Shown piece by piece: positions 1 through 64,000 of a stretch of DNA of 64,000 nt. Source of the stretch: Candidatus Levyibacteriota bacterium (GTDB taxonomy: Bacteria; Patescibacteriota; Microgenomatia; Levybacterales; UBA12049); contig JAGOUW010000002.1 in the NCBI GenBank assembly GCA_018061075.1, positions 38,944-102,943 of the forward strand, in the 5' to 3' direction. A program made the position numbers and the translations under genes. The notes beneath the pieces were generated by a model that ran no database searches, had not been told where the DNA came from, and was given only the letters and a program-made list of their open reading frames with translations. The stretch's first letter is position 1. Each line of letters starts with the position of its first letter.

Positions 1-2
1 TT

Positions 3-125
3 CCTGAGAAGTATGTTAGAAAAACTGCTAAAAAAGCAGAAGCTGTAGAAGTAAAAGAAGAAGTTAAAAAACCTGTAAAAACTTCTACCAAGAAAACAAA
101 AACAGTAAAAAAGGAGACTAAATAA
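3..125 (+). CDS. rpsQ: 3' end of a ribosomal protein gene, probably S17 (uS17), with Lys-rich tail (partial, runs off window)
   Basis: Only open frame entering the window (frame 3: [40 protein letters not shown]). Its stop TAA at 123-125 overlaps the rplN ATG. The slot directly upstream of rplN is rpsQ in the conserved cluster. Identity rests on synteny only. Confidence 0.4.
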
Positions 126-499
126 TGGTACAGCATAGAACAATGTTAAAAGTCGCAGATAATAGCGGCGCAAAAATATTATTAGTAATTCAGGCCAGAA
201 ATGGTTCTAAGAGAAAGTTTGGATTTATTGGAGACGTTATAAAATGTGTTGTTAAGGAAGCAGCACCTACTGGAACTGTTAAAGAGAGCGAAATGGTAGA
301 AGCAGTGCTTGTTCGAAGTAGAAAAGAATTTAAAAGGCCAGATGGATCTTATATAAGATTTTCTGATAACGCAGCGGTAATTATTGATAATAGAAAAGAT
401 AAAAATCCAATCGGAACTCGTATCTTTGGACCAGTAGCAAGAGAGATTAGAGATCAGGGATTTATGAAAATTTCTAGTATGGCTGTAGAGGTGTTATAA
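125..499 (+). CDS. rplN: 50S ribosomal protein L14 (uL14)
   Basis: 124-aa ORF with canonical uL14 N-terminus [17 protein letters not shown] and C-terminal [16 protein letters not shown] Shine-Dalgarno upstream. Conserved operon position. Confidence 0.97.
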
Positions 500-500
500 T

Positions 501-806
501 ATGAAACTTAAAAAAGAAGACGAAATAATTGTAGTAAAAGGAAAAGATAAAGGTAAAAGAGGAAAGATAGAAAAAGTATTCACAAAGCTTGATTTGGTTT
601 TGGTTCCAGGTTTGAATATGTATAAAAAACATTACAAATCTAGAGTTCAAAATAAGCCATCAGAAATTATTGAAATTACAAAACCTTTTAAGGTTAGCAA
701 TGTAGCATTGGTTTGTCCAAACTGTCATAAAGAAACAAGAATTGGATATAAAATTGATAATAAAGAAAAAGTAAGAATTTGTAGAAAGTGTAATAAAAAA
801 ATATAA
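501..806 (+). CDS. rplX: 50S ribosomal protein L24 (uL24)
   Basis: 101-aa ORF with KOW-type motif IIVVKGKDKGKRGKI. Sits between rplN and rplE. C-terminal part carries CPNC...CRKC. Confidence 0.93.
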   Translation: MKLKKEDEIIVVKGKDKGKRGKIEKVFTKLDLVLVPGLNMYKKHYKSRVQNKPSEIIEITKPFKVSNVALVCPNCHKETRIGYKIDNKEKVRICRKCNKKI

Positions 807-808
807 AT

Positions 809-1348
809 ATGGATAATTTAATGACAAAATATAATACAAAAATTGCGATGGATTTGCAGAAAGAATTAAATATAAATAATTTTTATGCAACACCTAAGCT
901 TAAGAAAATCGTAGTAAACATTGGAGTAAAAGATGCATTAGCTGATAAGAAACATGTAGAAAATTCAGTAAATATCTTAACTCAGATAACAGGACAAAAA
1001 CCTAAAGTAACAGCTGCTAAGAAATCTATTGCTACTTTTAAATTAAGAGAGGGAGATAAGATTGGAGCAGTGGTAACTCTTAGAGGAAAAAGAATGTATG
1101 ATTTTTATGAAAAATTAGTTGGTATCGTTCTTCCTCGTTTAAGAGACTTTAGAGGAGTAAGTGAAAAAAGTTTTGATGGACGTGGAAATTATTCATTGGG
1201 ATTTTCAGAGCCGATTGTTTTTCCAGAAATCGATCCTTCAAAATTAGATAAAGTACAGGGTCTTGAAATAACAATTGTTACAAGTGCAAAAACAAATCAG
1301 GAAGGAATGGCGCTCCTACGTTCGTTAGGAATGCCCTTTCAAAAATAA
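809..1348 (+). CDS. rplE: 50S ribosomal protein L5 (uL5)
   Basis: 179-aa ORF with PKLKKIVVNIGV and FRGVSEKSFDGRGNYSLGF motifs typical of uL5. Operon position fits. Start could alternatively be the ATG at 821. Confidence 0.95.
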   Translation: MDNLMTKYNTKIAMDLQKELNINNFYATPKLKKIVVNIGVKDALADKKHVENSVNILTQITGQKPKVTAAKKSIATFKLREGDKIGAVVTLRGKRMYDFYEKLVGIVLPRLRDFRGVSEKSFDGRGNYSLGFSEPIVFPEIDPSKLDKVQGLEITIVTSAKTNQEGMALLRSLGMPFQK

Positions 1349-1351
1349 TAT

Positions 1352-1537
1352 ATGGCAAAAACATCAAATACAGTTAGCGCAAGAAGAAAACCAAAATATA
1401 GCACACGTTCTAAAAGCGTCTGTAATATTTGCGGAAGAAACAGATCCTATATGAGAAAGTTTGGAGTATGTAGAATTTGTTTTAGAGAATTAGCATCGAA
1501 AGGAGAATTACCGGGAGTAACAAAGGCAAGCTGGTAA
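1352..1537 (+). CDS. rpsN: 30S ribosomal protein S14, short zinc-binding type Z (uS14)
   Basis: 61-aa ORF with CNICGRN...CRICFRE zinc ribbon, ending in KASW. Sits between rplE and rpsH. Confidence 0.95.
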
Positions 1538-1548
1538 GATAAAAAATT

Positions 1549-1941
1549 ATGAATCATTCAGTATCAGACTTTTTAATTAGAATAAAAAATGCAGCACTTG
1601 CAAGAAGACGCGAGGTGGATCTTCCTTATTCAAATATAAATAAAGAAATTGGTAAAGTTTTGCAGAAAGAAGGATTCTTGACCGAAATTAAAGAAACAAA
1701 AGATGGAGTTAAGAGAGGATTGCATGCTGTAATTACTTATGAAAAGAGAACACCTGTTCTTTCAAATGTAATTATAATTTCAAAACCATCTTTGAGAGTT
1801 TATAAGCCATCAAAGAAAATAAATGATATTGAAAGAAGAGGAAGACATAAGGTAGTGTTATCCACAAGTCAGGGTGTAATGAGTGGATATGACGCTAAAA
1901 AGAAAGGATTAGGAGGAGAAATATTGTTCGAAATTTGGTAA
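1549..1941 (+). CDS. rpsH: 30S ribosomal protein S8 (uS8)
   Basis: 130-aa ORF with SDFLIRIKNA N-terminal motif and C-terminal GGEILFEIW. Operon position fits. Confidence 0.95.
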   Translation: MNHSVSDFLIRIKNAALARRREVDLPYSNINKEIGKVLQKEGFLTEIKETKDGVKRGLHAVITYEKRTPVLSNVIIISKPSLRVYKPSKKINDIERRGRHKVVLSTSQGVMSGYDAKKKGLGGEILFEIW

Positions 1942-1961
1942 CGAACAAATAAAATATACAT

Positions 1962-2519
1962 ATGTCAAAAATTGCTAAAATACCAGTTGAAATAAAAGAA
2001 GGGGTACAAGTTACTCTAGAAAATAATGGTGTAAAAGTAGTTGGATCTAAAGGAGATCTCTTCTTTGGAATCCCAAATGGAGTTGCTGTAAAAATTGAAG
2101 AAGGAAATGTTTTAGTTACAACAACTGACCAAACTGAAAGATCCAGAGCTTTATCAGGATTAGTAAGAGCATATGTAGCAAATATGGTAAAAGGAGTTAG
2201 CGTTGGATTTTCTAAGAAGCTTGAAATGACTGGAGTAGGATATAGAGCACAGGCTTCAGGAAATACTTTAACTTTAGCAGTTGGATTTTCTCATCCGGTA
2301 ATTATTAAAGCAGATTCAACAATCACTTTTTCTGTTGAAGAAAATGTTGTTACAGTTAGCGGTATGGATAAAGCAATTGTAGGAAATGTAGCAGCACAAG
2401 TTAGAGCTGTGCGTCCTCCTGAGCCATACAAAGGAAAAGGAATAAAATATCAAGGTGAGCGAATTAGAAGAAAAGTTGGAAAAGCAGCAAAAGCAGTAGG
2501 AGCTGCAGGAGCAAAATAA
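1962..2519 (+). CDS. rplF: 50S ribosomal protein L6 (uL6)
   Basis: 185-aa ORF with SKIAKIPVEIKEGVQV...VVGSKGDL and PEPYKGKGIKY motifs. Operon position fits. Confidence 0.95.
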   Translation: MSKIAKIPVEIKEGVQVTLENNGVKVVGSKGDLFFGIPNGVAVKIEEGNVLVTTTDQTERSRALSGLVRAYVANMVKGVSVGFSKKLEMTGVGYRAQASGNTLTLAVGFSHPVIIKADSTITFSVEENVVTVSGMDKAIVGNVAAQVRAVRPPEPYKGKGIKYQGERIRRKVGKAAKAVGAAGAK

Positions 2520-2520
2520 T

Positions 2521-2856
2521 ATGAACGCAACAAAAACAAGAAGACAATTAAGAACAAGAACAAGTATTACATCTAGCGCAGACAGACCAAGACTAACTGT
2601 TACAAGATCTAATAAGTATGTTTCAGCACAGCTTATTGATGATATTAAAGGAGTTACTTTAGTTGGAATGAGTCAAAAAAACCTAAAAACTAAAGGAACA
2701 AAAACGGAAAGCGCAAAAGCGTTAGGACTTGAAATGGCATCTAAATTAAAAGCTAAAAAAATTACAAAGATCGTTTTTGATAGAGGTAGTTATAGATATC
2801 ATGGTAGAGTTAAGAGTATCGCAGAAGGACTACGTGAAGGAGGAGTTGAATTCTAA
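2521..2856 (+). CDS. rplR: 50S ribosomal protein L18 (uL18)
   Basis: 111-aa ORF with RPRLTVTRSNKYVSAQLIDD and FDRGSYRYHGRVKSIAEGLREGG motifs. Confidence 0.93.
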   Translation: MNATKTRRQLRTRTSITSSADRPRLTVTRSNKYVSAQLIDDIKGVTLVGMSQKNLKTKGTKTESAKALGLEMASKLKAKKITKIVFDRGSYRYHGRVKSIAEGLREGGVEF

Positions 2857-2857
2857 A

Positions 2858-3358
2858 ATGGCAGACGCTAATTTTACAAATCAAATAGATAGACGTTCAG
2901 ACGAATACGAAGAAAAAATCGTACAGGTGAGTCGTGTGTCTAAGAAAACAAAAGGTGGAAACAAAATAGGATTTTCAGTAATTGCAGTTGTTGGTGACCG
3001 AAAAGGAAAAGTTGGAGTTGGACTTGGAAAAGCTCCAGATGTTTCTTCAGCAATTAAAAAAGGCGTACTCGCTGGGAAGAAAAATTTAGTTGAAGTACCT
3101 ATTATTAATGGAACAATTCCTTTTGAATTTTATATAAAACTTGGAGCAGCTAAAGTTCTTCTAAAGCCAGCACCTCCTGGATCAGGTGTAATCGCTGGAG
3201 GAGCTGTAAGAAGTGTAGTTTCGGCTGCAGGAATTCAAAACATTTCTTCAAAAGTTTTGGGAACAAAAAACCAAGCAAGTAATGTTTATGCAGCAGTGGA
3301 AGCATTAAGACTTTTATCAATTAGATATAAAAGAGAACAAGAAAGGAAATCTAAATAA
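2858..3358 (+). CDS. rpsE: 30S ribosomal protein S5 (uS5)
   Basis: VSRVSKKTKGGNKIGFSVIAVVGDRKGKVGVGLGKA is canonical uS5. I place the start at ATG 2858 (MADANF...), 1 nt after the rplR stop. The tracked ORF start at 2777 would overlap rplR by 80 nt. Confidence 0.93.
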   Translation: MADANFTNQIDRRSDEYEEKIVQVSRVSKKTKGGNKIGFSVIAVVGDRKGKVGVGLGKAPDVSSAIKKGVLAGKKNLVEVPIINGTIPFEFYIKLGAAKVLLKPAPPGSGVIAGGAVRSVVSAAGIQNISSKVLGTKNQASNVYAAVEALRLLSIRYKREQERKSK

Positions 3359-3810
3359 TGGCACTTCATAGTCTACAAAAAATAAAACATCCGACTAAGA
3401 AAAGACTTGGACAAGGACATGGTTCTGGAAAAGTTAAAACTTCTGGTCGCGGAACTAAAGGGCAAAAAGCAAGAAATAGTGTACCTACTTATTTTGAAGG
3501 AGGAGCATTGCCACTAATTAAAAGACTTCCTTTCAGAAGAGGAAAAGGTAGAAATAAGAGTTTTAGAAACGTGCCTTTAGTCGTTAACTTAAAAAATTTA
3601 GAAGTTTATAAAAAAGGCCAAGTTGTAGATTTGGAATCTTTAATAAAAAATAAAATTGTTAAAGAGAGCGACGCAAAAGAATTTGGTGTTAAGATATTAG
3701 GAGACGGAGAAATTAAAGAAGCATTAACAATAAGAGTCGCAATTTCAAAAAGTGCGCTTCAGAAAATTGAAAAAGCAGGCGGCAAGCTTGAAGCAAGCGA
3801 AAAAAAATAG
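3358..3810 (+). CDS. rplO: 50S ribosomal protein L15 (uL15)
   Basis: 150-aa ORF with GHGSGKVKTSGRGTKGQKAR motif. Its ATG overlaps the rpsE stop (TAATG). Confidence 0.93.
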   Translation: MALHSLQKIKHPTKKRLGQGHGSGKVKTSGRGTKGQKARNSVPTYFEGGALPLIKRLPFRRGKGRNKSFRNVPLVVNLKNLEVYKKGQVVDLESLIKNKIVKESDAKEFGVKILGDGEIKEALTIRVAISKSALQKIEKAGGKLEASEKK

Positions 3811-3822
3811 TCCGGAGTTTAA

Positions 3823-5109
3823 ATGGAGAACCTTTTAAGATTATTTAAAAACAGTTTCAGGGCACCAGACGTCCGACGAAAAATACTTTTTACGGCTTTT
3901 ATTCTCATAGTATTCCGCGTTTTTGCACACATCCCCGTATCAGGAGTCGACCTCATTCAGCTAAAAGCATTATTCGCTCAAAACCAATTACTTGGTTTGC
4001 TCGACATTTTCTCGGGTGGAACTTTAGCTAATTTTTCTGTAATGGCGCTAGGACTTAATCCATACATTAATGCGTCTATTATTATGAATCTTGGAGCTTT
4101 AGTTTTCCCAAAACTTGAAGCACTTCAGAAAGAAGGAGAAGCCGGAAGACAAAAAATAAATCAATACACGAGATTTTTAACTGTTCCTCTTGCTGCGGTT
4201 CAAGCAGTTGGAATGTTTGCCCTTCTTAAAAGTCAGGGAATAATCTCAATGAATAATCCAATCGAGATTGTTTCATTTATTTTAACTATGACTGCTGGCA
4301 CAATGCTTCTTGTTTGGCTTGGAGAGCTTATTACAGAAAAAGGAGTTGGAAATGGAATTTCAATCATAATTTTTGCAGGAATTGTGGGAAGACTTCCAGT
4401 TATTCTTGGTCAAACTCTCACTACTACATCTTCCCAAAATCTTTTTAATGTTCTAAGTTTTGCAGTGATGGGGCTCGTGGTAATTTCTCTAATAGTAGTT
4501 GTGAATGAAGCAACTAGAAGAATAACTATTAATTACGCAAGAAGAGTTAGGGGAAATAAAATGTATGGAGGTCAGTCTACTCATTTGCCGCTTAGATTGA
4601 ACCAAGCCGGAGTAATTCCAATTATTTTTGCAGTTTCACTTGTTCTTCTTCCAAGTCTTTTTGCAAATTATTTAACTGCATCAACGAATCCTGCTTTAAG
4701 AGGAATTGCGACAAATATCGCAGTTTGGTTTAACCCAGACGGCAGTATTTATAACATTCTTTATTTCGTTTTAGTCGTAGTGTTTACTTATTTCTACACA
4801 GCGGTCGTATTTAATCCAAAAAAGATTTCTGAAGAAATTCAAAAACAGGGGGGATTTGTTCCTGGAATTAGACCTGGAGCAGAGACAGCAAAATACTTAG
4901 GATATGTTCTCTCAAGGATTACTTCGGGAGGTGCTTTATTCTTAGGACTTGTCGCGATTCTTCCAGTACTTGGAAGATCAGTTACAAATGTTCAAACACT
5001 TTTACTTGGAGGAACAGGAATCTTGATCGTTGTTTCAGTAGTATTAGAAACTATTAAATCAATTGAAGCACAACTCGTCATGAAAAACTATGAAGGTTAC
5101 CAAAAGTAA
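3823..5109 (+). CDS. secY: Preprotein translocase subunit SecY
   Basis: 428-aa polytopic membrane protein (about 10 hydrophobic segments) with typical SecY strings [12 protein letters not shown] and [11 protein letters not shown]. Sits after rplO. Confidence 0.95.
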
Positions 5110-5133
5110 CCAAAACACTAAGGGGTGATTTTT

Positions 5134-5667
5134 ATGAAAATAATTTTAATAGGAATTCAAGGATCTGGAAAATCAACTCAGGGAAATATTCTTTCTGAAA
5201 AACTTGGAATTCCTTATCTCTCAACTGGACATATTTTTAGAGATTTAGCTAAGGAGCATTCAACGCTTGGTCGCCAAATAAAGCTTGTTATGAATGCGGG
5301 ACTTCTTATTTCAGATAAAAAAACAAATCAGATTGTTAGCGATTATCTTTCTCGTCCAGAGTATGAAAAAGGTTACATCATGGACGGATATCCAAGAACT
5401 TTAGTTCAGGCTAAGAGTTTTAAAAATGGAATTGATAAAGTAATTTATTTAAAGATTTCTGACAAAGAAGCTTTATGGAGAATTTCAGGAAGAGAAGCAG
5501 AAAGAGAAGATGAAACGTTGCTCGCGATCCGAAAGAGAATCGACTTATTTCATAAGTTTACAGAGCCAGTTATCGAATATTACAGGGAAAAAGGAAAAAC
5601 AGTAGAGGTAAATGGGGAACAGTCAGTTGAAGAAATAACTAAAGAAATCCTAAAGAGTCTTAAATAA
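5134..5667 (+). CDS. adk: Adenylate kinase (short form, no zinc LID)
   Basis: P-loop GIQGSGKSTQ, then YLSTGHIFR and GYIMDGYPRT motifs. Start placed at ATG 5134 behind SD AAGGGGTGA (the tracked ORF starts at GTG 5125). Confidence 0.9.
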   Translation: MKIILIGIQGSGKSTQGNILSEKLGIPYLSTGHIFRDLAKEHSTLGRQIKLVMNAGLLISDKKTNQIVSDYLSRPEYEKGYIMDGYPRTLVQAKSFKNGIDKVIYLKISDKEALWRISGREAEREDETLLAIRKRIDLFHKFTEPVIEYYREKGKTVEVNGEQSVEEITKEILKSLK

Positions 5668-5672
5668 ACCCC

Positions 5673-6221
5673 ATGAATAAAGTAATAGCCATAGTCGGAA
5701 TGCCCGGAGCTGGTAAAAGTGAAGCGAGTAGTTTTTTTATTGAAAAAGGATTTGAGCGAGTTTATTTTGGATCTGTAATTGTTGACGGGTTAGTAGAGGA
5801 AGGATTGGAAAGAACAGCTGAAAATGAGGCTTATTATCGAAAAAAAATTAGAGATGAGCTTGGAATGAATGCTGTTGCTATTAAATTGCTCCCAAAAATA
5901 AAACAAAACATTTCTGAGGGTAAAAAAGTTATATTGGATGGGTTATATTCATGGGAAGAATACACATTTCTAAAAAAAGAAATATCCAATTTGTATCTCC
6001 TAGCAATTTATGCAAGGCCAGCGATCCGTCATCAAAGACTATTGGAGAGAAAAGAGAGGTCTTTTACGGAAGAAGAAGCTGAGAAGAGAGATGCTGATGA
6101 GATAGAAAAATTAAACAAAGGTGGCCCAATAGCATATTCTGATTATTTAATTAAAAATGAAGGTACAAAGGAAGAGTTTTATCAAAATCTGGGAAAGTTT
6201 TTAGAGGTAGAAAATGGTTGA
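5673..6221 (+). CDS. Second P-loop nucleotide/dephospho-CoA-kinase-like protein (resembles archaeal UPF0200-type kinases)
   Basis: 182-aa ORF with Walker A GMPGAGKSE at residues 9-17, a DG...(L)YSWEE mid motif and a C-terminal acidic helix. The family assignment is from memory of archaeal UPF0200/CoaE-like proteins and is not verified. Confidence 0.5.
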   Translation: MNKVIAIVGMPGAGKSEASSFFIEKGFERVYFGSVIVDGLVEEGLERTAENEAYYRKKIRDELGMNAVAIKLLPKIKQNISEGKKVILDGLYSWEEYTFLKKEISNLYLLAIYARPAIRHQRLLERKERSFTEEEAEKRDADEIEKLNKGGPIAYSDYLIKNEGTKEEFYQNLGKFLEVENG

Positions 6222-6972
6222 TATTAAAACACCAGAAGAAATTGAAATTATGAAACACGGAGGGAAAATTCTCTCAGATGTTTTGTGGGAAGTTTTAGAC
6301 TCAGTTAAGCCAGGAGTTAGCGAATTAGATGTAGAAAGACTTGCTGACAGGTTAATTGCAGAAAAAGGTGGAGAAGCTGCATTTAAAAGAGTAAAAGGAT
6401 ACAAGCATGCGACATGTATTTCTACGAATAATGTAGTTGTTCATGGAATTCCGAGTGATTATAAATTTAAAGATGGGGATATTTTAGGAGTTGATTGTGG
6501 AGTTTTTTATAAAGGATTTAATACGGATATGTCCCATTCTATAATTGTTGGGAAGAAAAAGGATCCCGCTGTTGTTAAATTCCTGGAAACTGGAGAAAGA
6601 GCACTAAACGAGGCTATTAAACAGGCTGTTATTGGTAACAGAATAGGTCATATCTCAAAAACCATCCAAGATATAGTGGAAAAAGATGGTGGATATGGGG
6701 TAGTTAGGGCTTTAATTGGTCATGGTGTCGGTAAAGAGCTTCACGAAGAGCCAGAAGTCCCAGGATATTTAGCTAAGAAAATCGAGAAAACAGCGCTTTT
6801 AAAAGAAGGAATGACTATAGCAGTTGAAGTGATTTACAACATGGGAGGTCATGAAGTTTCTTATTTAAGTGATGATGATTGGACTATTTCGAGCTCAGAT
6901 GGGTCGCTTTCAGGGCTTTTTGAGAGAACAATTGCGATAACTAAAGATGGTCCTTTAATATTAACCAAATAG
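6214..6972 (+). CDS. map: Methionine aminopeptidase type I
   Basis: 252-aa ORF with metal-ligand context VVHGIP, GVDCGVFYKGFNTDMS, IGHGVGKELHEEP and EVIYN. Usual position after adk. Confidence 0.93.
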   Translation: MVDIKTPEEIEIMKHGGKILSDVLWEVLDSVKPGVSELDVERLADRLIAEKGGEAAFKRVKGYKHATCISTNNVVVHGIPSDYKFKDGDILGVDCGVFYKGFNTDMSHSIIVGKKKDPAVVKFLETGERALNEAIKQAVIGNRIGHISKTIQDIVEKDGGYGVVRALIGHGVGKELHEEPEVPGYLAKKIEKTALLKEGMTIAVEVIYNMGGHEVSYLSDDDWTISSSDGSLSGLFERTIAITKDGPLILTK

Positions 6973-7076
6973 TGAGGCTGTAGGTTGCTCTTTCTAGGCT
7001 CGTTTGATATAATAACAAAACAAAATCTCAAAATTGCAACCTCAGGTTCAATGAGGTTTAGTTTTGAATTTTTTTT

Positions 7077-7295
7077 ATGGCACATCAGGGGTCGTTTGAA
7101 GTAGAAGGAAAAGTTTTGGAATCTCTGCCTAATACATTGTTTAGGGTGGAGCTTCCGGACGGTAGAATTATTATCTGTCATCTCTCAGGGAAAATGAGAA
7201 TGCATTTTATTAAGATTCTACCAGGAGACCGAGTTAGAATTGAAATGACACCATATGATGAGTTAAAAGGAAGGATTACCTTTAGGTTAAAATAA
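7077..7295 (+). CDS. infA: Translation initiation factor IF-1
   Basis: 72-aa ORF; [45 protein letters not shown] is canonical S1-fold IF-1. Confidence 0.95.
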
Positions 7296-7296
7296 C

Positions 7297-7410
7297 ATGA
7301 AAGTACAAGCAAGTGTCGGACCAAGATGCACAAAATGTAAAATAATTAAAAGACGTGGAGTCGTAAGGGTTATTTGTGATAATCCAAGACACAAGCAAAG
7401 ACAAGGCTAA
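7297..7410 (+). CDS. rpmJ: 50S ribosomal protein L36 (bL36)
   Basis: Not in the ORF track (too short). ATG 7297 translates to [37 protein letters not shown], 37 aa with the C-x2-C...C...H pattern. It sits between infA and rpsM as in most bacteria. Confidence 0.9.
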
Positions 7411-7412
7411 TT

Positions 7413-7808
7413 ATGAGAATTTCAGGAGTAACTATACCAGAAGAAAAGAAATTAGAAATATCGCTAGCTTATATTTATGGCGTAGGTAGGAATAATGTCC
7501 ATAAAATTCTTGAACTAGCTAAAGTAGACGGCGCAAAAAGAGTAAACACTTTAACTGAAGAAGAGCAAAAAAGAATTCAGCAGGCACTAGAAGGATATAA
7601 AATAGAAGGAGACCTAAGAACAGAAGTAAACGGAAATATTAGAAGACTTAAAGATATAGGTGCATACAGAGGAATGAGACACGCTAGAAATTTACCAGCA
7701 AGAGGTCAAAGAACAAGATCAAATGCAAGAACAAAGAGAGGAAAGAGAGTCACAATTGGAGCTATCAAGAAAGAAGTAGCAACAAAAATGGGACTAGATA
7801 CTAAATAA
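7413..7808 (+). CDS. rpsM: 30S ribosomal protein S13 (uS13)
   Basis: MRISGVTIPEEKKLEISLAYIYGVG and YRGMRHARNLPARGQRT motifs. Confidence 0.95.
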   Translation: MRISGVTIPEEKKLEISLAYIYGVGRNNVHKILELAKVDGAKRVNTLTEEEQKRIQQALEGYKIEGDLRTEVNGNIRRLKDIGAYRGMRHARNLPARGQRTRSNARTKRGKRVTIGAIKKEVATKMGLDTK

Positions 7809-7810
7809 CT

Positions 7811-8209
7811 ATGGCAAAAGCAGAAGTTAAAAAAACAGTTACAAAGAAAAAAGTTAGTAGAATTACTGAGAGCGGTAAGGTTTATATTACTGCAACTTTT
7901 AATAATACACTCGTAACCTTTACAAATAATAAGGGTGATACTGTAGGTTGGAGTAGCGCAGGAGCATCAGGATTTAAAGGAACAAGAAAATCAACTCCAT
8001 TTGCGGCTACTACAGCTGTAGAGACAGTAGCAAAGAAAGCAATTGCTGGAGGAATGAAGAGTGTCGAAGTTTACGTAAAAGGTCCAGGAGCTGGAAGAGA
8101 TTCAGCGCTTAGAGCAATAAAAAGTGCAGGCTTGTCAATTCTTCAAATTGCAGACATTACGCCAATTCCACACAATGGACCAAGAGCAAGTAAGAAAAGA
8201 AGAATCTAA
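7811..8209 (+). CDS. rpsK: 30S ribosomal protein S11 (uS11)
   Basis: GKVYITATFNNTLVTFTNNKGDTVGWSSAG and TPIPHNGPRASKKRR motifs. Confidence 0.95.
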   Translation: MAKAEVKKTVTKKKVSRITESGKVYITATFNNTLVTFTNNKGDTVGWSSAGASGFKGTRKSTPFAATTAVETVAKKAIAGGMKSVEVYVKGPGAGRDSALRAIKSAGLSILQIADITPIPHNGPRASKKRRI

Positions 8210-8214
8210 ATATT

Positions 8215-8817
8215 ATGGGAAGATATACTGGACCAAAACATAAATTAAGTAGACGCGAAGGTGTAAATCTTTTAGATAAGACTTCTAATTCCTTAGCAAG
8301 AAGACTTAATATTCCACCTGGACAGCACGCAAGAAAAAGAAAGAAAAGACCATCAGAGTACGGAACGCAGCTTAGAGAAAAACAAAAAGCAAAAGTAACA
8401 TACGGAATTATGGAGAAGCAGTTCAAGAAGATGTTTAAGTTTGCAGAAAATCAAAAAGATGAAACAGGCGAGCTTTTAGTAGCTCTTCTTGAGACAAGAC
8501 TTGATAACGTAGTTTATAGACTTGGATTTTCAAGGTCTAGAGCAGGAGCAAGACAATTAGTGTCTCATGGACATGTTTTAGTAAACGATAAAAAAATCAA
8601 TATTCCATCATATCAATTAAAAGCAGATGACGTAATTTCAGTTGGCGCAAAATCTCAAGCAAATCCCTTAATATTACAGGCTATGGAAGAAAAGAAAGAG
8701 TTTGTGTCCTATGTTGAGCGTAAAGGAAGCGTGGGAAAGCTTTTGAGAATGCCAAAAAAAGAAGATCTAGAGGTCCCTTTCAACACTCAATTGATCATTG
8801 AATATTATTCAAGATAA
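8215..8817 (+). CDS. rpsD: 30S ribosomal protein S4 (uS4)
   Basis: MGRYTGPKHKLSRREG N-terminus and S4 RNA-binding domain (RLDNVVYRLGFSRSRAGARQLVSHGHVLVN). Confidence 0.95.
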   Translation: MGRYTGPKHKLSRREGVNLLDKTSNSLARRLNIPPGQHARKRKKRPSEYGTQLREKQKAKVTYGIMEKQFKKMFKFAENQKDETGELLVALLETRLDNVVYRLGFSRSRAGARQLVSHGHVLVNDKKINIPSYQLKADDVISVGAKSQANPLILQAMEEKKEFVSYVERKGSVGKLLRMPKKEDLEVPFNTQLIIEYYSR

Positions 8818-8834
8818 TGGTAGAATAAATCTTT

Positions 8835-9758
8835 ATGACAGAACCTAATTTCAAAGTTATCGAAGAAAAGCTTACAAACGACTACGGAGAGTTCGTAATT
8901 GAACCTTTGGAGCCGGGCTATGGCCATACCCTAGGAACAGCTATTAGACGTGTTCTTTTAATCTCTATTCCAGGAGTAGCTGTTACATCAGTAAAAATTA
9001 ACGGAGCAAAACACAGATTCTCTACAGTTCCGGGACTTAAGGAAAATGTTGTTGACCTTCTTCTAAATGTTAAAGGCCTAAACTTTAAGCTTTTAAATTC
9101 AAAAGACCAAAGCATAGTTAGGCTTTCTGTAAAAGGTCCAATGGAAATTACAGCAAAAAATCTAGAGTTACCAGAAGATGTAGAATTAGCAAACCCAGAC
9201 CATTATATTGGTACACTTGCTGATAAAAAAGCAAAGCTAGAGCTGGAAATGACAATTGAAAGAGGATATGGATATTCTCTATCAGAAGAAAGAAGAAGCA
9301 CATCTTTAGGAGTAATCCCAACTGATGCTATCTATTCCCCAGTTAAGAGAGTAAATTTCTCTGTTAGCGCAACTCGTGTTGGAAGACAAACAAACTTAGA
9401 TAAATTAAATCTAAGTATTTGGACAAACGGAGTTGTTTCACCAAAAGAGGCACTTGATCAAGCTGCAAGAACTCTAAATTCATATTTCCATCAAATATAT
9501 GAACCAAAAGCTGCAGATCATGTTGAATCAGATTCAGTTAGATCTGATATTCCAGACGCAACACTTAAATTAACAATTGATGAGTTAGATCTTCCAACTA
9601 GAATTTATAACTCACTTAGAAATGGTGGAATTGAAACAATTGGTCAATTAGTTGAAGCACCAAGAAAAGACCTCATCTCTATGCGAAACATGGGAGGAAA
9701 GTCTATTTCTATAATTGAAGAAAAGTTAAGAGAAAAGGGAATAGAGCTCTCAGCCTAA
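8835..9758 (+). CDS. rpoA: DNA-directed RNA polymerase subunit alpha
   Basis: 307-aa ORF with N-terminal assembly domain (GHTLGTAIRRVLLISIPG) and C-terminal domain (LDLPTRIYNSLRNGGIETIGQL). Position after rpsD. Confidence 0.95.
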   Translation: MTEPNFKVIEEKLTNDYGEFVIEPLEPGYGHTLGTAIRRVLLISIPGVAVTSVKINGAKHRFSTVPGLKENVVDLLLNVKGLNFKLLNSKDQSIVRLSVKGPMEITAKNLELPEDVELANPDHYIGTLADKKAKLELEMTIERGYGYSLSEERRSTSLGVIPTDAIYSPVKRVNFSVSATRVGRQTNLDKLNLSIWTNGVVSPKEALDQAARTLNSYFHQIYEPKAADHVESDSVRSDIPDATLKLTIDELDLPTRIYNSLRNGGIETIGQLVEAPRKDLISMRNMGGKSISIIEEKLREKGIELSA

Positions 9759-9845
9759 TTTAGTTAAAGTTTGATGGGCGTTTAATTGTGCCCCGCCTGC
9801 AACGCATGCACATAGGTATTGCGGGCAGGCATTTATTGTATATAA

Positions 9846-10340
9846 ATGAGAAAACAAGTTTTTGGACGAAAATTTAAAAGAGATAAAAATGAGAGAAAGG
9901 CATTATTTAATGGCCTGATTTCTGCTATGATTCTACACGGAAAAATTACTACAACAGAAGAAAAAGCAAAGTCTATTAAGGGAGATGTAGAAAAAATCGT
10001 AACAAAAGCAAAGAAAGATGAAGCAACAGCAAGAAGACTCCTTAAGGGAATAATTAAAGATCAAGAATTAATAGATAAAATGATAAATGAGATTGGACCT
10101 AGATTTAAAAATAGAGCTGGGGGATACACAAGAGTCATAAAAACAGGTAGAAGATTTTCAGATAACGCATCAATGGCTATAATGGAATGGGTTGAGGGCG
10201 AAGAAGTCGTATTGGTTTCAAAGCCTGAGAAGAAAGAAGTTAAGAAAATTGCTGCACCTAAAAAAGAAGTAAAAAAGCCAGCAGCTAAAAAGGTTGTTAA
10301 AAAAGCAGCAAAAAAGGAGACCCCTTCAAAGGGTAAATAA
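9846..10340 (+). CDS. rplQ: 50S ribosomal protein L17 (bL17) with Lys/Ala/Pro-rich C-terminal tail
   Basis: FGRKFKRDKNERKALFNGLISAMILHGKITTTEEKAK and GGYTRVIKTGRRFSDNA motifs, plus a roughly 40-aa KKEVKKPAAKK-type extension. Confidence 0.92.
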   Translation: MRKQVFGRKFKRDKNERKALFNGLISAMILHGKITTTEEKAKSIKGDVEKIVTKAKKDEATARRLLKGIIKDQELIDKMINEIGPRFKNRAGGYTRVIKTGRRFSDNASMAIMEWVEGEEVVLVSKPEKKEVKKIAAPKKEVKKPAAKKVVKKAAKKETPSKGK

Positions 10341-10343
10341 ATA

Positions 10344-10763
10344 ATGAAAGCAACAAAAGCTAACGAAATAAAAAGAGAATGGCATTTAATCGATGTTGAT
10401 GGAAAGACTTTAGGAAGAGTTTCTACGGAGATCGCAGGTCTTCTTATGGGAAAAGGGAAATCATATTTTGTTAGAAACTTAGATTGTGGAGACTTTGTAG
10501 TTGTTACTAATTCAAAAAAAGTTAAAGTAACAGGAAACAAGGAAAGTAAAAAATTATACAGACGTCACTCAGGATATCCAGGAGGATATAAAGAAGAAGT
10601 TTTAGGAGATTTAAGACAGAGAAGGTCACAAGATATAATTGTGCATGCAGTAAAGGGAATGCTTCCACAAAATAAATTAAGAGATCAAATGCTTGGAAGA
10701 TTAAAGGTTTACGAAGCAGAGACACATGAGTATAATGAAAAATTCAAAGGAGCAACAGCTTAA
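10344..10763 (+). CDS. rplM: 50S ribosomal protein L13 (uL13)
   Basis: REWHLIDVDGKTLGRVSTEIAGLLMGKGK and YRRHSGYPGG motifs. Confidence 0.93.
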   Translation: MKATKANEIKREWHLIDVDGKTLGRVSTEIAGLLMGKGKSYFVRNLDCGDFVVVTNSKKVKVTGNKESKKLYRRHSGYPGGYKEEVLGDLRQRRSQDIIVHAVKGMLPQNKLRDQMLGRLKVYEAETHEYNEKFKGATA

Positions 10764-10764
10764 T

Positions 10765-11238
10765 ATGGCAGAAGAATTAAAAACAACAGTTGGAGGAACA
10801 AAGAAATATAAAGACTTTATGTTTGCGGTTGGACGTCGTCGTGCAGCAGTTGCTAGAGTTAGGATTTATTCTAAGGTTCCAGATTCTCTAAAATTTGAAG
10901 AGATTGCAGTTAAAAAAGGAGACTTAGTAGTAAATGGAAGAATTATTTCAGAATATTTTGGTGGAGCTGTAGCAAAATCTAAATACGAGGCACCTTTAAA
11001 AACAGCAGATGCTTTAAATAAATATGCTGTAACTGCAAAAGTAGCAGGCGGAGGAACAACATCTCAGCTAGGAGCTTTTGTTTTAGGAGTATCTCGTGCG
11101 CTAGCTGCAATGGATGAAGGAGTTAAGCCAGCATTAAGAAAAAGTGGATTATTAACAAGAGATCCAAGAGTTAGAGAACGAAGAAAAGTTGGAACAGGTG
11201 GAAAAGCAAGAAGAACAAAGCAGTCTCCAAAACGTTAA
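10765..11238 (+). CDS. rpsI: 30S ribosomal protein S9 (uS9)
   Basis: GRRRAAVARVRI and C-terminal LTRDPRVRERRKVGTGGKARRTKQSPKR. Start placed at ATG 10765, 1 nt after the rplM stop (the tracked ORF start at 10726 overlaps rplM). Confidence 0.93.
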   Translation: MAEELKTTVGGTKKYKDFMFAVGRRRAAVARVRIYSKVPDSLKFEEIAVKKGDLVVNGRIISEYFGGAVAKSKYEAPLKTADALNKYAVTAKVAGGGTTSQLGAFVLGVSRALAAMDEGVKPALRKSGLLTRDPRVRERRKVGTGGKARRTKQSPKR

Positions 11239-11774
11239 ATTTTATTTTCCTCAATCATTACTTTTACCCAAGGTGCAAGGTTTTTATATATTCGAGATTT
11301 TTTATCAGTTAATTCCTTTTTACTCACGAGTAGCGAGTCATAAGAAAAATCTAAATTTGGTTCTGGTTTGCTTTCAGCTTCAGCTGTGATTACATCGCAA
11401 AGTTCATGTTCTGTAAATTCACTATTTTTGTCTTTTGCCTTGTAATAAATTGGTCCCAGGTTTTTTAAATTTTTTAAATATTTTTTATTTAAATTCCATT
11501 CTCTTTCTAAGCATTTAATCGTAGCTTCCTCTGTGGTTTGTAATTTTCCATTAATAAATAATTGATGTGATGAAGAAGTGACATCATAAACTTTATCAAA
11601 TGCTACATGTTTTCTGTGTTGAACAATAAATTTTCCATTGAAGATTAGTGCTACAGTTAGAGCTTTATGTAGAATTCCTTTTTTGTGTGCTTCCCATTTT
11701 TCAATTTCCCCAAGAATATTTCCATCTTTATCAATACTCGCAATAAATTGTTTTTCTTTATAATAATCTAGCAC
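11235..11774 (-). CDS. Nudix-fold protein resembling type-1 isopentenyl-diphosphate isomerase
   Basis: The string EKWEAHKKGILHKALTVALIFNGKFIVQHRK...DVTSSSHQ...EHELCDVITAE...LAPWV aligns by eye with E. coli Idi (LHLAFSSWLFN...TNSVCGHP...ENEVCPVF...SPW). It appears co-transcribed with uppS. The Cys of the Idi SVCGHP motif is Ser here. Confidence 0.5.
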   Translation of the reverse strand: MLDYYKEKQFIASIDKDGNILGEIEKWEAHKKGILHKALTVALIFNGKFIVQHRKHVAFDKVYDVTSSSHQLFINGKLQTTEEATIKCLEREWNLNKKYLKNLKNLGPIYYKAKDKNSEFTEHELCDVITAEAESKPEPNLDFSYDSLLVSKKELTDKKSRIYKNLAPWVKVMIEENKI

Positions 11775-12520
11775 TATTTACCCTCATTTCTTTTTGTTTG
11801 AGCATAATAGCTAATTGCTTCCACTAAATCTTCTTCAGTAACTTCTGGGAATAATTTATCTTCAGAGAAAAATAAAACAGAATGTTTTCCATTCAGAAAG
11901 CCTATGTCTGAAGTTCTTCTTTCAGATGTCCTAAAAATTAAATCAGCAGATCTGATTAAGCCTTCCGTATCTCTTAATTTCCAAATACTTTCCTCGTTTA
12001 TGTCAAAGTTTGCCTCCTTTGCTTTAGTCGCTGTTCGTACGTTTTGGTCTTCTCCTCCAAAGTCTAATGCAAGACAGACAATTTGTCCTTTATTGTCTTT
12101 TGTTTCCTCTTCTGCTTTTTCAATTTTTTCAAGTAAATTTTTTGGGAGTCTATCGCGGCGTCCCAGGTGCACAAATCTTGAGTTATATTCTTTGATTTCG
12201 TCTAAGTAATTATCGATTATAAAACCGAAAATCCTCATGAGGTTTTTTATTTCTGTTTCGTCTCTTTTCCAATTGTCAGAAGAAAATCCCCAAAGCGTAA
12301 CTACTTTTATAGGGAAAGGTCTAAAAAATCTAAGTAGATTAATAGCTACCTTAAATCCTTTTTCATGTCCCCAAAATGAGGGTCTATTATTTTTTTTAGC
12401 AAACCTTCTATTTCCATCAGGGATTATAAAGATATGTTTTGGAAAATTTTCCGGGAGAATTTTTCCAAGTGTGGGAAATTCTCCTATAGCCTTTTCTTTT
12501 TTTTCTGAAAGATCATTCAT
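11774..12520 (-). CDS. uppS: Undecaprenyl (cis-prenyl) diphosphate synthase
   Basis: HIFIIPDGNRRFAKK (the DGNRR/W motif), TLWGFSSDNWKR and FRTSERRTSD motifs typical of cis-prenyltransferases. Confidence 0.9.
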   Translation of the reverse strand: MNDLSEKKEKAIGEFPTLGKILPENFPKHIFIIPDGNRRFAKKNNRPSFWGHEKGFKVAINLLRFFRPFPIKVVTLWGFSSDNWKRDETEIKNLMRIFGFIIDNYLDEIKEYNSRFVHLGRRDRLPKNLLEKIEKAEEETKDNKGQIVCLALDFGGEDQNVRTATKAKEANFDINEESIWKLRDTEGLIRSADLIFRTSERRTSDIGFLNGKHSVLFFSEDKLFPEVTEEDLVEAISYYAQTKRNEGK

Positions 12521-12600
12521 TAAGGGTTAATTATAATTGAATTGAGGCTAAAGAACAAATTAATTTTACATTCTAAATTATATTCCATTACAATTAAATT

Positions 12601-14520
12601 ATGTCTGAGCCTGTGAATCCAATCGTTGAACAAGGTGTATCTGTTGATCAAGCCCCGGCGCCTGCACAGACAACTCCCCTTAAAAATCCAAATGCAGGAT
12701 TTCTTCGCACAATTAAAGTGGATGAGCCAGGAAGAATGTTAAGGGATATAGCAGATGCAGCGCCTACAGAGGCGGATGGAAGGTCCCCAGGGGTTTCAGT
12801 AGATATCGGCAATGGAATGCTTGGCCTAGAGCTTGCAGAGCCAGATCAGTCATTTAATTTGGGAAATATTTTTAGTTCTGATGCTTCAAATTTGGGGAAT
12901 GATAGATTCACTGGTGTATACATAGAAACTAAATCGGGGAATAGATATTTTATTGGCGGAGATTATATGAGGGGTCGCGTGGTTAATGCTTCCCAGAGTA
13001 GGGCATTGGGAAAACCTCATGCGATTGAATATAACGGAGAAACTCTTGCAAGAAGTAAAATCATAATCGGTAAGCCTTTAACTTATGGAATTGGATCTCA
13101 ATACACTGGAACCACTTCGGATGTTGTAAGGGCGACATTTATAAATGGCGGAAGAGTTTATGACCAGCAATATCTAGATGGATTAACTGGGGGTAAAAAG
13201 AGCGCAGCTGTAGAAGAGTTTGCAAGGGATTCTCAGCCTGACAAAGAGAGTTTGCAGGCGAAAACTGAAGCAGCTAGTCAACCAGAAGTAAATTTAGAGT
13301 CGATAAAAAGGCCTTTAACTGTTGAGGATGTAATAGAATTCCAAAGGCAATTTAGGAACTTTGATCAGGCGAGCAGAGCAGCAGGAAAAGCCTACCTGCT
13401 TAATGAAAATCAATATTATGAGTTTCTTAGCACTGGGGCATTTTATGGAGTTGAGAAGCCCGCAGGGCAAGAAGTAGACCTATTAACAGCAGAGGGAAAA
13501 CAGGCATACGATTCTCTACTTTTATCAACTTTTAAAAACTGGAGAGCGGCTCTTATCGCTGATCAAGCTAGGATCAGTAAGAAGCGCCCTGAGCTTACAA
13601 AACAGCTAGGTGATTTTAGAACGATTCCTGATCCACAAACTGCAGCAGAAGTTAGACAATTATATATAAATAATCCTGCATTAAATGAATTATCAGCGGC
13701 ACAATACCAGGATGGTCTTTCAGGTCAATTTGTTGAAAATAATTTTTTACATTTTCAGGGCCATAGAGCTAGTGGTTATCAGTATGAAAGGCCAAATACA
13801 GAGACTCGTGTTTATCTGAATCCGCCGGTGAATGAGGCTCCTAAGTTAGCTGCAGAATTTGTCAGAATTGCTACGGAAAGAGGTATTCCTTATTATTTCA
13901 AATTAATTGATTTTTCTTTACAGAAGCCATCACCCCAAGATTATCAAAGAGTAGATAAGATGCTTTTTTATTCAGATAAAGCAAATGCTGCCAAAATAGT
14001 AGGTGTTTTAGCCGAGATAAGATCTCAACATCCTGATTGGTTTGGTGGTCGATCTCTCCCTCCAATGGTAGCTAGGGTGATGGATGGAGTCGGAGTTGCC
14101 GAGGAGCCATCTCCATTTCAAAATCAAAAATTCAAAGTTCCAGGACACGAAAACACTTCATTCAATAGAGTTAGGGCAGCATATTTTGATAGACTATGGC
14201 CTGAGGTTATGAGAGAGGTTCTTATAAGAAATCCTGATATAAGACCACGCGGTGGCAGAACAATGAGAGAGATTTTTACAGATTTTGTTCCTGCTGAAAG
14301 TAGAGATCTGGTTGATAATTTATGGGCTAAAGGATTGAAAGCTGATGCAGATGACAGGCCGGCAAGGATGGCTTTAGATTATGCATTGAAGTATTCAGTT
14401 CAAGACGTGCTACCTGATATTAAGCCTGAATCACTATTGCCGTGGGTGCAAATGGTTTCTAGGAAGATTTCTCCAGATTTCGGAATTGATCCAAACAATA
14501 TTGCTGGTAACTCTAATTAA
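12601..14520 (+). CDS. Hypothetical protein, 639 aa, no recognisable family
   Basis: Long uninterrupted ORF with its own upstream region. No TM segment or signal peptide. Pro/Ala-rich N-terminus. Composition is richer in Arg, Gly, Pro and Ala than neighbouring proteins. See findings. Confidence 0.8.
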   Translation: MSEPVNPIVEQGVSVDQAPAPAQTTPLKNPNAGFLRTIKVDEPGRMLRDIADAAPTEADGRSPGVSVDIGNGMLGLELAEPDQSFNLGNIFSSDASNLGNDRFTGVYIETKSGNRYFIGGDYMRGRVVNASQSRALGKPHAIEYNGETLARSKIIIGKPLTYGIGSQYTGTTSDVVRATFINGGRVYDQQYLDGLTGGKKSAAVEEFARDSQPDKESLQAKTEAASQPEVNLESIKRPLTVEDVIEFQRQFRNFDQASRAAGKAYLLNENQYYEFLSTGAFYGVEKPAGQEVDLLTAEGKQAYDSLLLSTFKNWRAALIADQARISKKRPELTKQLGDFRTIPDPQTAAEVRQLYINNPALNELSAAQYQDGLSGQFVENNFLHFQGHRASGYQYERPNTETRVYLNPPVNEAPKLAAEFVRIATERGIPYYFKLIDFSLQKPSPQDYQRVDKMLFYSDKANAAKIVGVLAEIRSQHPDWFGGRSLPPMVARVMDGVGVAEEPSPFQNQKFKVPGHENTSFNRVRAAYFDRLWPEVMREVLIRNPDIRPRGGRTMREIFTDFVPAESRDLVDNLWAKGLKADADDRPARMALDYALKYSVQDVLPDIKPESLLPWVQMVSRKISPDFGIDPNNIAGNSN

Positions 14521-14522
14521 TG

Positions 14523-14593
14523 TCGGGGTGCCGAGAATCGAACTTGGACCACACGGCCCCCAGCCGCGCATTCTACCACTAAACTACACCCCG
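14523..14593 (-). tRNA. tRNA-Pro (anticodon GGG)
   Basis: Reverse complement folds as CGGGGTG-TA-GTTT-AGTGGTA-GAAT-G-CGCGG-CTGGGGG-CCGTG-TGGT-CCAAG-TTCGATT-CTCGG-CACCCCG-A. This gives a 7-bp acceptor stem, T-loop TTCGATT and anticodon loop CU-GGG-GG. There is one A:C mismatch in the T stem and G:U pairs in the D stem. CCA is not encoded. Confidence 0.8.
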
Positions 14594-14642
14594 GAAATGG
14601 GACAAACCTCGCGGTTTTTCCCAACGATTTCCCTATAAAGAT

Positions 14643-14677
14643 CGCGAAATCGCAACTCTTAACTCACCGATTTCGCG
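14643..14677. repeat. Perfect 10-bp inverted repeat CGCGAAATCG-N15-CGATTTCGCG
   Basis: Arms at 14643-14652 and 14668-14677 are exact reverse complements. The repeat lies in the intergenic region between tRNA-Pro (minus strand) and recA (plus strand). Confidence 0.6.
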
Positions 14678-14746
14678 TTTACGATTCCTGAAAAATAACT
14701 TCTATATTTTAGCATAGTTTGAGCTATAAAATACCAAAAAAGGTTC

Positions 14747-14775
14747 TTGTATTTTATAGAAATTCACTTTACAAT
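14747..14775 (+). promoter_or_regulatory. Putative recA promoter TTGTAT-17-TACAAT
   Basis: Hexamers at 14747-52 and 14770-75 with a 17-nt spacer, just upstream of the recA ORF. Confidence 0.35.
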
Positions 14776-14822
14776 CATTGACAATGGGCAGGACTCCTAA
14801 AACTTCACTTAATAATGGTCAA

Positions 14823-15887
14823 ATGTCAGAAAAGTCTTCTAAGTTAGATGCAGTGCGTCTTGCGATGGAGCAAATCGAAAAGCAGTATGGTCGGGGCTCT
14901 ATTATGCGCATGGGGGAAAGCGCAAACCAGAGATTTGATATACAGGTCATTCCTACAGGAATACTTCCAGTTGATATAGCTTTAGGTGTTGGAGGACTGC
15001 CAAGAGGCAGAATCATAGAAATATATGGACCAGAAGCCTCTGGAAAAACTACACTCGCTCTCTCGCTTATCGCAGAAGCTCAAAAAGCAGGAGGAGTTGC
15101 GGCATTTGTTGATGCAGAACATGCGCTGGATCCTATTTGGGCACAAACTGTTGGGGTAAAGCTTGATGATTTATTAATTTCCCAACCAGACACTGGAGAG
15201 CAGGCTCTAGAAATTGCAGAAAGCTTGATTCGCTCTGGTGGAATTGATGTTTTAGTAATTGATTCTGTAGCGGCACTTGTGCCGCGAGCTGAAATTGAAG
15301 GAGAGATGGGAGATTCAATGATGGGTCTTCATGCTCGTCTTATGTCTCAAGCTTTAAGAAAATTAACGGGTGCGATTTCTAAGTCTAAAACTGTAGTTGT
15401 TTTTACTAACCAGCTTAGACAAAAGATCGGGGTAATGTTTGGAAATCCGGAGACTACCACTGGAGGTTTAGCTCTTAAATTTTATGCATCAGTTCGTCTG
15501 GATTCCCGTAAGATTGAAACATTAAAAGATGGGGATAGGGTTATCGGCTCTAGACACCGTGTAAAAATTGTAAAAAATAAAGTTTCTTCGCCTTTTAGAA
15601 TTGCAGAATATGATGTGATGCAGGACGGAATTTCAAGGACTGGAGCATTAATCGATGTAGGACTTGAGTTAGGAATTATCTCTAAGTCTGGAGCATTTTA
15701 TAGGCACGGAGAAGAAATGTTAGGTCAAGGAAAAGAAGCAGCTAAGGAATATCTTAAAGAAAATTCTGCGCTTGCGAATAAAATAACTGATCAAATTATG
15801 AAGAAAAATAAATCCGATGGAACCCCTGTAGAAGTCGGAGTTGAGGATAATAAAGATTCTGAAAATGAAGAATCTTTAAATGGATAA
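14823..15887 (+). CDS. recA: Recombinase RecA
   Basis: [20 protein letters not shown], Walker [13 protein letters not shown], and L1/L2 loop regions. Start set at ATG 14823, which gives a canonical RecA N-terminus. In-frame alternatives are ATG 14784 and TTG 14778. Confidence 0.93.
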
Positions 15888-16353
15888 CTCCCAAGTTTTT
15901 GCCCGCTACTATAATTTAGTTCTAAGATATCTTTCTTATCGTCCTAGAAGTGAAAAAGAAGTTCTAGATTATCTTAAAAAGAAACAGGAAAAAGCCCCAA
16001 GCTTAAATGATACCGTAGTTAAGCAAATTTTTGAAAAGCTCCGGGAATATAAATTTATTAATGACTCTGAGTTTGCTAAGTTTTGGCTTGAGCAAAGAAC
16101 TAAATTTAAAAAAAAACCAATTAGAGTAATTGAATATGAATTAAGTCAAAAAGGAATTAGCAGAGACATTGTTGAGGAAATTTTAACAGGGTTTGATGTT
16201 AAAGACTTGGATTTAGAGAATGCGAAAAAGCTTGCTTCAAAAAAATTAGATTTTTATAGAAATTTAGATCCTAAGAAGAGGCGCGAAAAAGTGACAGGAT
16301 TTTTACTCAGGCGAGGTTTTAATTACGATACAGTTAAAAAAATCATGGACTAG
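15880..16353 (+). CDS. recX: Regulatory protein RecX
   Basis: 157-aa helical-repeat protein ([16 protein letters not shown]-type N-terminus) overlapping the recA stop by 8 nt. This is the classic recA-recX arrangement. Confidence 0.85.
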
Positions 16354-16487
16354 TTTTGATTTTTAGGACGAATAGTAATATAATACGCTTAGACAAGAAG
16401 AAATTGTCAAAAGAGGATTATGAAAATTAATTTATACCTCAATTTGATCACAGCGTAAGCTTCACCCGATTAATTCGGGATTTCTTC

Positions 16488-17756
16488 GTGTTAAAACCTA
16501 TGGCAGATCAAGACCTTATCGTATTAGAGAAGAAGTTAATCGAAAGACAAGAAAAACTCGAAAATGATCGAGAAGAATTAGAGCGCGAAAAAAAGGAACT
16601 CCAAAAAAAGAAAGATGAATATGTAGATAAGCTCCAAAAAGTTTCAAGCCTAACCTCAGAAGAAGCAAAGAAGGAATTGCTTACTCAAATCGAGGAAAGA
16701 GAAGTTCAGACTCTGGCAAAAATAATTAAAGAAAGAGAAGAGGAAGCAAAAAGAACAGCAGATAAAAAAGCCCAGGAAATAGTAGTTGAATCTATGCGTC
16801 ATGGTGCAGTGAGCTACATTCCAGAATATACGGTTAGTATCGTTAGAATTCCTGACGAGGAAATAAAGGGAAGAATAATTGGAAAAGAAGGAAGAAATAT
16901 TAGAGCATTTGAGCAAGCAACTGGAGTGGACGTAGATCTAGATGAAGAAGGAGTAATTAGACTTTCATCTTTTGATCAAGTTCGTCGAGAAATTGCTCGT
17001 AGATCTTTAGAAAAACTCATCAAGGATACCAGAGTTCAACCTTTTAGAATTGAAGAAATAGTTGAGGAGACAAAAAAAGAAGTAGAAAAAGTAATGTTTG
17101 AAGAGGGAGAAAAACTTTCTCATGAAGTTGGAGTATTTAATCTTCCAGCAGAGTTGATTGGAGTTTTAGGAAGAGCAAAATTCAGAACTTCATATGGTCA
17201 GAATTTAACGCTCCATCTACTTGAGACTGCAAAAATTGGAACTCATATAGCCGAAGAAGTAGGAGCAGATGTGAATATCGTTAGAATTGCCTGTATGCTT
17301 CATGACATAGGAAAAGTAGTGCCGGGTGAGGGAAGTCACGTTAAGCTTGGAGTGGACCTTTTAAAGAAATATAATATTCCTCAGCCAATTATTGACTGCG
17401 TCGCGCAACATCATGAGGATATTCCATTTTCATCAGTTGAGTCAGTGATAGTGCACGTTGCTGATCAAATATCAGGAGCTCGTCCTGGGGCCCGTTATGA
17501 AGATGTAGAAGAGTATGGAGTAAGACTTACCGAGATGGAAGATATCGCTAAAAAATATGATGGCGTAGAGGATGCATATGCTTTTGAAGCAGGAAGAGAA
17601 CTCCGAGTAATTATCAATCCAGGAAAACTTAGCGATGCAGAAACTACTTTAATTGCTGATAAGATCAGAGAAGAAGTGAGTAGATCCCTAGCGATTCCAG
17701 GAGAAGTAAAAGTTACAGCCATTCGTGAATTCCGCGCAGTCTCCGGAAATGAGTAA
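16488..17756 (+). CDS. rny: Ribonuclease Y (KH + HD domains), apparently lacking the N-terminal membrane anchor
   Basis: Coiled-coil N-terminus, KH motif IGKEGRNIRAFEQATGV, and HD domain LHDIGK...HH. GTG start at 16488 or ATG at 16500. No hydrophobic N-terminal helix is available in frame (an in-frame stop lies at 16428-16430). Confidence 0.88.
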   Translation: MLKPMADQDLIVLEKKLIERQEKLENDREELEREKKELQKKKDEYVDKLQKVSSLTSEEAKKELLTQIEEREVQTLAKIIKEREEEAKRTADKKAQEIVVESMRHGAVSYIPEYTVSIVRIPDEEIKGRIIGKEGRNIRAFEQATGVDVDLDEEGVIRLSSFDQVRREIARRSLEKLIKDTRVQPFRIEEIVEETKKEVEKVMFEEGEKLSHEVGVFNLPAELIGVLGRAKFRTSYGQNLTLHLLETAKIGTHIAEEVGADVNIVRIACMLHDIGKVVPGEGSHVKLGVDLLKKYNIPQPIIDCVAQHHEDIPFSSVESVIVHVADQISGARPGARYEDVEEYGVRLTEMEDIAKKYDGVEDAYAFEAGRELRVIINPGKLSDAETTLIADKIREEVSRSLAIPGEVKVTAIREFRAVSGNE

Positions 17757-17853
17757 ATTTCATCCCTCTTGACAGCATCTTCGTTTGCACTGTATTGTTA
17801 GTCTAATCAGTTGTTTTTAAAAATATTTTCAACAATAAGGGGGGTGATTATCT

Positions 17854-18126
17854 TTGACTAAAAAAGACTTAATAGTAGTAGTTGCAAAAAAAGCAAATCT
17901 TACAAATAAAGCTGCGGGAGATTCAGTAACTGCGATGTTAAATGGAATTAGAGATTCCTTAAAAAGAGGAGAAAAAGTGGTAATCACCGGTTTTGGCACG
18001 TTTAGTATAAGAAATAGATCTGAGCGCCCTGGGCGAAATCCTAAAACTGGAGAAAAAATTACACTTCCAGCTCGTCGTGCGCCAGGTTTTACACCTGGAA
18101 AAACTCTTAAAAAAGCGGTTAAATAA
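17854..18126 (+). CDS. hup: HU-type DNA-binding protein
   Basis: 90-aa ORF with GFGTFSIRNRSERPGRNPKTGEKITLPARRAPGFTPGKTLK, the canonical HU/IHF arm. TTG start 6 nt after SD AAGGGGGGTGA. Confidence 0.92.
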   Translation: MTKKDLIVVVAKKANLTNKAAGDSVTAMLNGIRDSLKRGEKVVITGFGTFSIRNRSERPGRNPKTGEKITLPARRAPGFTPGKTLKKAVK

Positions 18127-18128
18127 AT

Positions 18129-18469
18129 GCCGGGAAGGTAGTAAGCCAGATTCTGTTTTATTCTGCAATCTTTCTCATTGTGATGTTTGGTCACATTGGT
18201 CGCTTTAGGCGACTGCCCCATTTTCGATGCTCGCCTTAAAAAAGCTCAAACGCATCAGTCATGGGTTGCAGCAGGTAGGATTGCCCGTTTCATAACTACT
18301 CGTCTCTGTTGCTCTCAAGTCTTGTTAATTCAAAACCTGTACTAAATTCCGTTTAGTAGTCTAAGAATTTAGTCACCAGCTATTGCTAGCCGGAGCTTAT
18401 GCTCCATCCCCGTTTTAAGATCTGTCTGGACTTTCCTCTCCTTGCGGAGTAGCAGATCTTCTTCCCGGC
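18129..18469 (-). ncRNA. rnpB: RNase P RNA (bacterial type)
   Basis: The reverse complement begins GCCGGGAAGAAG... and ends ...CUUACUACCUUCCCGGC (terminal P1 pairing). It contains the universally conserved GAGAGGAAAGUCCAGAC near the 5' end and ACAGAAUCUGGCUUA near the 3' end (compare E. coli GAGGAAAGUCCGGGC and ACAGAACCCGGCUUA). The region has no credible CDS. Confidence 0.85.
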
Positions 18470-18486
18470 ACATGAATTATACCATA

Positions 18487-21384
18487 TCAGCTTATAGTAT
18501 TGCAAAGCATTTTATATTCACAATTAACACAAAGTACGCTCTTAGAGCATTTAAATTCGCTTTTCTCAATCTCATGAATCTTTTCTAATAATTCATCCTC
18601 AAGTTTTTCTAAATCTTTTGAATTAAAATTCATTGATTTCTTAGTATTGCCATCCAGGAAATGAAGAGTGAGAGTTATGTCTTCTGCATTTTTGTTTAAG
18701 ACGTCATCTTTAATTCTACTTGCTGCAAGAGCGTATATTGCAAGTTGAAGTTTATGTGCTTCCGAAGCCTTTGGATTATCTCCGCCAGTTTTATAATCGA
18801 TTATTTCTATGCCATTTCCTTTTGGATCAATTCTGTCAATTTTTCCAAAAACTTTAACCCCATTTTTTAAAGTAAAATTAAATGGATATTCAAGTCTTAG
18901 TGGAGTTGCATGATCTTTTATTTCTGTTTTATAAAAATCACTTAGACTTTTTTTCGCAAAAGTAAATCTTTCTTCTTCATGTTTCTTATTTAAATATCCC
19001 TCACTGTCCCATTCTTCTGTTAGAATTTTCTGAAGAACATTTTCTTTTGGAAATTCATTTGTTTCTTGGACTATTTTATAAAAATTCTGAAGAGTTTTAT
19101 GAACTGTAATTCCATAGCTTTGCGCTGATGTCGCGGGAGTAGGAATATTAAAAATTACCCTCGCTTTATAATGGAGTGGGCAAATATCAAACATTTGAAG
19201 ATTTGAGAATGTTATGTAGCTTACCTTAAAATCATTTTTTGGTTCAATTATTTCTTCTTTATCCTCATATGAAGAAAGAACTTCAGAAAGTGATAATTGT
19301 TTTACGCTTTTTTTCGCTTCTCCATTTTTTTCAATTTCAGGGAGTGCCTCGAAAATAAACGGAGAAATTTTCTTTGCTCTTTTTCCAGTTCCGTAAAAAT
19401 CTGCAGCAGTAAAGAATAATCTTTCTCTCGCTCTTGTCATTCCTACATAGAAAAGTCTTCTCTCTTCTTCCAGATGAAAGTCAGTTTCAGCTGTCAATTT
19501 TTCTTTTATAAGTTCTTGGGGTAATGGAATTTTTTCAGATCTTTCTCTGCTGGGAAATCTATCCGAAACAAGATTTACTAAAAACACTACATCAAATTCA
19601 AGACCTTTTGAGGAATGGACTGTCAAAATATTTACTGCATTTCTGTCTCTTATATCTACGTCAGCAGCTGTAGGACTATCTCCAATTTGAAGCATTAGAT
19701 TTAGCCATTCGGTTAGAGTAAAAATATTTGCGTCGCTTCTTTCTGTTTCAAAATTTTTAACTCTATCAAAAAATTTTGCAATGTTTTGAACTTTTCTTTC
19801 ATCCTTTACAGAATCCGTATTATTAAGAGTTTGATAAAGTCCTGAGTCTATTAAAAAGTCATAAAGAATTTGACCTGCTTGTTCTTTTTTACTTTTTTCT
19901 AAATGATTAACTGCCATTTTTCTAAAATTAGTTAATTTCTCCCTGGTTTCATCTTTCAGAAAACTTTGATCAAGAATTTCTAGTGTTTCAAAAAGTGTTA
20001 AATTTTTCTTTTTTGCAAAATTTAATAAATAATTTAACTCCACATATGGAATTTGAAAAATATCCATTGATAAAACTCTAAATAGTGAAATTGAATCAGA
20101 AAGATTTGTTAGAAAAATAAGATATGCGATTAAGTCTTTTATTTCTTCTTGCTGAAATAAATATCCAGGACCTAAAAATTGATAAGGAATTTTGTGTCTT
20201 CCTAAAGCAGAGGTAATAAGTTGTGCGTGGTTATTTGCTCTAACTAAAATAGCAATATCTTTATATTCATATTTTTTCGTTAGCTCTGTTATTTTTTTTG
20301 CAATTTCATCGGCTTCGTCTTCTGATCTTTGTTCATAGATAAGTTCTATTTTTTGATCTTTAACACTAGACTGAGAAATTAATTTTTTATCTATGCTTTC
20401 TACAATTTCTAGTCTATTTGGATTATTTTTTTGAATTAGTCCATAGCTTGAATCAAGAATTGTTTGTGTAGACCTGTAATTTTTTATAAGAGTTATTATC
20501 TGCGCATTCGGAAAGCTCTTTTTAAATTGCAAAACGTTTGATACAGCAGCCCCTCTAAATCTATAGATTGACTGATCATCATCTGCAACAACTGTTATGT
20601 TTTTGTCGTCCCCTGCTAAGAGAATTGCTAATTCATTTTGTGCATAGTTAGTGTCTTGAAATTCATCAACCATTATAAATTTAAATTGGTCTTGATATCT
20701 TTTTAAAACATTATTTCTTTCTCTAAATAATTTAAGAGAATTTGAAATAAGATCTGAAAAATCCATAAAAGAATTTTTCACTTTTAAATCTTCATAATTT
20801 TTATATGCATTTGCAAGTTCTAGGTATTGATTTTTTTCATCCACGTTTTTATTTGATTTTGCCCATTTAATATAATCAGCGGGAGTTATGTCCTCATCTT
20901 TAAGTCTTGAAAAATGTGTTAACAGTCCATCAAGAAATTTTGTTGGATTTCCCAGGGGACGAAATAGTTCTAATCCTAAATCAAAAATATTTTTCTGCAT
21001 AAGAAGAATTGCTTCCGATTCAGAAATTAATTTGTAGTTTGGGTCAAGTCCGATGTGATGTGCTTCATCTCTAAGTATTCGATCGCAGAAAGAATGAAAA
21101 GTATTAATCCAAAGATTTGTGTAGCCATATGGTAAAAGCTTGTCTACTCTCTCCTGCATCTCATATGCAGCCTTTTCAGTAAAAGTTAATGCAAGAATTG
21201 AAGAAGGAAGGATTTTTTCATTTGTAATTAGATGTTTGATTCTTTCAGTTACAACTGTCGTTTTTCCGGTCCCTGCACCAGCAATTATTAGAAGTGGTCC
21301 TTTCCCATGTTTTATCGCTTCAATTTGTTCTTTGTTGAGTTTTTTGTCTGCCATAAGCGTCGGAAGTGTTATTAACTCTAACAT
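18487..21384 (-). CDS. UvrD/PcrA-type superfamily-1 helicase fused to a C-terminal PD-(D/E)XK nuclease with a 4-Cys cluster
   Basis: Walker A AGAGTGKTT, DEFQDT (motif II), helicase motifs through VGMTRARERL. The C-terminal nuclease domain carries CPLHY...GKIDRID...DYKTG and C-x2-C-x5-C (CVNCEYKMLC), as in AddB/Cas4. The likely true start is the internal ATG at 21354 (MADKKLNKEQ). Confidence 0.88.
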   Translation of the reverse strand: MLELITLPTLMADKKLNKEQIEAIKHGKGPLLIIAGAGTGKTTVVTERIKHLITNEKILPSSILALTFTEKAAYEMQERVDKLLPYGYTNLWINTFHSFCDRILRDEAHHIGLDPNYKLISESEAILLMQKNIFDLGLELFRPLGNPTKFLDGLLTHFSRLKDEDITPADYIKWAKSNKNVDEKNQYLELANAYKNYEDLKVKNSFMDFSDLISNSLKLFRERNNVLKRYQDQFKFIMVDEFQDTNYAQNELAILLAGDDKNITVVADDDQSIYRFRGAAVSNVLQFKKSFPNAQIITLIKNYRSTQTILDSSYGLIQKNNPNRLEIVESIDKKLISQSSVKDQKIELIYEQRSEDEADEIAKKITELTKKYEYKDIAILVRANNHAQLITSALGRHKIPYQFLGPGYLFQQEEIKDLIAYLIFLTNLSDSISLFRVLSMDIFQIPYVELNYLLNFAKKKNLTLFETLEILDQSFLKDETREKLTNFRKMAVNHLEKSKKEQAGQILYDFLIDSGLYQTLNNTDSVKDERKVQNIAKFFDRVKNFETERSDANIFTLTEWLNLMLQIGDSPTAADVDIRDRNAVNILTVHSSKGLEFDVVFLVNLVSDRFPSRERSEKIPLPQELIKEKLTAETDFHLEEERRLFYVGMTRARERLFFTAADFYGTGKRAKKISPFIFEALPEIEKNGEAKKSVKQLSLSEVLSSYEDKEEIIEPKNDFKVSYITFSNLQMFDICPLHYKARVIFNIPTPATSAQSYGITVHKTLQNFYKIVQETNEFPKENVLQKILTEEWDSEGYLNKKHEEERFTFAKKSLSDFYKTEIKDHATPLRLEYPFNFTLKNGVKVFGKIDRIDPKGNGIEIIDYKTGGDNPKASEAHKLQLAIYALAASRIKDDVLNKNAEDITLTLHFLDGNTKKSMNFNSKDLEKLEDELLEKIHEIEKSEFKCSKSVLCVNCEYKMLCNTIS

Positions 21385-21414
21385 AACTTACTGGTATAAT
21401 CAACGTAAATTAGG

Positions 21415-22143
21415 ATGAATAAAGCACAAAAATTTGAATTAGAATTTATTAAAAAAGAAATAGTTTCTAAGGACGCATATTCATTTTATTTCAACAGAAA
21501 AAAACATAGATTTAATTTTTCACCTGGTCAATATTTAAAACTTTTTTTAGATATAGAAAATCCAGATGAAAGGGGGTCATCAAGATATTTTACGATTTCC
21601 TCAAGTCCAACTGACAAAGATTTTTTAACTATCACTACTAGGGTTATAAAAAGCTCGTTTAAATTAAAACTAAATAGTTTAAATCCAGGAGACAGGGTTA
21701 GAGCGTTTGGTCCAATTGGATATTTCGATTTCGATATAAAAGATAACAGAGAGCAAGTTTTTTTAGCTGGAGGAATCGGAATGACTCCTGCGCATTCTAT
21801 CTTAAGACTTGTTGACGCTAAAAAAGAAAAAACAAAAATACTTTTAATTGTTTCTTTTCCAAAGTTTTCAGAAATTATTTTTTATGAAGATTTAAAAGAA
21901 ATTGAATCTAGAAATAAAAATATAAAAATAATTTATACATTAACAAATGAAGATAAAAAAATTGAAGGATTTGAAAAAGGACATATTAATGAAAGTTTAA
22001 TAAAGAAATATTCCAAAGATTTAAAAAATACAAAATATTTTATTGTAGGATCTGAATCATTCGAATATTCAATGATTAATTTATTAACGAAGATGAAAAT
22101 CAAAGAGGAGAATATGTTTAAGGAAAATTTTCCTGGATATTAA
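21415..22143 (+). CDS. Ferredoxin-NADP reductase-like FAD/NAD(P)-binding oxidoreductase
   Basis: 242-aa ORF with RYFTISS (the RxYS FAD motif) and LAGGIGMTP (NAD(P)-binding) motifs. Confidence 0.75.
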   Translation: MNKAQKFELEFIKKEIVSKDAYSFYFNRKKHRFNFSPGQYLKLFLDIENPDERGSSRYFTISSSPTDKDFLTITTRVIKSSFKLKLNSLNPGDRVRAFGPIGYFDFDIKDNREQVFLAGGIGMTPAHSILRLVDAKKEKTKILLIVSFPKFSEIIFYEDLKEIESRNKNIKIIYTLTNEDKKIEGFEKGHINESLIKKYSKDLKNTKYFIVGSESFEYSMINLLTKMKIKEENMFKENFPGY

Positions 22144-23198
22144 TCAGTTAATTTTTTCTCGACCTCGAAATCTAATTGTCTTGTTGTCTCAAGTTTTTTC
22201 CCAATTTTTTGAAAGGATGAGATCACATTATTAAACTGAGTAGAGGAATTTCCAATGTGTCTTCCTAATACTCCTAAGTTTTCATCCACCTTTTCATAGT
22301 CCACCTTAAGAGCTCTTAGCATTGCAAAAACTTCTCTGCTTTTTGATTCAATTTTCTTTCCCTCAAAAGAAAGTAAAATTACCTGAAGATGCGCGTATAG
22401 AGTCGTAGGAGAAACTGCGTAAACTCGCATTCTTCTTGCATAATCTAAAAGGCTTGCGTCGTTTGCGATTTCATAATATACGGGTTCACTTGGAATATAC
22501 ATTAAACAAAAATCCATAGTTCCTTCTTCAGGTAAAATATATTTTTTAGAAATTGAGTCAATATGTTTTTTAACATCTCTAATGAACTCCCTTTTATATG
22601 AATCTTTCTCCGTAGCGTTTTCTGCCTTTGTCATTTTCTGAAAATTTTCCATTGGGAATTTAGAATCAATTGGCAGAATTCCCGCATCTGTTTTTATGGC
22701 GGCATCTACTTTTTCTCCGCTTCTAAATTGGTATTGAAGATTAAAACTATTTTTTGGAAATGTCTGAGAAATTAAATCTTTTAAAACTTCTTCTCCAATA
22801 TTTCCTCTAAGCTTTGGGCTTTTTAAAAATTCCTGGAGCTCTTTCATTGAGCGTCCGATTTCTGACATTTGTCCAACCTCACGACTCACGTCTCTAATTA
22901 CTTCGGCGGCTTTTGTTAGTCTATCGTTAATTTGCTTATTATTTTCCTGAAGGGTCTGTGTCATTTCTAGGGAAGTATTTCTCATCGATTGATTTAGAGT
23001 TTTGTTTGTTTCATCAATTGATCCTTGCATGCTCTTAAGCCATTCGGTCAATGTTTTGTCAGAAGTTGGCGATTGACTCTTTTTGGAAAGGAGATAGTAA
23101 AGGATTGAAAAACCAGAAATGATTGCGACCAGAATTATGAGCAGTTCTTGGGACATAGGTGATATTTTACCACTAAAAGTAAAGAGATGGGTCTGCAT
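22140..23198 (-). CDS. rmuC: DNA recombination protein RmuC
   Basis: N-terminal TM helix, long coiled coil, and a C-terminal nuclease-like region (VDAAIKTDAGILPIDSKFP...CLMYIPSE). The start may be the internal ATG at 23156, which would remove the overlap with tsaD. Confidence 0.85.
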   Translation of the reverse strand: MQTHLFTFSGKISPMSQELLIILVAIISGFSILYYLLSKKSQSPTSDKTLTEWLKSMQGSIDETNKTLNQSMRNTSLEMTQTLQENNKQINDRLTKAAEVIRDVSREVGQMSEIGRSMKELQEFLKSPKLRGNIGEEVLKDLISQTFPKNSFNLQYQFRSGEKVDAAIKTDAGILPIDSKFPMENFQKMTKAENATEKDSYKREFIRDVKKHIDSISKKYILPEEGTMDFCLMYIPSEPVYYEIANDASLLDYARRMRVYAVSPTTLYAHLQVILLSFEGKKIESKSREVFAMLRALKVDYEKVDENLGVLGRHIGNSSTQFNNVISSFQKIGKKLETTRQLDFEVEKKLTD

Positions 23199-24258
23199 TT
23201 ACTTTTTGCCACGAAATTTGCTTACCGGTAAAGAAAGCAGCTGAGGCTATCATGGCCCCGTTATCAGTGCATAGATTTCTCGGAGGAACAAAAAGTTTGA
23301 TTAGGGATTGGTCTTTATTTATTGAAGACTGAAGCCTGTCGCGAAGTTTTTGGTTTGCAGCAACGCCACCGCCTACCAGGATTGATTTTACTTTATATTT
23401 CTTAGTAGCCTTCATGGTTTTAGAGACTAAAACGGAAACAATTGCTTCTTCAAGAGAAGCACAAAGATCATTTAATTTTTGCTTATCAGATTCACTAAAT
23501 GCTTTATCTTTAGTAATTTGTTCCCAGCTAATTTGAGCATTGCTAGTTCTAAGAATAGGGAAGTGTAGCTGTGTTTCTCTTAAAAAAGCTGCCTTAAGTC
23601 CTGAAAAAGAAAATTCAAAATCACGACTTCCAATCATTGGTCTTGGAAATTGAAATGTCTTCGGATTTCCTTTTTCTGCAAGTTCTGCGATTTTTGGCCC
23701 TCCCGGATAGGGAAAACCAAGAAGACGTGCACATTTATCAAAACATTCTCCAGCTGCATCATCCCTAGTTCCTCCAAGCCATTTAATGTCTCCATGTTTT
23801 TTTAATAGAACTAGGTCTGTGTGACCACCAGATACGACTAAGGAGAGAGCGGGAAATTCTATATCGTCTTGGTCCGTATCAATGAAATTTGCATAGATGT
23901 GGCCAATTAAATGATTTGTCGGAATTAATGGAATATCGTTTGCATATGAAATTGCTTTTACGCTTTCAACACCTATCAAAAGAGATCCGATGAGTCCTGG
24001 CCCATAGGTTACAGCAATTTTATCTATTTCGTTAAATTTTACATCTGCGTCCATTAGCGCTTTTTTAATAACAGGAATAATAAATTTTACTTGCTCACGA
24101 GCTGCGGTTTCAGGAATTATTCCTCCAGTTTCAGAATGCATAGGAAGAGATGAGGAAATAACGTTTGAAAGTAGAGTTACTTTTTTAGAGTTTTTCGTGG
24201 CCTTTATGATTGCTGCGCTTGTTTCATCACAGCTGGTTTCGATGCCTAAAATGAGCAT
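23173..24258 (-). CDS. tsaD: tRNA N6-adenosine threonylcarbamoyltransferase TsaD
   Basis: ILGIETSCDETSAAII N-terminus, HLIGHIYA (metal-binding His pair), and GGVAANQKLR. Confidence 0.93.
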   Translation of the reverse strand: MLILGIETSCDETSAAIIKATKNSKKVTLLSNVISSSLPMHSETGGIIPETAAREQVKFIIPVIKKALMDADVKFNEIDKIAVTYGPGLIGSLLIGVESVKAISYANDIPLIPTNHLIGHIYANFIDTDQDDIEFPALSLVVSGGHTDLVLLKKHGDIKWLGGTRDDAAGECFDKCARLLGFPYPGGPKIAELAEKGNPKTFQFPRPMIGSRDFEFSFSGLKAAFLRETQLHFPILRTSNAQISWEQITKDKAFSESDKQKLNDLCASLEEAIVSVLVSKTMKATKKYKVKSILVGGGVAANQKLRDRLQSSINKDQSLIKLFVPPRNLCTDNGAMIASAAFFTGKQISWQKVNADPSLYF

Positions 24259-24261
24259 ATT

Positions 24262-24732
24262 TTAGAGGGAGCCAGTTTTAATTATTGTGCCTTTTTTAAT
24301 GTTATATTTTTTCGCAAGTCCGCTGTTTATTTCTAGGACTTTATCTGATTCTGAATCTGGCTGGTATATTTCAAGATTCGTTTCACTTGTTCCAGGTTTT
24401 GCATTTTCAATTACAGTTGTAACTTTATCTCCATTTATATAAATGATATCAATTGGATAATCCATATTTTTCATCCAGAATGAATAAAAGTCTGGTTTAT
24501 CAAATATGAAAAGCATTCCTTGATTTTCTGAAAGTTTTTCAGTGTTTGAAAGACCAGTCTGTCTTTCTTTTTCAGTTTTTGCGATGCTTACATTAAATGT
24601 TTTATCGTTAACTGTTACTTGTGTAGCTTTTTTGCTCATAACAAAAGTTATGATTAAAAGTCCTATGAATAGGACAACTGCCGCTCCAATTAAAAGTCTT
24701 ATGTTTTCTTTTATAAATCCAAATAAATTCAT
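24262..24732 (-). CDS. DUF192-family protein with N-terminal membrane anchor
   Basis: 156-aa ORF with a TM helix, then GLSNTEKLSENQGMLFIFDKP...FWMKNMDYPIDIIYI, typical of DUF192. Confidence 0.7.
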   Translation of the reverse strand: MNLFGFIKENIRLLIGAAVVLFIGLLIITFVMSKKATQVTVNDKTFNVSIAKTEKERQTGLSNTEKLSENQGMLFIFDKPDFYSFWMKNMDYPIDIIYINGDKVTTVIENAKPGTSETNLEIYQPDSESDKVLEINSGLAKKYNIKKGTIIKTGSL

Positions 24733-24733
24733 A

Positions 24734-25216
24734 TTAACCTCTTATTTCGTTTATTAGAGCTGTTGTAGATCTATTATCTATTTTTTTAATAACTACTTTA
24801 AGCTCTGATCCAATTGATTCGCATTGTTTTTTTCTCTTATCCGTCTGCGAATCGCCTTCTGTTATAGCTATAACTTCAGGCCTAATTTGAATCATTATTC
24901 TATCATATTCTTCATCAGTTGTCACGCCTACAAGTGGAATTATATAATCAACATCGCTAATTGCAGAAACTACTATCTGTCTATTTTTTTGAGAATTTAT
25001 AGGTCGTCCATTGCCTTTTCTTTTCTTAATGCTCTCGTCGCTTTCTAGGAGTAGGATTAATGCGTCACCTTCTCTTTTTGCAGCTTCTAGAAATAAAATA
25101 TGTCCTGGATGGATAATGTCAAAGCATCCGCCAACTAAAACAATTTTTTTATTTTCCTCTTTTAATCTGAGGACAGTTTCAGAAATATCATTAAGTTCTA
25201 TAATTTTTCCCGCCAT
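24734..25216 (-). CDS. Cytidylyltransferase-like nucleotidyltransferase (TagD/RfaE-domain-II family)
   Basis: VLVGGCFDIIHPGHILFLEAAK carries the (T/H)xGH signature of this superfamily. 160 aa. Confidence 0.75.
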   Translation of the reverse strand: MAGKIIELNDISETVLRLKEENKKIVLVGGCFDIIHPGHILFLEAAKREGDALILLLESDESIKKRKGNGRPINSQKNRQIVVSAISDVDYIIPLVGVTTDEEYDRIMIQIRPEVIAITEGDSQTDKRKKQCESIGSELKVVIKKIDNRSTTALINEIRG

Positions 25217-26649
25217 TATTCTTTAGTTCCTCTTAGATATACTGCTTGCCAAGGTCTGTAGTTAGAGTTAAAAGTATCATTTGATATCACCTTTCCATTT
25301 TTTGTTACAGTTCTTGTAAATGTGGTTCTTGCTCCTGCTGCAGCAAAATCAACCTGTTTGACAGTCCCTTTTGGAAGATTTGGATCGTCTTCATACTTTG
25401 GTTCAGGTGCCGGGGACTGGGAAAGAATCACAGGAGTAGAAATTTCTGAAATCCTTCCGTCATTTGTGCCATAAAGCATAAACGTTAGTCGCTGCTCAGC
25501 GTTATCAATTACTGTCTGAACAAGTATGTGGTGTCCGGTATCATTCTTAAACTTCAAGTCAATATTTGGTGTATAAATTGCAGCATCAATTCCAGGCGCG
25601 GAATCTTGTTCATAATAACTTACCCTATATGCGTGCTGATTTCTTTCAGTAATTGGAACACCAGCATTTAAAAGCGCTCTAAAGAATGTGGTAGAGACCT
25701 GGCATACTCCTCCTCCATCTCCGAGAACAGTTCTTCCATTTTGAATAACGTAAGCCTGTTTGTATCCGGTAAGTGAAGAAACATCGCCAATGGTATTGTT
25801 AAAAGAGAAGACCTCGCCAGGTGGAATTAAAACCCCATTAAGGCGAGTTGCAGCAAGATTTAAATTATAAATTCTATTTTCAATAGAGCCTTTAAAGGTA
25901 GAAGTCCCGCTTCCGATAAGTTCTCTTATTCCCATTTCATTTACTTTGTCAGTTGTAAGATTGGGTTTTAATGTTTTTACGGGAATTGGAATAGCAACTA
26001 CTTTTTGAGAACTATAGCTAGAGATCATTTTTGATTTTGAAATAATTTGTTTATCTAATTCCTCTTTATTAACTTCCTGCCCGTCGCTCGAGGGTTTAAA
26101 TTCTGTTACTCTTCCATTCTCAAAATTAAAAACAGCCTCTACTGGTTTCTCATTAATCTCCTCAATTAGCGGATTTAATTTAGCGTAAAGTTTATCGTTA
26201 GAAAATTTATATGAGGAGGAAAGGTCAACGCCCATAGTGTAAGCTTGAAAAATAAGACTTAAATTTGTAATTGGATCTTTAGATCTTCCGATTGTTAAAG
26301 CTTGTGCTGTTAAAAGATTTTCATCATATCCAAATTCAATTTCTTGTGCTGAAACAGTAGCTGATTTATCCTTATAGCTAAATACAAAAGAAGCGTCCTT
26401 GGCCTCATTATTTTTCTGAATGAAATAATTTTTTACATCACTTTCTTTTTTATTACTAAAATTTACCCCATCAATTCTAACTCCAGGATAAATTTTATCT
26501 TTATAGTAATGCTGAAAAGCGATATAGGAAAAACTTGAAATTAAAAATAGTGCTATTACTGCTCCAGCCGAAAACCAAAAAGTAATTCTACTGGCTCTTT
26601 TTATATGTTTTTTTTCTATTTTTTTGATCTTTATTAAAGAAGATTTCAT
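25216..26649 (-). CDS. VanW-domain protein, membrane anchored
   Basis: N-terminal TM helix. C-terminal GYKQAYVIQNGRTVLGDGGGVCQVSTTFFRALLNAGVPITERNQHAYRVSYY is the VanW core. Confidence 0.8.
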   Translation of the reverse strand: MKSSLIKIKKIEKKHIKRASRITFWFSAGAVIALFLISSFSYIAFQHYYKDKIYPGVRIDGVNFSNKKESDVKNYFIQKNNEAKDASFVFSYKDKSATVSAQEIEFGYDENLLTAQALTIGRSKDPITNLSLIFQAYTMGVDLSSSYKFSNDKLYAKLNPLIEEINEKPVEAVFNFENGRVTEFKPSSDGQEVNKEELDKQIISKSKMISSYSSQKVVAIPIPVKTLKPNLTTDKVNEMGIRELIGSGTSTFKGSIENRIYNLNLAATRLNGVLIPPGEVFSFNNTIGDVSSLTGYKQAYVIQNGRTVLGDGGGVCQVSTTFFRALLNAGVPITERNQHAYRVSYYEQDSAPGIDAAIYTPNIDLKFKNDTGHHILVQTVIDNAEQRLTFMLYGTNDGRISEISTPVILSQSPAPEPKYEDDPNLPKGTVKQVDFAAAGARTTFTRTVTKNGKVISNDTFNSNYRPWQAVYLRGTKE

Positions 26650-26683
26650 TGTGTGAAGGGTCCTGATATTATACTATATATCT

Positions 26684-28117
26684 ATGCCAGAAGGAACGAT
26701 TTATCAGGAGGGAGTGCCTGCTACCCAAAACATTCCAGAATCTCCCCAAGCAACTCAGGTTACTTATGTAAATCCAGATAATTCTAAAAAAGAAGAAAAG
26801 CCATCGGGATTTCACCCGAAAAAAATTATAAAGATTGGTATTTTTATCTTCATAATATTGACAATAATTTTTGTTGTTTTGTCTTTAGTTTTACCCCGGC
26901 TGAGTTCTAAAGAAAAAAATGTAACATTAATTTATTGGGGTGTTAAGGAAGAAGCTGCAATTCTTGAGCCAATTATTAAGGACTTCGAGACCCAAAATCC
27001 AAATATAAATATTGAATATTCCAGGCAGGATGTTAATGATTATCGCGAGAAACTTTCAACAAGAATAAAGTCTGGAAATGGACCTGATATTTTTAAATAT
27101 CATAATACTTGGTATCCAATGATTAGGGAGGATTTATTACCACTTCCCAAAGAAACAATTGATAGAAATAAATTTAATGAAAAGTTTTATGATGTTGCCC
27201 AGAAAGACTTAATAAAGAATGGAGCAATTTATGGAATTCCCACAGAAACAGACACATTAGCTCTTTATGTAAATACCTCTTTGTTTTCTGAAGCAAGCGC
27301 AACGCCTCCGGCAACTTGGCAGGATTTTATAGATGCTTCTGAAAAACTTACGAAAAGAGATGAATCAGGAAGAATTACAGTATCAGGAGCTGCAATCGGA
27401 ACATATGATAACGTAAATCATGCACCAGATATTATCTCACTTCTATTTGCTCAGAATGGGGTAGATTTTAACAATATTTCTGAGTTTTCTGAGAAAATAT
27501 CAGACGCTTTAGAATTCTATACAACTTTCGCATTAACTGAAAATGCTGTTTGGAATTCAACATTAGATCCGTCTCTTAGCGCATTTTCCCAGGGAAAGCT
27601 TGCGATGTATTTTGGATATTATTGGGACTATTTTGAAATAAAAGCTCAAAATCCTAATATGGAATTTAAAGTTTATCCAGTGCCTCAGCTCCTCGCAGAT
27701 AGCCGAAAAAATATCACTAGTTATTGGGCAGATGGGGTATCCTCTCAAAGTAAAAATCAAAAAGAAGCACTTAAGTTTATTCAGTTTTTAGCAAGCGAGG
27801 AAGCGCAAGGGAAAATTTATCAGGAGCAGCTTAAATCGAGAGGTCTTGGTCAGCCAAATGGAATTAAGGACTTAGCGAGTGAGCTTCAAGATACTGAAAG
27901 TTTTATTTTTGCTGATCAATCAAAAACAGCGGACTCATCTCCATTTATCGATGGCACATCAGACAGTGGTTTAAATGATAATTCAAACATAATTTTAAGA
28001 GATGTGGTGAATGGAATTTTAGATAACTCTAATTCTGAATCTGCTTCAGATAAATTAATCGAAGGCTACCTTCAAGTTCTCTCGAGTTTTGCTCCCCAAC
28101 CCACAGTTAAAGAATAA
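26684..28117 (+). CDS. Extracellular solute-binding protein (ABC family 1, sugar-type), TM-anchored
   Basis: TM helix at about residues 48-70, then NVTLIYWGVKEE...FETQNPNINIEY...GNGPDIF, typical of SBP_bac_1. No permease or ATPase genes are adjacent. Confidence 0.75.
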   Translation: MPEGTIYQEGVPATQNIPESPQATQVTYVNPDNSKKEEKPSGFHPKKIIKIGIFIFIILTIIFVVLSLVLPRLSSKEKNVTLIYWGVKEEAAILEPIIKDFETQNPNINIEYSRQDVNDYREKLSTRIKSGNGPDIFKYHNTWYPMIREDLLPLPKETIDRNKFNEKFYDVAQKDLIKNGAIYGIPTETDTLALYVNTSLFSEASATPPATWQDFIDASEKLTKRDESGRITVSGAAIGTYDNVNHAPDIISLLFAQNGVDFNNISEFSEKISDALEFYTTFALTENAVWNSTLDPSLSAFSQGKLAMYFGYYWDYFEIKAQNPNMEFKVYPVPQLLADSRKNITSYWADGVSSQSKNQKEALKFIQFLASEEAQGKIYQEQLKSRGLGQPNGIKDLASELQDTESFIFADQSKTADSSPFIDGTSDSGLNDNSNIILRDVVNGILDNSNSESASDKLIEGYLQVLSSFAPQPTVKE

Positions 28118-28149
28118 TATTGATTTACGTTTCCTAGAACTCTAGGACA

Positions 28150-28178
28150 TTGACAAAGGTTCTAATTTGATTTATCAT
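28150..28178 (+). promoter_or_regulatory. Putative greA promoter TTGACA-17-TATCAT
   Basis: TTGACA at 28150-55, a 17-nt spacer, and TATCAT at 28173-78, about 60 nt upstream of the greA ATG. Confidence 0.4.
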
Positions 28179-28237
28179 CTTCCAGAACTTATTTCCCCCA
28201 ATAGCTAGTTTGGAGCTAATTTGGAGGGATTTTTATT

Positions 28238-28699
28238 ATGGATACTAAAAAAATTTACTTAACAAAAGAAGGCCTTGAAGAGTTAAAAAGAGAACTTGAA
28301 GAGCTCGTTAAGGTTAAAAGACCAGAGGTTTTGAATAGAGTTTCTCAAGCTAGAAATATGGGAGATCTTTCAGAAAATGCAGAATATACCGTAGCGCGAG
28401 AAGAATTGTCATTTATTGATGGAAGAATTGAAGAGCTTGAAGAGCTTTTAAAGCAAGTTGTGATTATTAGTAATAATCACTCAAGTACTATAAAATTAGG
28501 ATCTACCGTGAAAGTAAATACAGAGTCAGGAAAAGAGACCTTTACAGTTGTTGGAGAATGGGAAGCTGATCCTAAGGAGAGTAAAATTTCCCATGAATCT
28601 CCTTTGGGAAAAGCTCTGATTGGTAAAAAAGTTGGAGAAAAAGTAGAAGTAGAGGCACCGGCTGGAAAAATTATTTATACGATAGAAGCTATTAATTAA
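28238..28699 (+). CDS. greA: Transcription elongation factor GreA
   Basis: YLTKEGLEELKRELEEL...ARNMGDLSENAEY coiled-coil tip, and C-terminal ISHESPLGKALIGKKVGE. Confidence 0.93.
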   Translation: MDTKKIYLTKEGLEELKRELEELVKVKRPEVLNRVSQARNMGDLSENAEYTVAREELSFIDGRIEELEELLKQVVIISNNHSSTIKLGSTVKVNTESGKETFTVVGEWEADPKESKISHESPLGKALIGKKVGEKVEVEAPAGKIIYTIEAIN

Positions 28700-28828
28700 A
28701 TTTATGGTTATTGACCTGATGCTTGCAGTTCTTAAAGAAAACAAAGCAGCAGTTGTTTATATAAATCAAGCCCTCACTCCAAATCTTCAAAAAAATACTC
28801 TTAAGAAAATTGTTTCAGTTGTTTAATT

Positions 28829-30016
28829 ATGGATAATTTTTATAAAGAATTAGATGAGGTTTTAAAAATTGGTGCCACTCCTAGAATTATTGAATCAGGA
28901 CAAGGTGCATATCTCACGATCGACGGAGTGGAAAAATTAAATTTTTGCTCAAGCCATTATCTTGGTCTTGCACAGGATCCAAGAGTTAAGGATGCGGTAG
29001 TTGAGGCTGTTAAGAAATATGGAATTGGAACTGGTTATAGAACACTCGCAGGAACTCATGTTTTACATTTAGAACTTGAAGATGCGATAGCGAAATTCAA
29101 GGGAACAGAAGGAGCTTTAACTTTTTCTAGTGCCTATTTAGCAAATGCGGCAGCAGTTCAAACAATTATAGGAAAAGAAGATATCGTAATTTCAGATGAA
29201 CTAAATCATGCTTCAATAATTGATGCAGTTAGGCTTTCTGGCGCAAAAAATAAATTTATTTATAAGCATGCAGATACTAAGGATTTAGAAGAAAAACTTA
29301 AAGAAGCGGATGCGCTTAGGAAAACTCCAAGAAGTGACGGAAAATCTCCTTTAATTTTAATTATCACAGATGGAGTTTTTTCAATGGATGGAGACTTAGC
29401 GCCTCTTCCTGAAATAGTCCGCTTAGCAAAAGAGTATGACGCATTAACTATGGTAGACGATGCACATGGAGAGGGAGTAATGGGAAAAGGAGGACGCGGA
29501 GTGGTTGACCATTTCGGACTAGTCGGACAAATTGACATAGAAGTTGGAAGTCTTTCCAAGGCATTTTCTTCGCTGGGTGGATTTATAGCAGGAAATAAAA
29601 CACTAATAGGGTTTTATAAATTAAAGGCTCGTCAAAGACTTTTTTCAATCGCACTTTCAATTCCAGATACAGCAGCAGCATTAGAAGGAATAAGAATTCT
29701 TCAAAATTCCGGAGATTTAGTTGATAAGCTTTGGGAAAATGTAAATTATATTCGCGCTGAATTTAAAAAATTAGGGTTTGATACAGGAAGAACAGAAACC
29801 CCGATTACCCCAGTTATGATAGGGGATGAAGATAAGGCTAAGGAATTTTCAGTTAAATTATTTGAATTAGATGTTTTTGCAACTCCAATTGTTTTTCCGA
29901 TGGTCGGAAAAGGGAAAGCTAGAATTAGAGTTATCCCATCAGCGGCTCATTCCAGGGAAGATCTTGATAAAGGCATTGATGCATTTAGGAGGGTTAAAGG
30001 GGAGTTAGGATTATGA
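28829..30016 (+). CDS. kbl: 2-amino-3-ketobutyrate CoA ligase (glycine C-acetyltransferase) family PLP enzyme
   Basis: 395 aa with SHYLGL, TDGVFSMDGDLAPL, DDAHGEG and the GSLSKAF PLP-lysine motif. Translationally coupled (ATGA) to the downstream threonine-dehydrogenase-like gene. Confidence 0.85.
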   Translation: MDNFYKELDEVLKIGATPRIIESGQGAYLTIDGVEKLNFCSSHYLGLAQDPRVKDAVVEAVKKYGIGTGYRTLAGTHVLHLELEDAIAKFKGTEGALTFSSAYLANAAAVQTIIGKEDIVISDELNHASIIDAVRLSGAKNKFIYKHADTKDLEEKLKEADALRKTPRSDGKSPLILIITDGVFSMDGDLAPLPEIVRLAKEYDALTMVDDAHGEGVMGKGGRGVVDHFGLVGQIDIEVGSLSKAFSSLGGFIAGNKTLIGFYKLKARQRLFSIALSIPDTAAALEGIRILQNSGDLVDKLWENVNYIRAEFKKLGFDTGRTETPITPVMIGDEDKAKEFSVKLFELDVFATPIVFPMVGKGKARIRVIPSAAHSREDLDKGIDAFRRVKGELGL

Positions 30017-30957
30017 AGAAAATTTTAGTAACTGGAGCCTTTGGATTAATAGGAACAGAGCTCGTAGCGGCATTACAGGAAAAATATGGCAAGGAAAATG
30101 TCATCGCAGCTGCGCATTCTAAGGTTCCAGATAATTTTGATGGTATTTTAGAAAAAGCTGACGTTACCAAAAAAGACGAACTAGTTGGTCTAGTAAAAAA
30201 GCATGATATTGGTACTGTTTATCATCTTGCAGGAATTCTATCGGTAGGAAGTGAAAAAAATCCTGGTCTTGCTTGGGAAGTGAACTTAGATGGATTAAAA
30301 AATGTTCTCGATGTTGCAGTCGAAGAAAAGTTAAAGATTTTTTGGCCAAGTTCAATTGCTGCATTTGGGCCAACTACTCCAAAAGAAAATACCCCCCAGC
30401 ATACAGTTTTAGAACCAACTACTATTTATGGTGTTGCGAAAGTTTCCGGAGAACTTCTATGTCAATATTATTTCAATAAATTCGGTATTGATGTTAGAAG
30501 TTTGCGCTATCCAGGTATTAATGGTTGGAAAGCAGATCCTGGAGATGGAACTACGGAATATGCTATTCATATTTTTTATGCAGCATTAAAGGAAGGAAAA
30601 TATGTTTCACCGCTTAAACCAGGAACGTATCTACCGATGATGTATATGAATGACGCTATTTTAGGAACTATTCAGTTGATGGAAGCTGATCCAGCCAAAT
30701 TAACAGTAAGAACAAGTTATAATTTCGCAGGTATCTCTTTTTCTCCAGATGAGTTAGTGGAAGAGATTAAAAAATTAATGCCTAACTTTAGCGCTACATA
30801 TGAACCTAATCATACTCAGGCTATTGCAGATTCCTGGCCAAAATCAATTGACGATTCACAGGCGAAAAGCGACTGGGGTTGGGAGCCTAAGTTTAAACTG
30901 CCGGAAATGACTCAAGAGATGCTTGAGAATCTTCGAAAAAAACTTAACATCTCCTAA
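30013..30957 (+). CDS. tdh: SDR/epimerase-fold L-threonine 3-dehydrogenase
   Basis: ILVTGAFGLIGTEL Rossmann motif and YGVAKVSGE (YxxxK). The pairing with kbl is characteristic of the short-chain type TDH. Confidence 0.75.
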   Translation: MKKILVTGAFGLIGTELVAALQEKYGKENVIAAAHSKVPDNFDGILEKADVTKKDELVGLVKKHDIGTVYHLAGILSVGSEKNPGLAWEVNLDGLKNVLDVAVEEKLKIFWPSSIAAFGPTTPKENTPQHTVLEPTTIYGVAKVSGELLCQYYFNKFGIDVRSLRYPGINGWKADPGDGTTEYAIHIFYAALKEGKYVSPLKPGTYLPMMYMNDAILGTIQLMEADPAKLTVRTSYNFAGISFSPDELVEEIKKLMPNFSATYEPNHTQAIADSWPKSIDDSQAKSDWGWEPKFKLPEMTQEMLENLRKKLNIS

Positions 30958-30997
30958 TAATTGTGATAGAGCTTCTGGTTTTGAAATAATTATTATT

Positions 30998-31969
30998 ATG
31001 AAATATGATCTGATTGCAAGTGGTGGAACATTCGATCTTCTCCATAAAGGCCATAAAAGTTTTCTAAACCAAGTTGTAAAACTTGCTGATAAAGTAATTG
31101 TTGGCGTTACTAGTGACTCATATGTCTCAAGCTTTAAAATAAATAATTATGAGGACTTCAAAACAAGAGAGAGAAATGTTTATGAATACTTAAAAACACT
31201 TAGCGCTCCTAATAAAATTGAGATCGTAGAAATAAATGATATTTACGGCCCAGTGCTTAGTAAAAAATTTAAAGCAGGAGCTATGGCAGTAACGCCTCAA
31301 ACGAATAGAACAGCAATTGGGATTAATGAAAAAAGATTAGAGATGGGTTTGTCAAAGTTATCAATTGAAGTTATTGAGATGGACGCAGCAGATGATGGAG
31401 GATTTATTTCAAGTACCCGTATAAGAAATGGCGAAATAAATAGAGAGGGTAGGCTTTATGTTAACAAGAGATGGTTAAGTCGCGATCTTCAGCTTCCAGA
31501 AATTCTTCGCTCATCCTTACATAAGCCATTGGGAAAAATATTATCAGACGTGCCAAGAGAAATTGATAGTAATATTATTACGATTGGAGATATTACTACT
31601 AAAAAATTTAATGAAAAAAATATTAATCAATTTTTGTCAATTATAGATTTTCAAGTTAAAAGACAAAAGAAGTTTGATGGCATTTCTGATTTAGGCTTTA
31701 AAGAAATAAAAGCAATTAAAATAAAAAATCCAGCTGGTACTATTTCTTCAGATTTATTTAAAGCTATTATTGATGCGATCAAATCTAAGAAAAGACAGAT
31801 AATTTTAGTTGACGGAGAAGAAGACTTAGCAGTTTTGCCGGTGATAATTGCTTCACCTCTGGGATTTCAAATTTATTATGGTCAACCTGATGAGGGTCTC
31901 GTGGAAGTAGAAGTTACGGAAAAAGTAAAAGAAAAAATATACGATATATTAAGTAAATTTACTGGTTGA
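30998..31969 (+). CDS. Fusion protein: archaeal/eukaryotic-type phosphopantetheine adenylyltransferase + DUF359 (archaeal GTP-dependent dephospho-CoA kinase-like) domain
   Basis: N-terminal GGTFDLLHKGHKSFL...VIVGVTSD (cytidylyltransferase fold, COG1019-like). C-terminal IGDITT...DFQVKR...IKNPAGTIS...ILVDGEEDLAVLPVI...YGQPDEGLV matches my memory of the DUF359 consensus. Start at ATG 30998; the tracked start at 30923 overlaps tdh. Confidence 0.7.
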   Translation: MKYDLIASGGTFDLLHKGHKSFLNQVVKLADKVIVGVTSDSYVSSFKINNYEDFKTRERNVYEYLKTLSAPNKIEIVEINDIYGPVLSKKFKAGAMAVTPQTNRTAIGINEKRLEMGLSKLSIEVIEMDAADDGGFISSTRIRNGEINREGRLYVNKRWLSRDLQLPEILRSSLHKPLGKILSDVPREIDSNIITIGDITTKKFNEKNINQFLSIIDFQVKRQKKFDGISDLGFKEIKAIKIKNPAGTISSDLFKAIIDAIKSKKRQIILVDGEEDLAVLPVIIASPLGFQIYYGQPDEGLVEVEVTEKVKEKIYDILSKFTG

Positions 31970-31994
31970 ATCTAGCCTCATTTAGCTATATAAT
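31966..31994 (+). promoter_or_regulatory. Sigma-70-like promoter TTGAAT-17-TATAAT
   Basis: TTGAAT at 31966-31971, a 17-nt spacer, and TATAAT at 31989-31994, in the intergenic region upstream of the 32142 ORF. Chance matches are common in AT-rich DNA. Confidence 0.4.
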
Positions 31995-32000
31995 CTTTTT

Positions 32001-32115
32001 ACATGTTTAGAATATTTGTTTCAAAGAAGGACAAGAGCCTCTTAGCGAGGGGATTTGTCTTGGCCTAAACATAGAAACTTAGAGACCCGACAACCCCTCA
32101 ATGGAGGGGTTTTTT
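32001..32115 (+). promoter_or_regulatory. Structured leader / small RNA ending in an intrinsic terminator (candidate attenuator or riboswitch)
   Basis: Nested helices: ATGTTTAG (32003-10) pairs with CTAAACAT (32065-72); GACAAGA (32030-36) pairs with TCTTG-C (32058-64); CCTC (32038-41) pairs with GAGG (32047-50). GAGGGG (32047-52) and GAGGGG (32104-09) both complement CCCCTC (32094-99). Confidence 0.4.
32094..32115 (+). terminator. Rho-independent terminator
   Basis: CCCCTC-AATG-GAGGGG followed by TTTTTT. Confidence 0.65.
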
Positions 32116-32141
32116 AGTGGGAAAAACGGAGGTGATTATTT

Positions 32142-32495
32142 ATGGCATTAGCAATTGAAGCGATGGGAGTAACAGAAGAATTAGGGGCATGGAGTCTTCC
32201 GGAGAAATTACCCGGGAATTCAAACGTGACTTTAAGAGCAATTGGAGATTTTTCAAATTTGAATCCTAATGAATTGACTCGAGTTAATTTTGGAGTTGCA
32301 GAGTTAGCTAGGGTAATATTTGAAGGTGGAGGATCTGAGCCAGGATTTGGATACAGAATTGAGCCTAGAATCAGGAATGTTTATGCAGTTATTCATGAGG
32401 GATTAGAATCCCAGGCGTCTGTAGAGGGACTCGTAATTAGAAGAGGTGTAATTTACAATCCTGAATTTGTATTATTTCAGGCAAGGAGAATCTAA
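32142..32495 (+). CDS. Hypothetical protein, 117 aa
   Basis: ORF preceded by strong SD GGAGGTGA at good spacing. No TM segment or signal peptide. 1 Lys versus 10 Arg. No recognisable family. Confidence 0.7.
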   Translation: MALAIEAMGVTEELGAWSLPEKLPGNSNVTLRAIGDFSNLNPNELTRVNFGVAELARVIFEGGGSEPGFGYRIEPRIRNVYAVIHEGLESQASVEGLVIRRGVIYNPEFVLFQARRI

Positions 32496-32523
32496 AATTT
32501 TAAATAGTTAAGGGGGTGAATTA

Positions 32524-32811
32524 ATGTTGATAGAATTAATAAAAAGAGATTTAGTTGGCGAAGTATTAGGGGCATCTAGTTCTGTTCAAGGCCATAACCC
32601 TGATTTAACAGTAAGTGCTGGAAAAAGGGATGAGTTACTGGAGCGCAAGCTTCCGGAGTTGAGGTTTAATAAAAAAAAGGCGGAAGTTGTTTTTGATCGA
32701 GGTGTGCAAGTTAGGCCATCTTTGTTAGAAAAACGAGTTATTGTTTCAACTGACCGTGTGATTCCTAGTGCTTCAACTGTGCGTAGAGGTCCTGGTTTTT
32801 TAAGAGCCTAA
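32524..32811 (+). CDS. Hypothetical protein, 95 aa
   Basis: ORF preceded by strong SD AAGGGGGTGA, 28 nt after the previous ORF. No recognisable family. Confidence 0.65.
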   Translation: MLIELIKRDLVGEVLGASSSVQGHNPDLTVSAGKRDELLERKLPELRFNKKKAEVVFDRGVQVRPSLLEKRVIVSTDRVIPSASTVRRGPGFLRA

Positions 32812-32855
32812 TGCTCTTCGTTTATATTTATTTTCTTTTAGGGTAAAATACGATT

Positions 32856-34370
32856 ATGTTTTGGGCTGATAAAGTTGCAAAAGAGATTATCGATTCAGGA
32901 AATTATAAACCTTACCGGGTGGACGATATGTTTACCCCGTCGGGGCATCCCCATGTGGGCTCTTTACGCGGACCTTTAGTTCATGATGTAGTTTATAAAG
33001 CCTTGAAAGGAAAAGGTGAATCCGTAAAATGGACTTATATTACAAATGATTTTGACCCGATTGATGGTCTTCCTGCGGAATTAGAAGAATCACATAGCAA
33101 ATACATGGGTTACCCTGTTAGATCAGCTCCATCACCAGAGCCTGGTTATGAAAATTTTGGAGATTATTTTGCTAAACAATATCAAGAAGTTCTAAGAGAT
33201 TTAGGTGTTGAATCAGAATTTTTATCTTCTTGGGACATGTATCACGAAGGGAAATTTAACGATGTAATAAAAACTGCATTAGATAATGCAGAAAAAATTC
33301 AAGATATTTACGAGAAAGTAAGTGGAAGCAAAAAACGAGAATCTGGATGGCTTCCTCTTCAGGTTATTTGCGAAAGCTGTGGAAAGCTAGGAACTACGAG
33401 AGTTACAAATTGGGATGGAGAAACTGTTGAATACACCTGTGAACCAGAAATGGTGAAATGGGCTAAGGGCTGTGGACATAAGGCTAGAATTAGTCCTTTT
33501 GATGGTAACGGAAAGCTTCCTTGGAAAGTTGATTGGCCCGCACACTGGAAAGTTTTAGGAGTAACGATTGAAGGCGCTGGAAAAGATCATTCATCTGCTG
33601 GTGGATCTAGAGATATCGCAAAAGTGCTTTGCCGCGAAGTTTTTAATATTCCAAATCCATATAATCTTCCATACGAATTTATGTTAATCGGGGGTAAAAA
33701 AATGTCATCATCAAAAGGGCTAGGTCTTAAAGCTCGTGATCTTGCAGATATGTTGCCTCTAGAGCTTGGCCGATTTTTATTCCTAAAAACAGAATATAAA
33801 AAACAAGTTGAATTTGATCCTATGGATAGTATCGCAATTCCAGTTTTATTTGATGAATATCAAAAGGCAGCGGATTTATATTTTAAAAAATCCAATGATG
33901 ATTTAGCTCGGGCATTTGAATATTCGCAGATTGGAGAACCTAAAAAACCACCCACTGTTCGATTCTTGGTTTTAACATCCTGGGTGCAAATGCCAAATAT
34001 GGAAGAAGAAATTGAAAAGCAGGGCTTAGGGGAATGGGCAAAGTATGCAAAAATTTGGATAGAAAAATTTGCTCCAGAAGAATATAAATTTACAGTTCAA
34101 AAAGAACTTCCAGAAAATATTGAATTAAGCCAAAAACAAAAAGAACTTTTGGGAAAAACTGCAGAGTTTGTATCCGAGATAAAAGATTCAACTGAACTTC
34201 AAACAAGAATTTATGATTTAAGTAAAAGTTTGGAATTAACTTCTGGTGAAGCGTTTGCTGCTTTTTACAATTCATTGCTAGGAAAAAATCATGGACCCAA
34301 ACTTGCTGCATTAATTCTTTCTCTTGACCCAATATTTGTTAAAAATAGATTTGAAGAGGCCTCGAAATGA
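32856..34370 (+). CDS. lysK: Lysyl-tRNA synthetase, class I
   Basis: 504 aa with PSGHPHVGSLRG (HIGH-type) and KMSSSKG (KMSKS) motifs and a Cys-rich insertion (CESCGK...CEPE...GCGH). The overall layout is that of class I LysRS, not class II LysS. Confidence 0.85.
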   Translation: MFWADKVAKEIIDSGNYKPYRVDDMFTPSGHPHVGSLRGPLVHDVVYKALKGKGESVKWTYITNDFDPIDGLPAELEESHSKYMGYPVRSAPSPEPGYENFGDYFAKQYQEVLRDLGVESEFLSSWDMYHEGKFNDVIKTALDNAEKIQDIYEKVSGSKKRESGWLPLQVICESCGKLGTTRVTNWDGETVEYTCEPEMVKWAKGCGHKARISPFDGNGKLPWKVDWPAHWKVLGVTIEGAGKDHSSAGGSRDIAKVLCREVFNIPNPYNLPYEFMLIGGKKMSSSKGLGLKARDLADMLPLELGRFLFLKTEYKKQVEFDPMDSIAIPVLFDEYQKAADLYFKKSNDDLARAFEYSQIGEPKKPPTVRFLVLTSWVQMPNMEEEIEKQGLGEWAKYAKIWIEKFAPEEYKFTVQKELPENIELSQKQKELLGKTAEFVSEIKDSTELQTRIYDLSKSLELTSGEAFAAFYNSLLGKNHGPKLAALILSLDPIFVKNRFEEASK

Positions 34371-34413
34371 TCCATTCGACTTTGCTCAGGATCATAGTGA
34401 GTGTGATCGAACT

Positions 34414-34959
34414 ATGAAAATCGTTTTCGCTACTGGAAATAAGGTAAAGGTTAAAGAAACTCAGGAAATTTTAAAATTTGATATTGAGATTTCACCAATC
34501 GAAATTGATGAGATTCAGGAGATTAATCTTGAAAAAGTTGCTATGCATAAATTGAATCAAGCATTTGAAATTGTTAAAAAACCTGTGATTATCGACGATG
34601 TTTCTTTTTCAGTAAATGCATGGAATGGATTTCCTGGGCCATTAATAAAATGGATTCTTCAAGCTGGAAATGGTCCTTCGCTGCTATTAAAAATGCTTGA
34701 GGGAGAAAAAAATAGAGAAGCAGTCGCAAGTCTTGCGATAGGATTTCATGATGGGAAAAAACCGCGATTATTTTTTGGTGAGGCAAAAGGAAAAATCGCT
34801 AAAGAAATAAGAGGAGATAATGGATTTGGCTGGGACAGGGTTTTTATTCCAGATGGATATGACAAGACCTATGCAGAAATGGACCCAAAGTTAAAAAATT
34901 CTATATCTCATCGTTCAATTGCATTAAATAAGCTTAGTGATTTTCTAAATCAAGCTTAA
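34414..34959 (+). CDS. rdgB: Non-canonical purine NTP pyrophosphatase (RdgB/HAM1)
   Basis: MKIVFATGNKVKVKE, FPGPLIKW, FGWDRVFIPDGYDKTYAEM and SHRS motifs. Start set at ATG 34414; the tracked ORF start at 34324 overlaps lysK. Confidence 0.88.
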   Translation: MKIVFATGNKVKVKETQEILKFDIEISPIEIDEIQEINLEKVAMHKLNQAFEIVKKPVIIDDVSFSVNAWNGFPGPLIKWILQAGNGPSLLLKMLEGEKNREAVASLAIGFHDGKKPRLFFGEAKGKIAKEIRGDNGFGWDRVFIPDGYDKTYAEMDPKLKNSISHRSIALNKLSDFLNQA

Positions 34960-34975
34960 GTAGTATAATACGCGT

Positions 34976-36232
34976 ATGATAGATATCAAATATTTAAGAG
35001 AAAATAGCGATGAGGTCGAGAAGGCAGCTTTAGCTAAAAAAGTTCAAGTTAGTGTTTCAAGTATTCTAGAAATTGATTCTAAGAAAAGAGAGCTTGATTC
35101 GGAAGTTCAAGTGCTTCGGGAAAAAAGAAATGCTCACTCGTCTACTATTAAGGGAAAGCCGACTCCTGAGCAAATTGAAACGGGTAAGAAAATTAAAGAA
35201 GAGCTTGAAGGAAAAGAAAGTGCTTTAAGTGCTCTAGACCAAGAGTTAAAAGAGCTTCTATTAAAAATTCCAAACCCATCAAAAGCGGATGTAAAAGTGG
35301 GAAAAAATGATACTGAAAATGATGTGGTTAAGAAAGTTGGGGAGCCAACAAAGTTTGATTTTGCCCCTAAAGATCATTTAGATATAGGAGAGGCGTTAGA
35401 TATTATCGATGTTCAAAGAGCTGCAAAAGTAAGCGGAGCAAGATTTGCGTATTTAAAAAATGAAGGAGCGCTTCTAGAATTCGCATTAGTTCAGTTTGCC
35501 ATGGAGACTTTAATGAAAGATGGTTTTAGGCCGATTGTTCCTCCAGTTTTAATTAAAACAGATGTAATGCGTGGGCTTGGATATATGGAAAATGGCGGAG
35601 ATGAGGATATGTTTCATCTCGAAAAGGACGGATTTACGTTGGTAGGAACTGCAGAGCATTCAATTGTTCCAATGCATTCAGATGAAGTTTTCTCAGAGAG
35701 TGATTTGCCTCGTCGTTATGTTGGTTTTTCTACAGCTTTTAGAAGAGAGGCTGGGAGTTATGGAAAAGATACAAAGGGAATTTTAAGAGTTCATCAGTTT
35801 GATAAAATCGAGATGGTTTCATATGTCAAAGAAGGGGAAGATGATAAAGAACAAGACCTACTTCTTTCAATTGAGGAAAAATTATTTCAAGCGTTAGAAA
35901 TTCCATACCAAGTTATAAAAATGTGTACAGGAGATTTGGGTTTTCCAGCAGCGAGAAAATTTGACATAGAAGCATGGATGCCTGGACAGGATAAATATAG
36001 AGAGGTAACGAGCGTATCAACAATTACGGATTTCCAATCAAGAAGATTAAATATAAAGTATCAAGAAAATGGTGAAAAGAAATTTGCTTATATTCTAAAT
36101 GGAACAGCGTTTGCGGTAGGACGAACTTTAATTGCAATATTAGAGAATCATCAACAAGCGGATGGATCAGTTTTAATTCCACAAGTTTTACAGAAATATA
36201 TGGGTGGAATTACTAAAATTGAGAAGAAATAA
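34976..36232 (+). CDS. serS: Seryl-tRNA synthetase
   Basis: N-terminal coiled-coil arm, class II motif 2 FRREAGSYGKDTKGILRVHQFDKIE, and motif 3 NGTAFAVGRTLIAILEN. Confidence 0.95.
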   Translation: MIDIKYLRENSDEVEKAALAKKVQVSVSSILEIDSKKRELDSEVQVLREKRNAHSSTIKGKPTPEQIETGKKIKEELEGKESALSALDQELKELLLKIPNPSKADVKVGKNDTENDVVKKVGEPTKFDFAPKDHLDIGEALDIIDVQRAAKVSGARFAYLKNEGALLEFALVQFAMETLMKDGFRPIVPPVLIKTDVMRGLGYMENGGDEDMFHLEKDGFTLVGTAEHSIVPMHSDEVFSESDLPRRYVGFSTAFRREAGSYGKDTKGILRVHQFDKIEMVSYVKEGEDDKEQDLLLSIEEKLFQALEIPYQVIKMCTGDLGFPAARKFDIEAWMPGQDKYREVTSVSTITDFQSRRLNIKYQENGEKKFAYILNGTAFAVGRTLIAILENHQQADGSVLIPQVLQKYMGGITKIEKK

Positions 36233-36270
36233 ACTAGCAATTTAGCCTCGCCCCTGCTATAATTAAACCC

Positions 36271-39051
36271 ATGCTAGGAGCCCTCGGAAAAATATTTGAT
36301 TCCAACGAAAAGGAGATAAAGAAACTCCAGCCTCTTATTTCTGAAATTAATTCTCTAGACGAGAAAATGAAAAAGCTTAAGATTTCAGACTTCCCAAAGA
36401 AAACAAAAGAACTAAAAGATCGAGTCGCAAAAGGTGAGTCTGTAGAAGCAGTTTTACCAGAGGCGTTTGCATTGGTTAGAGAAGCAGCGCGCAGATCAAT
36501 AGGACAGCGCCACTATGATGTTCAACTTATGGCAGCAGCAGCTCTTTCAATGGGAAAAATTTCAGAGCAAAAAACAGGAGAAGGAAAAACTCTTTCTGCT
36601 GTGCCGGCGTTATATGTACATGCTCTAACTGGAAAAAGCGTTCATTTAGTTACAGTTAATGATTATCTTGCGCGAAGGGACGCTGGTTGGATGGGGCCTG
36701 TTTTTAAACTTTTAGGAATGACTGTTTCTTCAATTATTTCAGAGCAATCATATATTTATGATCATGAATATAAAAATCAGGATGCTCGTGATTTTAGACT
36801 TATTCATCTTAAGCCAACAAGTCGTAAGGAAGCATACAAAGCGGATGTTGTTTATGGAATAAATTCAGAATTTGGATTTGATTATCTTAGAGATAATATG
36901 GTGCAAAGTATTGAGAGCGTAACGCAAAGGGGATATTACTTTGCGGTCGTTGACGAAGTTGATTCAGTTCTTATTGATGAAGCAAGAACTCCACATATTA
37001 TTTCAGCCCCTGATGAAACTCCCACCACTAAATATTATGAGTTTGCGAAGTTGGTTGACAAGCTAAGTGCGGATACAGATTATAAAATTGATGAAAAATT
37101 GCATACAGCTCACCTAACAGATCATGGGCTTAACAAGATAGAGAAGCTTTTTGGAATACAAAATATATACGAAAAAGATTTTGATACGGTTTATCACATA
37201 GAGGCCGCATTAAAAGCCAGAACGTTATTCAAAAAAGAGAAAGATTATATCGTTAAAGACGGAGAAGTAATTTTGGTTGATGAGTTTACGGGACGCCTTA
37301 TGGTTGGTCGCCGTCTTTCAGAAGGACTTCATCAAGCTATAGAAGCGAAAGAAGAAGTAGCAATTCAAAGAGAGTCAAAAACACTAGCAACTGTTTCACT
37401 TCAGAATTATTTCAGAATGTACGAAAGGCTTGCTGGAATGACAGGAACTGCCGTAACAGAAGCACAGGAGTTTCATAAAATTTATGGACTTGATGTACTA
37501 GTAATTCCTACAAATAAAACTACCCAAAGAAAAGATTTTTCAGATGCAATTTATAAAACAACCAGAGCAAAATTCAGCGCAGTAGTGCGAGAAATAGAAG
37601 AAGTTCATAAGACTGGCCAACCCGTTTTAGTTGGAACAACTTCTATTGATAAAAACGAAATTTTATCTGAGCTTTTAAGAAGAAAAAAAATTAAGCATGA
37701 GCTTCTTAATGCGAAGAATCACGAAAGAGAAGCTGAGATTATTTCAAAGGCTGGAGAAAAAGGAGCTGTAACTGTAGCGACCAACATGGCGGGACGCGGA
37801 GTCGATATTATTCTTGGAGGAGAGGCACCAGTTGCTGAAGATGGAAAAGACTTAAGGGGAACTCCGGAATGGGAGAAGTGGCAGAAAGCTCACGATGAGG
37901 TCCTGTCGCTTGGAGGTCTTTATGTAATAGGAACTGAGAGACATGAGTCTAGAAGAATTGATAATCAACTAAGGGGAAGATCTGGACGTCAGGGAGATCC
38001 TGGAAAATCCAGATTCTATGTAGCGCTTGATGATGACATTATGCGCATCTTCGGAGGGGATAGTATTGCAGGAATCATGACAAGATTTAATATGCCTGAA
38101 GATGTCCCTCTTGAACACCCAATCGTAAGCCGCGCTATTGAACAAGCTCAGGTAAAAGTAGAAGGATTTAATTTTGATAACAGAAAGCAGCTTGTGGAGT
38201 ATGACGACGTTCTTAACAAGCAAAGACAAATTATTTACGACAGGCGTCGTGAGGTTTTAGAAAATGCAGGAGATCCATCTAAGAGCTCTAAAGATGTCGT
38301 TCTTGATAATTTACGAGGAAGCATATCTCAGATTGTCTCTTCAGGTGAGCTTGTAGTAGTAGGCGGAAGTGCTTCAAAGAAAATTATTGAAGATTTTTCT
38401 ACAATTATTCCTTTCGATGAAGCATCAAGAAGCGAACTTGAAAAACAACTGGATGATAAACCGGAAATTAGTAAAAGAGAAGAATTTTTAATCGAGATAG
38501 CAGAAAAAATGTATGTGAGTCGGGAAAAACAGGTGGGAGAAAAAACAATGCGCCAGGTAGAGAATTTCGTAATACTTTCAGTAATCGATAATTTATGGAT
38601 GGATCATTTGGACGTAGTTAATAATTTGCGTGAAGGAATAAGATTAAGAGCTTATGGACAAAAAGATCCTCTAGTCGAATATAAAAATGAAGCATTTAAA
38701 ATGTTTGAGACTTTAATGAATGGGATTGATGACGAGATTTCTCATAGAATTTTTAAAGTTCATGTCGCGACTCCAGATCATCCTCATACGCACATTCATG
38801 AGTCTCCAGCCGGTGGAGAATTAGGAGTAGATGAAGTTTCAGAAAATAAAAGTTCTAAGAAAAAGGAAAAACTTTCAAATAAGAAGTCACCGGTTTTACC
38901 AAGTACAGGTTTGGTAACTCCAAGTTTGATCGGGAATAGTTTGCCCCAAACTAGCTCCGCTTCTACTGTAGACAAGAAAAAAATTGGAAGAAATGATCCT
39001 TGTTGGTGCGGAAGTGGAAAAAAATACAAAAAATGCCACTATCCTAATTAG
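36271..39051 (+). CDS. secA: Preprotein translocase ATPase SecA
   Basis: 926 aa with MGKISEQKTGEGKTL (Walker A), VDEVDSVLIDEARTP (DEAD-like), TNMAGRGVDI, and the C-terminal zinc motif CWCGSGKKYKKCH. Confidence 0.96.
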   Translation: MLGALGKIFDSNEKEIKKLQPLISEINSLDEKMKKLKISDFPKKTKELKDRVAKGESVEAVLPEAFALVREAARRSIGQRHYDVQLMAAAALSMGKISEQKTGEGKTLSAVPALYVHALTGKSVHLVTVNDYLARRDAGWMGPVFKLLGMTVSSIISEQSYIYDHEYKNQDARDFRLIHLKPTSRKEAYKADVVYGINSEFGFDYLRDNMVQSIESVTQRGYYFAVVDEVDSVLIDEARTPHIISAPDETPTTKYYEFAKLVDKLSADTDYKIDEKLHTAHLTDHGLNKIEKLFGIQNIYEKDFDTVYHIEAALKARTLFKKEKDYIVKDGEVILVDEFTGRLMVGRRLSEGLHQAIEAKEEVAIQRESKTLATVSLQNYFRMYERLAGMTGTAVTEAQEFHKIYGLDVLVIPTNKTTQRKDFSDAIYKTTRAKFSAVVREIEEVHKTGQPVLVGTTSIDKNEILSELLRRKKIKHELLNAKNHEREAEIISKAGEKGAVTVATNMAGRGVDIILGGEAPVAEDGKDLRGTPEWEKWQKAHDEVLSLGGLYVIGTERHESRRIDNQLRGRSGRQGDPGKSRFYVALDDDIMRIFGGDSIAGIMTRFNMPEDVPLEHPIVSRAIEQAQVKVEGFNFDNRKQLVEYDDVLNKQRQIIYDRRREVLENAGDPSKSSKDVVLDNLRGSISQIVSSGELVVVGGSASKKIIEDFSTIIPFDEASRSELEKQLDDKPEISKREEFLIEIAEKMYVSREKQVGEKTMRQVENFVILSVIDNLWMDHLDVVNNLREGIRLRAYGQKDPLVEYKNEAFKMFETLMNGIDDEISHRIFKVHVATPDHPHTHIHESPAGGELGVDEVSENKSSKKKEKLSNKKSPVLPSTGLVTPSLIGNSLPQTSSASTVDKKKIGRNDPCWCGSGKKYKKCHYPN

Positions 39052-39119
39052 TTTTTCTCTTCAACTTTATCCTTTTCTGTGTTACGATCTATTTAGCGCC
39101 TTTATTGGTGTTATAACCT

Positions 39120-40802
39120 ATGTTACTGCCCGATATAGAGATCCAGCAGCTAATGCTCCAATCAGGTTTGGTGGATACCAAAACCATGAGAGATGTATTG
39201 GTGTTTGCTGCCAATGCTAGAGTTCCTCTTCAGCAGGCCCTCATGGAAAAGGATGTAATTCCTGATGATAAATTAGGTGAGTTAATTGCAGCTCACATTA
39301 AGTATCCTTTCGTAGATCTTGAAAATATTACAATTCCAGAAGGAGTTTATCGAATAATCCCTGAAAGACTAGCTAGAAAACATAAGGCAATAGTTTTCGG
39401 AAAAGATGGAGAGGGTGTAAAGCTGGCTGCAGCTGACCCGGTAAATACGAAACTTGCAGAAATAGTTCAGAAAAAAACAGGACAGAAAGTTACAGTTTAC
39501 ATGGCGACTGAAAAAGATATTGATAATGTCCTTCAGCTTTATAGAAAAGATCTTCAGCAGACTTTTGACCAAATGCTTCAAGCAGAAATCACTAGAACAG
39601 CAACTAGTATGGATGACGCTCCGATTGCGAAGATTGTTGATCTTTTAATTACATACGCTTATCGCGATAAAGCTTCAGATGTTCATATAGAGCCAGAAGA
39701 GAAAAATTCTTTAGTTAGGTTTAGAATCGATGGAATTTTACATGATGTTTTATATGTAGACAAAAAACTTCATGACAGAATTACGACTAGAATAAAAGTT
39801 TTGTCCCGTCTTCGAACTGATGAGCATTTAAGTGCTCAGGATGGAAAAATGAGAATAGAAGTGGACGAGGAGAATCTGGATATTCGTGTTTCTATGATTC
39901 CAGTTACAGAAGGAGAAAAAGTAGTTATGAGACTTTTATCATCTAAGTTTAGACAATTTTCTCTTCAGGATTTGGGAATGAATGAAAAGGATCTTATAAA
40001 AGTAACTAACGCTATTAATAAATCTTACGGAATGATTCTCTCGACCGGGCCTACCGGATCTGGAAAAACTACATCAGTCTATGCAATCCTAAAAATTGTT
40101 AATACCAGGGAAAAAAATATTACTACCATTGAAGAACCAGTTGAATACAGAATTAAAGGGGTTAATCAAATTCAGGTAAATCCTAAAACTAATTTAACTT
40201 TCGCAAACGGGCTACGTTCTATTCTTAGACAGGATCCTAATGTTATTTTCGTGGGAGAAATTAGAGATTCAGAGACTGCTGGAATTGCTGTCAACGCCGC
40301 GCTTACCGGGCATTTGGTTTTATCAACTGTTCACACAAATGATGCTGCCACAACTCTCCCCAGACTTATTGATATGAAAATTGAGCCATTCCTGGTTGCC
40401 TCTACCGTAAACGTAATTATCGCGCAGAGACTAGTTAGAAAGATTTGCGATTCATGTAAATCTCCGGTTGTTTTAAGTCGAAAAGATGCTCTTAAGGACA
40501 TTCCCGATAATGTAATTTCCAAACACTTTGGTCCGCAGGATCAAATAAAAGTTTATGAAGGTAAAGGATGTAGGATTTGTCATGCCACAGGTTACACTGG
40601 AAGAATTGGAATTTTTGAAGTAATAGATATGTCAGAAAAAATTAGAGAATTAATAACTCAGAAAAGTGATTCAGACGAAATTGCAAAACAGGCAGTCGAG
40701 GAAGGAATGACGACAATGCTTGATGATGGAATGCAAAAAGTGGGTAAAGGAATGACGACAATTAAAGAAGTTCTAAGAGTTACAAAAGTAGAGTCAGGAT
40801 AA
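39120..40802 (+). CDS. pilB: Type IV pilus / type II secretion assembly ATPase (PilB/GspE family)
   Basis: N-terminal T2SSE_N-like domain, Walker A GPTGSGKTT, ILRQDPNVIFVGEIRD (Walker B/Asp box), His box GHLVLSTVHTN, and tetracysteine CDSC...CRIC. Confidence 0.92.
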   Translation: MLLPDIEIQQLMLQSGLVDTKTMRDVLVFAANARVPLQQALMEKDVIPDDKLGELIAAHIKYPFVDLENITIPEGVYRIIPERLARKHKAIVFGKDGEGVKLAAADPVNTKLAEIVQKKTGQKVTVYMATEKDIDNVLQLYRKDLQQTFDQMLQAEITRTATSMDDAPIAKIVDLLITYAYRDKASDVHIEPEEKNSLVRFRIDGILHDVLYVDKKLHDRITTRIKVLSRLRTDEHLSAQDGKMRIEVDEENLDIRVSMIPVTEGEKVVMRLLSSKFRQFSLQDLGMNEKDLIKVTNAINKSYGMILSTGPTGSGKTTSVYAILKIVNTREKNITTIEEPVEYRIKGVNQIQVNPKTNLTFANGLRSILRQDPNVIFVGEIRDSETAGIAVNAALTGHLVLSTVHTNDAATTLPRLIDMKIEPFLVASTVNVIIAQRLVRKICDSCKSPVVLSRKDALKDIPDNVISKHFGPQDQIKVYEGKGCRICHATGYTGRIGIFEVIDMSEKIRELITQKSDSDEIAKQAVEEGMTTMLDDGMQKVGKGMTTIKEVLRVTKVESG

Positions 40803-40804
40803 AT

Positions 40805-41860
40805 ATGACAAAAAATGAAAAGTTAAGAATAAAAAATAATGATAAATTAGGGCTTCTTGGAAATTTGTCCACGATGATAACTGCTGGAATTCCAATTCTT
40901 GAGACTGTGGATTCGCTTCTTGAGGATTCAAAAGGGAATACTAAGAGAATTCTTGCTGTTATGAGAGAAGATATGGTACAAGGACAACACATTTATTCAT
41001 CTTTCTCAAAATTTCCAGAAGTTTTCGATAAAGTAACAGTTAATGTTTTAAAAGCATCCGAGGAAGCCGGAACTCTTGATGCGGCTCTTAAGGATTTAAA
41101 AACTCAAATACAAAAGGAAATGGAGTTTAACGATAAGATCAAGGGAGCACTGGCTTATCCTGTTATTATTCTAATTGTATTCATGGGAGTATTACTTCTC
41201 ATACTCGTTGTTGTTATTCCTAAGATTTCGACGATATTTATTAGCTTGAAAGTTCCCTTACCATTGCCAACTAAGGTTTTGATATTTGCATCTAACGCTT
41301 TGATGAATCATACGATTATAGTTGCAATTGGAACTATTATCTTAGTTGGCATGGTGATATTTTTATTCAAAACTCAAAGAAGAATAATAATGTCGGTTAT
41401 TTATAAGTTTCCCGTAATTTCAACCTTGGTTAAAGAAATTGATTTGGCGCGTTTTTCAAGGAGTATGTATCTGTTGTTAACTTCAGGTATAACAATAACT
41501 AATGCTTTAGAGCTGTCAGAAGAGGTAGTAGCTCGAAGGGATATCGCTTCAGCAATAAAATATGCCAGGGAAATGGTGCTTGGTGGTAAAAATTTATCTC
41601 AAGGATTTAAGGATCAAAGAAAAGTTTTTTCGTCAATTATTATTAAAATAATAGAAGCAGGTGAAAAAACAGGAACATTAGACAAATCCATGCAGGATAT
41701 TTCGATACAACAGGATTACCGTGTTGACAATAGCCTAAAGACAGTCACTACTCTAATTGAGCCTGTTATGTTAGTTTTTGTGGGATTACTTGTTGGTGGA
41801 GTTATGCTTTCAATTATAGCCCCAATGTATGGACTAATCGGACAGGTGGGAGGAATGTAA
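40805..41860 (+). CDS. pilC: Type IV pilus platform protein (PilC/GspF family)
   Basis: 351 aa with two T2SSF-type repeats and three hydrophobic segments. It ends EPVMLVFVGLLVGGVMLSIIAPMY, typical of PilC. Confidence 0.9.
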   Translation: MTKNEKLRIKNNDKLGLLGNLSTMITAGIPILETVDSLLEDSKGNTKRILAVMREDMVQGQHIYSSFSKFPEVFDKVTVNVLKASEEAGTLDAALKDLKTQIQKEMEFNDKIKGALAYPVIILIVFMGVLLLILVVVIPKISTIFISLKVPLPLPTKVLIFASNALMNHTIIVAIGTIILVGMVIFLFKTQRRIIMSVIYKFPVISTLVKEIDLARFSRSMYLLLTSGITITNALELSEEVVARRDIASAIKYAREMVLGGKNLSQGFKDQRKVFSSIIIKIIEAGEKTGTLDKSMQDISIQQDYRVDNSLKTVTTLIEPVMLVFVGLLVGGVMLSIIAPMYGLIGQVGGM

Positions 41861-41861
41861 T

Positions 41862-42371
41862 GTGCTCAAATTTTTAAAAAGCGGAAATTTAAAATCACAA
41901 AAAGGATACAGTTTTTTAGAGGTAATGATTACTACTTCTATAATGGCTATTTTATTTAGTATTATCACTTTTAATTTACTTCGTGCGCAAGGATCTAGCT
42001 CTGAACAATCTAATTTAGATAATTTAGTTTCTGATGTAAGAGCGCAGCAGACAAAAGCAATGACAGGTTCAACTGAGGGTAGGGCTTCTTCGAGTAATTA
42101 CGGAGTGTATTTTTTATCAGATAGATATATCTTATTTAATGGAGATTCCTATAGTGAGGTAGAACAAACTAATTTTCCGATTGAACTTCCTGATGATGTA
42201 GAGATTGTTAGTACGACTCTTCCAAGCAATACACTTCTTTTTTCTGTTTTAAGCGGGGAAATAGTAGGTTACACAGATACCTCTAACAGTATTATTTTTA
42301 GATCGATTTCAACTAATGAACAAACAGTCATTACTCTAAATAGATATGGAGTAATAACGGGAATGAATTAA
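41862..42371 (+). CDS. Pseudopilin with prepilin-type N-terminal cleavage/methylation motif
   Basis: GTG start. KSQKG/YSFLEVMITTSIMAILFSII matches G|xxxxE followed by a hydrophobic helix (Glu at +5). Confidence 0.8.
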   Translation: MLKFLKSGNLKSQKGYSFLEVMITTSIMAILFSIITFNLLRAQGSSSEQSNLDNLVSDVRAQQTKAMTGSTEGRASSSNYGVYFLSDRYILFNGDSYSEVEQTNFPIELPDDVEIVSTTLPSNTLLFSVLSGEIVGYTDTSNSIIFRSISTNEQTVITLNRYGVITGMN

Positions 42372-42372
42372 T

Positions 42373-45345
42373 ATGAAGTTTTTATTTTTAAATATTTTTA
42401 AAAGCTTTAGGTCTCAAAATGGTCAATCTTTAGTAGAGCTTCTAATTGCAATTGGACTCGCAACTCTTATTCTTCCGGCGCTACTAACAGGACTTTCCGC
42501 TGGAAGAGGGGGAAGAGCCCAGCAGGAGCAAAGACTTGAGGCTTCAGCTTATTTAAAACAAACTCAGGAAGCTGTAAGAAGTATCGCACAGAGGGGTTGG
42601 TCAAATATTGAGACAAACGGAATATATCATTCTGTTGTATCTGGAGGGCAGTTTGTATTAGCAAATGGTGCTCAATCAATTGATGGATATTCAATTAGTA
42701 TAGTGGTAGGTGACACTTATAGAGATGGCGCTGGTGCAATTACTTCAAGTGGGGGAACGATTGATTCCTCGACGAAAAAAGTAATTACGAATGTTTCCTG
42801 GAATACACCATTTGTTTCAACAGTGAGTACAACTTCTTATTACACTCGTCATAAGAATCAAGTATATAACGAAACAACGCAGTCGCAGTTTAGCGTGGGA
42901 ACTTTTGATAATATGCAAGCGACCAATGTGACAGGAGGAGAATTAAAATTAATTAATAACAATAAAGCGAAATGGTGTTCTCCGGCATTTTCTACAGCAA
43001 CTATTGATCTCCCTGACGGCCCACCGGTAGCTGTGGCTGCTACTGCGAACTCAACGACAAGCGTCCCCAACGACGTATATGTTGCAACTGCACCTACAAC
43101 ATCTAACTCTATAAAAATGGCTTACATAAACGTTACGGCTGATACGGCAGTACCTACTGCAACACTTCGCGGGAAATTCACCGTTAATTCGTCTGAGTTT
43201 TCCCCAGGATATTCGCCATCAGGAGGGACAGGGCTTGATAATAATTTTAAGACAACAGACGTAAAATATTATAAATCTTCAGGAAATAATACATATGCAC
43301 TTCTTGGAACAAATTTACCAAATAAAGAAGTAATTGCGGTTTTAGTAAACGATGATAATCCAGCAAATGATGAGACGTCGGCTGGGGAATTTGAAGATCC
43401 AGTTAATAATATTTATAAATATAAAACTTTTTTTAATACTAAAATTCATGCTAATTATGCAGCAAGTGCTAATACTGGATTGCTTACACCAGCCTCAAAT
43501 GCAACTGAAGTTGGTGGGGACGGGGATGGGTTTGCATCGAATCCTACAAGAGCATATACGGATAACAATTCTTTCGCAGTGGATACAAACAGCGGAAATG
43601 GAACTGGGGTAGATTGTACCGGAGCAGATAAGGACAAGCATAGATTTTATAACTATGACATTGATGTTCCTCCTGGAGCAAACATAGACGGAATAGAGGT
43701 TAGGCTCGACGCAAGAGTGGATAATGCTGCAGGCGCCCCACGTATGTGCGCCCAGATTTCGTGGGATGGAGGGACTACATGGACCACTGCAAAGACTACA
43801 AATAACTTAACTACAAGTGAAGCAACGTATACTCTTGGTGGAGCTGCAGATACCTGGGATAGAAGCTGGACTGATACTGATTTTACAAATTCTAACTTTA
43901 GACTAAGAGTTATAAATATTGCTTCCGATATAAATCGTGATTTTTCTCTTGATTGGGCAGCAGTAAGAGTAAGTTACACAAATAACAACTTTGATCAATC
44001 ACCATTTGGGTATGGGGCAACTACAATTGCGGTTCTTGAAGACAGAGGCTATATGGCTTCAGGAGGATATTTATACAGTTTTGATTTAAGTAATATCGAT
44101 AGTAAATCTTCTGGGAGCGGATTAGATATGTTAGGATGCAGAATTGAGCTTAGTGGTTACGAATGTAGTCCGAGTACGGCTGCAAAATATGGATCTGGTG
44201 CTACTGGATCCAATTGGAGCACTACTTCACCGATTCATCCTGATTGTTCTGACGGAGGAAATATAGAGCTAAATGCGACGAATGATATTTTCCCAGTAAA
44301 AGTAGGTTCTAATACATATGTCTATGTGGCAGTGGGGGGAGTTACAGATCGTGAATTTGAAATAGTTGATGCTACTAGTATCCCAACCACAACAAGTACT
44401 CCGGCGATAAGCAGTAATACTTGCGGTAGACTTTCTGGTGGTAATTCATCCTGGAAAACAATAAGCGGTCTTGATTTTAATTCACAATCAGGGACTGAGG
44501 AGGCTGCTAATTCTGTATTTGCTAAAGCTGATGGAACGCGTGCGTATATTTCTTCAAACGGAGGTATTGATGGAAACGATAATGGTGTTCCTGATAGTAA
44601 GCAATTTTATATTATTAATACTTCTACGAAAACTGCTCCTGTATTTTTGTCAGGAACTTCTGGTACCCCATCGTATGGACCAACAAGCGGGTTTTATTAT
44701 GGGACTGGGGCAAATGCGCAGCTTTATCCAAGGAGGTCTCTTACTGTTTTGAATGGGGAAAGGGTGGTTTTAGTGGGAAGTGATGGGACCGCGGACTCAA
44801 ATAATTCTGAGGAGTATCAGGTGTTAGATAGTTCAACGGAAGCATCTCCTAATTATTGTGCAGGTATAAATTTCGATCAAGGATTTAATGATTTGACTTC
44901 TGTTTCAGAAGCGGACAGTGATAACTTCGTATATATGGTTGCAAATACTACATTAAATGAACTTAAGATTATTGAGGGTGGACCTGATGACGCAGTTTTT
45001 GTTTCAACTGGATCATATACTTCTGCACCATTTGATGCTGCATCAGAATCCATGTTTAATAGATTTTTTACAACCACCAATGTTCCTTCGCAAACTACTC
45101 TTAATTTCCAGGTTGCAGTAGCAGACTCTGTTAGCGGAAGCTGCACTAATGCTAATTATGTATATGTGGGCCCAGATGGTACCGATGGAACATTCTTTAC
45201 TTCGTCCGCAGAGCTGCCTAAGAATTCTGATGGGTCAGGATTTGAAAATGCTGGAAGATGTATGAGGTATAAGGTTTATATGACATCCAGCGATCAGCTC
45301 CAAACGCCTACGGTTTTTGATTTTGGAGTTAACTATTCCCCATGA
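42373..45345 (+). CDS. Giant (990 aa) pseudopilin-like protein, candidate pilus-tip adhesin
   Basis: N-terminal RSQNG/QSLVELLIAIGLATLIL prepilin motif, followed by about 950 aa of Thr/Ser/Asn/Gly-rich sequence. This includes a single Asp-box (SWDGGTTW) inside a beta-sandwich-looking module. Confidence 0.8.
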   Translation: MKFLFLNIFKSFRSQNGQSLVELLIAIGLATLILPALLTGLSAGRGGRAQQEQRLEASAYLKQTQEAVRSIAQRGWSNIETNGIYHSVVSGGQFVLANGAQSIDGYSISIVVGDTYRDGAGAITSSGGTIDSSTKKVITNVSWNTPFVSTVSTTSYYTRHKNQVYNETTQSQFSVGTFDNMQATNVTGGELKLINNNKAKWCSPAFSTATIDLPDGPPVAVAATANSTTSVPNDVYVATAPTTSNSIKMAYINVTADTAVPTATLRGKFTVNSSEFSPGYSPSGGTGLDNNFKTTDVKYYKSSGNNTYALLGTNLPNKEVIAVLVNDDNPANDETSAGEFEDPVNNIYKYKTFFNTKIHANYAASANTGLLTPASNATEVGGDGDGFASNPTRAYTDNNSFAVDTNSGNGTGVDCTGADKDKHRFYNYDIDVPPGANIDGIEVRLDARVDNAAGAPRMCAQISWDGGTTWTTAKTTNNLTTSEATYTLGGAADTWDRSWTDTDFTNSNFRLRVINIASDINRDFSLDWAAVRVSYTNNNFDQSPFGYGATTIAVLEDRGYMASGGYLYSFDLSNIDSKSSGSGLDMLGCRIELSGYECSPSTAAKYGSGATGSNWSTTSPIHPDCSDGGNIELNATNDIFPVKVGSNTYVYVAVGGVTDREFEIVDATSIPTTTSTPAISSNTCGRLSGGNSSWKTISGLDFNSQSGTEEAANSVFAKADGTRAYISSNGGIDGNDNGVPDSKQFYIINTSTKTAPVFLSGTSGTPSYGPTSGFYYGTGANAQLYPRRSLTVLNGERVVLVGSDGTADSNNSEEYQVLDSSTEASPNYCAGINFDQGFNDLTSVSEADSDNFVYMVANTTLNELKIIEGGPDDAVFVSTGSYTSAPFDAASESMFNRFFTTTNVPSQTTLNFQVAVADSVSGSCTNANYVYVGPDGTDGTFFTSSAELPKNSDGSGFENAGRCMRYKVYMTSSDQLQTPTVFDFGVNYSP

Positions 45346-45842
45346 GAATTTTTAAAAACAAAAAAGGGTTTACGTTAGTCGAATTGCTATTATATATGGG
45401 AATTTTTAGTATTCTTTTGACGGTGACTCTTCAAATGTTTGGTTCTGTTTTCGAATTTCAATTAGAATCTCAAGCTGTTTCTTCGGTAGATGTCGATGGA
45501 AAATTTATTGTTAATAGATTTAACTATGATGTGAATAGAGCTTCGTCGATTACTTTGCCTGTCGCTCTTGGCGCGAATAATTCTTCGTTAACAATAGTAG
45601 TGAATAATCAGAGCTTAACGTATTCACTGAGTGACGGAGATATTAATCTAAATAATGCTTCCACTGGAACAACAGATCAGCTTAATAGTGCAGAAACTAC
45701 CGCTTCTGATCTCTCATTTACGAGACTTGAAGGGAGCGCGGGAAAAGATTTAATTCAAATGTCGTTTACTCTAACTTCTGAGGTAACCCAGAGAAAAGGT
45801 AAAGAAGTTAGGAGTTTTCAGACAACAGGAGGTTTAAGATGA
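45342..45842 (+). CDS. Pseudopilin (PulJ/PilW-like)
   Basis: KNKKG/FTLVELLLYMGIFSILL prepilin motif. Overlaps the upstream stop by 4 nt. Confidence 0.8.
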   Translation: MRIFKNKKGFTLVELLLYMGIFSILLTVTLQMFGSVFEFQLESQAVSSVDVDGKFIVNRFNYDVNRASSITLPVALGANNSSLTIVVNNQSLTYSLSDGDINLNNASTGTTDQLNSAETTASDLSFTRLEGSAGKDLIQMSFTLTSEVTQRKGKEVRSFQTTGGLR

Positions 45843-46207
45843 TTGGAAGTCAAAAAGGTCACGCATTAATTACTTTACTTTTTTTTATGGTTATTTCTCT
45901 TACTATTGTTACAGGTGTCACGATAGTAGTTTTAAATAATGCGTCCGCAACAAGTGAAGCTGAGCAGGGGACAATTGCATATTATGCTGCTGAAACCGGC
46001 GCTGAGAATGCACTCCTTAGATTAGTTAGGAACCCGAATTATGCGGGAGAAACGTTAAATATAGATGGTGGTTCTGTTGTAATCCAAGTCAATAATGGTA
46101 CTATTATTAGTACCGCTACTATATCTAGAGCAGTAAGAAAAATTCAAGTGGAGACAACAAATATCAACAATCAAATTAGTGTTACATCATGGAAAGAGAT
46201 AAATTAA
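45839..46207 (+). CDS. Pseudopilin-like protein lacking Glu+5 (PilX/GspK-like)
   Basis: GSQKG/HALITLLFFMVISLTIV has the prepilin-like leader and helix but Ile rather than Glu at +5, as in GspK/PilX-type minor pilins. Confidence 0.65.
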   Translation: MIGSQKGHALITLLFFMVISLTIVTGVTIVVLNNASATSEAEQGTIAYYAAETGAENALLRLVRNPNYAGETLNIDGGSVVIQVNNGTIISTATISRAVRKIQVETTNINNQISVTSWKEIN

Positions 46208-47031
46208 AAAAAGACATTCCAAAAAAACCTGCGGGCATTTTTTATCTTGAATCAAATCGTGGTTTTTTCTATGACCAAACTCTGCCTTCCCCTGTAGCAG
46301 TTGAATTTCCCCCAGATATTATTAGCGATCTAGAAGTTGTAAGTAAGAAGAAGCTTGAAATTGCCATCCAGGCATTTGTTGGAGCTTATAAGGTGGTTCC
46401 GAAAAGTATAATTATTTTGTTATCTCCAAATGTAACTTTTGATAAAGACTTTCCCCTTGGAACTGTCCAGATGGACAAAAATATACAAGAGTTTTTAGAT
46501 CTTGTTCCATTCCAAGAATATATTAGTAGGCAATCAAAATTTCCAGGAAAAACTAAGTTAGTTGCAGCGAACAGAGACTTAACGGATGCGCTTAAAGATT
46601 CATTTGTAAATATGGGATTTGCAGTAAGCGCTATAATTCCACTCTCTTTTTGTCTGGAGACCATCCCCCAGCTTAAAACAAATCTTGATTTAGCTCTGAT
46701 CTTAAATAAGGCGCCTGAGTTGAGAGGATTTAGCTTAACATCTGAAGTAATCATCTCAGAAGAAGCGCAAAAGAAAAAAGATACAAAAGATAGCAAGAAG
46801 CTTTACGGGATGATAGGAATTTTAGCAGTCCTCTTTTTGATTTTGTTTTTTGTAATTTATAAGTTTGTTCTAACTCCACCAAAACCACCAGCTGTTGTTC
46901 CGACAACAACAACGACAGCGCCTGTCCCAACTGTTTTTAAATCGTCTTCGATAACACCTGCTCAAATAAATTCTCAATCAAACATTTCAACAGAAAGTGC
47001 AACTAATCAAAATTTAACTGAAGCTAATTGA
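46189..47031 (+). CDS. Pilus-locus accessory protein: cytoplasmic domain + single TM + Pro/Thr-rich tail (possible PilM/PilN analogue)
   Basis: 280 aa with a hydrophobic helix LYGMIGILAVLFLILFFVIYKFVL near residue 205, then PPKPPAVVPTTTTTAPVP. The function is inferred only from its position between the minor and major pilin genes. Confidence 0.35.
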   Translation: MERDKLKKDIPKKPAGIFYLESNRGFFYDQTLPSPVAVEFPPDIISDLEVVSKKKLEIAIQAFVGAYKVVPKSIIILLSPNVTFDKDFPLGTVQMDKNIQEFLDLVPFQEYISRQSKFPGKTKLVAANRDLTDALKDSFVNMGFAVSAIIPLSFCLETIPQLKTNLDLALILNKAPELRGFSLTSEVIISEEAQKKKDTKDSKKLYGMIGILAVLFLILFFVIYKFVLTPPKPPAVVPTTTTTAPVPTVFKSSSITPAQINSQSNISTESATNQNLTEAN

Positions 47032-47048
47032 GGTCAAAAAATACCCTA

Positions 47049-47077
47049 TTGACAAGTCTTATTTTTTTATTCATATT
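47049..47077 (+). promoter_or_regulatory. Putative pilin promoter TTGACA-17-CATATT
   Basis: TTGACA at 47049-54, a 17-nt spacer, and CATATT at 47072-77. The pilin ATG starts 6 nt after the -10 element, and no SD is present. Confidence 0.3.
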
Positions 47078-47081
47078 AGAT

Positions 47082-48017
47082 ATATGACTATTAACTGCCC
47101 AAAGTTTTTAAAGAAAAATTCCGGATTTACATTAATCGAGCTTTTAGTTGTAATCGGAATTTTGGCTATCCTCCTTTCAATCGTTCTTATCGCTATTAAC
47201 CCAGCAAGACAATTCGGACAAGCAAACAACACAAAAAGAAGAAGTGATGTAACTCAGATCCTTAATGCTATCGGAGCATTTTCAGCAGACAACAAAGGTG
47301 TATTACCAGCAAATATTCCATTAACAACACCACAAGTAATTGGAGACGGTGTTGGTCAAGCAAATATCTGTGCTGATATCTTAACAACATACATCCCAGC
47401 TCTTCCAAGAGATCCACAGACACCAGGCGGAGACATAACAAGTTGCACAACTTACAGCACAAATTATACAGTAGTGAAGGATGCAAACAACAGAGTTACA
47501 GTTGCAGCTCCTGGTGCTGAAAACGGAGAGACAATCTCAATCTCAAGGTAAATAATATGACTATTAACTGCCCAAAGTTTTTAAAGAAAAATTCCGGATT
47601 TACATTAATCGAGCTTTTAGTTGTAATCGGAATTTTGGCTATCCTCCTTTCAATCGTTCTTATCGCTATTAACCCAGCAAGACAATTCGGACAAGCAAAC
47701 AACACAAAAAGAAGAAGTGATGTAACTCAGATCCTTAATGCTATCGGAGCATTTTCAGCAGACAACAAAGGTGTATTACCAGCAAATATTCCATTAACAA
47801 CACCACAAGTAATTGGAGACGGTGTTGGTCAAGCAAATATCTGTGCTGATATCTTAACAACATACATCCCAGCTCTTCCAAGAGATCCACAGACACCAGG
47901 CGGAGACATAACAAGTTGCACAACTTACAGCACAAATTATACAGTAGTGAAGGATGCAAACAACAGAGTTACAGTTGCAGCTCCTGGTGCTGAAAACGGA
48001 GAGACAATCTCAATCTC
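47082..48017 (+). repeat. Perfect tandem direct repeat, 463 nt x 2, period 473 nt (pilin gene duplication)
   Basis: By base-by-base visual comparison, 47082-47544 is identical to 47555-48017. The identical antisense ORFs in the track (47268-47486 and 47741-47959) corroborate this. Confidence 0.9.
47084..47551 (+). CDS. Type IV major pilin, copy 1
   Basis: 155 aa with leader MTINCPKFLKKNSG / FTLIELLVVIGILAILLSIVLIAI (G|FTLIE) and a two-Cys C-terminal domain. Confidence 0.9.
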   Translation: MTINCPKFLKKNSGFTLIELLVVIGILAILLSIVLIAINPARQFGQANNTKRRSDVTQILNAIGAFSADNKGVLPANIPLTTPQVIGDGVGQANICADILTTYIPALPRDPQTPGGDITSCTTYSTNYTVVKDANNRVTVAAPGAENGETISISR

Positions 48018-48024
48018 TCGATAA
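47557..48024 (+). CDS. Type IV major pilin, copy 2 (protein identical to copy 1)
   Basis: Same 155-aa translation. The DNA is identical to copy 1 except for the last two sense codons (TCT CGA versus TCA AGG, both Ser-Arg). Confidence 0.9.
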   Translation: MTINCPKFLKKNSGFTLIELLVVIGILAILLSIVLIAINPARQFGQANNTKRRSDVTQILNAIGAFSADNKGVLPANIPLTTPQVIGDGVGQANICADILTTYIPALPRDPQTPGGDITSCTTYSTNYTVVKDANNRVTVAAPGAENGETISISR

Positions 48025-48038
48025 TCTACCAGCACAAA

Positions 48039-48260
48039 ATGGCTAAGAAAAAATCTCCACATCACGAAAAAAATATTACTGCGCTTAATGGATTCGTATC
48101 ATTTTTAGTTTTGGTATTAGCTTTTTCACTTCTTTTACTTTTTAAAGAGTATAAAGAGGCAATTTTTAATTCTGGAAATTTCAATCTGTTTATGCTTCTC
48201 GCAGTTAGCGGTTTTGCACTTTTAATAACTCTTTTATTCCTCATAAATAAAAAGAAATAA
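48039..48260 (+). CDS. Small membrane protein, 73 aa, two predicted TM helices
   Basis: MAKKKSPHHEK... followed by two hydrophobic stretches (FVSFLVLVLAFSLLLLF; LFMLLAVSGFALLITLLFLI). Lies directly downstream of the pilin genes. No family recognised. Confidence 0.5.
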   Translation: MAKKKSPHHEKNITALNGFVSFLVLVLAFSLLLLFKEYKEAIFNSGNFNLFMLLAVSGFALLITLLFLINKKK

Positions 48261-48304
48261 AGTCTTCGTTAAATTTTTCTGAAATTTGTTATCATATAGT
48301 ATCT

Positions 48305-49762
48305 GTGTTTAAGAGGCCTTCATTTTTAATAATTACTGCCTTAATCTCAATCATTTTTTTTGCTCTAATTGCATTTGACTTCTCACCGTATTTAAGAGGA
48401 CCCGCTCCTTACCCACCTGACTGGAGATGGCCCTATGAGCCCATAAATACTCTTTCTCGAATTTGGGCTCCTTTAGGTGTAATTGCGTTAATTATCTTAA
48501 TATTCAAAAAAAAGGAGAATAAAAATTTAAAATCTAGGAATTACAAAACTATGTTAGTGTTTGTAATTCTCTCTTTCTTGCTTCAAATAAGTCTTCTTTA
48601 TTATAGTAGGTCAGGCGTTGAAGTATTGGTTCATAGGACTATAAACCCTATGATAAGTGGATATTTCTCGGTTTCTAATCAGATCTTTGATTTAGGCAGC
48701 TTTCTAAGAAATTATAATCAAAGTCTTTATGATTATCCGATGTATGCAAGATTTCATCCACCCGGCGGAGTTTTGTTTTATTATTTACTAGAATTTATTT
48801 TAAAACCTTTTTCTCATTTATTCGCTAATATATTGTCCGTTAATCCCACTCATTCTGATGTTGCTCTTTTATGGAATAGTTTAGAGATGTATCAAAAATT
48901 TAATGCTCTGGTATCTGGATTTGTCGTAGCGTTTATAGCGAGTTTATCAATAATCCCAATATATTTATCGTCGAGAATCTTATACGGAGAAAAAGCAGCA
49001 ATTAGAAGCAGCGTGTTGTTTATTTTTGTTCCGAGTCTTCTTTTGTTTACGCCTCTTATTGATGTCTTTATGCCTTTATTTACATGTACATCTTTGTATT
49101 TATATCTAAAAGGAAATCAAACAAAGAATTATTTATATTACTTTTTTGCAGGTTTAATACTATTTCTTGGCGCATTTTTTACCTTAACCTTTATACCCCT
49201 TCTGTTTTTCTTTTCATTGTTGTTCCTTATCAAGTTTATTCAAGATAAAGAGGATTTGAAAACAGTTATAGGAAATTTTATTTCTTTTTCATCTGGTTTT
49301 TTATTGATTCCATTTCTTTTATTTTTTTCAGGATTTAATTTTATAGACACAGTAAGAACAATTATGATTTATCATGAAGCTGCTCAAGCGGGTAGAGAGC
49401 ATCTAACTTGGTATTTTTATAATCTTTATGACTTTATTCTTTTTGCAGGAATTCCAGTTGGAATAATGTTTGCATATCTAATGTTTGATTCTGTAAAAAC
49501 ATTTAGAAAAACAAAAAGTTTAAAAAAGATTGACTATGTTTTCTTATCATTTATTATCATGCTCCTTGCAGTTAATTTTAGCGGTACTGTGAGGGCCGAG
49601 ACGGGTCGAATATGGCTGCCATTTGTACCACTCCTAATAATTGTTGTTGCAAATTTTGTCACAAATAAATTAAAATTTACAAGTCAGCAATTTATCCTGC
49701 TCCTTTTGCTGCAAGCAACACAGGTTCTGATTTTCCAATCAGTTCTCGTAGCCGTTTGGTAA
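48305..49762 (+). CDS. Polytopic membrane protein, probable GT-C-type (PMT/ArnT-like) glycosyltransferase
   Basis: 485 aa with a GTG start and more than 10 hydrophobic segments separated by loops. Followed by a Dpm1-like GT2 gene. The fold assignment is an inference from topology and context. Confidence 0.4.
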   Translation: MFKRPSFLIITALISIIFFALIAFDFSPYLRGPAPYPPDWRWPYEPINTLSRIWAPLGVIALIILIFKKKENKNLKSRNYKTMLVFVILSFLLQISLLYYSRSGVEVLVHRTINPMISGYFSVSNQIFDLGSFLRNYNQSLYDYPMYARFHPPGGVLFYYLLEFILKPFSHLFANILSVNPTHSDVALLWNSLEMYQKFNALVSGFVVAFIASLSIIPIYLSSRILYGEKAAIRSSVLFIFVPSLLLFTPLIDVFMPLFTCTSLYLYLKGNQTKNYLYYFFAGLILFLGAFFTLTFIPLLFFFSLLFLIKFIQDKEDLKTVIGNFISFSSGFLLIPFLLFFSGFNFIDTVRTIMIYHEAAQAGREHLTWYFYNLYDFILFAGIPVGIMFAYLMFDSVKTFRKTKSLKKIDYVFLSFIIMLLAVNFSGTVRAETGRIWLPFVPLLIIVVANFVTNKLKFTSQQFILLLLLQATQVLIFQSVLVAVW

Positions 49763-49765
49763 TGA

Positions 49766-50473
49766 ATGTATAAAAATAAGAAAATTTCAGTAGTTTTTCC
49801 TGCATATAATGAAGAAGAAAACATTGCGGCTGCAATTCTAGATTTTAGAAAATTAAAAATTATCGATGAAATATTAGTAATTGATAATAATTCTAAAGAT
49901 AAAACAAATAAGATTGCTAAATCAAAAAAGGCAAAAGTCATAAAAGAGACAAAACAAGGATATGGATATGCACTAAGAAAAGGTTTAAGAGAGGCGAAAG
50001 GAGACTTGATAGTTCTTTGTGAACCGGACGGAACCTTTTTAGCAAAAGATTTGCTAAGGCTTTTAAGGTACACAGAAAAATATGATCTTGTAATGGGCAC
50101 GAGAACAAACAAACAGTATGTTGGAAAAAATGCCAACATGAAAGGAGCATTAAGATTAGGAAATGTATTGCTCGCGAAAATTATGCAGGTGATTTATAGA
50201 CCATTCGTGTCATTAACGGATTGCGGATGCACTTTCAGGGTAATTAATAAAAAATCTTTAAAATTGATATATCCTAAATTTAGCGTTGGTGGTTCATTTT
50301 TTCTTTCTGAGTTTACTGTTTTGTCTTTGAAAAACAGGTTATCGGTTAAAGAAATCCCAGTTCATTATAGAGAAAGGGTAGGAGAGTCAAAAATTACAGG
50401 ATCGTTAAAAAAATCTGTAATTGTCGGAATACAAATGTTTAAAATCATTCTTTCCTATAGATTCGTAAATTAA
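49766..50473 (+). CDS. Family-2 glycosyltransferase, polyprenol-phosphate sugar synthase type (Dpm1/GtrB/ArnC-like)
   Basis: ISVVFPAYNEEENI, VIDNNSKDKT and LCEPDGTF motifs. Short soluble GT-A domain of 235 aa. Confidence 0.8.
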   Translation: MYKNKKISVVFPAYNEEENIAAAILDFRKLKIIDEILVIDNNSKDKTNKIAKSKKAKVIKETKQGYGYALRKGLREAKGDLIVLCEPDGTFLAKDLLRLLRYTEKYDLVMGTRTNKQYVGKNANMKGALRLGNVLLAKIMQVIYRPFVSLTDCGCTFRVINKKSLKLIYPKFSVGGSFFLSEFTVLSLKNRLSVKEIPVHYRERVGESKITGSLKKSVIVGIQMFKIILSYRFVN

Positions 50474-50474
50474 T

Positions 50475-51464
50475 ATGAAGAAAATATTAGTGACAGGTGG
50501 GGCAGGTTTTATTGGAAGTCATTTGGTAGATAAATTAATTGAAAAAAAATATAAAGTTGCAATAATTGATGATTTCTCTGGTGGGAGTATTAAGAACTGT
50601 AATAAGAAAGCTAAGGTTTTTAAAATAGATATTAGAGATTTTAAAAAAACAGAGAACGCTATTTCTTCTTTCAAACCAGAAATCGTTTATCATCTTGCAG
50701 CAAATGCAGCTGAAAATAAAGCTCAATTTTCTCCAGTCGATATTACATCTAGGAATTTTGACGGGAGTATAAAAGTTTTAACAGCTTCTATTAGAAGTGG
50801 AGTAAAGAAATTTGTATTTACTTCGAGTATTGCTGTGTATGGATCTCTTCAAACACCATTTAAAGAAAAAGATAAAGCGGAGCCCGAGGATTTATATGGA
50901 ATTTCTAAGCTAGCGTTTGAGGATTCACTAAAGATTTTAAGCAAAGTGCATAAATTTAAATATGTAATAGCTCGCCCACATAATGTTTATGGACCAAGAC
51001 AAAACATGCAAGATCCATATAGAAACGTAGTTACGATTTTTATGAATTCAATTTTACAAAATAAGCCTTTTTATATTTATGGAAAAGGAGATCAGAGAAG
51101 ATGTTTCTCGTACATCGATGATGTAGTTGAAGCGCTAGTGAAATGTGGATCTAAAAAAATAAACGATATGACTTTCAATATTGGTTCAGATAATGATTTT
51201 TCAGTTAAAGAGTTATCTGATTCAATTTTAAAAATCACGAAGTCAGGTTTAAAACCTATCAATCTTCCAGAAAGACCTCAGGAAGTTAAGATTGCAATTA
51301 GTGATCACAAGCTAAGTAAAAAATATTTGAATTATAGAGATAAAACAACTTTGGAAAAAGGCTTGACCAAAACTTGGGTATGGGTTCAGAGTGAGGGATA
51401 TAAAAAGCCAAAATTTGATACTGTTGAAATTGATAGTCCACTTTTACCTAAAAATTGGAAATAA
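50475..51464 (+). CDS. NAD-dependent nucleotide-sugar epimerase/dehydratase
   Basis: ILVTGGAGFIGSHL Rossmann motif, SSIAVYG, and YGISKLAFE (YxxxK). Confidence 0.85.
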   Translation: MKKILVTGGAGFIGSHLVDKLIEKKYKVAIIDDFSGGSIKNCNKKAKVFKIDIRDFKKTENAISSFKPEIVYHLAANAAENKAQFSPVDITSRNFDGSIKVLTASIRSGVKKFVFTSSIAVYGSLQTPFKEKDKAEPEDLYGISKLAFEDSLKILSKVHKFKYVIARPHNVYGPRQNMQDPYRNVVTIFMNSILQNKPFYIYGKGDQRRCFSYIDDVVEALVKCGSKKINDMTFNIGSDNDFSVKELSDSILKITKSGLKPINLPERPQEVKIAISDHKLSKKYLNYRDKTTLEKGLTKTWVWVQSEGYKKPKFDTVEIDSPLLPKNWK

Positions 51465-51470
51465 TAATTA

Positions 51471-52658
51471 ATGAACAAATTTACAAAAATAATTTTAATT
51501 TTTTTTGTATATCTAATCACATATTTTACTTTTTTCGCTTTTACGAATCCTACCCCAGACGGAGATAGTCTTAACTATCATATTCCAATTGCAGGCTCAT
51601 ATCTGAATGGAAATATATTAAATCCTGAAAAAATTGATGGTATTCCTTTTATGAAATATTCTCCTGGTGTTTCTGAAGGTATTCTTGCTGTGTTAATAAT
51701 ACTAAATATTCCAATTCAGCTTTTTAATGTCCTTGGAGTAATATTTTTATTTTTAGTCTGCCTTTTTCTTGGTAAAAGAATGGGTTTAAAAAATGATCTG
51801 TCAATTGTTTTTGCAATTGTCATTGCATCGCTTCCAGTTATGCTTAGATGGATTAACATGCAGATAATAGATATCTGGCTTGCGGTTTTTTTCACTCTAT
51901 CGCTCCTTCTGCTAGACGCCCTAAAAAAGAAAAATAGCCACTATTTAGCGATTGGCACTTCAGTGGGTTTTCTGATTGGAAGCAAATTTAGTGGACCATT
52001 ATATTTTTTAGTTTTACTTATATTTTATTTTAATAAAATATTAAGGAATCTTAATTTAAAATTATTTGTTTTATTTTTAATCCCTTTTAGTTTGTTTGGT
52101 TTAGTTTGGTATTTAAGAAATATGTTCCATACAGGAAATCCATTTTATCCGGAGTCTTTTTTATTTTTCCCAAAATCAAATTTTGAAATTTTAAGAACTC
52201 AAGTTTGGGAGGTGTCTTTTACATCAATAAGTGGAATAAAGAGTTTTATCAACGCAGGTTTTAGTGAATATAGTCTATGGTTTTTTTCAATTTTTATTTC
52301 AATATTCGTTTTGTATAAAAGCTATAGAAAAAAGAAATTAAATAAAATTACAAAACTAATTTTAATTGGAATTTCAAATTTTATAATATTTTTATTCCTA
52401 CCAAGCGATAATTATTTTCATATTTTTGTTTCTGTTTTTAGATATACATTTCCTATTTATATTCCAATAATTCTTTCTATATTTTTATATGCTAAAGAGA
52501 AGGGGAAAGATGAATATATTTATTTAGTAACTTTTGTAAGTTTACTAATTTCACCCATCTATGAATACCATCCAAAAGTAATTCTTATAGTTCTGCCAAT
52601 TGCTTTAGTGATATATTTTAAGATTCCTGACAATGACATCAAAAATACGTTAAAATAA
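51471..52658 (+). CDS. Polytopic membrane protein, possible second GT-C-like glycosyltransferase
   Basis: 395 aa with about 10 hydrophobic segments. Extremely AT-rich gene. Sits in the glycan cluster. No motif recognised. Confidence 0.3.
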   Translation: MNKFTKIILIFFVYLITYFTFFAFTNPTPDGDSLNYHIPIAGSYLNGNILNPEKIDGIPFMKYSPGVSEGILAVLIILNIPIQLFNVLGVIFLFLVCLFLGKRMGLKNDLSIVFAIVIASLPVMLRWINMQIIDIWLAVFFTLSLLLLDALKKKNSHYLAIGTSVGFLIGSKFSGPLYFLVLLIFYFNKILRNLNLKLFVLFLIPFSLFGLVWYLRNMFHTGNPFYPESFLFFPKSNFEILRTQVWEVSFTSISGIKSFINAGFSEYSLWFFSIFISIFVLYKSYRKKKLNKITKLILIGISNFIIFLFLPSDNYFHIFVSVFRYTFPIYIPIILSIFLYAKEKGKDEYIYLVTFVSLLISPIYEYHPKVILIVLPIALVIYFKIPDNDIKNTLK

Positions 52659-52662
52659 ATAA

Positions 52663-53331
52663 GTGTTCTACCTCTTAATCTTTATTCTAGAGTTCATTTT
52701 TTTATTTTTTCTCTCTAAATTATTAATTAGATCAATTTCCACACTTTTCCTAAAAGTTGCCAGAAGAGAAAGTTTAGCAATTAGACTATTTCATTTATTC
52801 CTTCTTCCTGGAGTTATAGTTCATGAATTAGCACATTTAATAGTTGCAGAATCGATGCTTGTAAGAACAAGCGGACTTAGTTTTACTCCAGAGCCAGATG
52901 GGGACAGAGTCGTTATGGGAAGTGTCGCTATTCAGGAAACAGATCCTATTAGAAGAGCGATAATAGGTTTCGCTCCAGTATTCGTAGGAATCCTAATTAT
53001 TTCTTTTTTTGTTTTCTATTTTCTTTCTGAAAGATCGATTATAGATTTTCCTTGGAATTACTTATTAGTTTTCTTTGCTGTTTTCCAGATTGGTAACACC
53101 ATGTTTTCCAGCTCAAAGGATTTAGAAGGATCAGCCGCGCTTTTAACAGCTATTTCTGTGGGAATAATAATTTGCTATTTCCTGGGCGTAAGATTGCCGG
53201 ATTGGTTTATGACTTATTTAAATTCTGCGCAATTTATAGAGATAGTGAAGAAGGGGATATGGGTTTTATTTTTTCCGATAGCAATAGACTTGGTGTTAAT
53301 TTTATTGACGAGAATCAAATTTAAAAAATGA
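52663..53331 (+). CDS. Membrane protein with HExxH motif (putative intramembrane/zinc metalloprotease-like)
   Basis: GTG start, 222 aa, several TM helices. VHELAHLIVAE lies immediately after a TM helix. Confidence 0.4.
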   Translation: MFYLLIFILEFIFLFFLSKLLIRSISTLFLKVARRESLAIRLFHLFLLPGVIVHELAHLIVAESMLVRTSGLSFTPEPDGDRVVMGSVAIQETDPIRRAIIGFAPVFVGILIISFFVFYFLSERSIIDFPWNYLLVFFAVFQIGNTMFSSSKDLEGSAALLTAISVGIIICYFLGVRLPDWFMTYLNSAQFIEIVKKGIWVLFFPIAIDLVLILLTRIKFKK

Positions 53332-56300
53332 TTAACTTCTTCCGTATCTAATTTCTTGAACTTGTTCCTTTGTTAAATTTAAGGATCTTGCAATAGCATC
53401 GTCAGATAAATTTTGATCGGCATAAAACATTACTTTTCCTCTTATTTCATCTGTAATTATTCCATGACTTGCTGGATCACCATATTTTCTAGCAAGGAAG
53501 CCTGGGCTTGCATGAGGTGTTGGTGCAGAGGGAGCAGTGTGTTGCAAAGGTGCTGTATAAATTGGTGTAGGAGCCGTAGTATAAGCCCTTTCTAATGGAT
53601 ATCTAGCTGCCATAGGTGTGGCTATGGTTGGTGGAAATTGAAAGTTACTTAAATCTGGCCATTCAAATGTAAAACCACCTCCAGTTGGAATAATTGGTTC
53701 TGGGCTAGAGCTTGGCTTAGTTTCTGGAGTTGGTGTTAATTCAGGTGTTGGCTCTGGTGTAGGTTCTGGTGTTGGAATAGGTGTGGGCCTTGGTGTTGGG
53801 TCAACTGGGTCAATAGGTTCAGGTAGCTCGCCTGGTAATATTTTTGTTACAGAATTTGTAACTGTTCCCATTCTAATTTCTTTTGGAGTTTCTCCACATC
53901 CTTGAATAGTTGCATGAATTGTTGCCTTTCCATCTCTCAATGTTCCAGCTTCAATAGTATCAACTCTAAATATTTCTCTTCTTTCTGTATGAACTTCGGT
54001 CTGGAGACTTCCATGATAATTTCTAAGTTCGTCCTGATCAATTGCAATTCTTGCTACGTCTCCGTAAGTCATTCCGTCACGACGCCCTGGAATTAATTTT
54101 TTAGAATCTGGATCAAGTCTTACAACTCCGTCTTTGGTTTCTGGGAGCCAAACTCTATTACCATTTATGTTTAAAAATACTCCATTTGAAGAATTTGGAA
54201 TCCTAAGTACAACAGCATTTCCGTCGCGTCTATTAAATATTCCAAGTTCATCGCGGTCATATTTTCCAGGAGTTCCATTCGCATCCCAAGTTACACTTTT
54301 AAGATCGGTGGCCATTTCTCTCCAGACTCCATTTTTTCCTAAAACTCTTCTTATGTCAGGCTCGGAGGAAGTAGCTGTTTGAATTTTATCTATCCATAGG
54401 CTTTTTGGATCTGCTACAAGTTTTCCGTCAACCCATTTAAGATCATCAAGTAGAACTGTTGTGCCATCTTTACTCGAAACTAAATCATATCCACCATTAG
54501 CTCTATCTATCACAAGTCTTGTGTGTTCAGGAATGCTAATTGGTTTTCCATTTAATTCAGCTTCATAAAAATTAGTTGGAGCTTCTTGTGCGAAAACCGC
54601 AACTTCCACCTCTGGAGTTATTGCTGAATCTATTGGTTTTATTGTGCTAGGAACACTGTGTTCAGCTGAAATATGATCATTTATAGCTAATCTAGTTGTT
54701 TGATCGATTGGAGCCGAAGGTTGTTTGAATGAAATTTTATCTAACTCTCCTCTTATGTCTTTAATCCTATCGTCAATTAGATCTCTTACGCCTCCAACTA
54801 CATCGATTCCTAATGCGTCAGATGCCATTCTAATTCCAGCTGTTCCTATAGCGACTACGCCTGCTCCCAGTGCTCCTTTAGCAGCACCTTCTACGAATGC
54901 TTTCCTAGATTCCCTTGTTCTGTATTTATCAAATTTTTTATCTTGCTCTTTGTTGGTTCTTGTTAAAAATTCTTCCCATTTTTGTGTTCTTTCACTTAAA
55001 ATTCTTTGATATTCTGCATGACTTATTCCAGAAAACCTAACAGCATCAATAGCTTTTAGTCTTAGTTCTTCTAAGGCAAGCTTTTCTTGTTGAATTAATC
55101 TATCTGAAGAATACATTACGTGATCTGTTTGTTCCTTTATTCCAAATCTTCTTCTGACATCAATTTCTGCGATTCTACTTATCAAGGCATTTAATGCTTT
55201 TTTATTTTGCTCCCTATCTTTATCAGTGAAAAAAGTGCTGTCTGATAAATCCCGACTTATTAAATTTCCTGCACCGGCAAATAACTTATCAACTGATGTT
55301 TTTCTTCTGGAAAAACTATCTAATGCTAATCTTCTTGGTTGATTAGATGTGGTTTTAATTCCTGATGCTTGATCTTTTTCTAATGTAGCCCTGTCTCTTT
55401 TAAGGTCATAGCTTCTTCTTGCTTTTGCATTCCATCCTCCGATAATTGCTCCAGGTAAAATACCTACGACTGGAGCCACTGATCTAACTCCCCAGCTTGT
55501 AGCTCCAAGCGCTAAGTTAGTTCCTATTGATGCTCCAGCGCCCAAAACTAGTGGATTTGCTAAGACTCCAGTTTTTCTTCTTTTCTGTGCACCTTTTATC
55601 AATTTATCTCTTCTAGTAAGCTCTGCTTGAGTTTCAGTACCCCAGCGTGGAATTGCGAATCCTACATTGAAATCAACTTGATCAAGAGTTATTATTCCAT
55701 AATCTATTGCCTCTCTAATTTCTCCAACCTTCTGTACCATATTTGAGCTAAATCCGGCCATAAAATCACTAGAATCAAAATCTTTTCCGAAGTGTTTTTT
55801 TAAATCCAGAGAGTTAGCTTTAGTAAATCTTGCAAATCTTTCCTCAATCTCTGAAGGAGTTAGTCTTCCAGCGATATATCCTAAAAGTTCGAAGCTGATT
55901 TTTTCTTGTAATTTTTTATCAACTTCAGCTTTTCGGGCGGCAAACTGTTCGGGTGCAATATCTAATCCTTTTAGTGTTGACTGGATTGCGGTTTCAAATT
56001 TGTCTCGATCGGTTTCTGCCTGAGTAACTTTTCCAGACTGAATATTTATCTCAGCATAAGGGTTTCCAGCTTCTATAAGAGCTTTTTTAAATCTTCTTGT
56101 ATATTCTTGTCTTTTTCCTTCTTCAGTAATTCTAGTAGATACGATTCTTCTCATGCTTCTAAGTTTCCCTAGTCTACCTTCGCTTGGAGCTAGTTCTTGT
56201 TGAAGTCTTTGTTCTGCCCATTTTTCAGCTTCTTGATCATATGCTGGGTCAAGTGAAGTAAATAAAATATTAAACTTTACACTTTCTTTCTCTGGTTCTG

Positions 56301-57909
56301 AAGGAACGGGTTCAAAAGGTGGGAGTTCACTATCTCCGCTTCCTGTATCTCCTGGATCCCAGCTAGCAATGCCATTTAATAATTGAAAGTCGAATTCCCA
56401 GTTTAGTCTCTCGTTTTCTGCCTGAGACCAATCAACGGGTATATGCGGAGGTGGAGCAGTATAGTCCTCAGCAGTGCCTACTGGATTTGGTGTTCTGGTA
56501 GCATCATTTGTATCCTGAAAGTCTTTATCCCACTTATCTCTTTTTGCTTCTTCAGCTGCCCAGTCAACTCTTTTATAGGGAGGGGGAGGAGTATAGCTTT
56601 TTACCTGAGCTGGTTCAGCGCCGTCAGATTTTTCAGCTGGTGTCTCGGTTGGTGTAGGTTTGGATACAGCTGCTTTTATTTCAGGAATGAAATATCTTGG
56701 TGATGGGCTATCTTCATCTCGAGCAATTCTTCTACTTTCTGCATTCCTCCATGCTTCTACATAAAGAGTATGTAAATTTTCCTGCGTTTTTTTTATCGAA
56801 TTTTCTTTAGGTTTTTCCCATTTTGTTAAAAACTCACCTGAGCTAGTAATAACCTGTACTTCCGGATCTATATCAGGTTTTCCCCACGGTGCTTCATCTT
56901 GTCTTAGCGGTGGATTATCTCTTTCTGCTCCCTCAATCATCGAAGTAAGCCAGGGTGAGGTTATAATTTCTTCAGCAGAATCACTTGGAAGGTCAGAGCT
57001 GCGATCTGATGTACCTGAACTTAGTGAATTCCCCAGAACAATCGGTTCATTATTTCTTAAATCTTCCAATTCATATAATCTGTCCGCTGCTCTTTCTATT
57101 CTTAGCTTTGATGCTCGTATTTCCAGTTTGGATGCCGTTCCTCGATCCGCTTTTCCTGATTTTCGTGCTTCTTCTCTTCTTGCCTCTAAGAATTCTTTTA
57201 CTGCAGCCTGATCCCCAGTTAACTCACCCATTTGTTTTGTAACGGTATCAAGACTTTTTTTTGCTGCTCTTTTTTCAATAGGATTGTCTGCGTGTCTATA
57301 TTTACGAAGTGCTTCTTCAAACACTCGCATAGCATCTGATAAATCTTGTGGTTGCGGGGTCTCGCCAGTAGTGCCGTTTGTTTCTACATTGCTAGGCGGA
57401 TAGAACCATCTCACACCTGTTTGAGCTCTTCTTATAGCGCTTCTTCTGTCTTGGGTCGCTTGTGCTGCCTCATCAGCTAACTGTCTGTGTGTTAGTCTGC
57501 TGACTCTATCATTTCCTCGGATGGTAGAAATGGGAGAACGGCTATGTTTCTCAAGAACTCTCCTGTCGTCTTCTACTTGCTCATCTCCGTCAGCTCTAAG
57601 AGCAACGAAGTTCATAAAAGCTTGGAAGGGGAGTCTTCTAACGCGTCCGTTTTCCCTGAACGAGTCAATTCCTTTTGTGAAATCAATTCTTGCAGTATCA
57701 AGTAGCTCAGCCATTTCGCCTCTTTCTGCTGCTTCCCAATCTTCCAACTCTGTTTCTGGAGCATCCCTAAATGCTTCAAATTGACGATTAAAAGCCACCA
57801 AAACTTCTTCCCTTTTTTCTTTATTGGTTCTTTCAGTAGTTGTGATGTGAGAATCCGGTCTTAAACCATTTTCAATTCCGATAGTTTCTTGTTCTCGTTG
57901 AGCTGCCAT
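53332..57909 (-). CDS. Giant hypothetical protein, 1,525 aa: charged N-terminal region, three Gly/Ala-rich hydrophobic segments, beta-rich C-terminal region, Pro/Thr/Glu linker
   Basis: Single uninterrupted 4,578-nt ORF. No family recognised. See findings for the architecture. Confidence 0.85.
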   Translation of the reverse strand: MAAQREQETIGIENGLRPDSHITTTERTNKEKREEVLVAFNRQFEAFRDAPETELEDWEAAERGEMAELLDTARIDFTKGIDSFRENGRVRRLPFQAFMNFVALRADGDEQVEDDRRVLEKHSRSPISTIRGNDRVSRLTHRQLADEAAQATQDRRSAIRRAQTGVRWFYPPSNVETNGTTGETPQPQDLSDAMRVFEEALRKYRHADNPIEKRAAKKSLDTVTKQMGELTGDQAAVKEFLEARREEARKSGKADRGTASKLEIRASKLRIERAADRLYELEDLRNNEPIVLGNSLSSGTSDRSSDLPSDSAEEIITSPWLTSMIEGAERDNPPLRQDEAPWGKPDIDPEVQVITSSGEFLTKWEKPKENSIKKTQENLHTLYVEAWRNAESRRIARDEDSPSPRYFIPEIKAAVSKPTPTETPAEKSDGAEPAQVKSYTPPPPYKRVDWAAEEAKRDKWDKDFQDTNDATRTPNPVGTAEDYTAPPPHIPVDWSQAENERLNWEFDFQLLNGIASWDPGDTGSGDSELPPFEPVPSEPEKESVKFNILFTSLDPAYDQEAEKWAEQRLQQELAPSEGRLGKLRSMRRIVSTRITEEGKRQEYTRRFKKALIEAGNPYAEINIQSGKVTQAETDRDKFETAIQSTLKGLDIAPEQFAARKAEVDKKLQEKISFELLGYIAGRLTPSEIEERFARFTKANSLDLKKHFGKDFDSSDFMAGFSSNMVQKVGEIREAIDYGIITLDQVDFNVGFAIPRWGTETQAELTRRDKLIKGAQKRRKTGVLANPLVLGAGASIGTNLALGATSWGVRSVAPVVGILPGAIIGGWNAKARRSYDLKRDRATLEKDQASGIKTTSNQPRRLALDSFSRRKTSVDKLFAGAGNLISRDLSDSTFFTDKDREQNKKALNALISRIAEIDVRRRFGIKEQTDHVMYSSDRLIQQEKLALEELRLKAIDAVRFSGISHAEYQRILSERTQKWEEFLTRTNKEQDKKFDKYRTRESRKAFVEGAAKGALGAGVVAIGTAGIRMASDALGIDVVGGVRDLIDDRIKDIRGELDKISFKQPSAPIDQTTRLAINDHISAEHSVPSTIKPIDSAITPEVEVAVFAQEAPTNFYEAELNGKPISIPEHTRLVIDRANGGYDLVSSKDGTTVLLDDLKWVDGKLVADPKSLWIDKIQTATSSEPDIRRVLGKNGVWREMATDLKSVTWDANGTPGKYDRDELGIFNRRDGNAVVLRIPNSSNGVFLNINGNRVWLPETKDGVVRLDPDSKKLIPGRRDGMTYGDVARIAIDQDELRNYHGSLQTEVHTERREIFRVDTIEAGTLRDGKATIHATIQGCGETPKEIRMGTVTNSVTKILPGELPEPIDPVDPTPRPTPIPTPEPTPEPTPELTPTPETKPSSSPEPIIPTGGGFTFEWPDLSNFQFPPTIATPMAARYPLERAYTTAPTPIYTAPLQHTAPSAPTPHASPGFLARKYGDPASHGIITDEIRGKVMFYADQNLSDDAIARSLNLTKEQVQEIRYGRS
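53721..53820 (-). repeat. Low-complexity GGTGTTGG/CTCTGG-type DNA repeat encoding a (T/E/I)P linker
   Basis: The plus strand reads ...GGTGTTGGCTCTGGTGTAGGTTCTGGTGTTGGAATAGGTGTGGGCCTTGGTGTTGGG.... This encodes DPTPRPTPIPTPEPTPEPTPELTPTPE in the giant ORF. Confidence 0.7.
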
Positions 57910-57999
57910 ATTCAGGCTGTATTATACTATATTTTTAATCCTATAGCAATAATTTATAATGAGAATAGAGTGAGAAACGTGTGAGAATGAAATAACTGC

Positions 58000-58028
58000 T
58001 TGACATTCTGATAAGCCTATATTATAAT
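58000..58028 (+). promoter_or_regulatory. Consensus sigma-70 promoter TTGACA-17-TATAAT
   Basis: TTGACA at 58000-58005, an exactly 17-nt spacer, and TATAAT at 58023-58028, about 80 nt upstream of the dehydrogenase ATG. Confidence 0.55.
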
Positions 58029-58077
58029 ACATTTTGCAATTCTGCCTCTAATTTAAATAAGGGTAGATTAGCCTACT

Positions 58078-58098
58078 AACCCTGAATAGGGTTTTTTT
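58078..58098 (+). terminator. Leader terminator hairpin upstream of the sugar-dehydrogenase operon
   Basis: AACCCT-GAAT-AGGGTT running into a run of 7 T. It lies between the consensus promoter and the ATG at 58110. Upstream AGGGT (58060-64) can pair alternatively with ACCCT (58079-83). Confidence 0.5.
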
Positions 58099-58109
58099 GT
58101 TTTTATACA

Positions 58110-59426
58110 ATGAATTATAAATCTGAATTAGTTAAAAAGATTAATGATAAGTCTGCCAAGGTTGGAATCGTTGGAATGGGATACGTTGGGATGCCTTTGG
58201 CCGAACTTTCTTCTGGTGCTGGTTTTAAAACTGTGGGATTTGTAAGAAACCCTCAAAAAGCTACAAAAATTAATGATCTAAAAATAAAAAATTTAACTTC
58301 TACTATTGATAAAACCAAGATGTCTGAAGCTGATGTAGTTCTCGTTTGTGTTCAAACCCCAGTATTTAAGAATAAAATGCCTGACCTTAGAGCTTTAAAA
58401 GGAGCTTGTACGGAAGTATCAGAGCATCTAAGAGCTGGTCAATTAGTAGTAATTGAGAGTTCAATTGCTCCAGGAACTACAAGAAAAATTGCTCTTCCAA
58501 TACTAGAAAAAACAGGGTTAAAAGCTGGGACAGAATTCTTCTTAGCATTTTCACCTGAAAGAGTTGACCCAGGAAATTCTAAATTTAAATTAAATGAAAT
58601 TCCAAAAGTAGTATCTGGACTTGAAGAGAATTCATTTGAGGCAGTAGTATCTTTTTATGAAAAAATTATCGATAAGGTAGTTCCTGTTAGTTCTCTGGAG
58701 ACAGCGGAACTTACTAAAATCTTCGAAAATACATTTAGACTTATCAATATTAGTCTTGTAAACCAAGTTCATCAGTATGCAAAAGCAATTGATGTGGATA
58801 TGTGGGAGGTAATAGATGCTGCCGCTACAAAGCCTTTTGGGTTCTTAGCTCATTATCCAGGACCTGGAATCGGAGGACACTGTATTCCGGTGGACCCATA
58901 TTATTTAATAGAAGACGCTAAGAATTTAGGAATTGACTTAACTTTAGTTAAAGAAGCTGGAAGAATTAATGAAAATCAGCCTCAAAAAGTTGTTAAAAGA
59001 GCTGCGGAGATAATTTCTGCAAGCGTAAAGAAAACAAATCCACAGAACGGAATTCATTCTGTTTTTTCAAGGCTCATCGACGGGGTTCACTTAAAAGATT
59101 CTAATAATAAGAAAAAAGTTCTTTTAATTGGAGTTGCTTACAAACCAGATATTGATGATCACAGAGAATCTCCAGCGCATAGAATTTGGGAACTTTTTCA
59201 AAAAAGTGGATATGAAGTTTCATATCATGATCCATATATTCCAGAATTCATGGGAGAAAATTCAGTTGAGCTTAACGAAAAAACAATTGACGGAAGCGAT
59301 CTTTTAGTGATTACAACTAACCATAGTAGTGTTGATTATGAATGGCTTTCCAGCTTTAATAAACCAATACTCGACACTAGAAAAGTTAAGATTTCAGACC
59401 ATAATTCCCACGTATTCTCACTATGA
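58110..59426 (+). CDS. Nucleotide-sugar dehydrogenase (UDP-glucose/GDP-mannose dehydrogenase family)
   Basis: VGIVGMGYVGMPLA Rossmann motif, catalytic GGHCIPVDPYY, and C-terminal VAYKPDIDDHRESPA. Confidence 0.88.
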   Translation: MNYKSELVKKINDKSAKVGIVGMGYVGMPLAELSSGAGFKTVGFVRNPQKATKINDLKIKNLTSTIDKTKMSEADVVLVCVQTPVFKNKMPDLRALKGACTEVSEHLRAGQLVVIESSIAPGTTRKIALPILEKTGLKAGTEFFLAFSPERVDPGNSKFKLNEIPKVVSGLEENSFEAVVSFYEKIIDKVVPVSSLETAELTKIFENTFRLINISLVNQVHQYAKAIDVDMWEVIDAAATKPFGFLAHYPGPGIGGHCIPVDPYYLIEDAKNLGIDLTLVKEAGRINENQPQKVVKRAAEIISASVKKTNPQNGIHSVFSRLIDGVHLKDSNNKKKVLLIGVAYKPDIDDHRESPAHRIWELFQKSGYEVSYHDPYIPEFMGENSVELNEKTIDGSDLLVITTNHSSVDYEWLSSFNKPILDTRKVKISDHNSHVFSL

Positions 59427-60358
59427 AACTTGTTTTAGTCACTGGAGGAGCTGGCTTTATAGGTCAAAATCTTTGCCGTACTCTTCTCTCAAAAGATATT
59501 AAGGTTATCGCAATCGATAATTTTATAACCTCAAATTCAAAAGCTGTAAATGAGTTAAAAAAGAACAGAAACTTCTCTTTTATTAAGCACGATATTACTA
59601 AAAAACTTCCAAAATCCTTAGAAAACAAGAAAATTGATGTCATTTTTCACCTAGCTTGTCCAACAGGAGTTGATAATCTTTTAAGGCTTGGAGGAGAAAT
59701 GCTTTTTACCTCAGCAATTGGTACAAAAAACGTAATGGAGTTAGCAAGAAAGACAAAATCAAAGGTAGTTTTTACTTCTTCATCTGAAGCTTATGGAAAC
59801 CCTGAGGTTTTTCCTCAAACAGAAGATTATGAAGGAAAAGTCAGTCCTACAGGCTACAGAAGTACATATGAAGAGGGGAAAAGGTTTGGGGAAAGTGTTG
59901 TAATGTTTTACTTTAGAGCATTTGGAGTTGACGCGAGGGTCATTAGAGTATTTAATACATATGGGCCAGGAATGAGCAGAAGTGACGCAAGAGTCATGCC
60001 AAGATTCATGAATCAGTGCATGAAGGGAGAAAATTTGACCGTAGAAGGCAAAGGAACTCAAACAAGAACACTTTGTTATGTAGACGATTTAGTAGCAGGG
60101 TTGATTATGGTTGCTCAAAAAGGAAAAAAGGGAGAAGTTTATAACTTAGGAAATGATAATGAAACAAAAATAATTGATTTAGCTAAAATGGTTATAAAAA
60201 TAACAAACAAGAATCTTAAAATTAAATTTATCGAACGACCAAGTCATGACCATGACAGAAGGCTTCCGAATCTTTCAAAAATGAAAAAACTTGGATGGAC
60301 TCCTAAGGTTAATTTGGAAGAAGGAATTAGGAGGACTGCGCAGTGGTATGGTTTCTAG
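59423..60358 (+). CDS. UDP-glucuronate decarboxylase-like SDR (UDP-xylose synthase family)
   Basis: VLVTGGAGFIGQNL, SSSEAYG and YEEGKRFGE motifs match the UXS signature. Overlaps the upstream dehydrogenase gene by 4 nt. Confidence 0.8.
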   Translation: MKLVLVTGGAGFIGQNLCRTLLSKDIKVIAIDNFITSNSKAVNELKKNRNFSFIKHDITKKLPKSLENKKIDVIFHLACPTGVDNLLRLGGEMLFTSAIGTKNVMELARKTKSKVVFTSSSEAYGNPEVFPQTEDYEGKVSPTGYRSTYEEGKRFGESVVMFYFRAFGVDARVIRVFNTYGPGMSRSDARVMPRFMNQCMKGENLTVEGKGTQTRTLCYVDDLVAGLIMVAQKGKKGEVYNLGNDNETKIIDLAKMVIKITNKNLKIKFIERPSHDHDRRLPNLSKMKKLGWTPKVNLEEGIRRTAQWYGF

Positions 60359-61566
60359 CTTTTTTTACTCTTGGATTTAACTTTACTTTCTGGGTAATAG
60401 TAGGTCTTCTTCGTTTAATTTATGAAAAGCTTTGGTCTCGTAAGAGAAATCTTGAGAAAAAATTAGAACCTCTCCCGATAAATTTTTCCGAAGTTGCTGC
60501 AATAGTTCCTGCTCACAATGAAGAAGAAAGTATAAGGAAAACAATTTCCGCACTTCTTGAGGTTTTACCCCCAAAAAACATCTATGTAGTGAGTGACTTC
60601 TCTACAGATAAAACTATTGAAATAATTCGTTCTATGGGCGTCAGGAGCCTTGATTTAAGGCCAAATAAGGGCAAAGCAAAGGCCTTAGTTTACATAATGA
60701 ATGAATATGGTCTACTTAAGGCATACAAGGCAATTCTTATTAATGATGCCGACTGCATAATCGACCCAAACTATTTACACTTAGCGCTTCAATATTTCAG
60801 AGATGAAAATGTAGCAGCTGTAAGTCCGCATGGGCAAACTAGATGGGGAAGAACTAAATTATCAGAGCTTTTCTTAATTTCATATAGAGCAAAGCTATGG
60901 AAAATAATGCAGTGGGGGCTTAGATTTGGTCAGACCTGGAAATTTGCTAATGCGAGTTATATCATTCCAGGGGCTTTTAGTATTTACAGAACTAGAGTTT
61001 TAGAACATTTAGAAATTGATGCACCTGGGCTTGTTATTGAAGATTTTAATATGACTTTTGAGGTTCAGAAAAAGAAGCTAGGGAAAATAATTTATGCCCC
61101 GGAAATAAAAGCAACTCATCAGGATCCTTACAGATTAGATGACTACATAAAGCAATTAAGACGCTGGAATGTTGGATATTGGCAGACAATTTTCAGACAT
61201 GGAATTTGGCCTAGTTTTTTATGGCTTACCATGGGGGCGTTTTTAATCGAATTAATTTTTTATAGTGTCTTTTTTCTAACAATTCCTTTGATATTTACAT
61301 TATTAATTTTAAATTCTCCAGATCCAGTAGCAGTGCCTGTTATCGGCAGAACATTTAGGCTGATTGATATTTTTATTGGAGTGTTCTTAATTGATTACTT
61401 AATGACCGTAGTTGTGGCAATTTCAGAGCGAAAACCGATAATGCTAATACTAGGGCTTGGATTTGTTTTTCTAAGATTTATTGACTCAATTATATTTTTT
61501 ATATCTATTCCAGAGGCGCTTTTTAAGAAATCTGATGGGACATGGACAAGTCCAAAGAGAGGTTAA
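60343..61566 (+). CDS. Processive family-2 glycosyltransferase with membrane domain (PgaC/NodC/cellulose-synthase-like)
   Basis: GTG start. N-terminal TM, then AAIVPAHNEEESI, VVSDFSTDKT, INDADC (DxD), EDFNMT (ED), QLRRW (QxxRW), and four C-terminal hydrophobic segments. Confidence 0.85.
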   Translation: MVWFLAFFTLGFNFTFWVIVGLLRLIYEKLWSRKRNLEKKLEPLPINFSEVAAIVPAHNEEESIRKTISALLEVLPPKNIYVVSDFSTDKTIEIIRSMGVRSLDLRPNKGKAKALVYIMNEYGLLKAYKAILINDADCIIDPNYLHLALQYFRDENVAAVSPHGQTRWGRTKLSELFLISYRAKLWKIMQWGLRFGQTWKFANASYIIPGAFSIYRTRVLEHLEIDAPGLVIEDFNMTFEVQKKKLGKIIYAPEIKATHQDPYRLDDYIKQLRRWNVGYWQTIFRHGIWPSFLWLTMGAFLIELIFYSVFFLTIPLIFTLLILNSPDPVAVPVIGRTFRLIDIFIGVFLIDYLMTVVVAISERKPIMLILGLGFVFLRFIDSIIFFISIPEALFKKSDGTWTSPKRG

Positions 61567-62621
61567 AGAGATTCTAAAACTTCCACAATTCTTTTGATTT
61601 CCTCTTCTTTTAATGCGGGATAAATTGGAATTGAAAGACAAGTGTTCGCCATCTCTAAAGAATTAGGATAATCTTTTTTATTTTCCGAAACGCAGTTGTA
61701 TAAAAGTTCATATTCCTTAATAGGGATAATTGCAGTTATTCTATTTTTTATAAATAATTTTTTTGCATCATCTCTTTTTTTTCTGCTAGTAAATTTAAGA
61801 ACAAAACGATAATAATTTGAATAATCGTCTTTAGAGTTTGGAAAGAAAGATATATTTTTGTCTTTAATTGTATTCTGGTATCTTAAACCAATCTCTCTTC
61901 TTCTTTTTATAAAACTATCCAGTTTTTTTAATTGAACATTTCCAACCGCGGCTGAAAGATCAGTCATCGGATAGTTAAATCTAACCTTATAATTTGTTCG
62001 CCCATTATAATCGATTGTATCTCTCATAAATTTAGCGCGTCTTTTATTATTAGTTAACACCATTCCACCCTGACCTGTTGTAATTAATTTTGTGGCATAA
62101 AAAGAAAATATGGTTAGGTCTCCATAAGATCCAATTGGTTTTCCTTTGTAAATTCCTCCAATTGATTGTGCGCAGTCATTGATAATTGGAATTCCAAGAT
62201 TTTCTAATTCTTCAATCTTCGCAAATGAACCTAGCATATGAGGCACTATTATCGCTTTAGTTTTATTTGTTATTTTTCTTTTTATTTGTTCTACGTCAAT
62301 ATCACAAGAATTTTTTTCTACATCAACTAGAACTGTTTTTGCGCCAGTGTAATTTATCGCATTTAATGGGTCGGCAACGGTAAAAGCTGAAAGAATAACT
62401 TCATCAGATTTTTTTACCCCAAGCGAAAGAAGAGCTAAATGAATTGCAGCAGTACCACTATTTAGCGCGACTGCATATTTAAATTTATTCATACTTGCAA
62501 TAGATTTTTCGAATTTTTTCACTTGAGAGTCAGCAATAATCCATTCACTTCTTATAACTTCGTCAACAGCATTAAGTTCATCTTTCCCAAGTAATGGTTT
62601 GTTATGTTTTATAATATTCAT
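61563..62621 (-). CDS. DegT/DnrJ/EryC1/StrS-family sugar aminotransferase
   Basis: 352 aa with FSFYATKLITTGQGGMV (PLP-lysine context) and N-terminal LNSGTAAIHLAL. Confidence 0.88.
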   Translation of the reverse strand: MNIIKHNKPLLGKDELNAVDEVIRSEWIIADSQVKKFEKSIASMNKFKYAVALNSGTAAIHLALLSLGVKKSDEVILSAFTVADPLNAINYTGAKTVLVDVEKNSCDIDVEQIKRKITNKTKAIIVPHMLGSFAKIEELENLGIPIINDCAQSIGGIYKGKPIGSYGDLTIFSFYATKLITTGQGGMVLTNNKRRAKFMRDTIDYNGRTNYKVRFNYPMTDLSAAVGNVQLKKLDSFIKRRREIGLRYQNTIKDKNISFFPNSKDDYSNYYRFVLKFTSRKKRDDAKKLFIKNRITAIIPIKEYELLYNCVSENKKDYPNSLEMANTCLSIPIYPALKEEEIKRIVEVLESL

Positions 62622-62622
62622 A

Positions 62623-63678
62623 TTATTTTAAATATTCCCAAATTCTTTCATCTTCTCCGCCAAATCTCCAAAATGCTACTCCGCCTGCGTTATATTTTTT
62701 AGCTAGGTCTATTCTGAGTCTTATGCTTTCAGCATTCTCAAACCAGATAACATTTTCTGCGCCATTTTCACTAAATGTGAGATAAGGAGTTTTAGATGTT
62801 TCATCCCAAATCGGAGTCAATTTATAAATATTTGCCTTAGACAAAACGTCTAAAAATGACATCTCGCTTTCAGTTGCTGTATGTGTGCCATCTGGATTTT
62901 TTGTCCACTGTGCACCCATGAGTCCAATTCCAAGGTAAACTTTCTGGCGAGGAACTTTATATGTTCCATATTTTAAAACTTGCTCCATCCATGAAAGTGA
63001 TCCGATTGGACCTGGTTCACTGAAAGCTCCGTGTTCAAGATAAGTCATAAAATAAAGCTGATCAGCGTGTTTTCCAATACTTCTTAAGTCTTGAGCATGT
63101 GAACCATTATCTTCAAGCGGGTTGTCTTCAGAGGTTTTAGGATGAATCGCAACTCCTAAGATTTTATCTTTTTTGTGGAGTTCTTTTGAAAGTTCTTCTA
63201 TGAAAAGAGAAAAGTCATCTTTTTGATAACTTTTTAAAGCCTCATAATCAATGTCAATTCCGTCAAAATTATTTTTTTCAACTAAATCAACCAAATCGTT
63301 TATGTGTTTTTCGCGTGCCTCTTTAGTAGCTATGACGTTGTCTACTCTTTTGTGATCCCATGTTCCATCTCCAGATTCACTTAAATTTGCGACAAGAGCT
63401 AAAACTTTTACATTATTATTGTGTGCAAATTCAATTATTGATTTGTCTTCAACAGCTCCTTTGTAGGCTCCCAGATTTCCATTTTCATCAATTTTGTACC
63501 AGAAGAGAGATACATAATCTACCTTATCAACGTTAGTTTTAAAGCTCTGTGCAGCTACATCCTGATCCCAGTAGGGAATCCAGCCAATTGTTTTAAGTGG
63601 TTTTTGCATTAGATTTATAAATGTAAATAATACACTAAAAATTAGAATCAAAACGATAAAAAAAGTTAATCTATTCAT
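62623..63678 (-). CDS. Glycoside hydrolase family 18-like protein, signal-anchored
   Basis: FDGIDIDYE catalytic-type motif (DxxDxDxE), then GVAFWRFG at the C-terminus. Start placed at ATG 63678 (MNRLTFFIVLILIF...), 1 nt downstream of the upstream gene's stop. The tracked GTG 63711 start would overlap that gene by 32 nt. Confidence 0.82.
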   Translation of the reverse strand: MNRLTFFIVLILIFSVLFTFINLMQKPLKTIGWIPYWDQDVAAQSFKTNVDKVDYVSLFWYKIDENGNLGAYKGAVEDKSIIEFAHNNNVKVLALVANLSESGDGTWDHKRVDNVIATKEAREKHINDLVDLVEKNNFDGIDIDYEALKSYQKDDFSLFIEELSKELHKKDKILGVAIHPKTSEDNPLEDNGSHAQDLRSIGKHADQLYFMTYLEHGAFSEPGPIGSLSWMEQVLKYGTYKVPRQKVYLGIGLMGAQWTKNPDGTHTATESEMSFLDVLSKANIYKLTPIWDETSKTPYLTFSENGAENVIWFENAESIRLRIDLAKKYNAGGVAFWRFGGEDERIWEYLK

Positions 63679-63679
63679 A

Positions 63680-64000
63680 TTAATTTGTAATAATCTCCAA
63701 CGCTTTTTCACGGTCTACATTTAAAAGTAAATCGATGATTGATAGATTGGGGCTAAATCCTACTCTATCGCTAAATTGTTGATCATATTCCTTACAATTC
63801 CAATTTTGTGTAACTAAGTTAATGTTGTTATTTTTGTAATATTCTTCGTCCATATATCCATTTTGCGCTGTTTCTCCATGAACATATTCAGTTGCTCCTA
63901 ACTTTTTACAAATTTCGACTGTCCATTCTGTTCCTTTTTGAAATCCTTCAGGTCTTTGGACACCTAATTCTGAACCTAGAATTATTTTCTTAAGTCTAAA
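63680..64000 (-). CDS. WbqC-family protein, C-terminal part (partial, runs off window)
   Basis: The minus-strand frame is open from the window edge: FRLKKIILGSELGVQRPEGFQKGTEWTVEICKKLGATEYVHGETAQNGYMDEEYYKNNNINLVTQNW...LSIIDLLLNVDREKALEIITN*. The xSIIDLLxN ending is as I remember it for WbqC-like proteins. Confidence 0.6.
   Translation of the reverse strand, partial: FRLKKIILGSELGVQRPEGFQKGTEWTVEICKKLGATEYVHGETAQNGYMDEEYYKNNNINLVTQNWNCKEYDQQFSDRVGFSPNLSIIDLLLNVDREKALEIITN

Follow-up and report, generated by a model that had tools for sequence, protein, structure and literature searches.

A putative kinase-independent phosphoserine/phosphothreonine lyase of the HopA1/LanY family encoded between uppS and tRNA-Pro in Candidatus Levybacteria

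Gene content of the locus

The window analysed here is a 64,000-nucleotide stretch of contig JAGOUW010000002.1 from a Candidatus Levyibacteriota bacterium. An open reading frame encoding 639 amino acids lies between uppS, from which it is divergent, and a convergent gene for tRNA-Pro(GGG), with a single nucleotide between its stop codon and the 3' end of the tRNA (Table 1). This arrangement had been described in an earlier note made from the sequence alone and was confirmed. An orthologue was present at the same position in a related locus (L004), where it is full length, 59% identical and followed by the same tRNA-Pro abutting the stop codon. On the basis of this orthologue and of the dN/dS ratio reported below, the frame is a real gene. 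The promoter-like site upstream of it is a consensus match only, and such sites were not more numerous in the region than in shuffled sequence. With the end of the putative -10 element 6 nt away from the ATG and a Shine-Dalgarno sequence not visible, the mRNA may be leaderless. No terminator-like hairpin was found for the gene, so the convergent tRNA-Pro may help to terminate its transcription.

Table 1. Features of the locus and of the encoded protein (positions in the window)
Feature	Position	Strand	Remarks
uppS	11774..12520	-	divergent from the 639-aa ORF, 80-nt spacer
Promoter-like site TTTACA-18 nt-TACAAT	12565..12594	+	consensus match only, 10/12
ORF	12601..14520	+	ATG start, TAA stop, 639 aa; N-terminal beta-module fused to HopA1/LanY-type lyase core
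Residues 1-62, Pro/Ala/Gln-rich, predicted disordered	12601..12786	+	pLDDT 35-42; GC profile
Residues ~63-215, accessory beta-rich domain	12787..13245	+	domain model pLDDT 78, pTM 0.77
Residues ~237-366, helical N-terminal part of lyase core	13309..13698	+	pLDDT about 90; invariant Y273
Residues ~367-545, alpha/beta catalytic lyase domain	13699..14235	+	Pfam HopA1 match 380-506
R403 codon	13807..13809	+	aligned to LxmY R189; CaoY R187 by conserved spacing; SpvC K104 position
K434 codon	13900..13902	+	aligned to LxmY K221; CaoY K219, SpvC K136 by conserved spacing
R450 codon	13948..13950	+	aligned to LxmY R231; CaoY R229, SpvC R148 by conserved spacing
Y457 codon	13969..13971	+	aligned to LxmY Y238; CaoY Y236, SpvC Y158 by conserved spacing
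Residues ~546-639, C-terminal helical region ending in G-I-D-P-N-N633-I-A strand	14236..14517	+	pLDDT 88-96; conserved, N633 invariant
tRNA-Pro(GGG)	14522..14593	-	convergent with lyase ORF; 3' end abuts stop codon

Layout of the protein and its N-terminal beta-module

No transmembrane segment or signal peptide was detected in the 639-aa protein (maximum Kyte-Doolittle 19-residue mean 0.75), as the earlier note had stated. The order of regions that it had read from the sequence, namely a Pro/Ala/Gln-rich N-terminus, a beta region, a helical middle and a C-terminal alpha/beta region, also agreed with the predicted model (residues 1-62 disordered, 63-210 beta-rich, 237-366 helical, 367-545 alpha/beta and 555-627 helical). 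The disordered segment differs in length and sequence among relatives. The helical part at residues ~237-366 is conserved in all 26 family members and falls within the Foldseek alignments to LxmY and HopA1. The alpha/beta domain carries the motifs F-L-H384, R403-V-Y405-L-N-P, Y-Y-F-K434, R450-V-D452, Y457 and S520-F-N-x-x-R525.

The beta-rich domain is marked by the motif PDQSFNLGNIFS..LGNDRFTGVYIETKSGNRYFI..IIGKPLTYG. A Foldseek search with this region, which had been proposed earlier, gave no significant match in the PDB (best E 0.29). Free-standing homologues of the domain were identified (P0182-P0188, E 5e-34 to 3e-9), and it is fused to the lyase in the window protein, P0002 and P0006 and also in the distant P0147 and P0115, i.e. 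in separate branches. The N-terminal beta-domain is thus an independent, previously unannotated module. Three suggestions about it were rejected. Matches to an Sm/SH3-like fold were weak (probability at most 0.13); an FHA-like phosphopeptide-binding function, suggested by a 'GGDR...SGN' motif, was discarded as the Arg is not conserved and neither Pfam nor Foldseek gave an FHA signal; and a motif similarity to the beta-module, noticed by eye in the N-terminal extensions of P0014 and P0022, received no support from HMM comparison.

Family membership and predicted fold

The earlier note had called the protein an orphan of no recognised family, a description that no longer holds. The Pfam HopA1 profile (PF17914) matched residues 380-506 with 37.9 bits (E 2.2e-9; profile positions 8-124 of 170), well above the gathering threshold of 22.7 bits, and also matched 21 of the 26 family members and 65 of 80 more distant relatives. 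An exhaustive profile search retrieved 448 related cluster representatives, 28 of them with the whole core of about 410 aa, and 28 cluster representatives were found at E<=1e-30 among 1.84 billion. Some relatives from CPR genomes bear the PGAP name 'T3SS effector HopA1 family protein'. No match of the protein to NCBIfam, or to the OspF/SpvC lyase family of Pfam, was obtained. The 639-aa protein belongs to the known HopA1/LanY family, in which it is a divergent member.

The AlphaFold model had pLDDT values mostly above 90 over residues 230-639. When compared with the PDB by Foldseek, it matched LxmY (9dk1_B, E 3.6e-6), HopA1 (4rsx, E 3e-5, TM 0.59 normalised by target), the lyase domains of CuvL and ThurKC (8cav, 8sam, E around 1e-2) and the SpvC-like VirA (3bo6, E 0.028, probability 0.92), with probabilities of 0.92-1.0 for the whole set. 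The model thus places an OspF/SpvC-like alpha/beta lyase fold in the core at residues 233-639. Together with the Pfam match, these hits bear out a resemblance to LanKC-N-terminal/HopA1-like lyases that the earlier note had suggested. At the sequence level, a domain-only profile (alignment A4) reached LxmY with E 1.6e-5, the only PDB match by sequence profile. Searches of the PDB with full-length family sequences and profiles reached no lyase; their matches (troponin C, V-ATPase F and Rv2525c) were attributed to chance.

Conservation of the catalytic residues

In the alignment of A4 with LxmY, the motifs R-x-Y, F-K, R-x-D, Y and S-F-x-x-x-R fell on R189, K221, R231-D233, Y238 and SFGQHRA of LxmY. 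Mutagenesis has shown the importance of R187, K219, R229 and Y236 in CaoY, where the R187A substitution abolishes lyase activity (PMC9486802). In SpvC, the K104 position activates the carbonyl, K136 is the catalytic base which abstracts the alpha-proton, and R148 binds the phosphate leaving group (PMC9486802). Judged by alignment, the catalytic Arg/Lys/Arg/Tyr set of CaoY is conserved in the window protein as R403/K434/R450/Y457. The motif R-V-Y-L-N ... F-K ... D-K-x-x-x-Y, which had been picked out by eye in the earlier note, proved to contain the catalytic Arg, Lys and Tyr. R403, K434 and R450 were invariant in 26 of 26 family members, at identities down to about 22%, and Y457 was highly conserved across the domain alignments. 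By alignment, R403 was invariant in A2, and K434 in A2 and A3; in the 80 more distant relatives the Arg, Lys, Arg and Tyr positions were invariant or nearly so. Further invariant polar residues were S520, R525, Q370 and N633. Two features depart from the characterised enzymes. There is no counterpart of the general-acid His of SpvC (H106), since the residue two positions beyond the Arg is Y405 here and Phe in LxmY, so that protonation of the leaving group is unexplained; and the spacing from K434 to R450 is 16 residues, compared with 10 in CaoY and LxmY.

HopA1 of Pseudomonas syringae is discussed as a binder or scaffold which acts through binding of EDS1 and kinases. The window protein might likewise be a non-catalytic binding or scaffold protein that keeps only the lyase fold, as the missing His could suggest. 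How HopA1 itself works mechanistically as an effector is unknown (PMC8153245), and membership of the family consequently does not prove catalysis. The invariance of R403, K434 and R450 and the near-invariance of the catalytic positions in the distant relatives argue against this reading, and S520, R525, Q370 and N633 are more in keeping with an active site than with a scaffold. A scaffold was accordingly considered distinctly unlikely.

Absence of a partner kinase in the neighbourhoods

Of 1,340 proteins with a HopA1 domain, 96% have been reported to have a phosphotransferase partner in RiPP-like clusters (PMC8153245). This pairing, together with the fact that LxmY is both the nearest solved structure and the sole PDB match by sequence profile, raises the alternative that the protein serves as the lyase subunit (LanY/TsaD-like) in a RiPP dehydratase, with its phosphotransferase and precursor peptide encoded elsewhere in the genome. 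One relative (L027) does have a radical-SAM gene about 2.6 kb downstream. However, no APH or kinase Pfam domain was found in the neighbourhoods of 13 independent loci, in which un-annotated neighbours were rescanned at E<=0.1, or among the window ORFs examined; for the genome of the window, the search for a partner kinase covered the 64-kb window. No LanC-like cyclase, other RiPP tailoring gene or precursor peptide was found beside the gene at the 13 loci, where short ORFs were covered in part. The neighbours were instead uppS, tRNA-Pro, recA, SecA, recombinases, toxin-antitoxin genes and similar, that is, housekeeping or mobile-element genes in the small genomes of CPR bacteria. In addition, LanY forms a heterodimer with its co-encoded kinase, in whose absence it is reportedly insoluble or inactive (PMC9486802). 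A RiPP subunit was thus judged the least probable of the explanations considered.

No Pkinase or LANC_like domain was detected in 106 relatives scanned. HopA1 was the sole domain detected in the window protein and in these relatives, apart from a PP2C domain in one of the 106. As the context of the gene differs from locus to locus, there is no conserved operon. A conserved small upstream partner, such as a chaperone or immunity protein, was considered and rejected: one is shared only by L032 and L033, and the small upstream ORFs of the close family are unrelated to one another. In the window, no same-strand upstream gene could encode a ShcA-type chaperone (uppS is divergent), no T3SS genes were found among the ORFs examined, and a T3SS-type N-terminus was not evident in the 639-aa protein.

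Composition, selection and insertion of the gene

The G+C counts given in the earlier note (48 per 100 nt at 12601-12700 and 32 at 12241-12340) were exact. The GC content of the lyase ORF is 0.408 compared with 0.352 for the window, the highest of 62 ORFs (z = 1.8), but it barely exceeds that of recA (0.403). It is in the first 240 nt (0.49), the part coding for the Pro/Ala-rich disordered N-terminus, that the excess is concentrated, and amino-acid content at codon positions 1 and 2 accounts for most of it. Synonymous codon usage was typical of the contig (distance 0.119, mean 0.152), so the atypical composition claimed in the earlier note, for which it had asked for a codon-usage check, reduces mostly to amino-acid content, and composition gives no support for recent horizontal transfer. 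The Cys-free composition was likewise discarded as a functional signal: Cys makes up only 0.44% of the proteome (P about 0.06) and is missing from many ORFs.

The dN/dS of the gene, calculated against a 92%-identical copy over 478 codons, was 0.128, and that of uppS was 0.149. Identity to the L004 counterparts was 59% for the lyase, 72% for uppS and 85% for recA. The gene had been called fast-evolving, which holds only in a relative sense, by these identities, its dN/dS being 0.13. Its acquisition, also proposed earlier, found no support in composition but was upheld by comparison. The related locus L010 keeps the order rpsI-uppS-tRNA-Pro-recA without the lyase gene, the tRNA following directly after uppS, and recombinase, toxin-antitoxin and tRNA genes recur as neighbours of the relatives. 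The tRNA-Pro(GGG) is the right edge of the inserted gene, and a tRNA abuts the lyase gene in the window, L004 and L006. Given typical codon usage and a dN/dS of 0.13, the lyase gene is an old acquisition: it entered the space between uppS and tRNA-Pro long ago in this Levybacteria lineage, and purifying selection has since maintained it. No att-like direct repeats or duplicated tRNA 3' end were found flanking the gene, and no recombinase remnant or other element gene was found in the window.

When 185,579 species genomes were scanned with a pattern derived from a 5-member alignment, only 2 loci were picked up. The gene sits between core genes, uppS and recA here and SecA, rpmH-dnaA and rplL-rpoB in relatives. 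These positions, the strong purifying selection, the native codon usage and the lack of a secretion signal would suit an endogenous eraser acting on Ser/Thr phosphorylation in the bacterium itself, with a place in housekeeping regulation instead of conflict or effector activity. Such a role would be difficult to reconcile with the patchy and rare distribution of the family, the absence of the gene from the syntenic L010 locus and its association with recombinases in three lineages and with toxin-antitoxin genes in others; moreover, irreversible destruction of phospho-sites would be odd for self-regulation. A self-regulatory role was therefore regarded as unlikely. SecA adjoins relatives in L002, L003 and L028. 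This adjacency was not taken as evidence of Sec export, the protein having no signal peptide, but as a sign that the gene recurs at, or inserts into, this region.

A large serine recombinase adjoins the gene of relatives in three lineages (L006, L007/8 and L009), the recombinases of L006 and L009 being 62% identical, and toxin-antitoxin genes adjoin relatives in L001, L002 and L007. In L009 the gene lies amid an ART-PolyVal domain protein, a DNA methylase, an S24 repressor-like peptidase and the recombinase, and at other loci toxin genes (PemK, ParE, PIN and Fic) are nearby. The lyase genes are an accessory family of CPR/Patescibacteria, often found beside large serine recombinases and toxin-antitoxin genes. 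These surroundings might indicate that the gene is cargo of integrative mobile elements, serving defence or counter-defence in element-host or phage-host conflict rather than a symbiont-host interaction. Against such cargo, searches for anti-phage defence with PADLOC gave no match, phage families in PHROG gave no meaningful match (best E-value 0.23), a pattern scan of IMG/VR found no relative, and the viral folds of BFVD gave one low-TM giant-virus match and none that was convincing; in addition, the gene is under purifying selection in a window where no element gene is left. We consider this explanation quite unlikely.

Proposed function

The reading we favour, and consider probable, is that the ORF encodes a stand-alone, kinase-independent phosphoserine/phosphothreonine lyase of the HopA1/LanY branch of the OspF/SpvC-like fold. 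The chemistry proposed is modelled on CaoY and SpvC, and the core of about 410 aa (residues 233-639) would represent a whole LanY/HopA1-type unit. R403 would polarise the backbone carbonyl of the phosphorylated Ser or Thr, K434 would abstract the alpha-proton with the assistance of Y457, and R450, probably together with S520/R525 and H384 or Y405, would stabilise the leaving phosphate. Phosphoserine or phosphothreonine would thereby be converted irreversibly to dehydroalanine or dehydrobutyrine. As no phosphotransferase was found beside the window gene or any relative, the substrate would be phosphorylated by some other kinase, as for effectors of the OspF/SpvC type and unlike the situation in RiPP dehydratases. 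The fused beta-module may provide substrate targeting, localisation or regulation. The analysis establishes family membership, fold, conservation of the catalytic residues, the lack of a kinase neighbour, accessory status and selective constraint; the enzymatic activity itself, the substrate, and any role toward a host, a competitor or a mobile element are inferred.

A broader proposal is that CPR/Patescibacteria harbour a mobile, recombinase-associated clade of kinase-independent lyases, some with the beta-module, and that these ultrasmall episymbionts or their elements use the lyases for irreversible removal of phosphorylation marks from the proteins of hosts, competitors or invaders. This was regarded as tentative and rather doubtful. 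Other lyases of the OspF/SpvC-like fold that lack a kinase are virulence effectors, which irreversibly inactivate host kinases. To our knowledge, the means by which CPR bacteria manipulate their hosts are largely unknown, and a recombinase-associated stand-alone phospholyase is for this reason a reasonable candidate effector or conflict protein; an effector role, which the earlier note had suggested toward a host or the envelope, is itself speculative, as the protein has no secretion signal and no demonstrated delivery route.

A hypothetical protein of Candidatus Levybacteria thus becomes, from its sequence, an enzyme hypothesis with named residues (R403, K434, R450 and Y457), in a clade of HopA1-domain proteins that departs from the phosphotransferase pairing reported for most of the family. 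The recurrent fusion to a beta-module that is free-standing elsewhere offers a second handle on function. If the proposal of a mobile clade is true, these proteins would be a bacterial-target counterpart of OspF/SpvC, with the beta-module as an adaptor for substrate recognition or delivery. A self-regulatory eraser or an orphaned RiPP enzyme would be of routine annotation value only.

Comparison with known systems

In the class III and IV lanthipeptide synthetases (LanKC and LanL), the lyase is part of one chain with a Ser/Thr kinase and a LanC-like cyclase, domains which the window protein lacks. The CuvL/ThurKC lyase domains, of the LanKC type, match it in fold, and their chemistry is beta-elimination, as proposed here. 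The LanY lyases of class V lanthipeptide and thioamitide pathways (CaoY, LxmY and TsaD) belong to the same Pfam family, and LxmY is the best structural match. They share the catalytic Arg/Lys/Arg/Tyr, with Arg where SpvC has K104, and likewise lack a His of the SpvC type; LxmY (378 aa) is close in length to the core described here, with its catalytic Arg at a similar depth. In contrast to LanY, the window family has no LanK/APH partner (PF01636), precursor, cyclase or RiPP genes at the 13 loci, a Lys-to-Arg segment 6 residues longer, Tyr (Y405) where LxmY has Phe, and an extra N-terminal beta-module; its genes lie next to housekeeping or mobile-element genes of CPR genomes.

HopA1 (HopPsyA; 4RSW/4RSX), a type III effector of Pseudomonas syringae, is the founding member of the same Pfam family and, like the 639-aa protein, stands alone without a kinase, following an effector logic. 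It differs in that no T3SS, ShcA-type chaperone gene or T3SS-type N-terminus was evident in the window, in that sequence profiles built from the window family do not reach HopA1, and in its source organism, which is a plant pathogen and not an uncultured CPR bacterium. The phosphothreonine lyases OspF, SpvC, HopAI1 and VirA have the same alpha/beta fold. Compared with SpvC, the window protein has Arg (R403) in place of K104 and Tyr (Y405) in place of H106, and no alignment was possible for most of the Arg-rich phosphate pocket; a match to the OspF/SpvC Pfam family, a MAPK docking motif and a T3SS context are also missing here. Three residues appear from the alignment to be common to both, namely the catalytic Lys, the Tyr and an Arg that binds phosphate (equivalents of K136, Y158 and R148). 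OspF and SpvC are stand-alone enzymes that act on substrates phosphorylated by the kinases of other organisms, and this is the working model for the protein described here.

The putative lyase gene and its borders

The open reading frame previously noted between uppS and tRNA-Pro was borne out, with an ATG start, a TAA stop and a product of 639 amino acids. The uppS gene is divergent from it across an 80-nt spacer, and tRNA-Pro(GGG) is convergent, with its 3' end 1 nt past the stop codon; no terminator-like hairpin was found in between. As the best promoter-like match ends 6 nt from the ATG and no Shine-Dalgarno sequence is visible upstream, the mRNA may be leaderless. The GC counts of the earlier note (48 and 32 per 100 nt) were reproduced exactly, and the lack of a TM segment or signal peptide was upheld (maximum 19-residue hydropathy mean 0.75). 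The layout it described agreed with the AlphaFold model, in which a Pro/Ala-rich disordered stretch (1-62) and a beta-rich region (63-210) are followed by helical, alpha/beta and final helical regions.

An identical protein, derived from a MAG of Candidatus Levybacteria, is on deposit as 'hypothetical protein KBD51_01625'. Against the 92%-identical copy at L005, a locus from another genome, dN/dS was 0.128 over 478 codons (N-terminal part 0.129, core 0.124), and that of the neighbouring uppS was 0.149. The gene is real and under constraint.

The uppS stop and a 179-aa ORF overlap by 1 base; the two genes probably form one operon. Pfam gave no match to the 179-aa product at E<=1e-3. Weak homologues (27% identity) lie upstream of uppS at L012 and L013.

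Coordinates of features in the window and at loci of relatives (L-numbers)
Feature	Location	Strand	Remarks
179-aa ORF	window 11235-11774	-	
uppS	window 11774-12520	-	
Promoter-like site	window 12565-12600		TTTACA-18-TACAAT
Lyase ORF	window 12601-14520	+	
Beta-rich module	window 12766-13245	+	residues ~55-215; stand-alone model pLDDT 78, pTM 0.77
tRNA-Pro(GGG)	window 14522-14593		
secA	window 36271-39051		
SecA/T2SSE/T2SSF type IV pilus-like genes	window 36271-41860		
990-aa ORF	window 42373-45345	+	
First 155-aa ORF	window 47084-47551	+	N-terminal methylation (pilin) motif
Second 155-aa ORF	window 47557-48024	+	
1525-aa ORF	window 53332-57909	-	
Large serine recombinase	L006 676-2103		Resolvase + Recombinase + Zn_ribbon_recom
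Large serine recombinase	L007 5777-7450		Resolvase + Recombinase + Zn_ribbon_recom
Large serine recombinase	L009 9940-11268		Resolvase + Recombinase + Zn_ribbon_recom
secA	L002 502-3195		
secA	L003 516-3227		
secA	L028 3887-6607		
uppS	L010 2132-3415		427 aa
HopA1-like gene	within L032 5501-8061		686 aa
Tandem HopA1-like paralogues	within L033 3543-9576		630 and 1193 aa

Family membership and fold

The protein had been taken for an orphan of no family, which was wrong: PF17914 (HopA1 effector family) of Pfam-A was matched at residues 380-506 with 37.9 bits (E 2.2e-9; curated cutoff 22.7 bits), and when 1.84 billion cluster representatives were searched exhaustively with a profile, 448 relatives were found at E<=1e-3, of which 72 reached 1e-10 and 28 reached 1e-30; these 28 span the whole ~410-aa core. 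A word-indexed search found only four relatives, three of them without the first ~225 residues; the sole full-length one was P0002 (59% identity). Nothing useful was obtained from NCBIfam, PADLOC or PHROGs. Named family members are from MAGs of Levybacteria, Magasanikbacteria and 'Patescibacteria group', and one more distant cluster is named 'T3SS effector HopA1 family protein' by PGAP; some CPR (Patescibacteria) proteins already bear the family name through automated annotation. No link of HopA1/PF17914 to Patescibacteria was found in the literature searched. The lyase is a new divergent member of the known HopA1 family.

The model of the core (residues 230-639), built with a 26-sequence alignment, had a pLDDT mostly >90. 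Only phospho-Ser/Thr lyases were among its top Foldseek matches in the PDB: LxmY, which is the lyase in the class V dehydratase for lexapeptide (9dk1_B, E 3.6e-6), HopA1 (4rsx, E 3e-5, TM 0.59 on target), lyase domains from CuvL and ThurKC, both class III synthetases, and the SpvC-like VirA (3bo6, E 0.028). With the PF17914 match, they bear out the resemblance to HopA1/LanKC-type lyases suggested in the earlier note. None of these proteins was reached by full-length sequence profiles; with a lyase-domain profile of 35 diverse domain segments, LxmY was matched by sequence (E 1.6e-5) and a residue-level alignment was obtained.

In this alignment R403, K434, R450, D452, Y457 and the S520-F-N-x-x-R525 motif correspond to R189, K221, R231, D233, Y238 and S-F-G-Q-H-R of LxmY. 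The spacings 32, 10 and 7 are common to LxmY and to R187/K219/R229/Y236 of CaoY, another LanY lyase, which have been equated with SpvC K104/K136/R148/Y158; mutagenesis of CaoY showed that phosphate elimination requires R187 and K219, with a contribution of R229 (PMC9486802). R403, K434, R450, Y273, Q370, F382, P408, S520, R525 and N633 are invariant in the 26-member family, and in a further 80 relatives at greater distance the Arg/Lys/Arg/Tyr set shows little or no variation. By alignment, the predicted catalytic residues are conserved. Compared with LxmY and CaoY, the Lys-to-Arg segment is 6 residues longer, and the position of the general-acid His of SpvC is Tyr (Y405), and Phe in LxmY. Weighed between the missing His and the conserved residues, a non-catalytic binder is quite unlikely.

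The N-terminal module

The beta-rich module matched nothing in Pfam, and its best structural match in the PDB was not significant (E 0.29); a reading as an FHA-like domain was weighed and rejected. Proteins of 149-227 aa that stand alone (P0182-P0188) match it at E 5e-34 to 3e-9, and G75, G99, D101, T110, N114, Y116 and T172 (window numbering) are invariant. It is an independent module and an unannotated domain family. Among close family members, fusion of the module to the lyase is confined to the window lineage, P0002 and P0006; a local HMM also placed the module N-terminal to the lyase domain in the very distant HopA1-like P0147 (E 8e-13) and P0115 (E 7e-11). That the fusion recurs in branches apart from each other argues that module and lyase are functionally linked, for example in targeting, regulation or partner binding.

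Locus comparison, mobility and age

At L010 the gene order is rpsI - uppS - tRNA-Pro(GGG) - recA, with uppS reaching the tRNA directly and no lyase gene between them (identity to the window 43% for uppS, 72% for recA). In the window, at L005 (92%) and at L004 (59%), the lyase separates uppS from tRNA-Pro(GGG), and uppS and its upstream partner (the 179-aa ORF in the window) are inverted relative to the rpsI-uppS orientation of L010. The lyase protein has diverged faster than its neighbours: between the window and L004, identity is 59% for the lyase against 72% for uppS and 85% for recA. The L010 uppS has ~190 helical residues after the usual ~240-aa enzyme, and this C-terminal extension runs exactly up to the tRNA-Pro gene. 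L005 (CAYXTY010000108.1, 2056 bp, with a 92%-identical uppS-lyase junction) is from a MAG labelled 'uncultured Gammaproteobacteria bacterium' and is most likely a mis-binned CPR contig.

Elsewhere, the context of the lyase differs from locus to locus. A large serine recombinase lies directly upstream at L006, with a convergent tRNA-Gln and then T2SSE downstream; the order at L007/8 is recombinase, PemK toxin, lyase; and at L009 the lyase adjoins a convergent recombinase, with an ART-PolyVal protein, a DNA methylase and an S24 peptidase around it. Identity between L006 and L009 is 62% for the recombinases but only 36% for the lyases, and the two loci differ in the relative orientation of these genes. 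ParE, PIN and Fic toxin genes occur near the lyase at other loci, a T4SS coupling protein at one, and at one the lyase is between rpmH and dnaA. The recombinases and toxin genes would fit cargo for mobile-element conflict, an unlikely reading. In the window no recombinase or att-like repeat is left. At L002, L003 and L028, which include one very distant family member, the lyase is shortly downstream of secA; in CPR genomes this region may be one where insertions recur, or else the place where the lyase gene lay ancestrally. The window secA is followed directly by T2SSE (spacer 68 nt).

Synonymous codon usage of the lyase is typical of the contig (distance 0.119, mean 0.152). Its GC of 0.408 ranks first among 62 ORFs, with recA just below (0.403), and most of the excess stems from codon positions 1 and 2 and the first 240 nt. 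The earlier proposal of an acquired gene is supported by synteny, L010 being without it, but not by composition. Since no recombinase or repeat remains, codon usage is typical and the GC excess is mainly at positions 1 and 2, the insertion is ancient, ameliorated and maintained. Distribution is accessory and selection purifying; considering both, it is rather unlikely that the protein serves as an endogenous eraser of phosphorylation in its own cell.

Among distant relatives, the L032 gene is between rplL and rpoB in a conserved ribosomal-protein/RNA-polymerase string. L032 and L033 have in common a ~166-aa upstream ORF (50% identical, no Pfam match), which may be a dedicated partner of this sub-clade.

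Kinase-less context and proposed function

Of 1,340 HopA1-domain proteins, 96% are encoded beside a phosphotransferase, and such pairs define RiPP-like clusters (Eyles et al., PMC8153245). No kinase or phosphotransferase domain was detected near the lyase gene at any of 13 independent loci (10 close family, 3 distant relatives; un-annotated neighbours rescanned at E<=0.1). No fused kinase or LanC domain was present in 106 relatives scanned, one of which has a PP2C domain. A kinase was also absent among window ORFs near the lyase and 10 further window ORFs, including a UvrD/PD-(D/E)XK helicase-nuclease, SecA, a type IV pilus-like operon and two large ORFs without a Pfam match. Because no kinase occurs at the loci, in fusions or in the scanned window ORFs, the clade is a stand-alone form. 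A RiPP lyase with an unlinked kinase, which would share the fold of LxmY, is very unlikely beside this absence.

The two large ORFs (990 and 1525 aa; GC relatively high, 0.40), the first of which comes after the pilus-like genes, may be CPR surface or host-interaction proteins. In codon usage, the tandem 155-aa ORFs deviate more than any others in the window (distance 0.28-0.29).

The best-supported reading, held with moderate confidence, is that of a kinase-independent pSer/pThr beta-eliminating enzyme; we infer its activity, substrate and biological role alike. As an effector, it would irreversibly erase phospho-marks on proteins of a host or competitor. CPR bacteria have a presumed episymbiotic lifestyle, and by analogy the effector idea would fit both this and the logic of OspF/SpvC. 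Worth following are the clade, consistently kinase-less and associated with recombinases, and the recurrently fused, undescribed module. The stand-alone arrangement of the clade is that of the effectors HopA1 and OspF/SpvC, unlike that of LanY.

Follow-up and report, generated by a model that had tools for sequence, protein, structure and literature searches.

A predicted bifunctional CoA synthase of archaeal-type parts in a Levybacteria genome

We identified within the 64-kb window (the whole stretch of DNA that was analysed) a gene that, with a probability of roughly 0.8, encodes a bifunctional 'CoA synthase' made of archaeal-type parts, a reading that draws on sequence comparison and on a predicted structure. 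Its product joins a phosphopantetheine adenylyltransferase (PPAT) domain of archaeal/eukaryotic type to a DUF359 domain, which is homologous to the GTP-dependent dephospho-CoA kinase (DPCK) of archaea. The host of the gene is an ultra-small bacterium (CPR, Levybacteria), and the markers in the window are bacterial, comprising a ribosomal-protein operon, SecY, RpoA with an alpha-CTD, SecA, GreA, RecA, RNase Y and TsaD. The presence of both domains on one polypeptide, first proposed in the initial annotation, is confirmed. The architecture is not new, however, as PPAT-DUF359 fusions have been published for uncultured marine archaea, where they led to the prediction, subsequently proven, that DUF359 is the archaeal DPCK (Shimosaka 2019, PMC6650551). 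The gene is thus a bacterial member of a known fusion type, with neither the enzyme type nor the architecture being novel.

Gene model and domain assignment

The fusion ORF runs uninterrupted on the + strand from an ATG at 30998 to a TGA at 31967-31969 and encodes 323 aa. These limits are exactly those given by the initial annotation (30998-31969, + strand), and every motif it quoted is found in the 323-aa translation, including VGVTSD, NPAGTIS and YGQPDEGLV. A longer reading from TTG 30923, which overlaps the upstream gene, is unsupported because homologues begin at MKY. NCBI lists the same amino-acid sequence for a Candidatus Levybacteria MAG, labelled as 'pantetheine-phosphate adenylyltransferase' only. 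The features of the gene are as follows.

30998..31969, + strand: fusion gene, predicted bifunctional PPAT / DUF359-type DPCK protein (ORF list and sequence)
30998..31462, + strand: archaeal/eukaryotic-type PPAT domain, aa 1-155 (NF001985; 3DO8 by sequence and fold)
31022..31054, + strand: GGTFDLLHKGH, aa 9-19, the (T/H)xGH nucleotide-binding signature of nucleotidyltransferases (translation, homologue alignment)
31406..31426, + strand: ISSTRIR, aa 137-143, second nucleotidyltransferase motif (matches ISSTRIK of 3DO8)
31463..31489, + strand: linker between the domains, aa 156-164 (gap between NCBIfam and PDB match limits)
31490..31966, + strand: DUF359 / arCOG04076 domain, homologue of GTP-dependent DPCK, aa 165-323 (PF04019, NF041125, 8JVC)
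31589..31591, + strand: Asp198 in GDITT, equivalent to TK1697 Asp48 (alignment to 8JVC/TK1697)
31646..31648, + strand: Asp217 in IIDFQVKR, equivalent to TK1697 Asp67 (same alignment)
31823..31825, + strand: Asp276 in GEEDL, equivalent to TK1697 Asp125 (same alignment)

The N-terminal half matches the NCBIfam PPAT subfamily model NF001985 over aa 4-155 with 142.3 bits against a cut-off of 104, and Pfam PF01467 over aa 9-144 with 54.9 bits (E=1e-14). Among PDB sequences it matches the Archaeoglobus fulgidus PPAT, 3DO8, with E=3.7e-22. Residues G10, T11, F12, H16, G18 and H19 of the first motif are invariant in an alignment of 35 diverse fused homologues (alignment A1), and S138, S139, I142 and R143 of the second are conserved at a level of at least 90%. 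Bacterial CoaD was rejected as the identity of this half, with TIGR01510 scoring just 19.1 bits against a cut-off of 103.3, as were TagD (30 bits), RfaE domain II (34 bits), NMNAT (16 bits) and FAD synthase (17 bits). These weak matches, together with the known promiscuity of the HxGH superfamily, are what could be said for the N-terminal domain being another nucleotidyltransferase, such as a RibL-type FAD synthase, an NMNAT or a TagD-like enzyme. We regard this as very unlikely, since the rival models all fall far under their cut-offs whereas NF001985 alone exceeds its own, and since the best solved relative of the domain is an archaeal PPAT, 3DO8. In addition, triple fusions found among the relatives carry a separate NMNAT-like domain upstream of the PPAT domain, so the two are distinct. 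No better match of RibL or TagD type emerged, and the PPAT assignment made in the initial annotation stands (NF001985, 142 vs 104 bits).

The C-terminal half is likewise placed where the initial annotation had put it. PF04019 (DUF359, Pfam) scores 113.8 bits, far above its cut-off of 25 (E=5e-33, aa 200-321), in a match that spans profile positions 1-125 of 126, and the DPCK structure 8JVC is matched by sequence with E=9e-19. The NCBIfam model for GTP-dependent DPCK, NF041125, also matches (E=1.7e-23, aa 165-320), at 83 bits against an equivalog cut-off of 300. As this model is specific to Thermococcales, the shortfall argues only against calling the domain an equivalog of the Thermococcales enzyme and leaves its place in the family untouched. 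The PPAT equivalog model NF041124, which was also built on Thermococcales, behaves in the same way with the N-terminal half, scoring below threshold at 57 bits against a cut-off of 290. The CoaE model TIGR00152 does not match the fusion protein.

Functional data on the DUF359 family come from TK1697 of Thermococcus kodakarensis, in which the D48A and D67A variants are severely impaired and D125A is partly impaired (PMC6650551). The corresponding residues of the fusion protein, D198, D217 and D276, the last of which sits in VDGEEDLAVLPVI, are invariant in alignment A1 (35 sequences) and in alignment A5 (15 diverse fused homologues). Taking these 35 and 15 homologues together, the three aspartates, HxGH and ISSTRIR are all invariant or nearly so, and this invariance of catalytic residues in both domains points to purifying selection on both active sites.

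We also considered that the bacterial DUF359 domain might use another donor (ATP) or another acceptor than TK1697, or might serve as a regulatory or binding domain. Identity to TK1697 is just 31%, the NF041125 score lies under the equivalog cut-off, and thiamine pyrophosphokinases are distant relatives of the DUF359 family, all of which leave some room for such a shift. Against this, neither the three functionally tested aspartates nor the motifs GEEDL and YGQP vary among the fused homologues, the C-terminal fold agrees with 8JVC, and the fusion to PPAT is obligate in hundreds of sequences, which argues that DUF359 performs the adjacent step of the pathway. We therefore consider a changed role of the domain distinctly improbable, and retain DPCK as its predicted function.

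The predicted fold agrees with both domain assignments. The AlphaFold2 model of the fusion protein has a pLDDT of 93.2 and a pTM of 0.88, and is confident over the linker as well (pLDDT 96-97 for residue blocks 141-170). In a Foldseek search with this model, the best fold matches were the DPCK structures 8JVC/8JVG (E=1.5e-15, target-normalised TM-score, TMt, 0.79-0.80), and the PPAT 3DO8 was matched with a TMt of 0.81-0.84 (E=7e-10). Bacterial CoaD structures were weaker matches (E~5e-6, TMt~0.65).

Distribution and origin of the fusion

Among the best 120 of 588 homologues, both domains were present in 120/120, and of the best 150 DUF359 clusters (50% identity) ~130 consist of fused proteins of ~320-350 aa. 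The named hosts are Levy-, Roizman-, Beckwith-, Curtiss-, Pace- and Daviesbacteria, along with 'Patescibacteria'. The fusion occurs in hundreds of Microgenomates and is the standard form there, not a quirk of one genome. The initial annotation had regarded the DUF359 family as essentially archaeal; that description fails, as the fused relatives with source names belong to Microgenomates/CPR bacteria. Several loci labelled Gammaproteobacteria, Pseudomonadales or Vitreimonas would extend the fusion to Proteobacteria, but we judged these labels unreliable because the 'Vitreimonas' locus has 43.5% GC and encodes a protein ~51% identical to a Pacebacteria protein, and because the N-terminus of one 'Gammaproteobacteria' locus is nearly identical to that of a Roizmanbacteria locus. 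We found no description of a bacterial PPAT-DUF359 fusion in the literature searched, most subscription journals lying outside that search.

The closest known counterparts are the fusions of marine group II/III euryarchaea (e.g. AIF21550.1), which share the domain order, a length of 323-347 aa and the catalytic motifs; a single ORF with PPAT preceding DUF359 is common to the window gene and to the Poseidoniales loci L013, L015 and L027. The archaeal fusions differ in having an additional stretch of ~20 aa (…GPED.PEVAM…) ahead of the VGD motif, and the host of the window gene is a CPR bacterium. As the same domain order is found in Poseidoniales and Thalassarchaeaceae, the bacterial gene could be a recent horizontal copy of an already-fused marine group II/III archaeal gene. 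For both of its domains, however, standalone archaeal proteins give better scores than the marine-archaeal fusions do, with medians of 83.5 vs 55 bits for PPAT and 89 vs 49 bits for DUF359. In trees built for each domain (MAFFT alignment, Kimura distances, NJ, 100 bootstraps), the marine-archaeal fusions form a clade of their own in 99/100 and 63/100 bootstraps, whereas monophyly of all fused proteins was recovered in 2/100 (DUF359) and 0/100 (PPAT). Deep nodes are unsupported, the split between bacteria and archaea being found in 10/100 and 0/100 bootstraps, and the trees are accordingly not decisive. The bacterial fused clade is also very diverse, with ~130 clusters at 50% identity. On balance we think a recent transfer unlikely, and the score comparisons favour a bacterial fusion that arose independently of the marine-archaeal one.

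Compared with proteins of known function, the C-terminal half has the same fold as the T. kodakarensis GTP-dependent DPCK TK1697 (8JVC/8JVF/8JVG) and, at 31% identity, keeps D48, D67 and D125, but TK1697 is a standalone protein of 175-177 aa. The N-terminal half similarly shares HxGH and ISSTRIR with archaeal/eukaryotic PPATs (3DO8, TK2128 of T. kodakarensis and the Pyrococcus abyssi enzyme), differing in being fused. Eukaryotic CoA synthase (COASY) also unites PPAT and DPCK in one polypeptide, with a PPAT of the same non-CoaD type and a kinase domain that is a P-loop CoaE homologue using ATP. While COASY carries out the two reactions predicted here, the kinase of the window protein has the unrelated DUF359 fold, so that the two would represent analogous, independent solutions. 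The canonical bacterial enzymes for these steps are CoaD and CoaE. CoaD has the same nucleotidyltransferase superfamily fold as the PPAT half of the window protein, but the kinase half contains no P-loop and shares no homology with CoaE.

Gene neighbourhood and proposed role in CoA supply

Two genes with predicted functions in threonine and CoA metabolism precede the fusion gene on the same strand, and a terminator-like hairpin follows it.

28829..30016, + strand: Kbl-like 2-amino-3-ketobutyrate CoA ligase (glycine C-acetyltransferase), CoA-consuming (TIGR01825, NF005394)
30013..30957, + strand: SDR-type L-threonine 3-dehydrogenase, tdh (PDB L-threonine dehydrogenases, E=1e-119 to 1e-67)
32092..32117, + strand: terminator-like hairpin with a T-run, 123 nt past the fusion stop (terminator scan)

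The kbl gene, two genes upstream of the fusion, scores 474 bits with TIGR01825 and 428 bits with NF005394, both slightly under cut-off. It is overlapped by tdh for 4 nt, and tdh in turn stops 40 nt before the fusion gene; this overlap and short gap make a kbl-tdh-fusion operon likely. No terminator-like site was detected by the terminator scan between kbl, tdh and the fusion gene, and the three are probably co-transcribed, judging from their arrangement. The fusion gene would then be expressed together with a pathway that consumes CoA. The arrangement recurs in relatives, kbl adjoining the fusion in loci L001-L004 and lying near it in L006 and L058, but the Kbl/Tdh adjacency is missing in the Levybacteria loci L007, L008 and L025 and may thus reflect plain synteny. 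The hairpin is conserved behind the orthologue of the fusion gene in L001, L002, L004, L005 and L025. Rfam returned nothing relevant in the window or in the 886-bp gap downstream, and folding of the conserved element was not significant (z=-1.4).

In the proposed pathway, the N-terminal domain would convert 4'-phosphopantetheine and ATP to dephospho-CoA and pyrophosphate. The DUF359 domain, predicted to be a thiamine-pyrophosphokinase-like Rossmann variant and not a P-loop kinase, would then phosphorylate the 3'-OH of dephospho-CoA to yield CoA, most likely with GTP as the donor by analogy with TK1697, despite an identity of 31%. The fusion would hold the two activities at 1:1, and the intermediate may be channelled between their active sites.

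We infer further that the fusion may be the sole route to CoA in this cell, fed by imported 4'-phosphopantetheine. Apart from the fusion gene, no gene of CoA synthesis was found within the 64-kb window, whether CoaD, CoaE, CoaBC or PanK. A competing view is that the protein is bifunctional but redundant, the genome also encoding CoaD/CoaE and/or the upstream pathway, in which case the gene would have no bearing on 4'-phosphopantetheine salvage. Our survey covered ~64 kb of the genome, and this stretch does contain a P-loop kinase and a second cytidylyltransferase-like gene that might be taken for such enzymes. The first, at 5673-6221, had been called 'CoaE/UPF0200-like' in the initial annotation. 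Its resemblance to UPF0200/AdkA-like proteins is borne out (3H0K, 3LW7, E=3e-16), but its identity as CoaE is not, as it reaches 21 bits with TIGR00152 against a cut-off of 65.6 and matches over the P-loop only. The second, at 24734-25216, was rejected as CoaD and is RfaE-domain-II-like instead (108 bits). CPR genomes have few capacities for cofactor synthesis, and CoaBC and PanK are absent from the window, which again speaks against redundancy. So does the precedent of T. kodakarensis, whose P-loop DPCK homologues TK1334 and TK2192 had no DPCK activity. We consider redundancy rather unlikely, and the fusion may be the cell's only route. The class I LysRS noted alongside these genes in the initial annotation was recovered by TIGR00467 with 358 bits.

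Extended to the group as a whole, these observations lead to a broader and tentative proposal, which we consider possible but would not call probable. It holds that all Microgenomates make CoA only through an archaeal-type PPAT-DPCK module, probably GTP-dependent, from imported 4'-phosphopantetheine; that their DUF359 clade equals the archaeal one in age and diversity; that the fusion arose independently or was exchanged very early; and that some lineages have a three-domain NMNAT-PPAT-DPCK form. If true, the DUF359-type DPCK would not be an invention confined to archaea, with consequences for how CoA synthesis in early cells is reconstructed and for what CPR bacteria have to obtain from their hosts.

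Collectively, the DUF359-type DPCK family is no longer confined to archaea, as a large bacterial radiation possesses DUF359, always joined to a PPAT of archaeal type. There is a corresponding gap in annotation: since the NCBI name covers the PPAT step only, pathway reconstructions will score the last step of CoA synthesis as missing. The fusion further suggests that these uncultured, host-associated bacteria depend on 4'-phosphopantetheine or a later CoA precursor, and this predicted need would be useful in the design of cultivation media and in predicting exchange between host and symbiont.

Domain composition and active sites of the fusion protein

The gene, which encodes a phosphopantetheine adenylyltransferase (PPAT) domain and a DUF359 domain of the dephospho-CoA kinase (DPCK) family, has the following parts.

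30998-31969, + strand: fusion ORF, ATG to TGA, 323 aa
aa 9-144: PF01467, cytidylyltransferase-like (Pfam, 54.9 bits)
aa 156-164: short interdomain linker
aa 200-321: PF04019/DUF359 (Pfam, 113.8 bits, cut-off 25, profile positions 1-125 of 126)

An earlier start at TTG 30923 would run the ORF into the upstream gene; this longer form is unsupported, because all homologues start at MKY or MKF. The initial annotation had described an archaeal-type PPAT-DUF359 fusion in a bacterium, and all of the motifs it quoted were found in the 323-aa ORF. Its call proved right in substance: the N-terminal half is a PPAT of the archaeal/eukaryotic form, scoring 142.3 bits against the NCBIfam subfamily NF001985 (curated cut-off 104), with far lower scores for TagD (30 bits), RfaE domain II (34), NMNAT (16), FAD synthase (17) and bacterial CoaD (19), and the Pfam score places the C-terminal half within DUF359. 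The latter also matched the GTP-dependent DPCK model NF041125 over aa 165-320 (E=1.7e-23), with a score under that model's Thermococcales-specific cut-off. Among solved structures, the two halves matched by sequence the archaeal PPAT 3DO8 (E=3.7e-22) and the GTP-dependent DPCK of Thermococcus kodakarensis, 8JVC (E=9e-19), respectively.

An AlphaFold2 model built from an alignment of 35 fused homologues was confident, with a mean pLDDT of 93.2, no segment under 50, and a pTM of 0.88. Foldseek against the PDB returned 8JVC/8JVG first (E=1.5e-15, TM-score normalised to target length 0.79-0.80) and 3DO8 next (0.81-0.84), while bacterial CoaD structures were weaker (E~5e-6, ~0.65). The short linker and high pTM of the model suggest that the two domains are fixed relative to each other. 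D48, D67 and D125 of the T. kodakarensis enzyme TK1697, which matter in vivo by mutagenesis (Shimosaka et al., PMC6650551), align with D198 (GDITT), D217 (IIDFQ) and D276 (GEEDL) of the fusion. In two alignments made independently from diverse fused homologues (n=35 and n=15, down to ~27-35% identity), these residues, together with G-T-F-x-x-x-H-x-G-H, ISSxRIR, GEEDL and YGQP, show no or almost no variation, a pattern that points to purifying selection on both the PPAT and DPCK active sites.

The best-supported reading is that the protein is a predicted bifunctional CoA synthase. Its PPAT domain would convert 4'-phosphopantetheine and ATP to dephospho-CoA and PPi, and its DPCK domain would convert dephospho-CoA and NTP to CoA and NDP, the phosphate donor probably being GTP by analogy with TK1697. 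We infer that the intermediate could plausibly be channelled between the two domains.

Distribution and origin of the fusion

A word-indexed search returned 588 homologues. In the best 120, which extend to 49% identity, both Pfam domains are always present and the length is ~325 aa. An exhaustive HMMER search of 1.84 billion 50%-identity representatives, queried with just the DUF359 half, yielded 2292 clusters at E<=1e-3, of which 1443 reached E<=1e-10; about 130 of the best 150 were 300-375-aa proteins with the match in the C-terminal half. Named hosts of the fused form were Levybacteria/Levyibacteriota, Roizmanbacteria, Beckwithbacteria, Curtissbacteria, Pacebacteria and Daviesbacteria, with further entries labelled 'Microgenomates group' or 'Patescibacteria group'. 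Given these counts and hosts, the fusion is the usual form of the two enzymes across Microgenomates. The window gene belongs, as a bacterial representative, to an already known type of bifunctional enzyme and is lineage-typical, not exceptional.

The fusion was also seen in MAGs labelled Gammaproteobacteria, Pseudomonadales or Vitreimonas (loci L010, L014, L018, L024, L028 and L075), labels that we considered wrong. The 'Vitreimonas' contig L014 (1.41 Mb) has a GC content of 43.5%, and its fusion protein shares ~51% identity with one from Pacebacteria; the N-terminus of L028 is nearly identical to that of Roizmanbacteria L012; and L014 and L075 are labelled as different classes, yet have one neighbouring gene in common.

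In some relatives the protein has 460-520 aa and three domains, an archaeal-type NMN adenylyltransferase followed by PPAT and DUF359.

L012:5497-6984 (Roizmanbacteria JANLIS010000055.1): three-domain protein
L028, P0394, P0415, P0416, P0425, P0448, P0462: other three-domain cases

These scored 116-121 bits against NF002243 (NMN adenylyltransferase), slightly below its cut-off of 127, and 164-191 bits for PPAT; such a polypeptide would complete both NAD and CoA synthesis.

The scan of genome contigs that gave some of these hosts also turned up the fusion at full length in Poseidoniales and Thalassarchaeaceae (marine group II/III archaea), and standalone PPATs in many other archaea. In neighbour-joining trees, one per domain (100 bootstraps), the marine-archaeal fusions formed their own clade (99/100 and 63/100); monophyly of all fusions received 2/100 and 0/100, and the deep nodes were unsupported, among them a clean split between bacteria and archaea (10/100 and 0/100). 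The PPAT domain of the window protein scored a median of 83.5 bits against standalone archaeal proteins versus 55 against marine-archaeal fusions, and its DUF359 domain 89 versus 49. These tree and score results argue, though not decisively, against recent copying of the marine-archaeal gene and for an event at the base of Microgenomates, either an old acquisition or an independent fusion.

Genomic context

The host is a bacterium. The window (GC about 35%) encodes L14, L5, SecY, Adk, Map, RpoA with alpha-CTD, L17, L13, S9, RecA, RecX, RNase Y, TsaD, GreA, SerRS, SecA and type IV pilus genes, and NCBI has an identical protein, encoded on a 106,619-bp contig, under the name 'MAG: pantetheine-phosphate adenylyltransferase [Candidatus Levybacteria bacterium]'.

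5673-6221: archaeal-type UPF0200/AdkA-like P-loop kinase
28829-30016: kbl, upstream of tdh and the fusion gene
30013-30957: SDR-type L-threonine dehydrogenase, tdh (best PDB TDH match E=1e-119)
32856-34370: class I (archaeal-type) lysyl-tRNA synthetase, lysS (TIGR00467, 358 bits)

PanK, CoaBC, CoaD and CoaE were not found within the 64-kb window, and salvage of 4'-phosphopantetheine by the host is a reasonable prediction. The kinase at 5673-6221, flanked by adk and map where the ribosomal-protein operon ends, had been called CoaE/UPF0200-like; the UPF0200/AdkA likeness held (3H0K and 3LW7, E=3e-16), the CoaE likeness was not supported (21 bits, cut-off 65.6). P-loop DPCK homologues of T. kodakarensis are without DPCK activity (PMC6650551). 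The class I lysyl-tRNA synthetase noted initially is real, and its position is kept in the Levybacteria relatives L001, L002, L004 and L025.

Kbl is a CoA consumer. Its gene overlaps tdh by 4 nt, tdh ends 40 nt upstream of the fusion gene, and from kbl onwards the first terminator-like site is at 32092-32117. The kbl neighbourhood recurs in relatives, with an SDR-type threonine dehydrogenase in the window and L001 and a Zn-dependent ADH-type enzyme in L002 (5752-6759) and L003, a non-orthologous displacement. As other Levybacteria lack the adjacency, the link to kbl is suggestive only.

Located 3' of the fusion gene, 32020-32122 holds a two-hairpin element, GGACAAG…CCTCTTAGCGAGGGG…TTTGTCTTGG, then CCCCTCAATGGAGGGG-TTTTTTAGTGG, which shares ~86% identity with L001. 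Its second hairpin, together with TTTTTTAGTGG, also lies 3' of the orthologous gene in L002, L004, L005 and L025, whose proteins are only ~50% identical or less (L025 38%). The element had no Rfam match and a folding z-score of -1.4, and could be a conserved terminator or small RNA. Between the terminator and lysS, 32135-32855 is a hypervariable insertion site. It carries two short ORFs, of 117 and 95 aa, without a family match. In L001, a relative with an 84% identical fusion protein, the corresponding segment is dissimilar and has other ORFs, of 78 and 223 aa.

Elsewhere, 47082-48024 is a perfect tandem duplication (473-nt period) carrying two 100% identical type IV pilin genes (155 aa, N-terminal methylation motif); it arose very recently or is an artefact of assembly. 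In the 639-aa product of 12601-14520, aa 380-506 match a domain of the HopA1 type III effector family (PF17914, 37.9 bits), an uncommon feature in a CPR bacterium. Two very large ORFs, 42373-45345 (990 aa) and 53332-57909 (-, 1525 aa), had no Pfam match; the former is part of the type IV pilus region, 3' of the T2SSE and T2SSF genes and 5' of the pilins.

Prior knowledge and significance

The PPAT-DUF359 architecture and both functions are already known, since domain fusions tie DUF359 to CoA synthesis (Makarova et al. 2019, PMC6393860) and GTP-dependent DPCK activity was proven for standalone TK1697 by Shimosaka et al., whose clue had been PPAT-DUF359 fusions of uncultured marine archaea and whose PSI-BLAST returned archaeal sequences only (PMC6650551). 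The bacterial branch is already in sequence databases, and a literature search of incomplete coverage found no paper on it. Some homologues bear the JGI name 'phosphopantetheine adenylyltransferase/uncharacterized protein (UPF0218 family)', and the NCBI name covers the PPAT half only. What is new is that the archaeal DPCK family is shown to reach into bacteria, that the kinase half has been overlooked in the annotation of these proteins, and that these bacteria can now be tested for a specific metabolic dependency.
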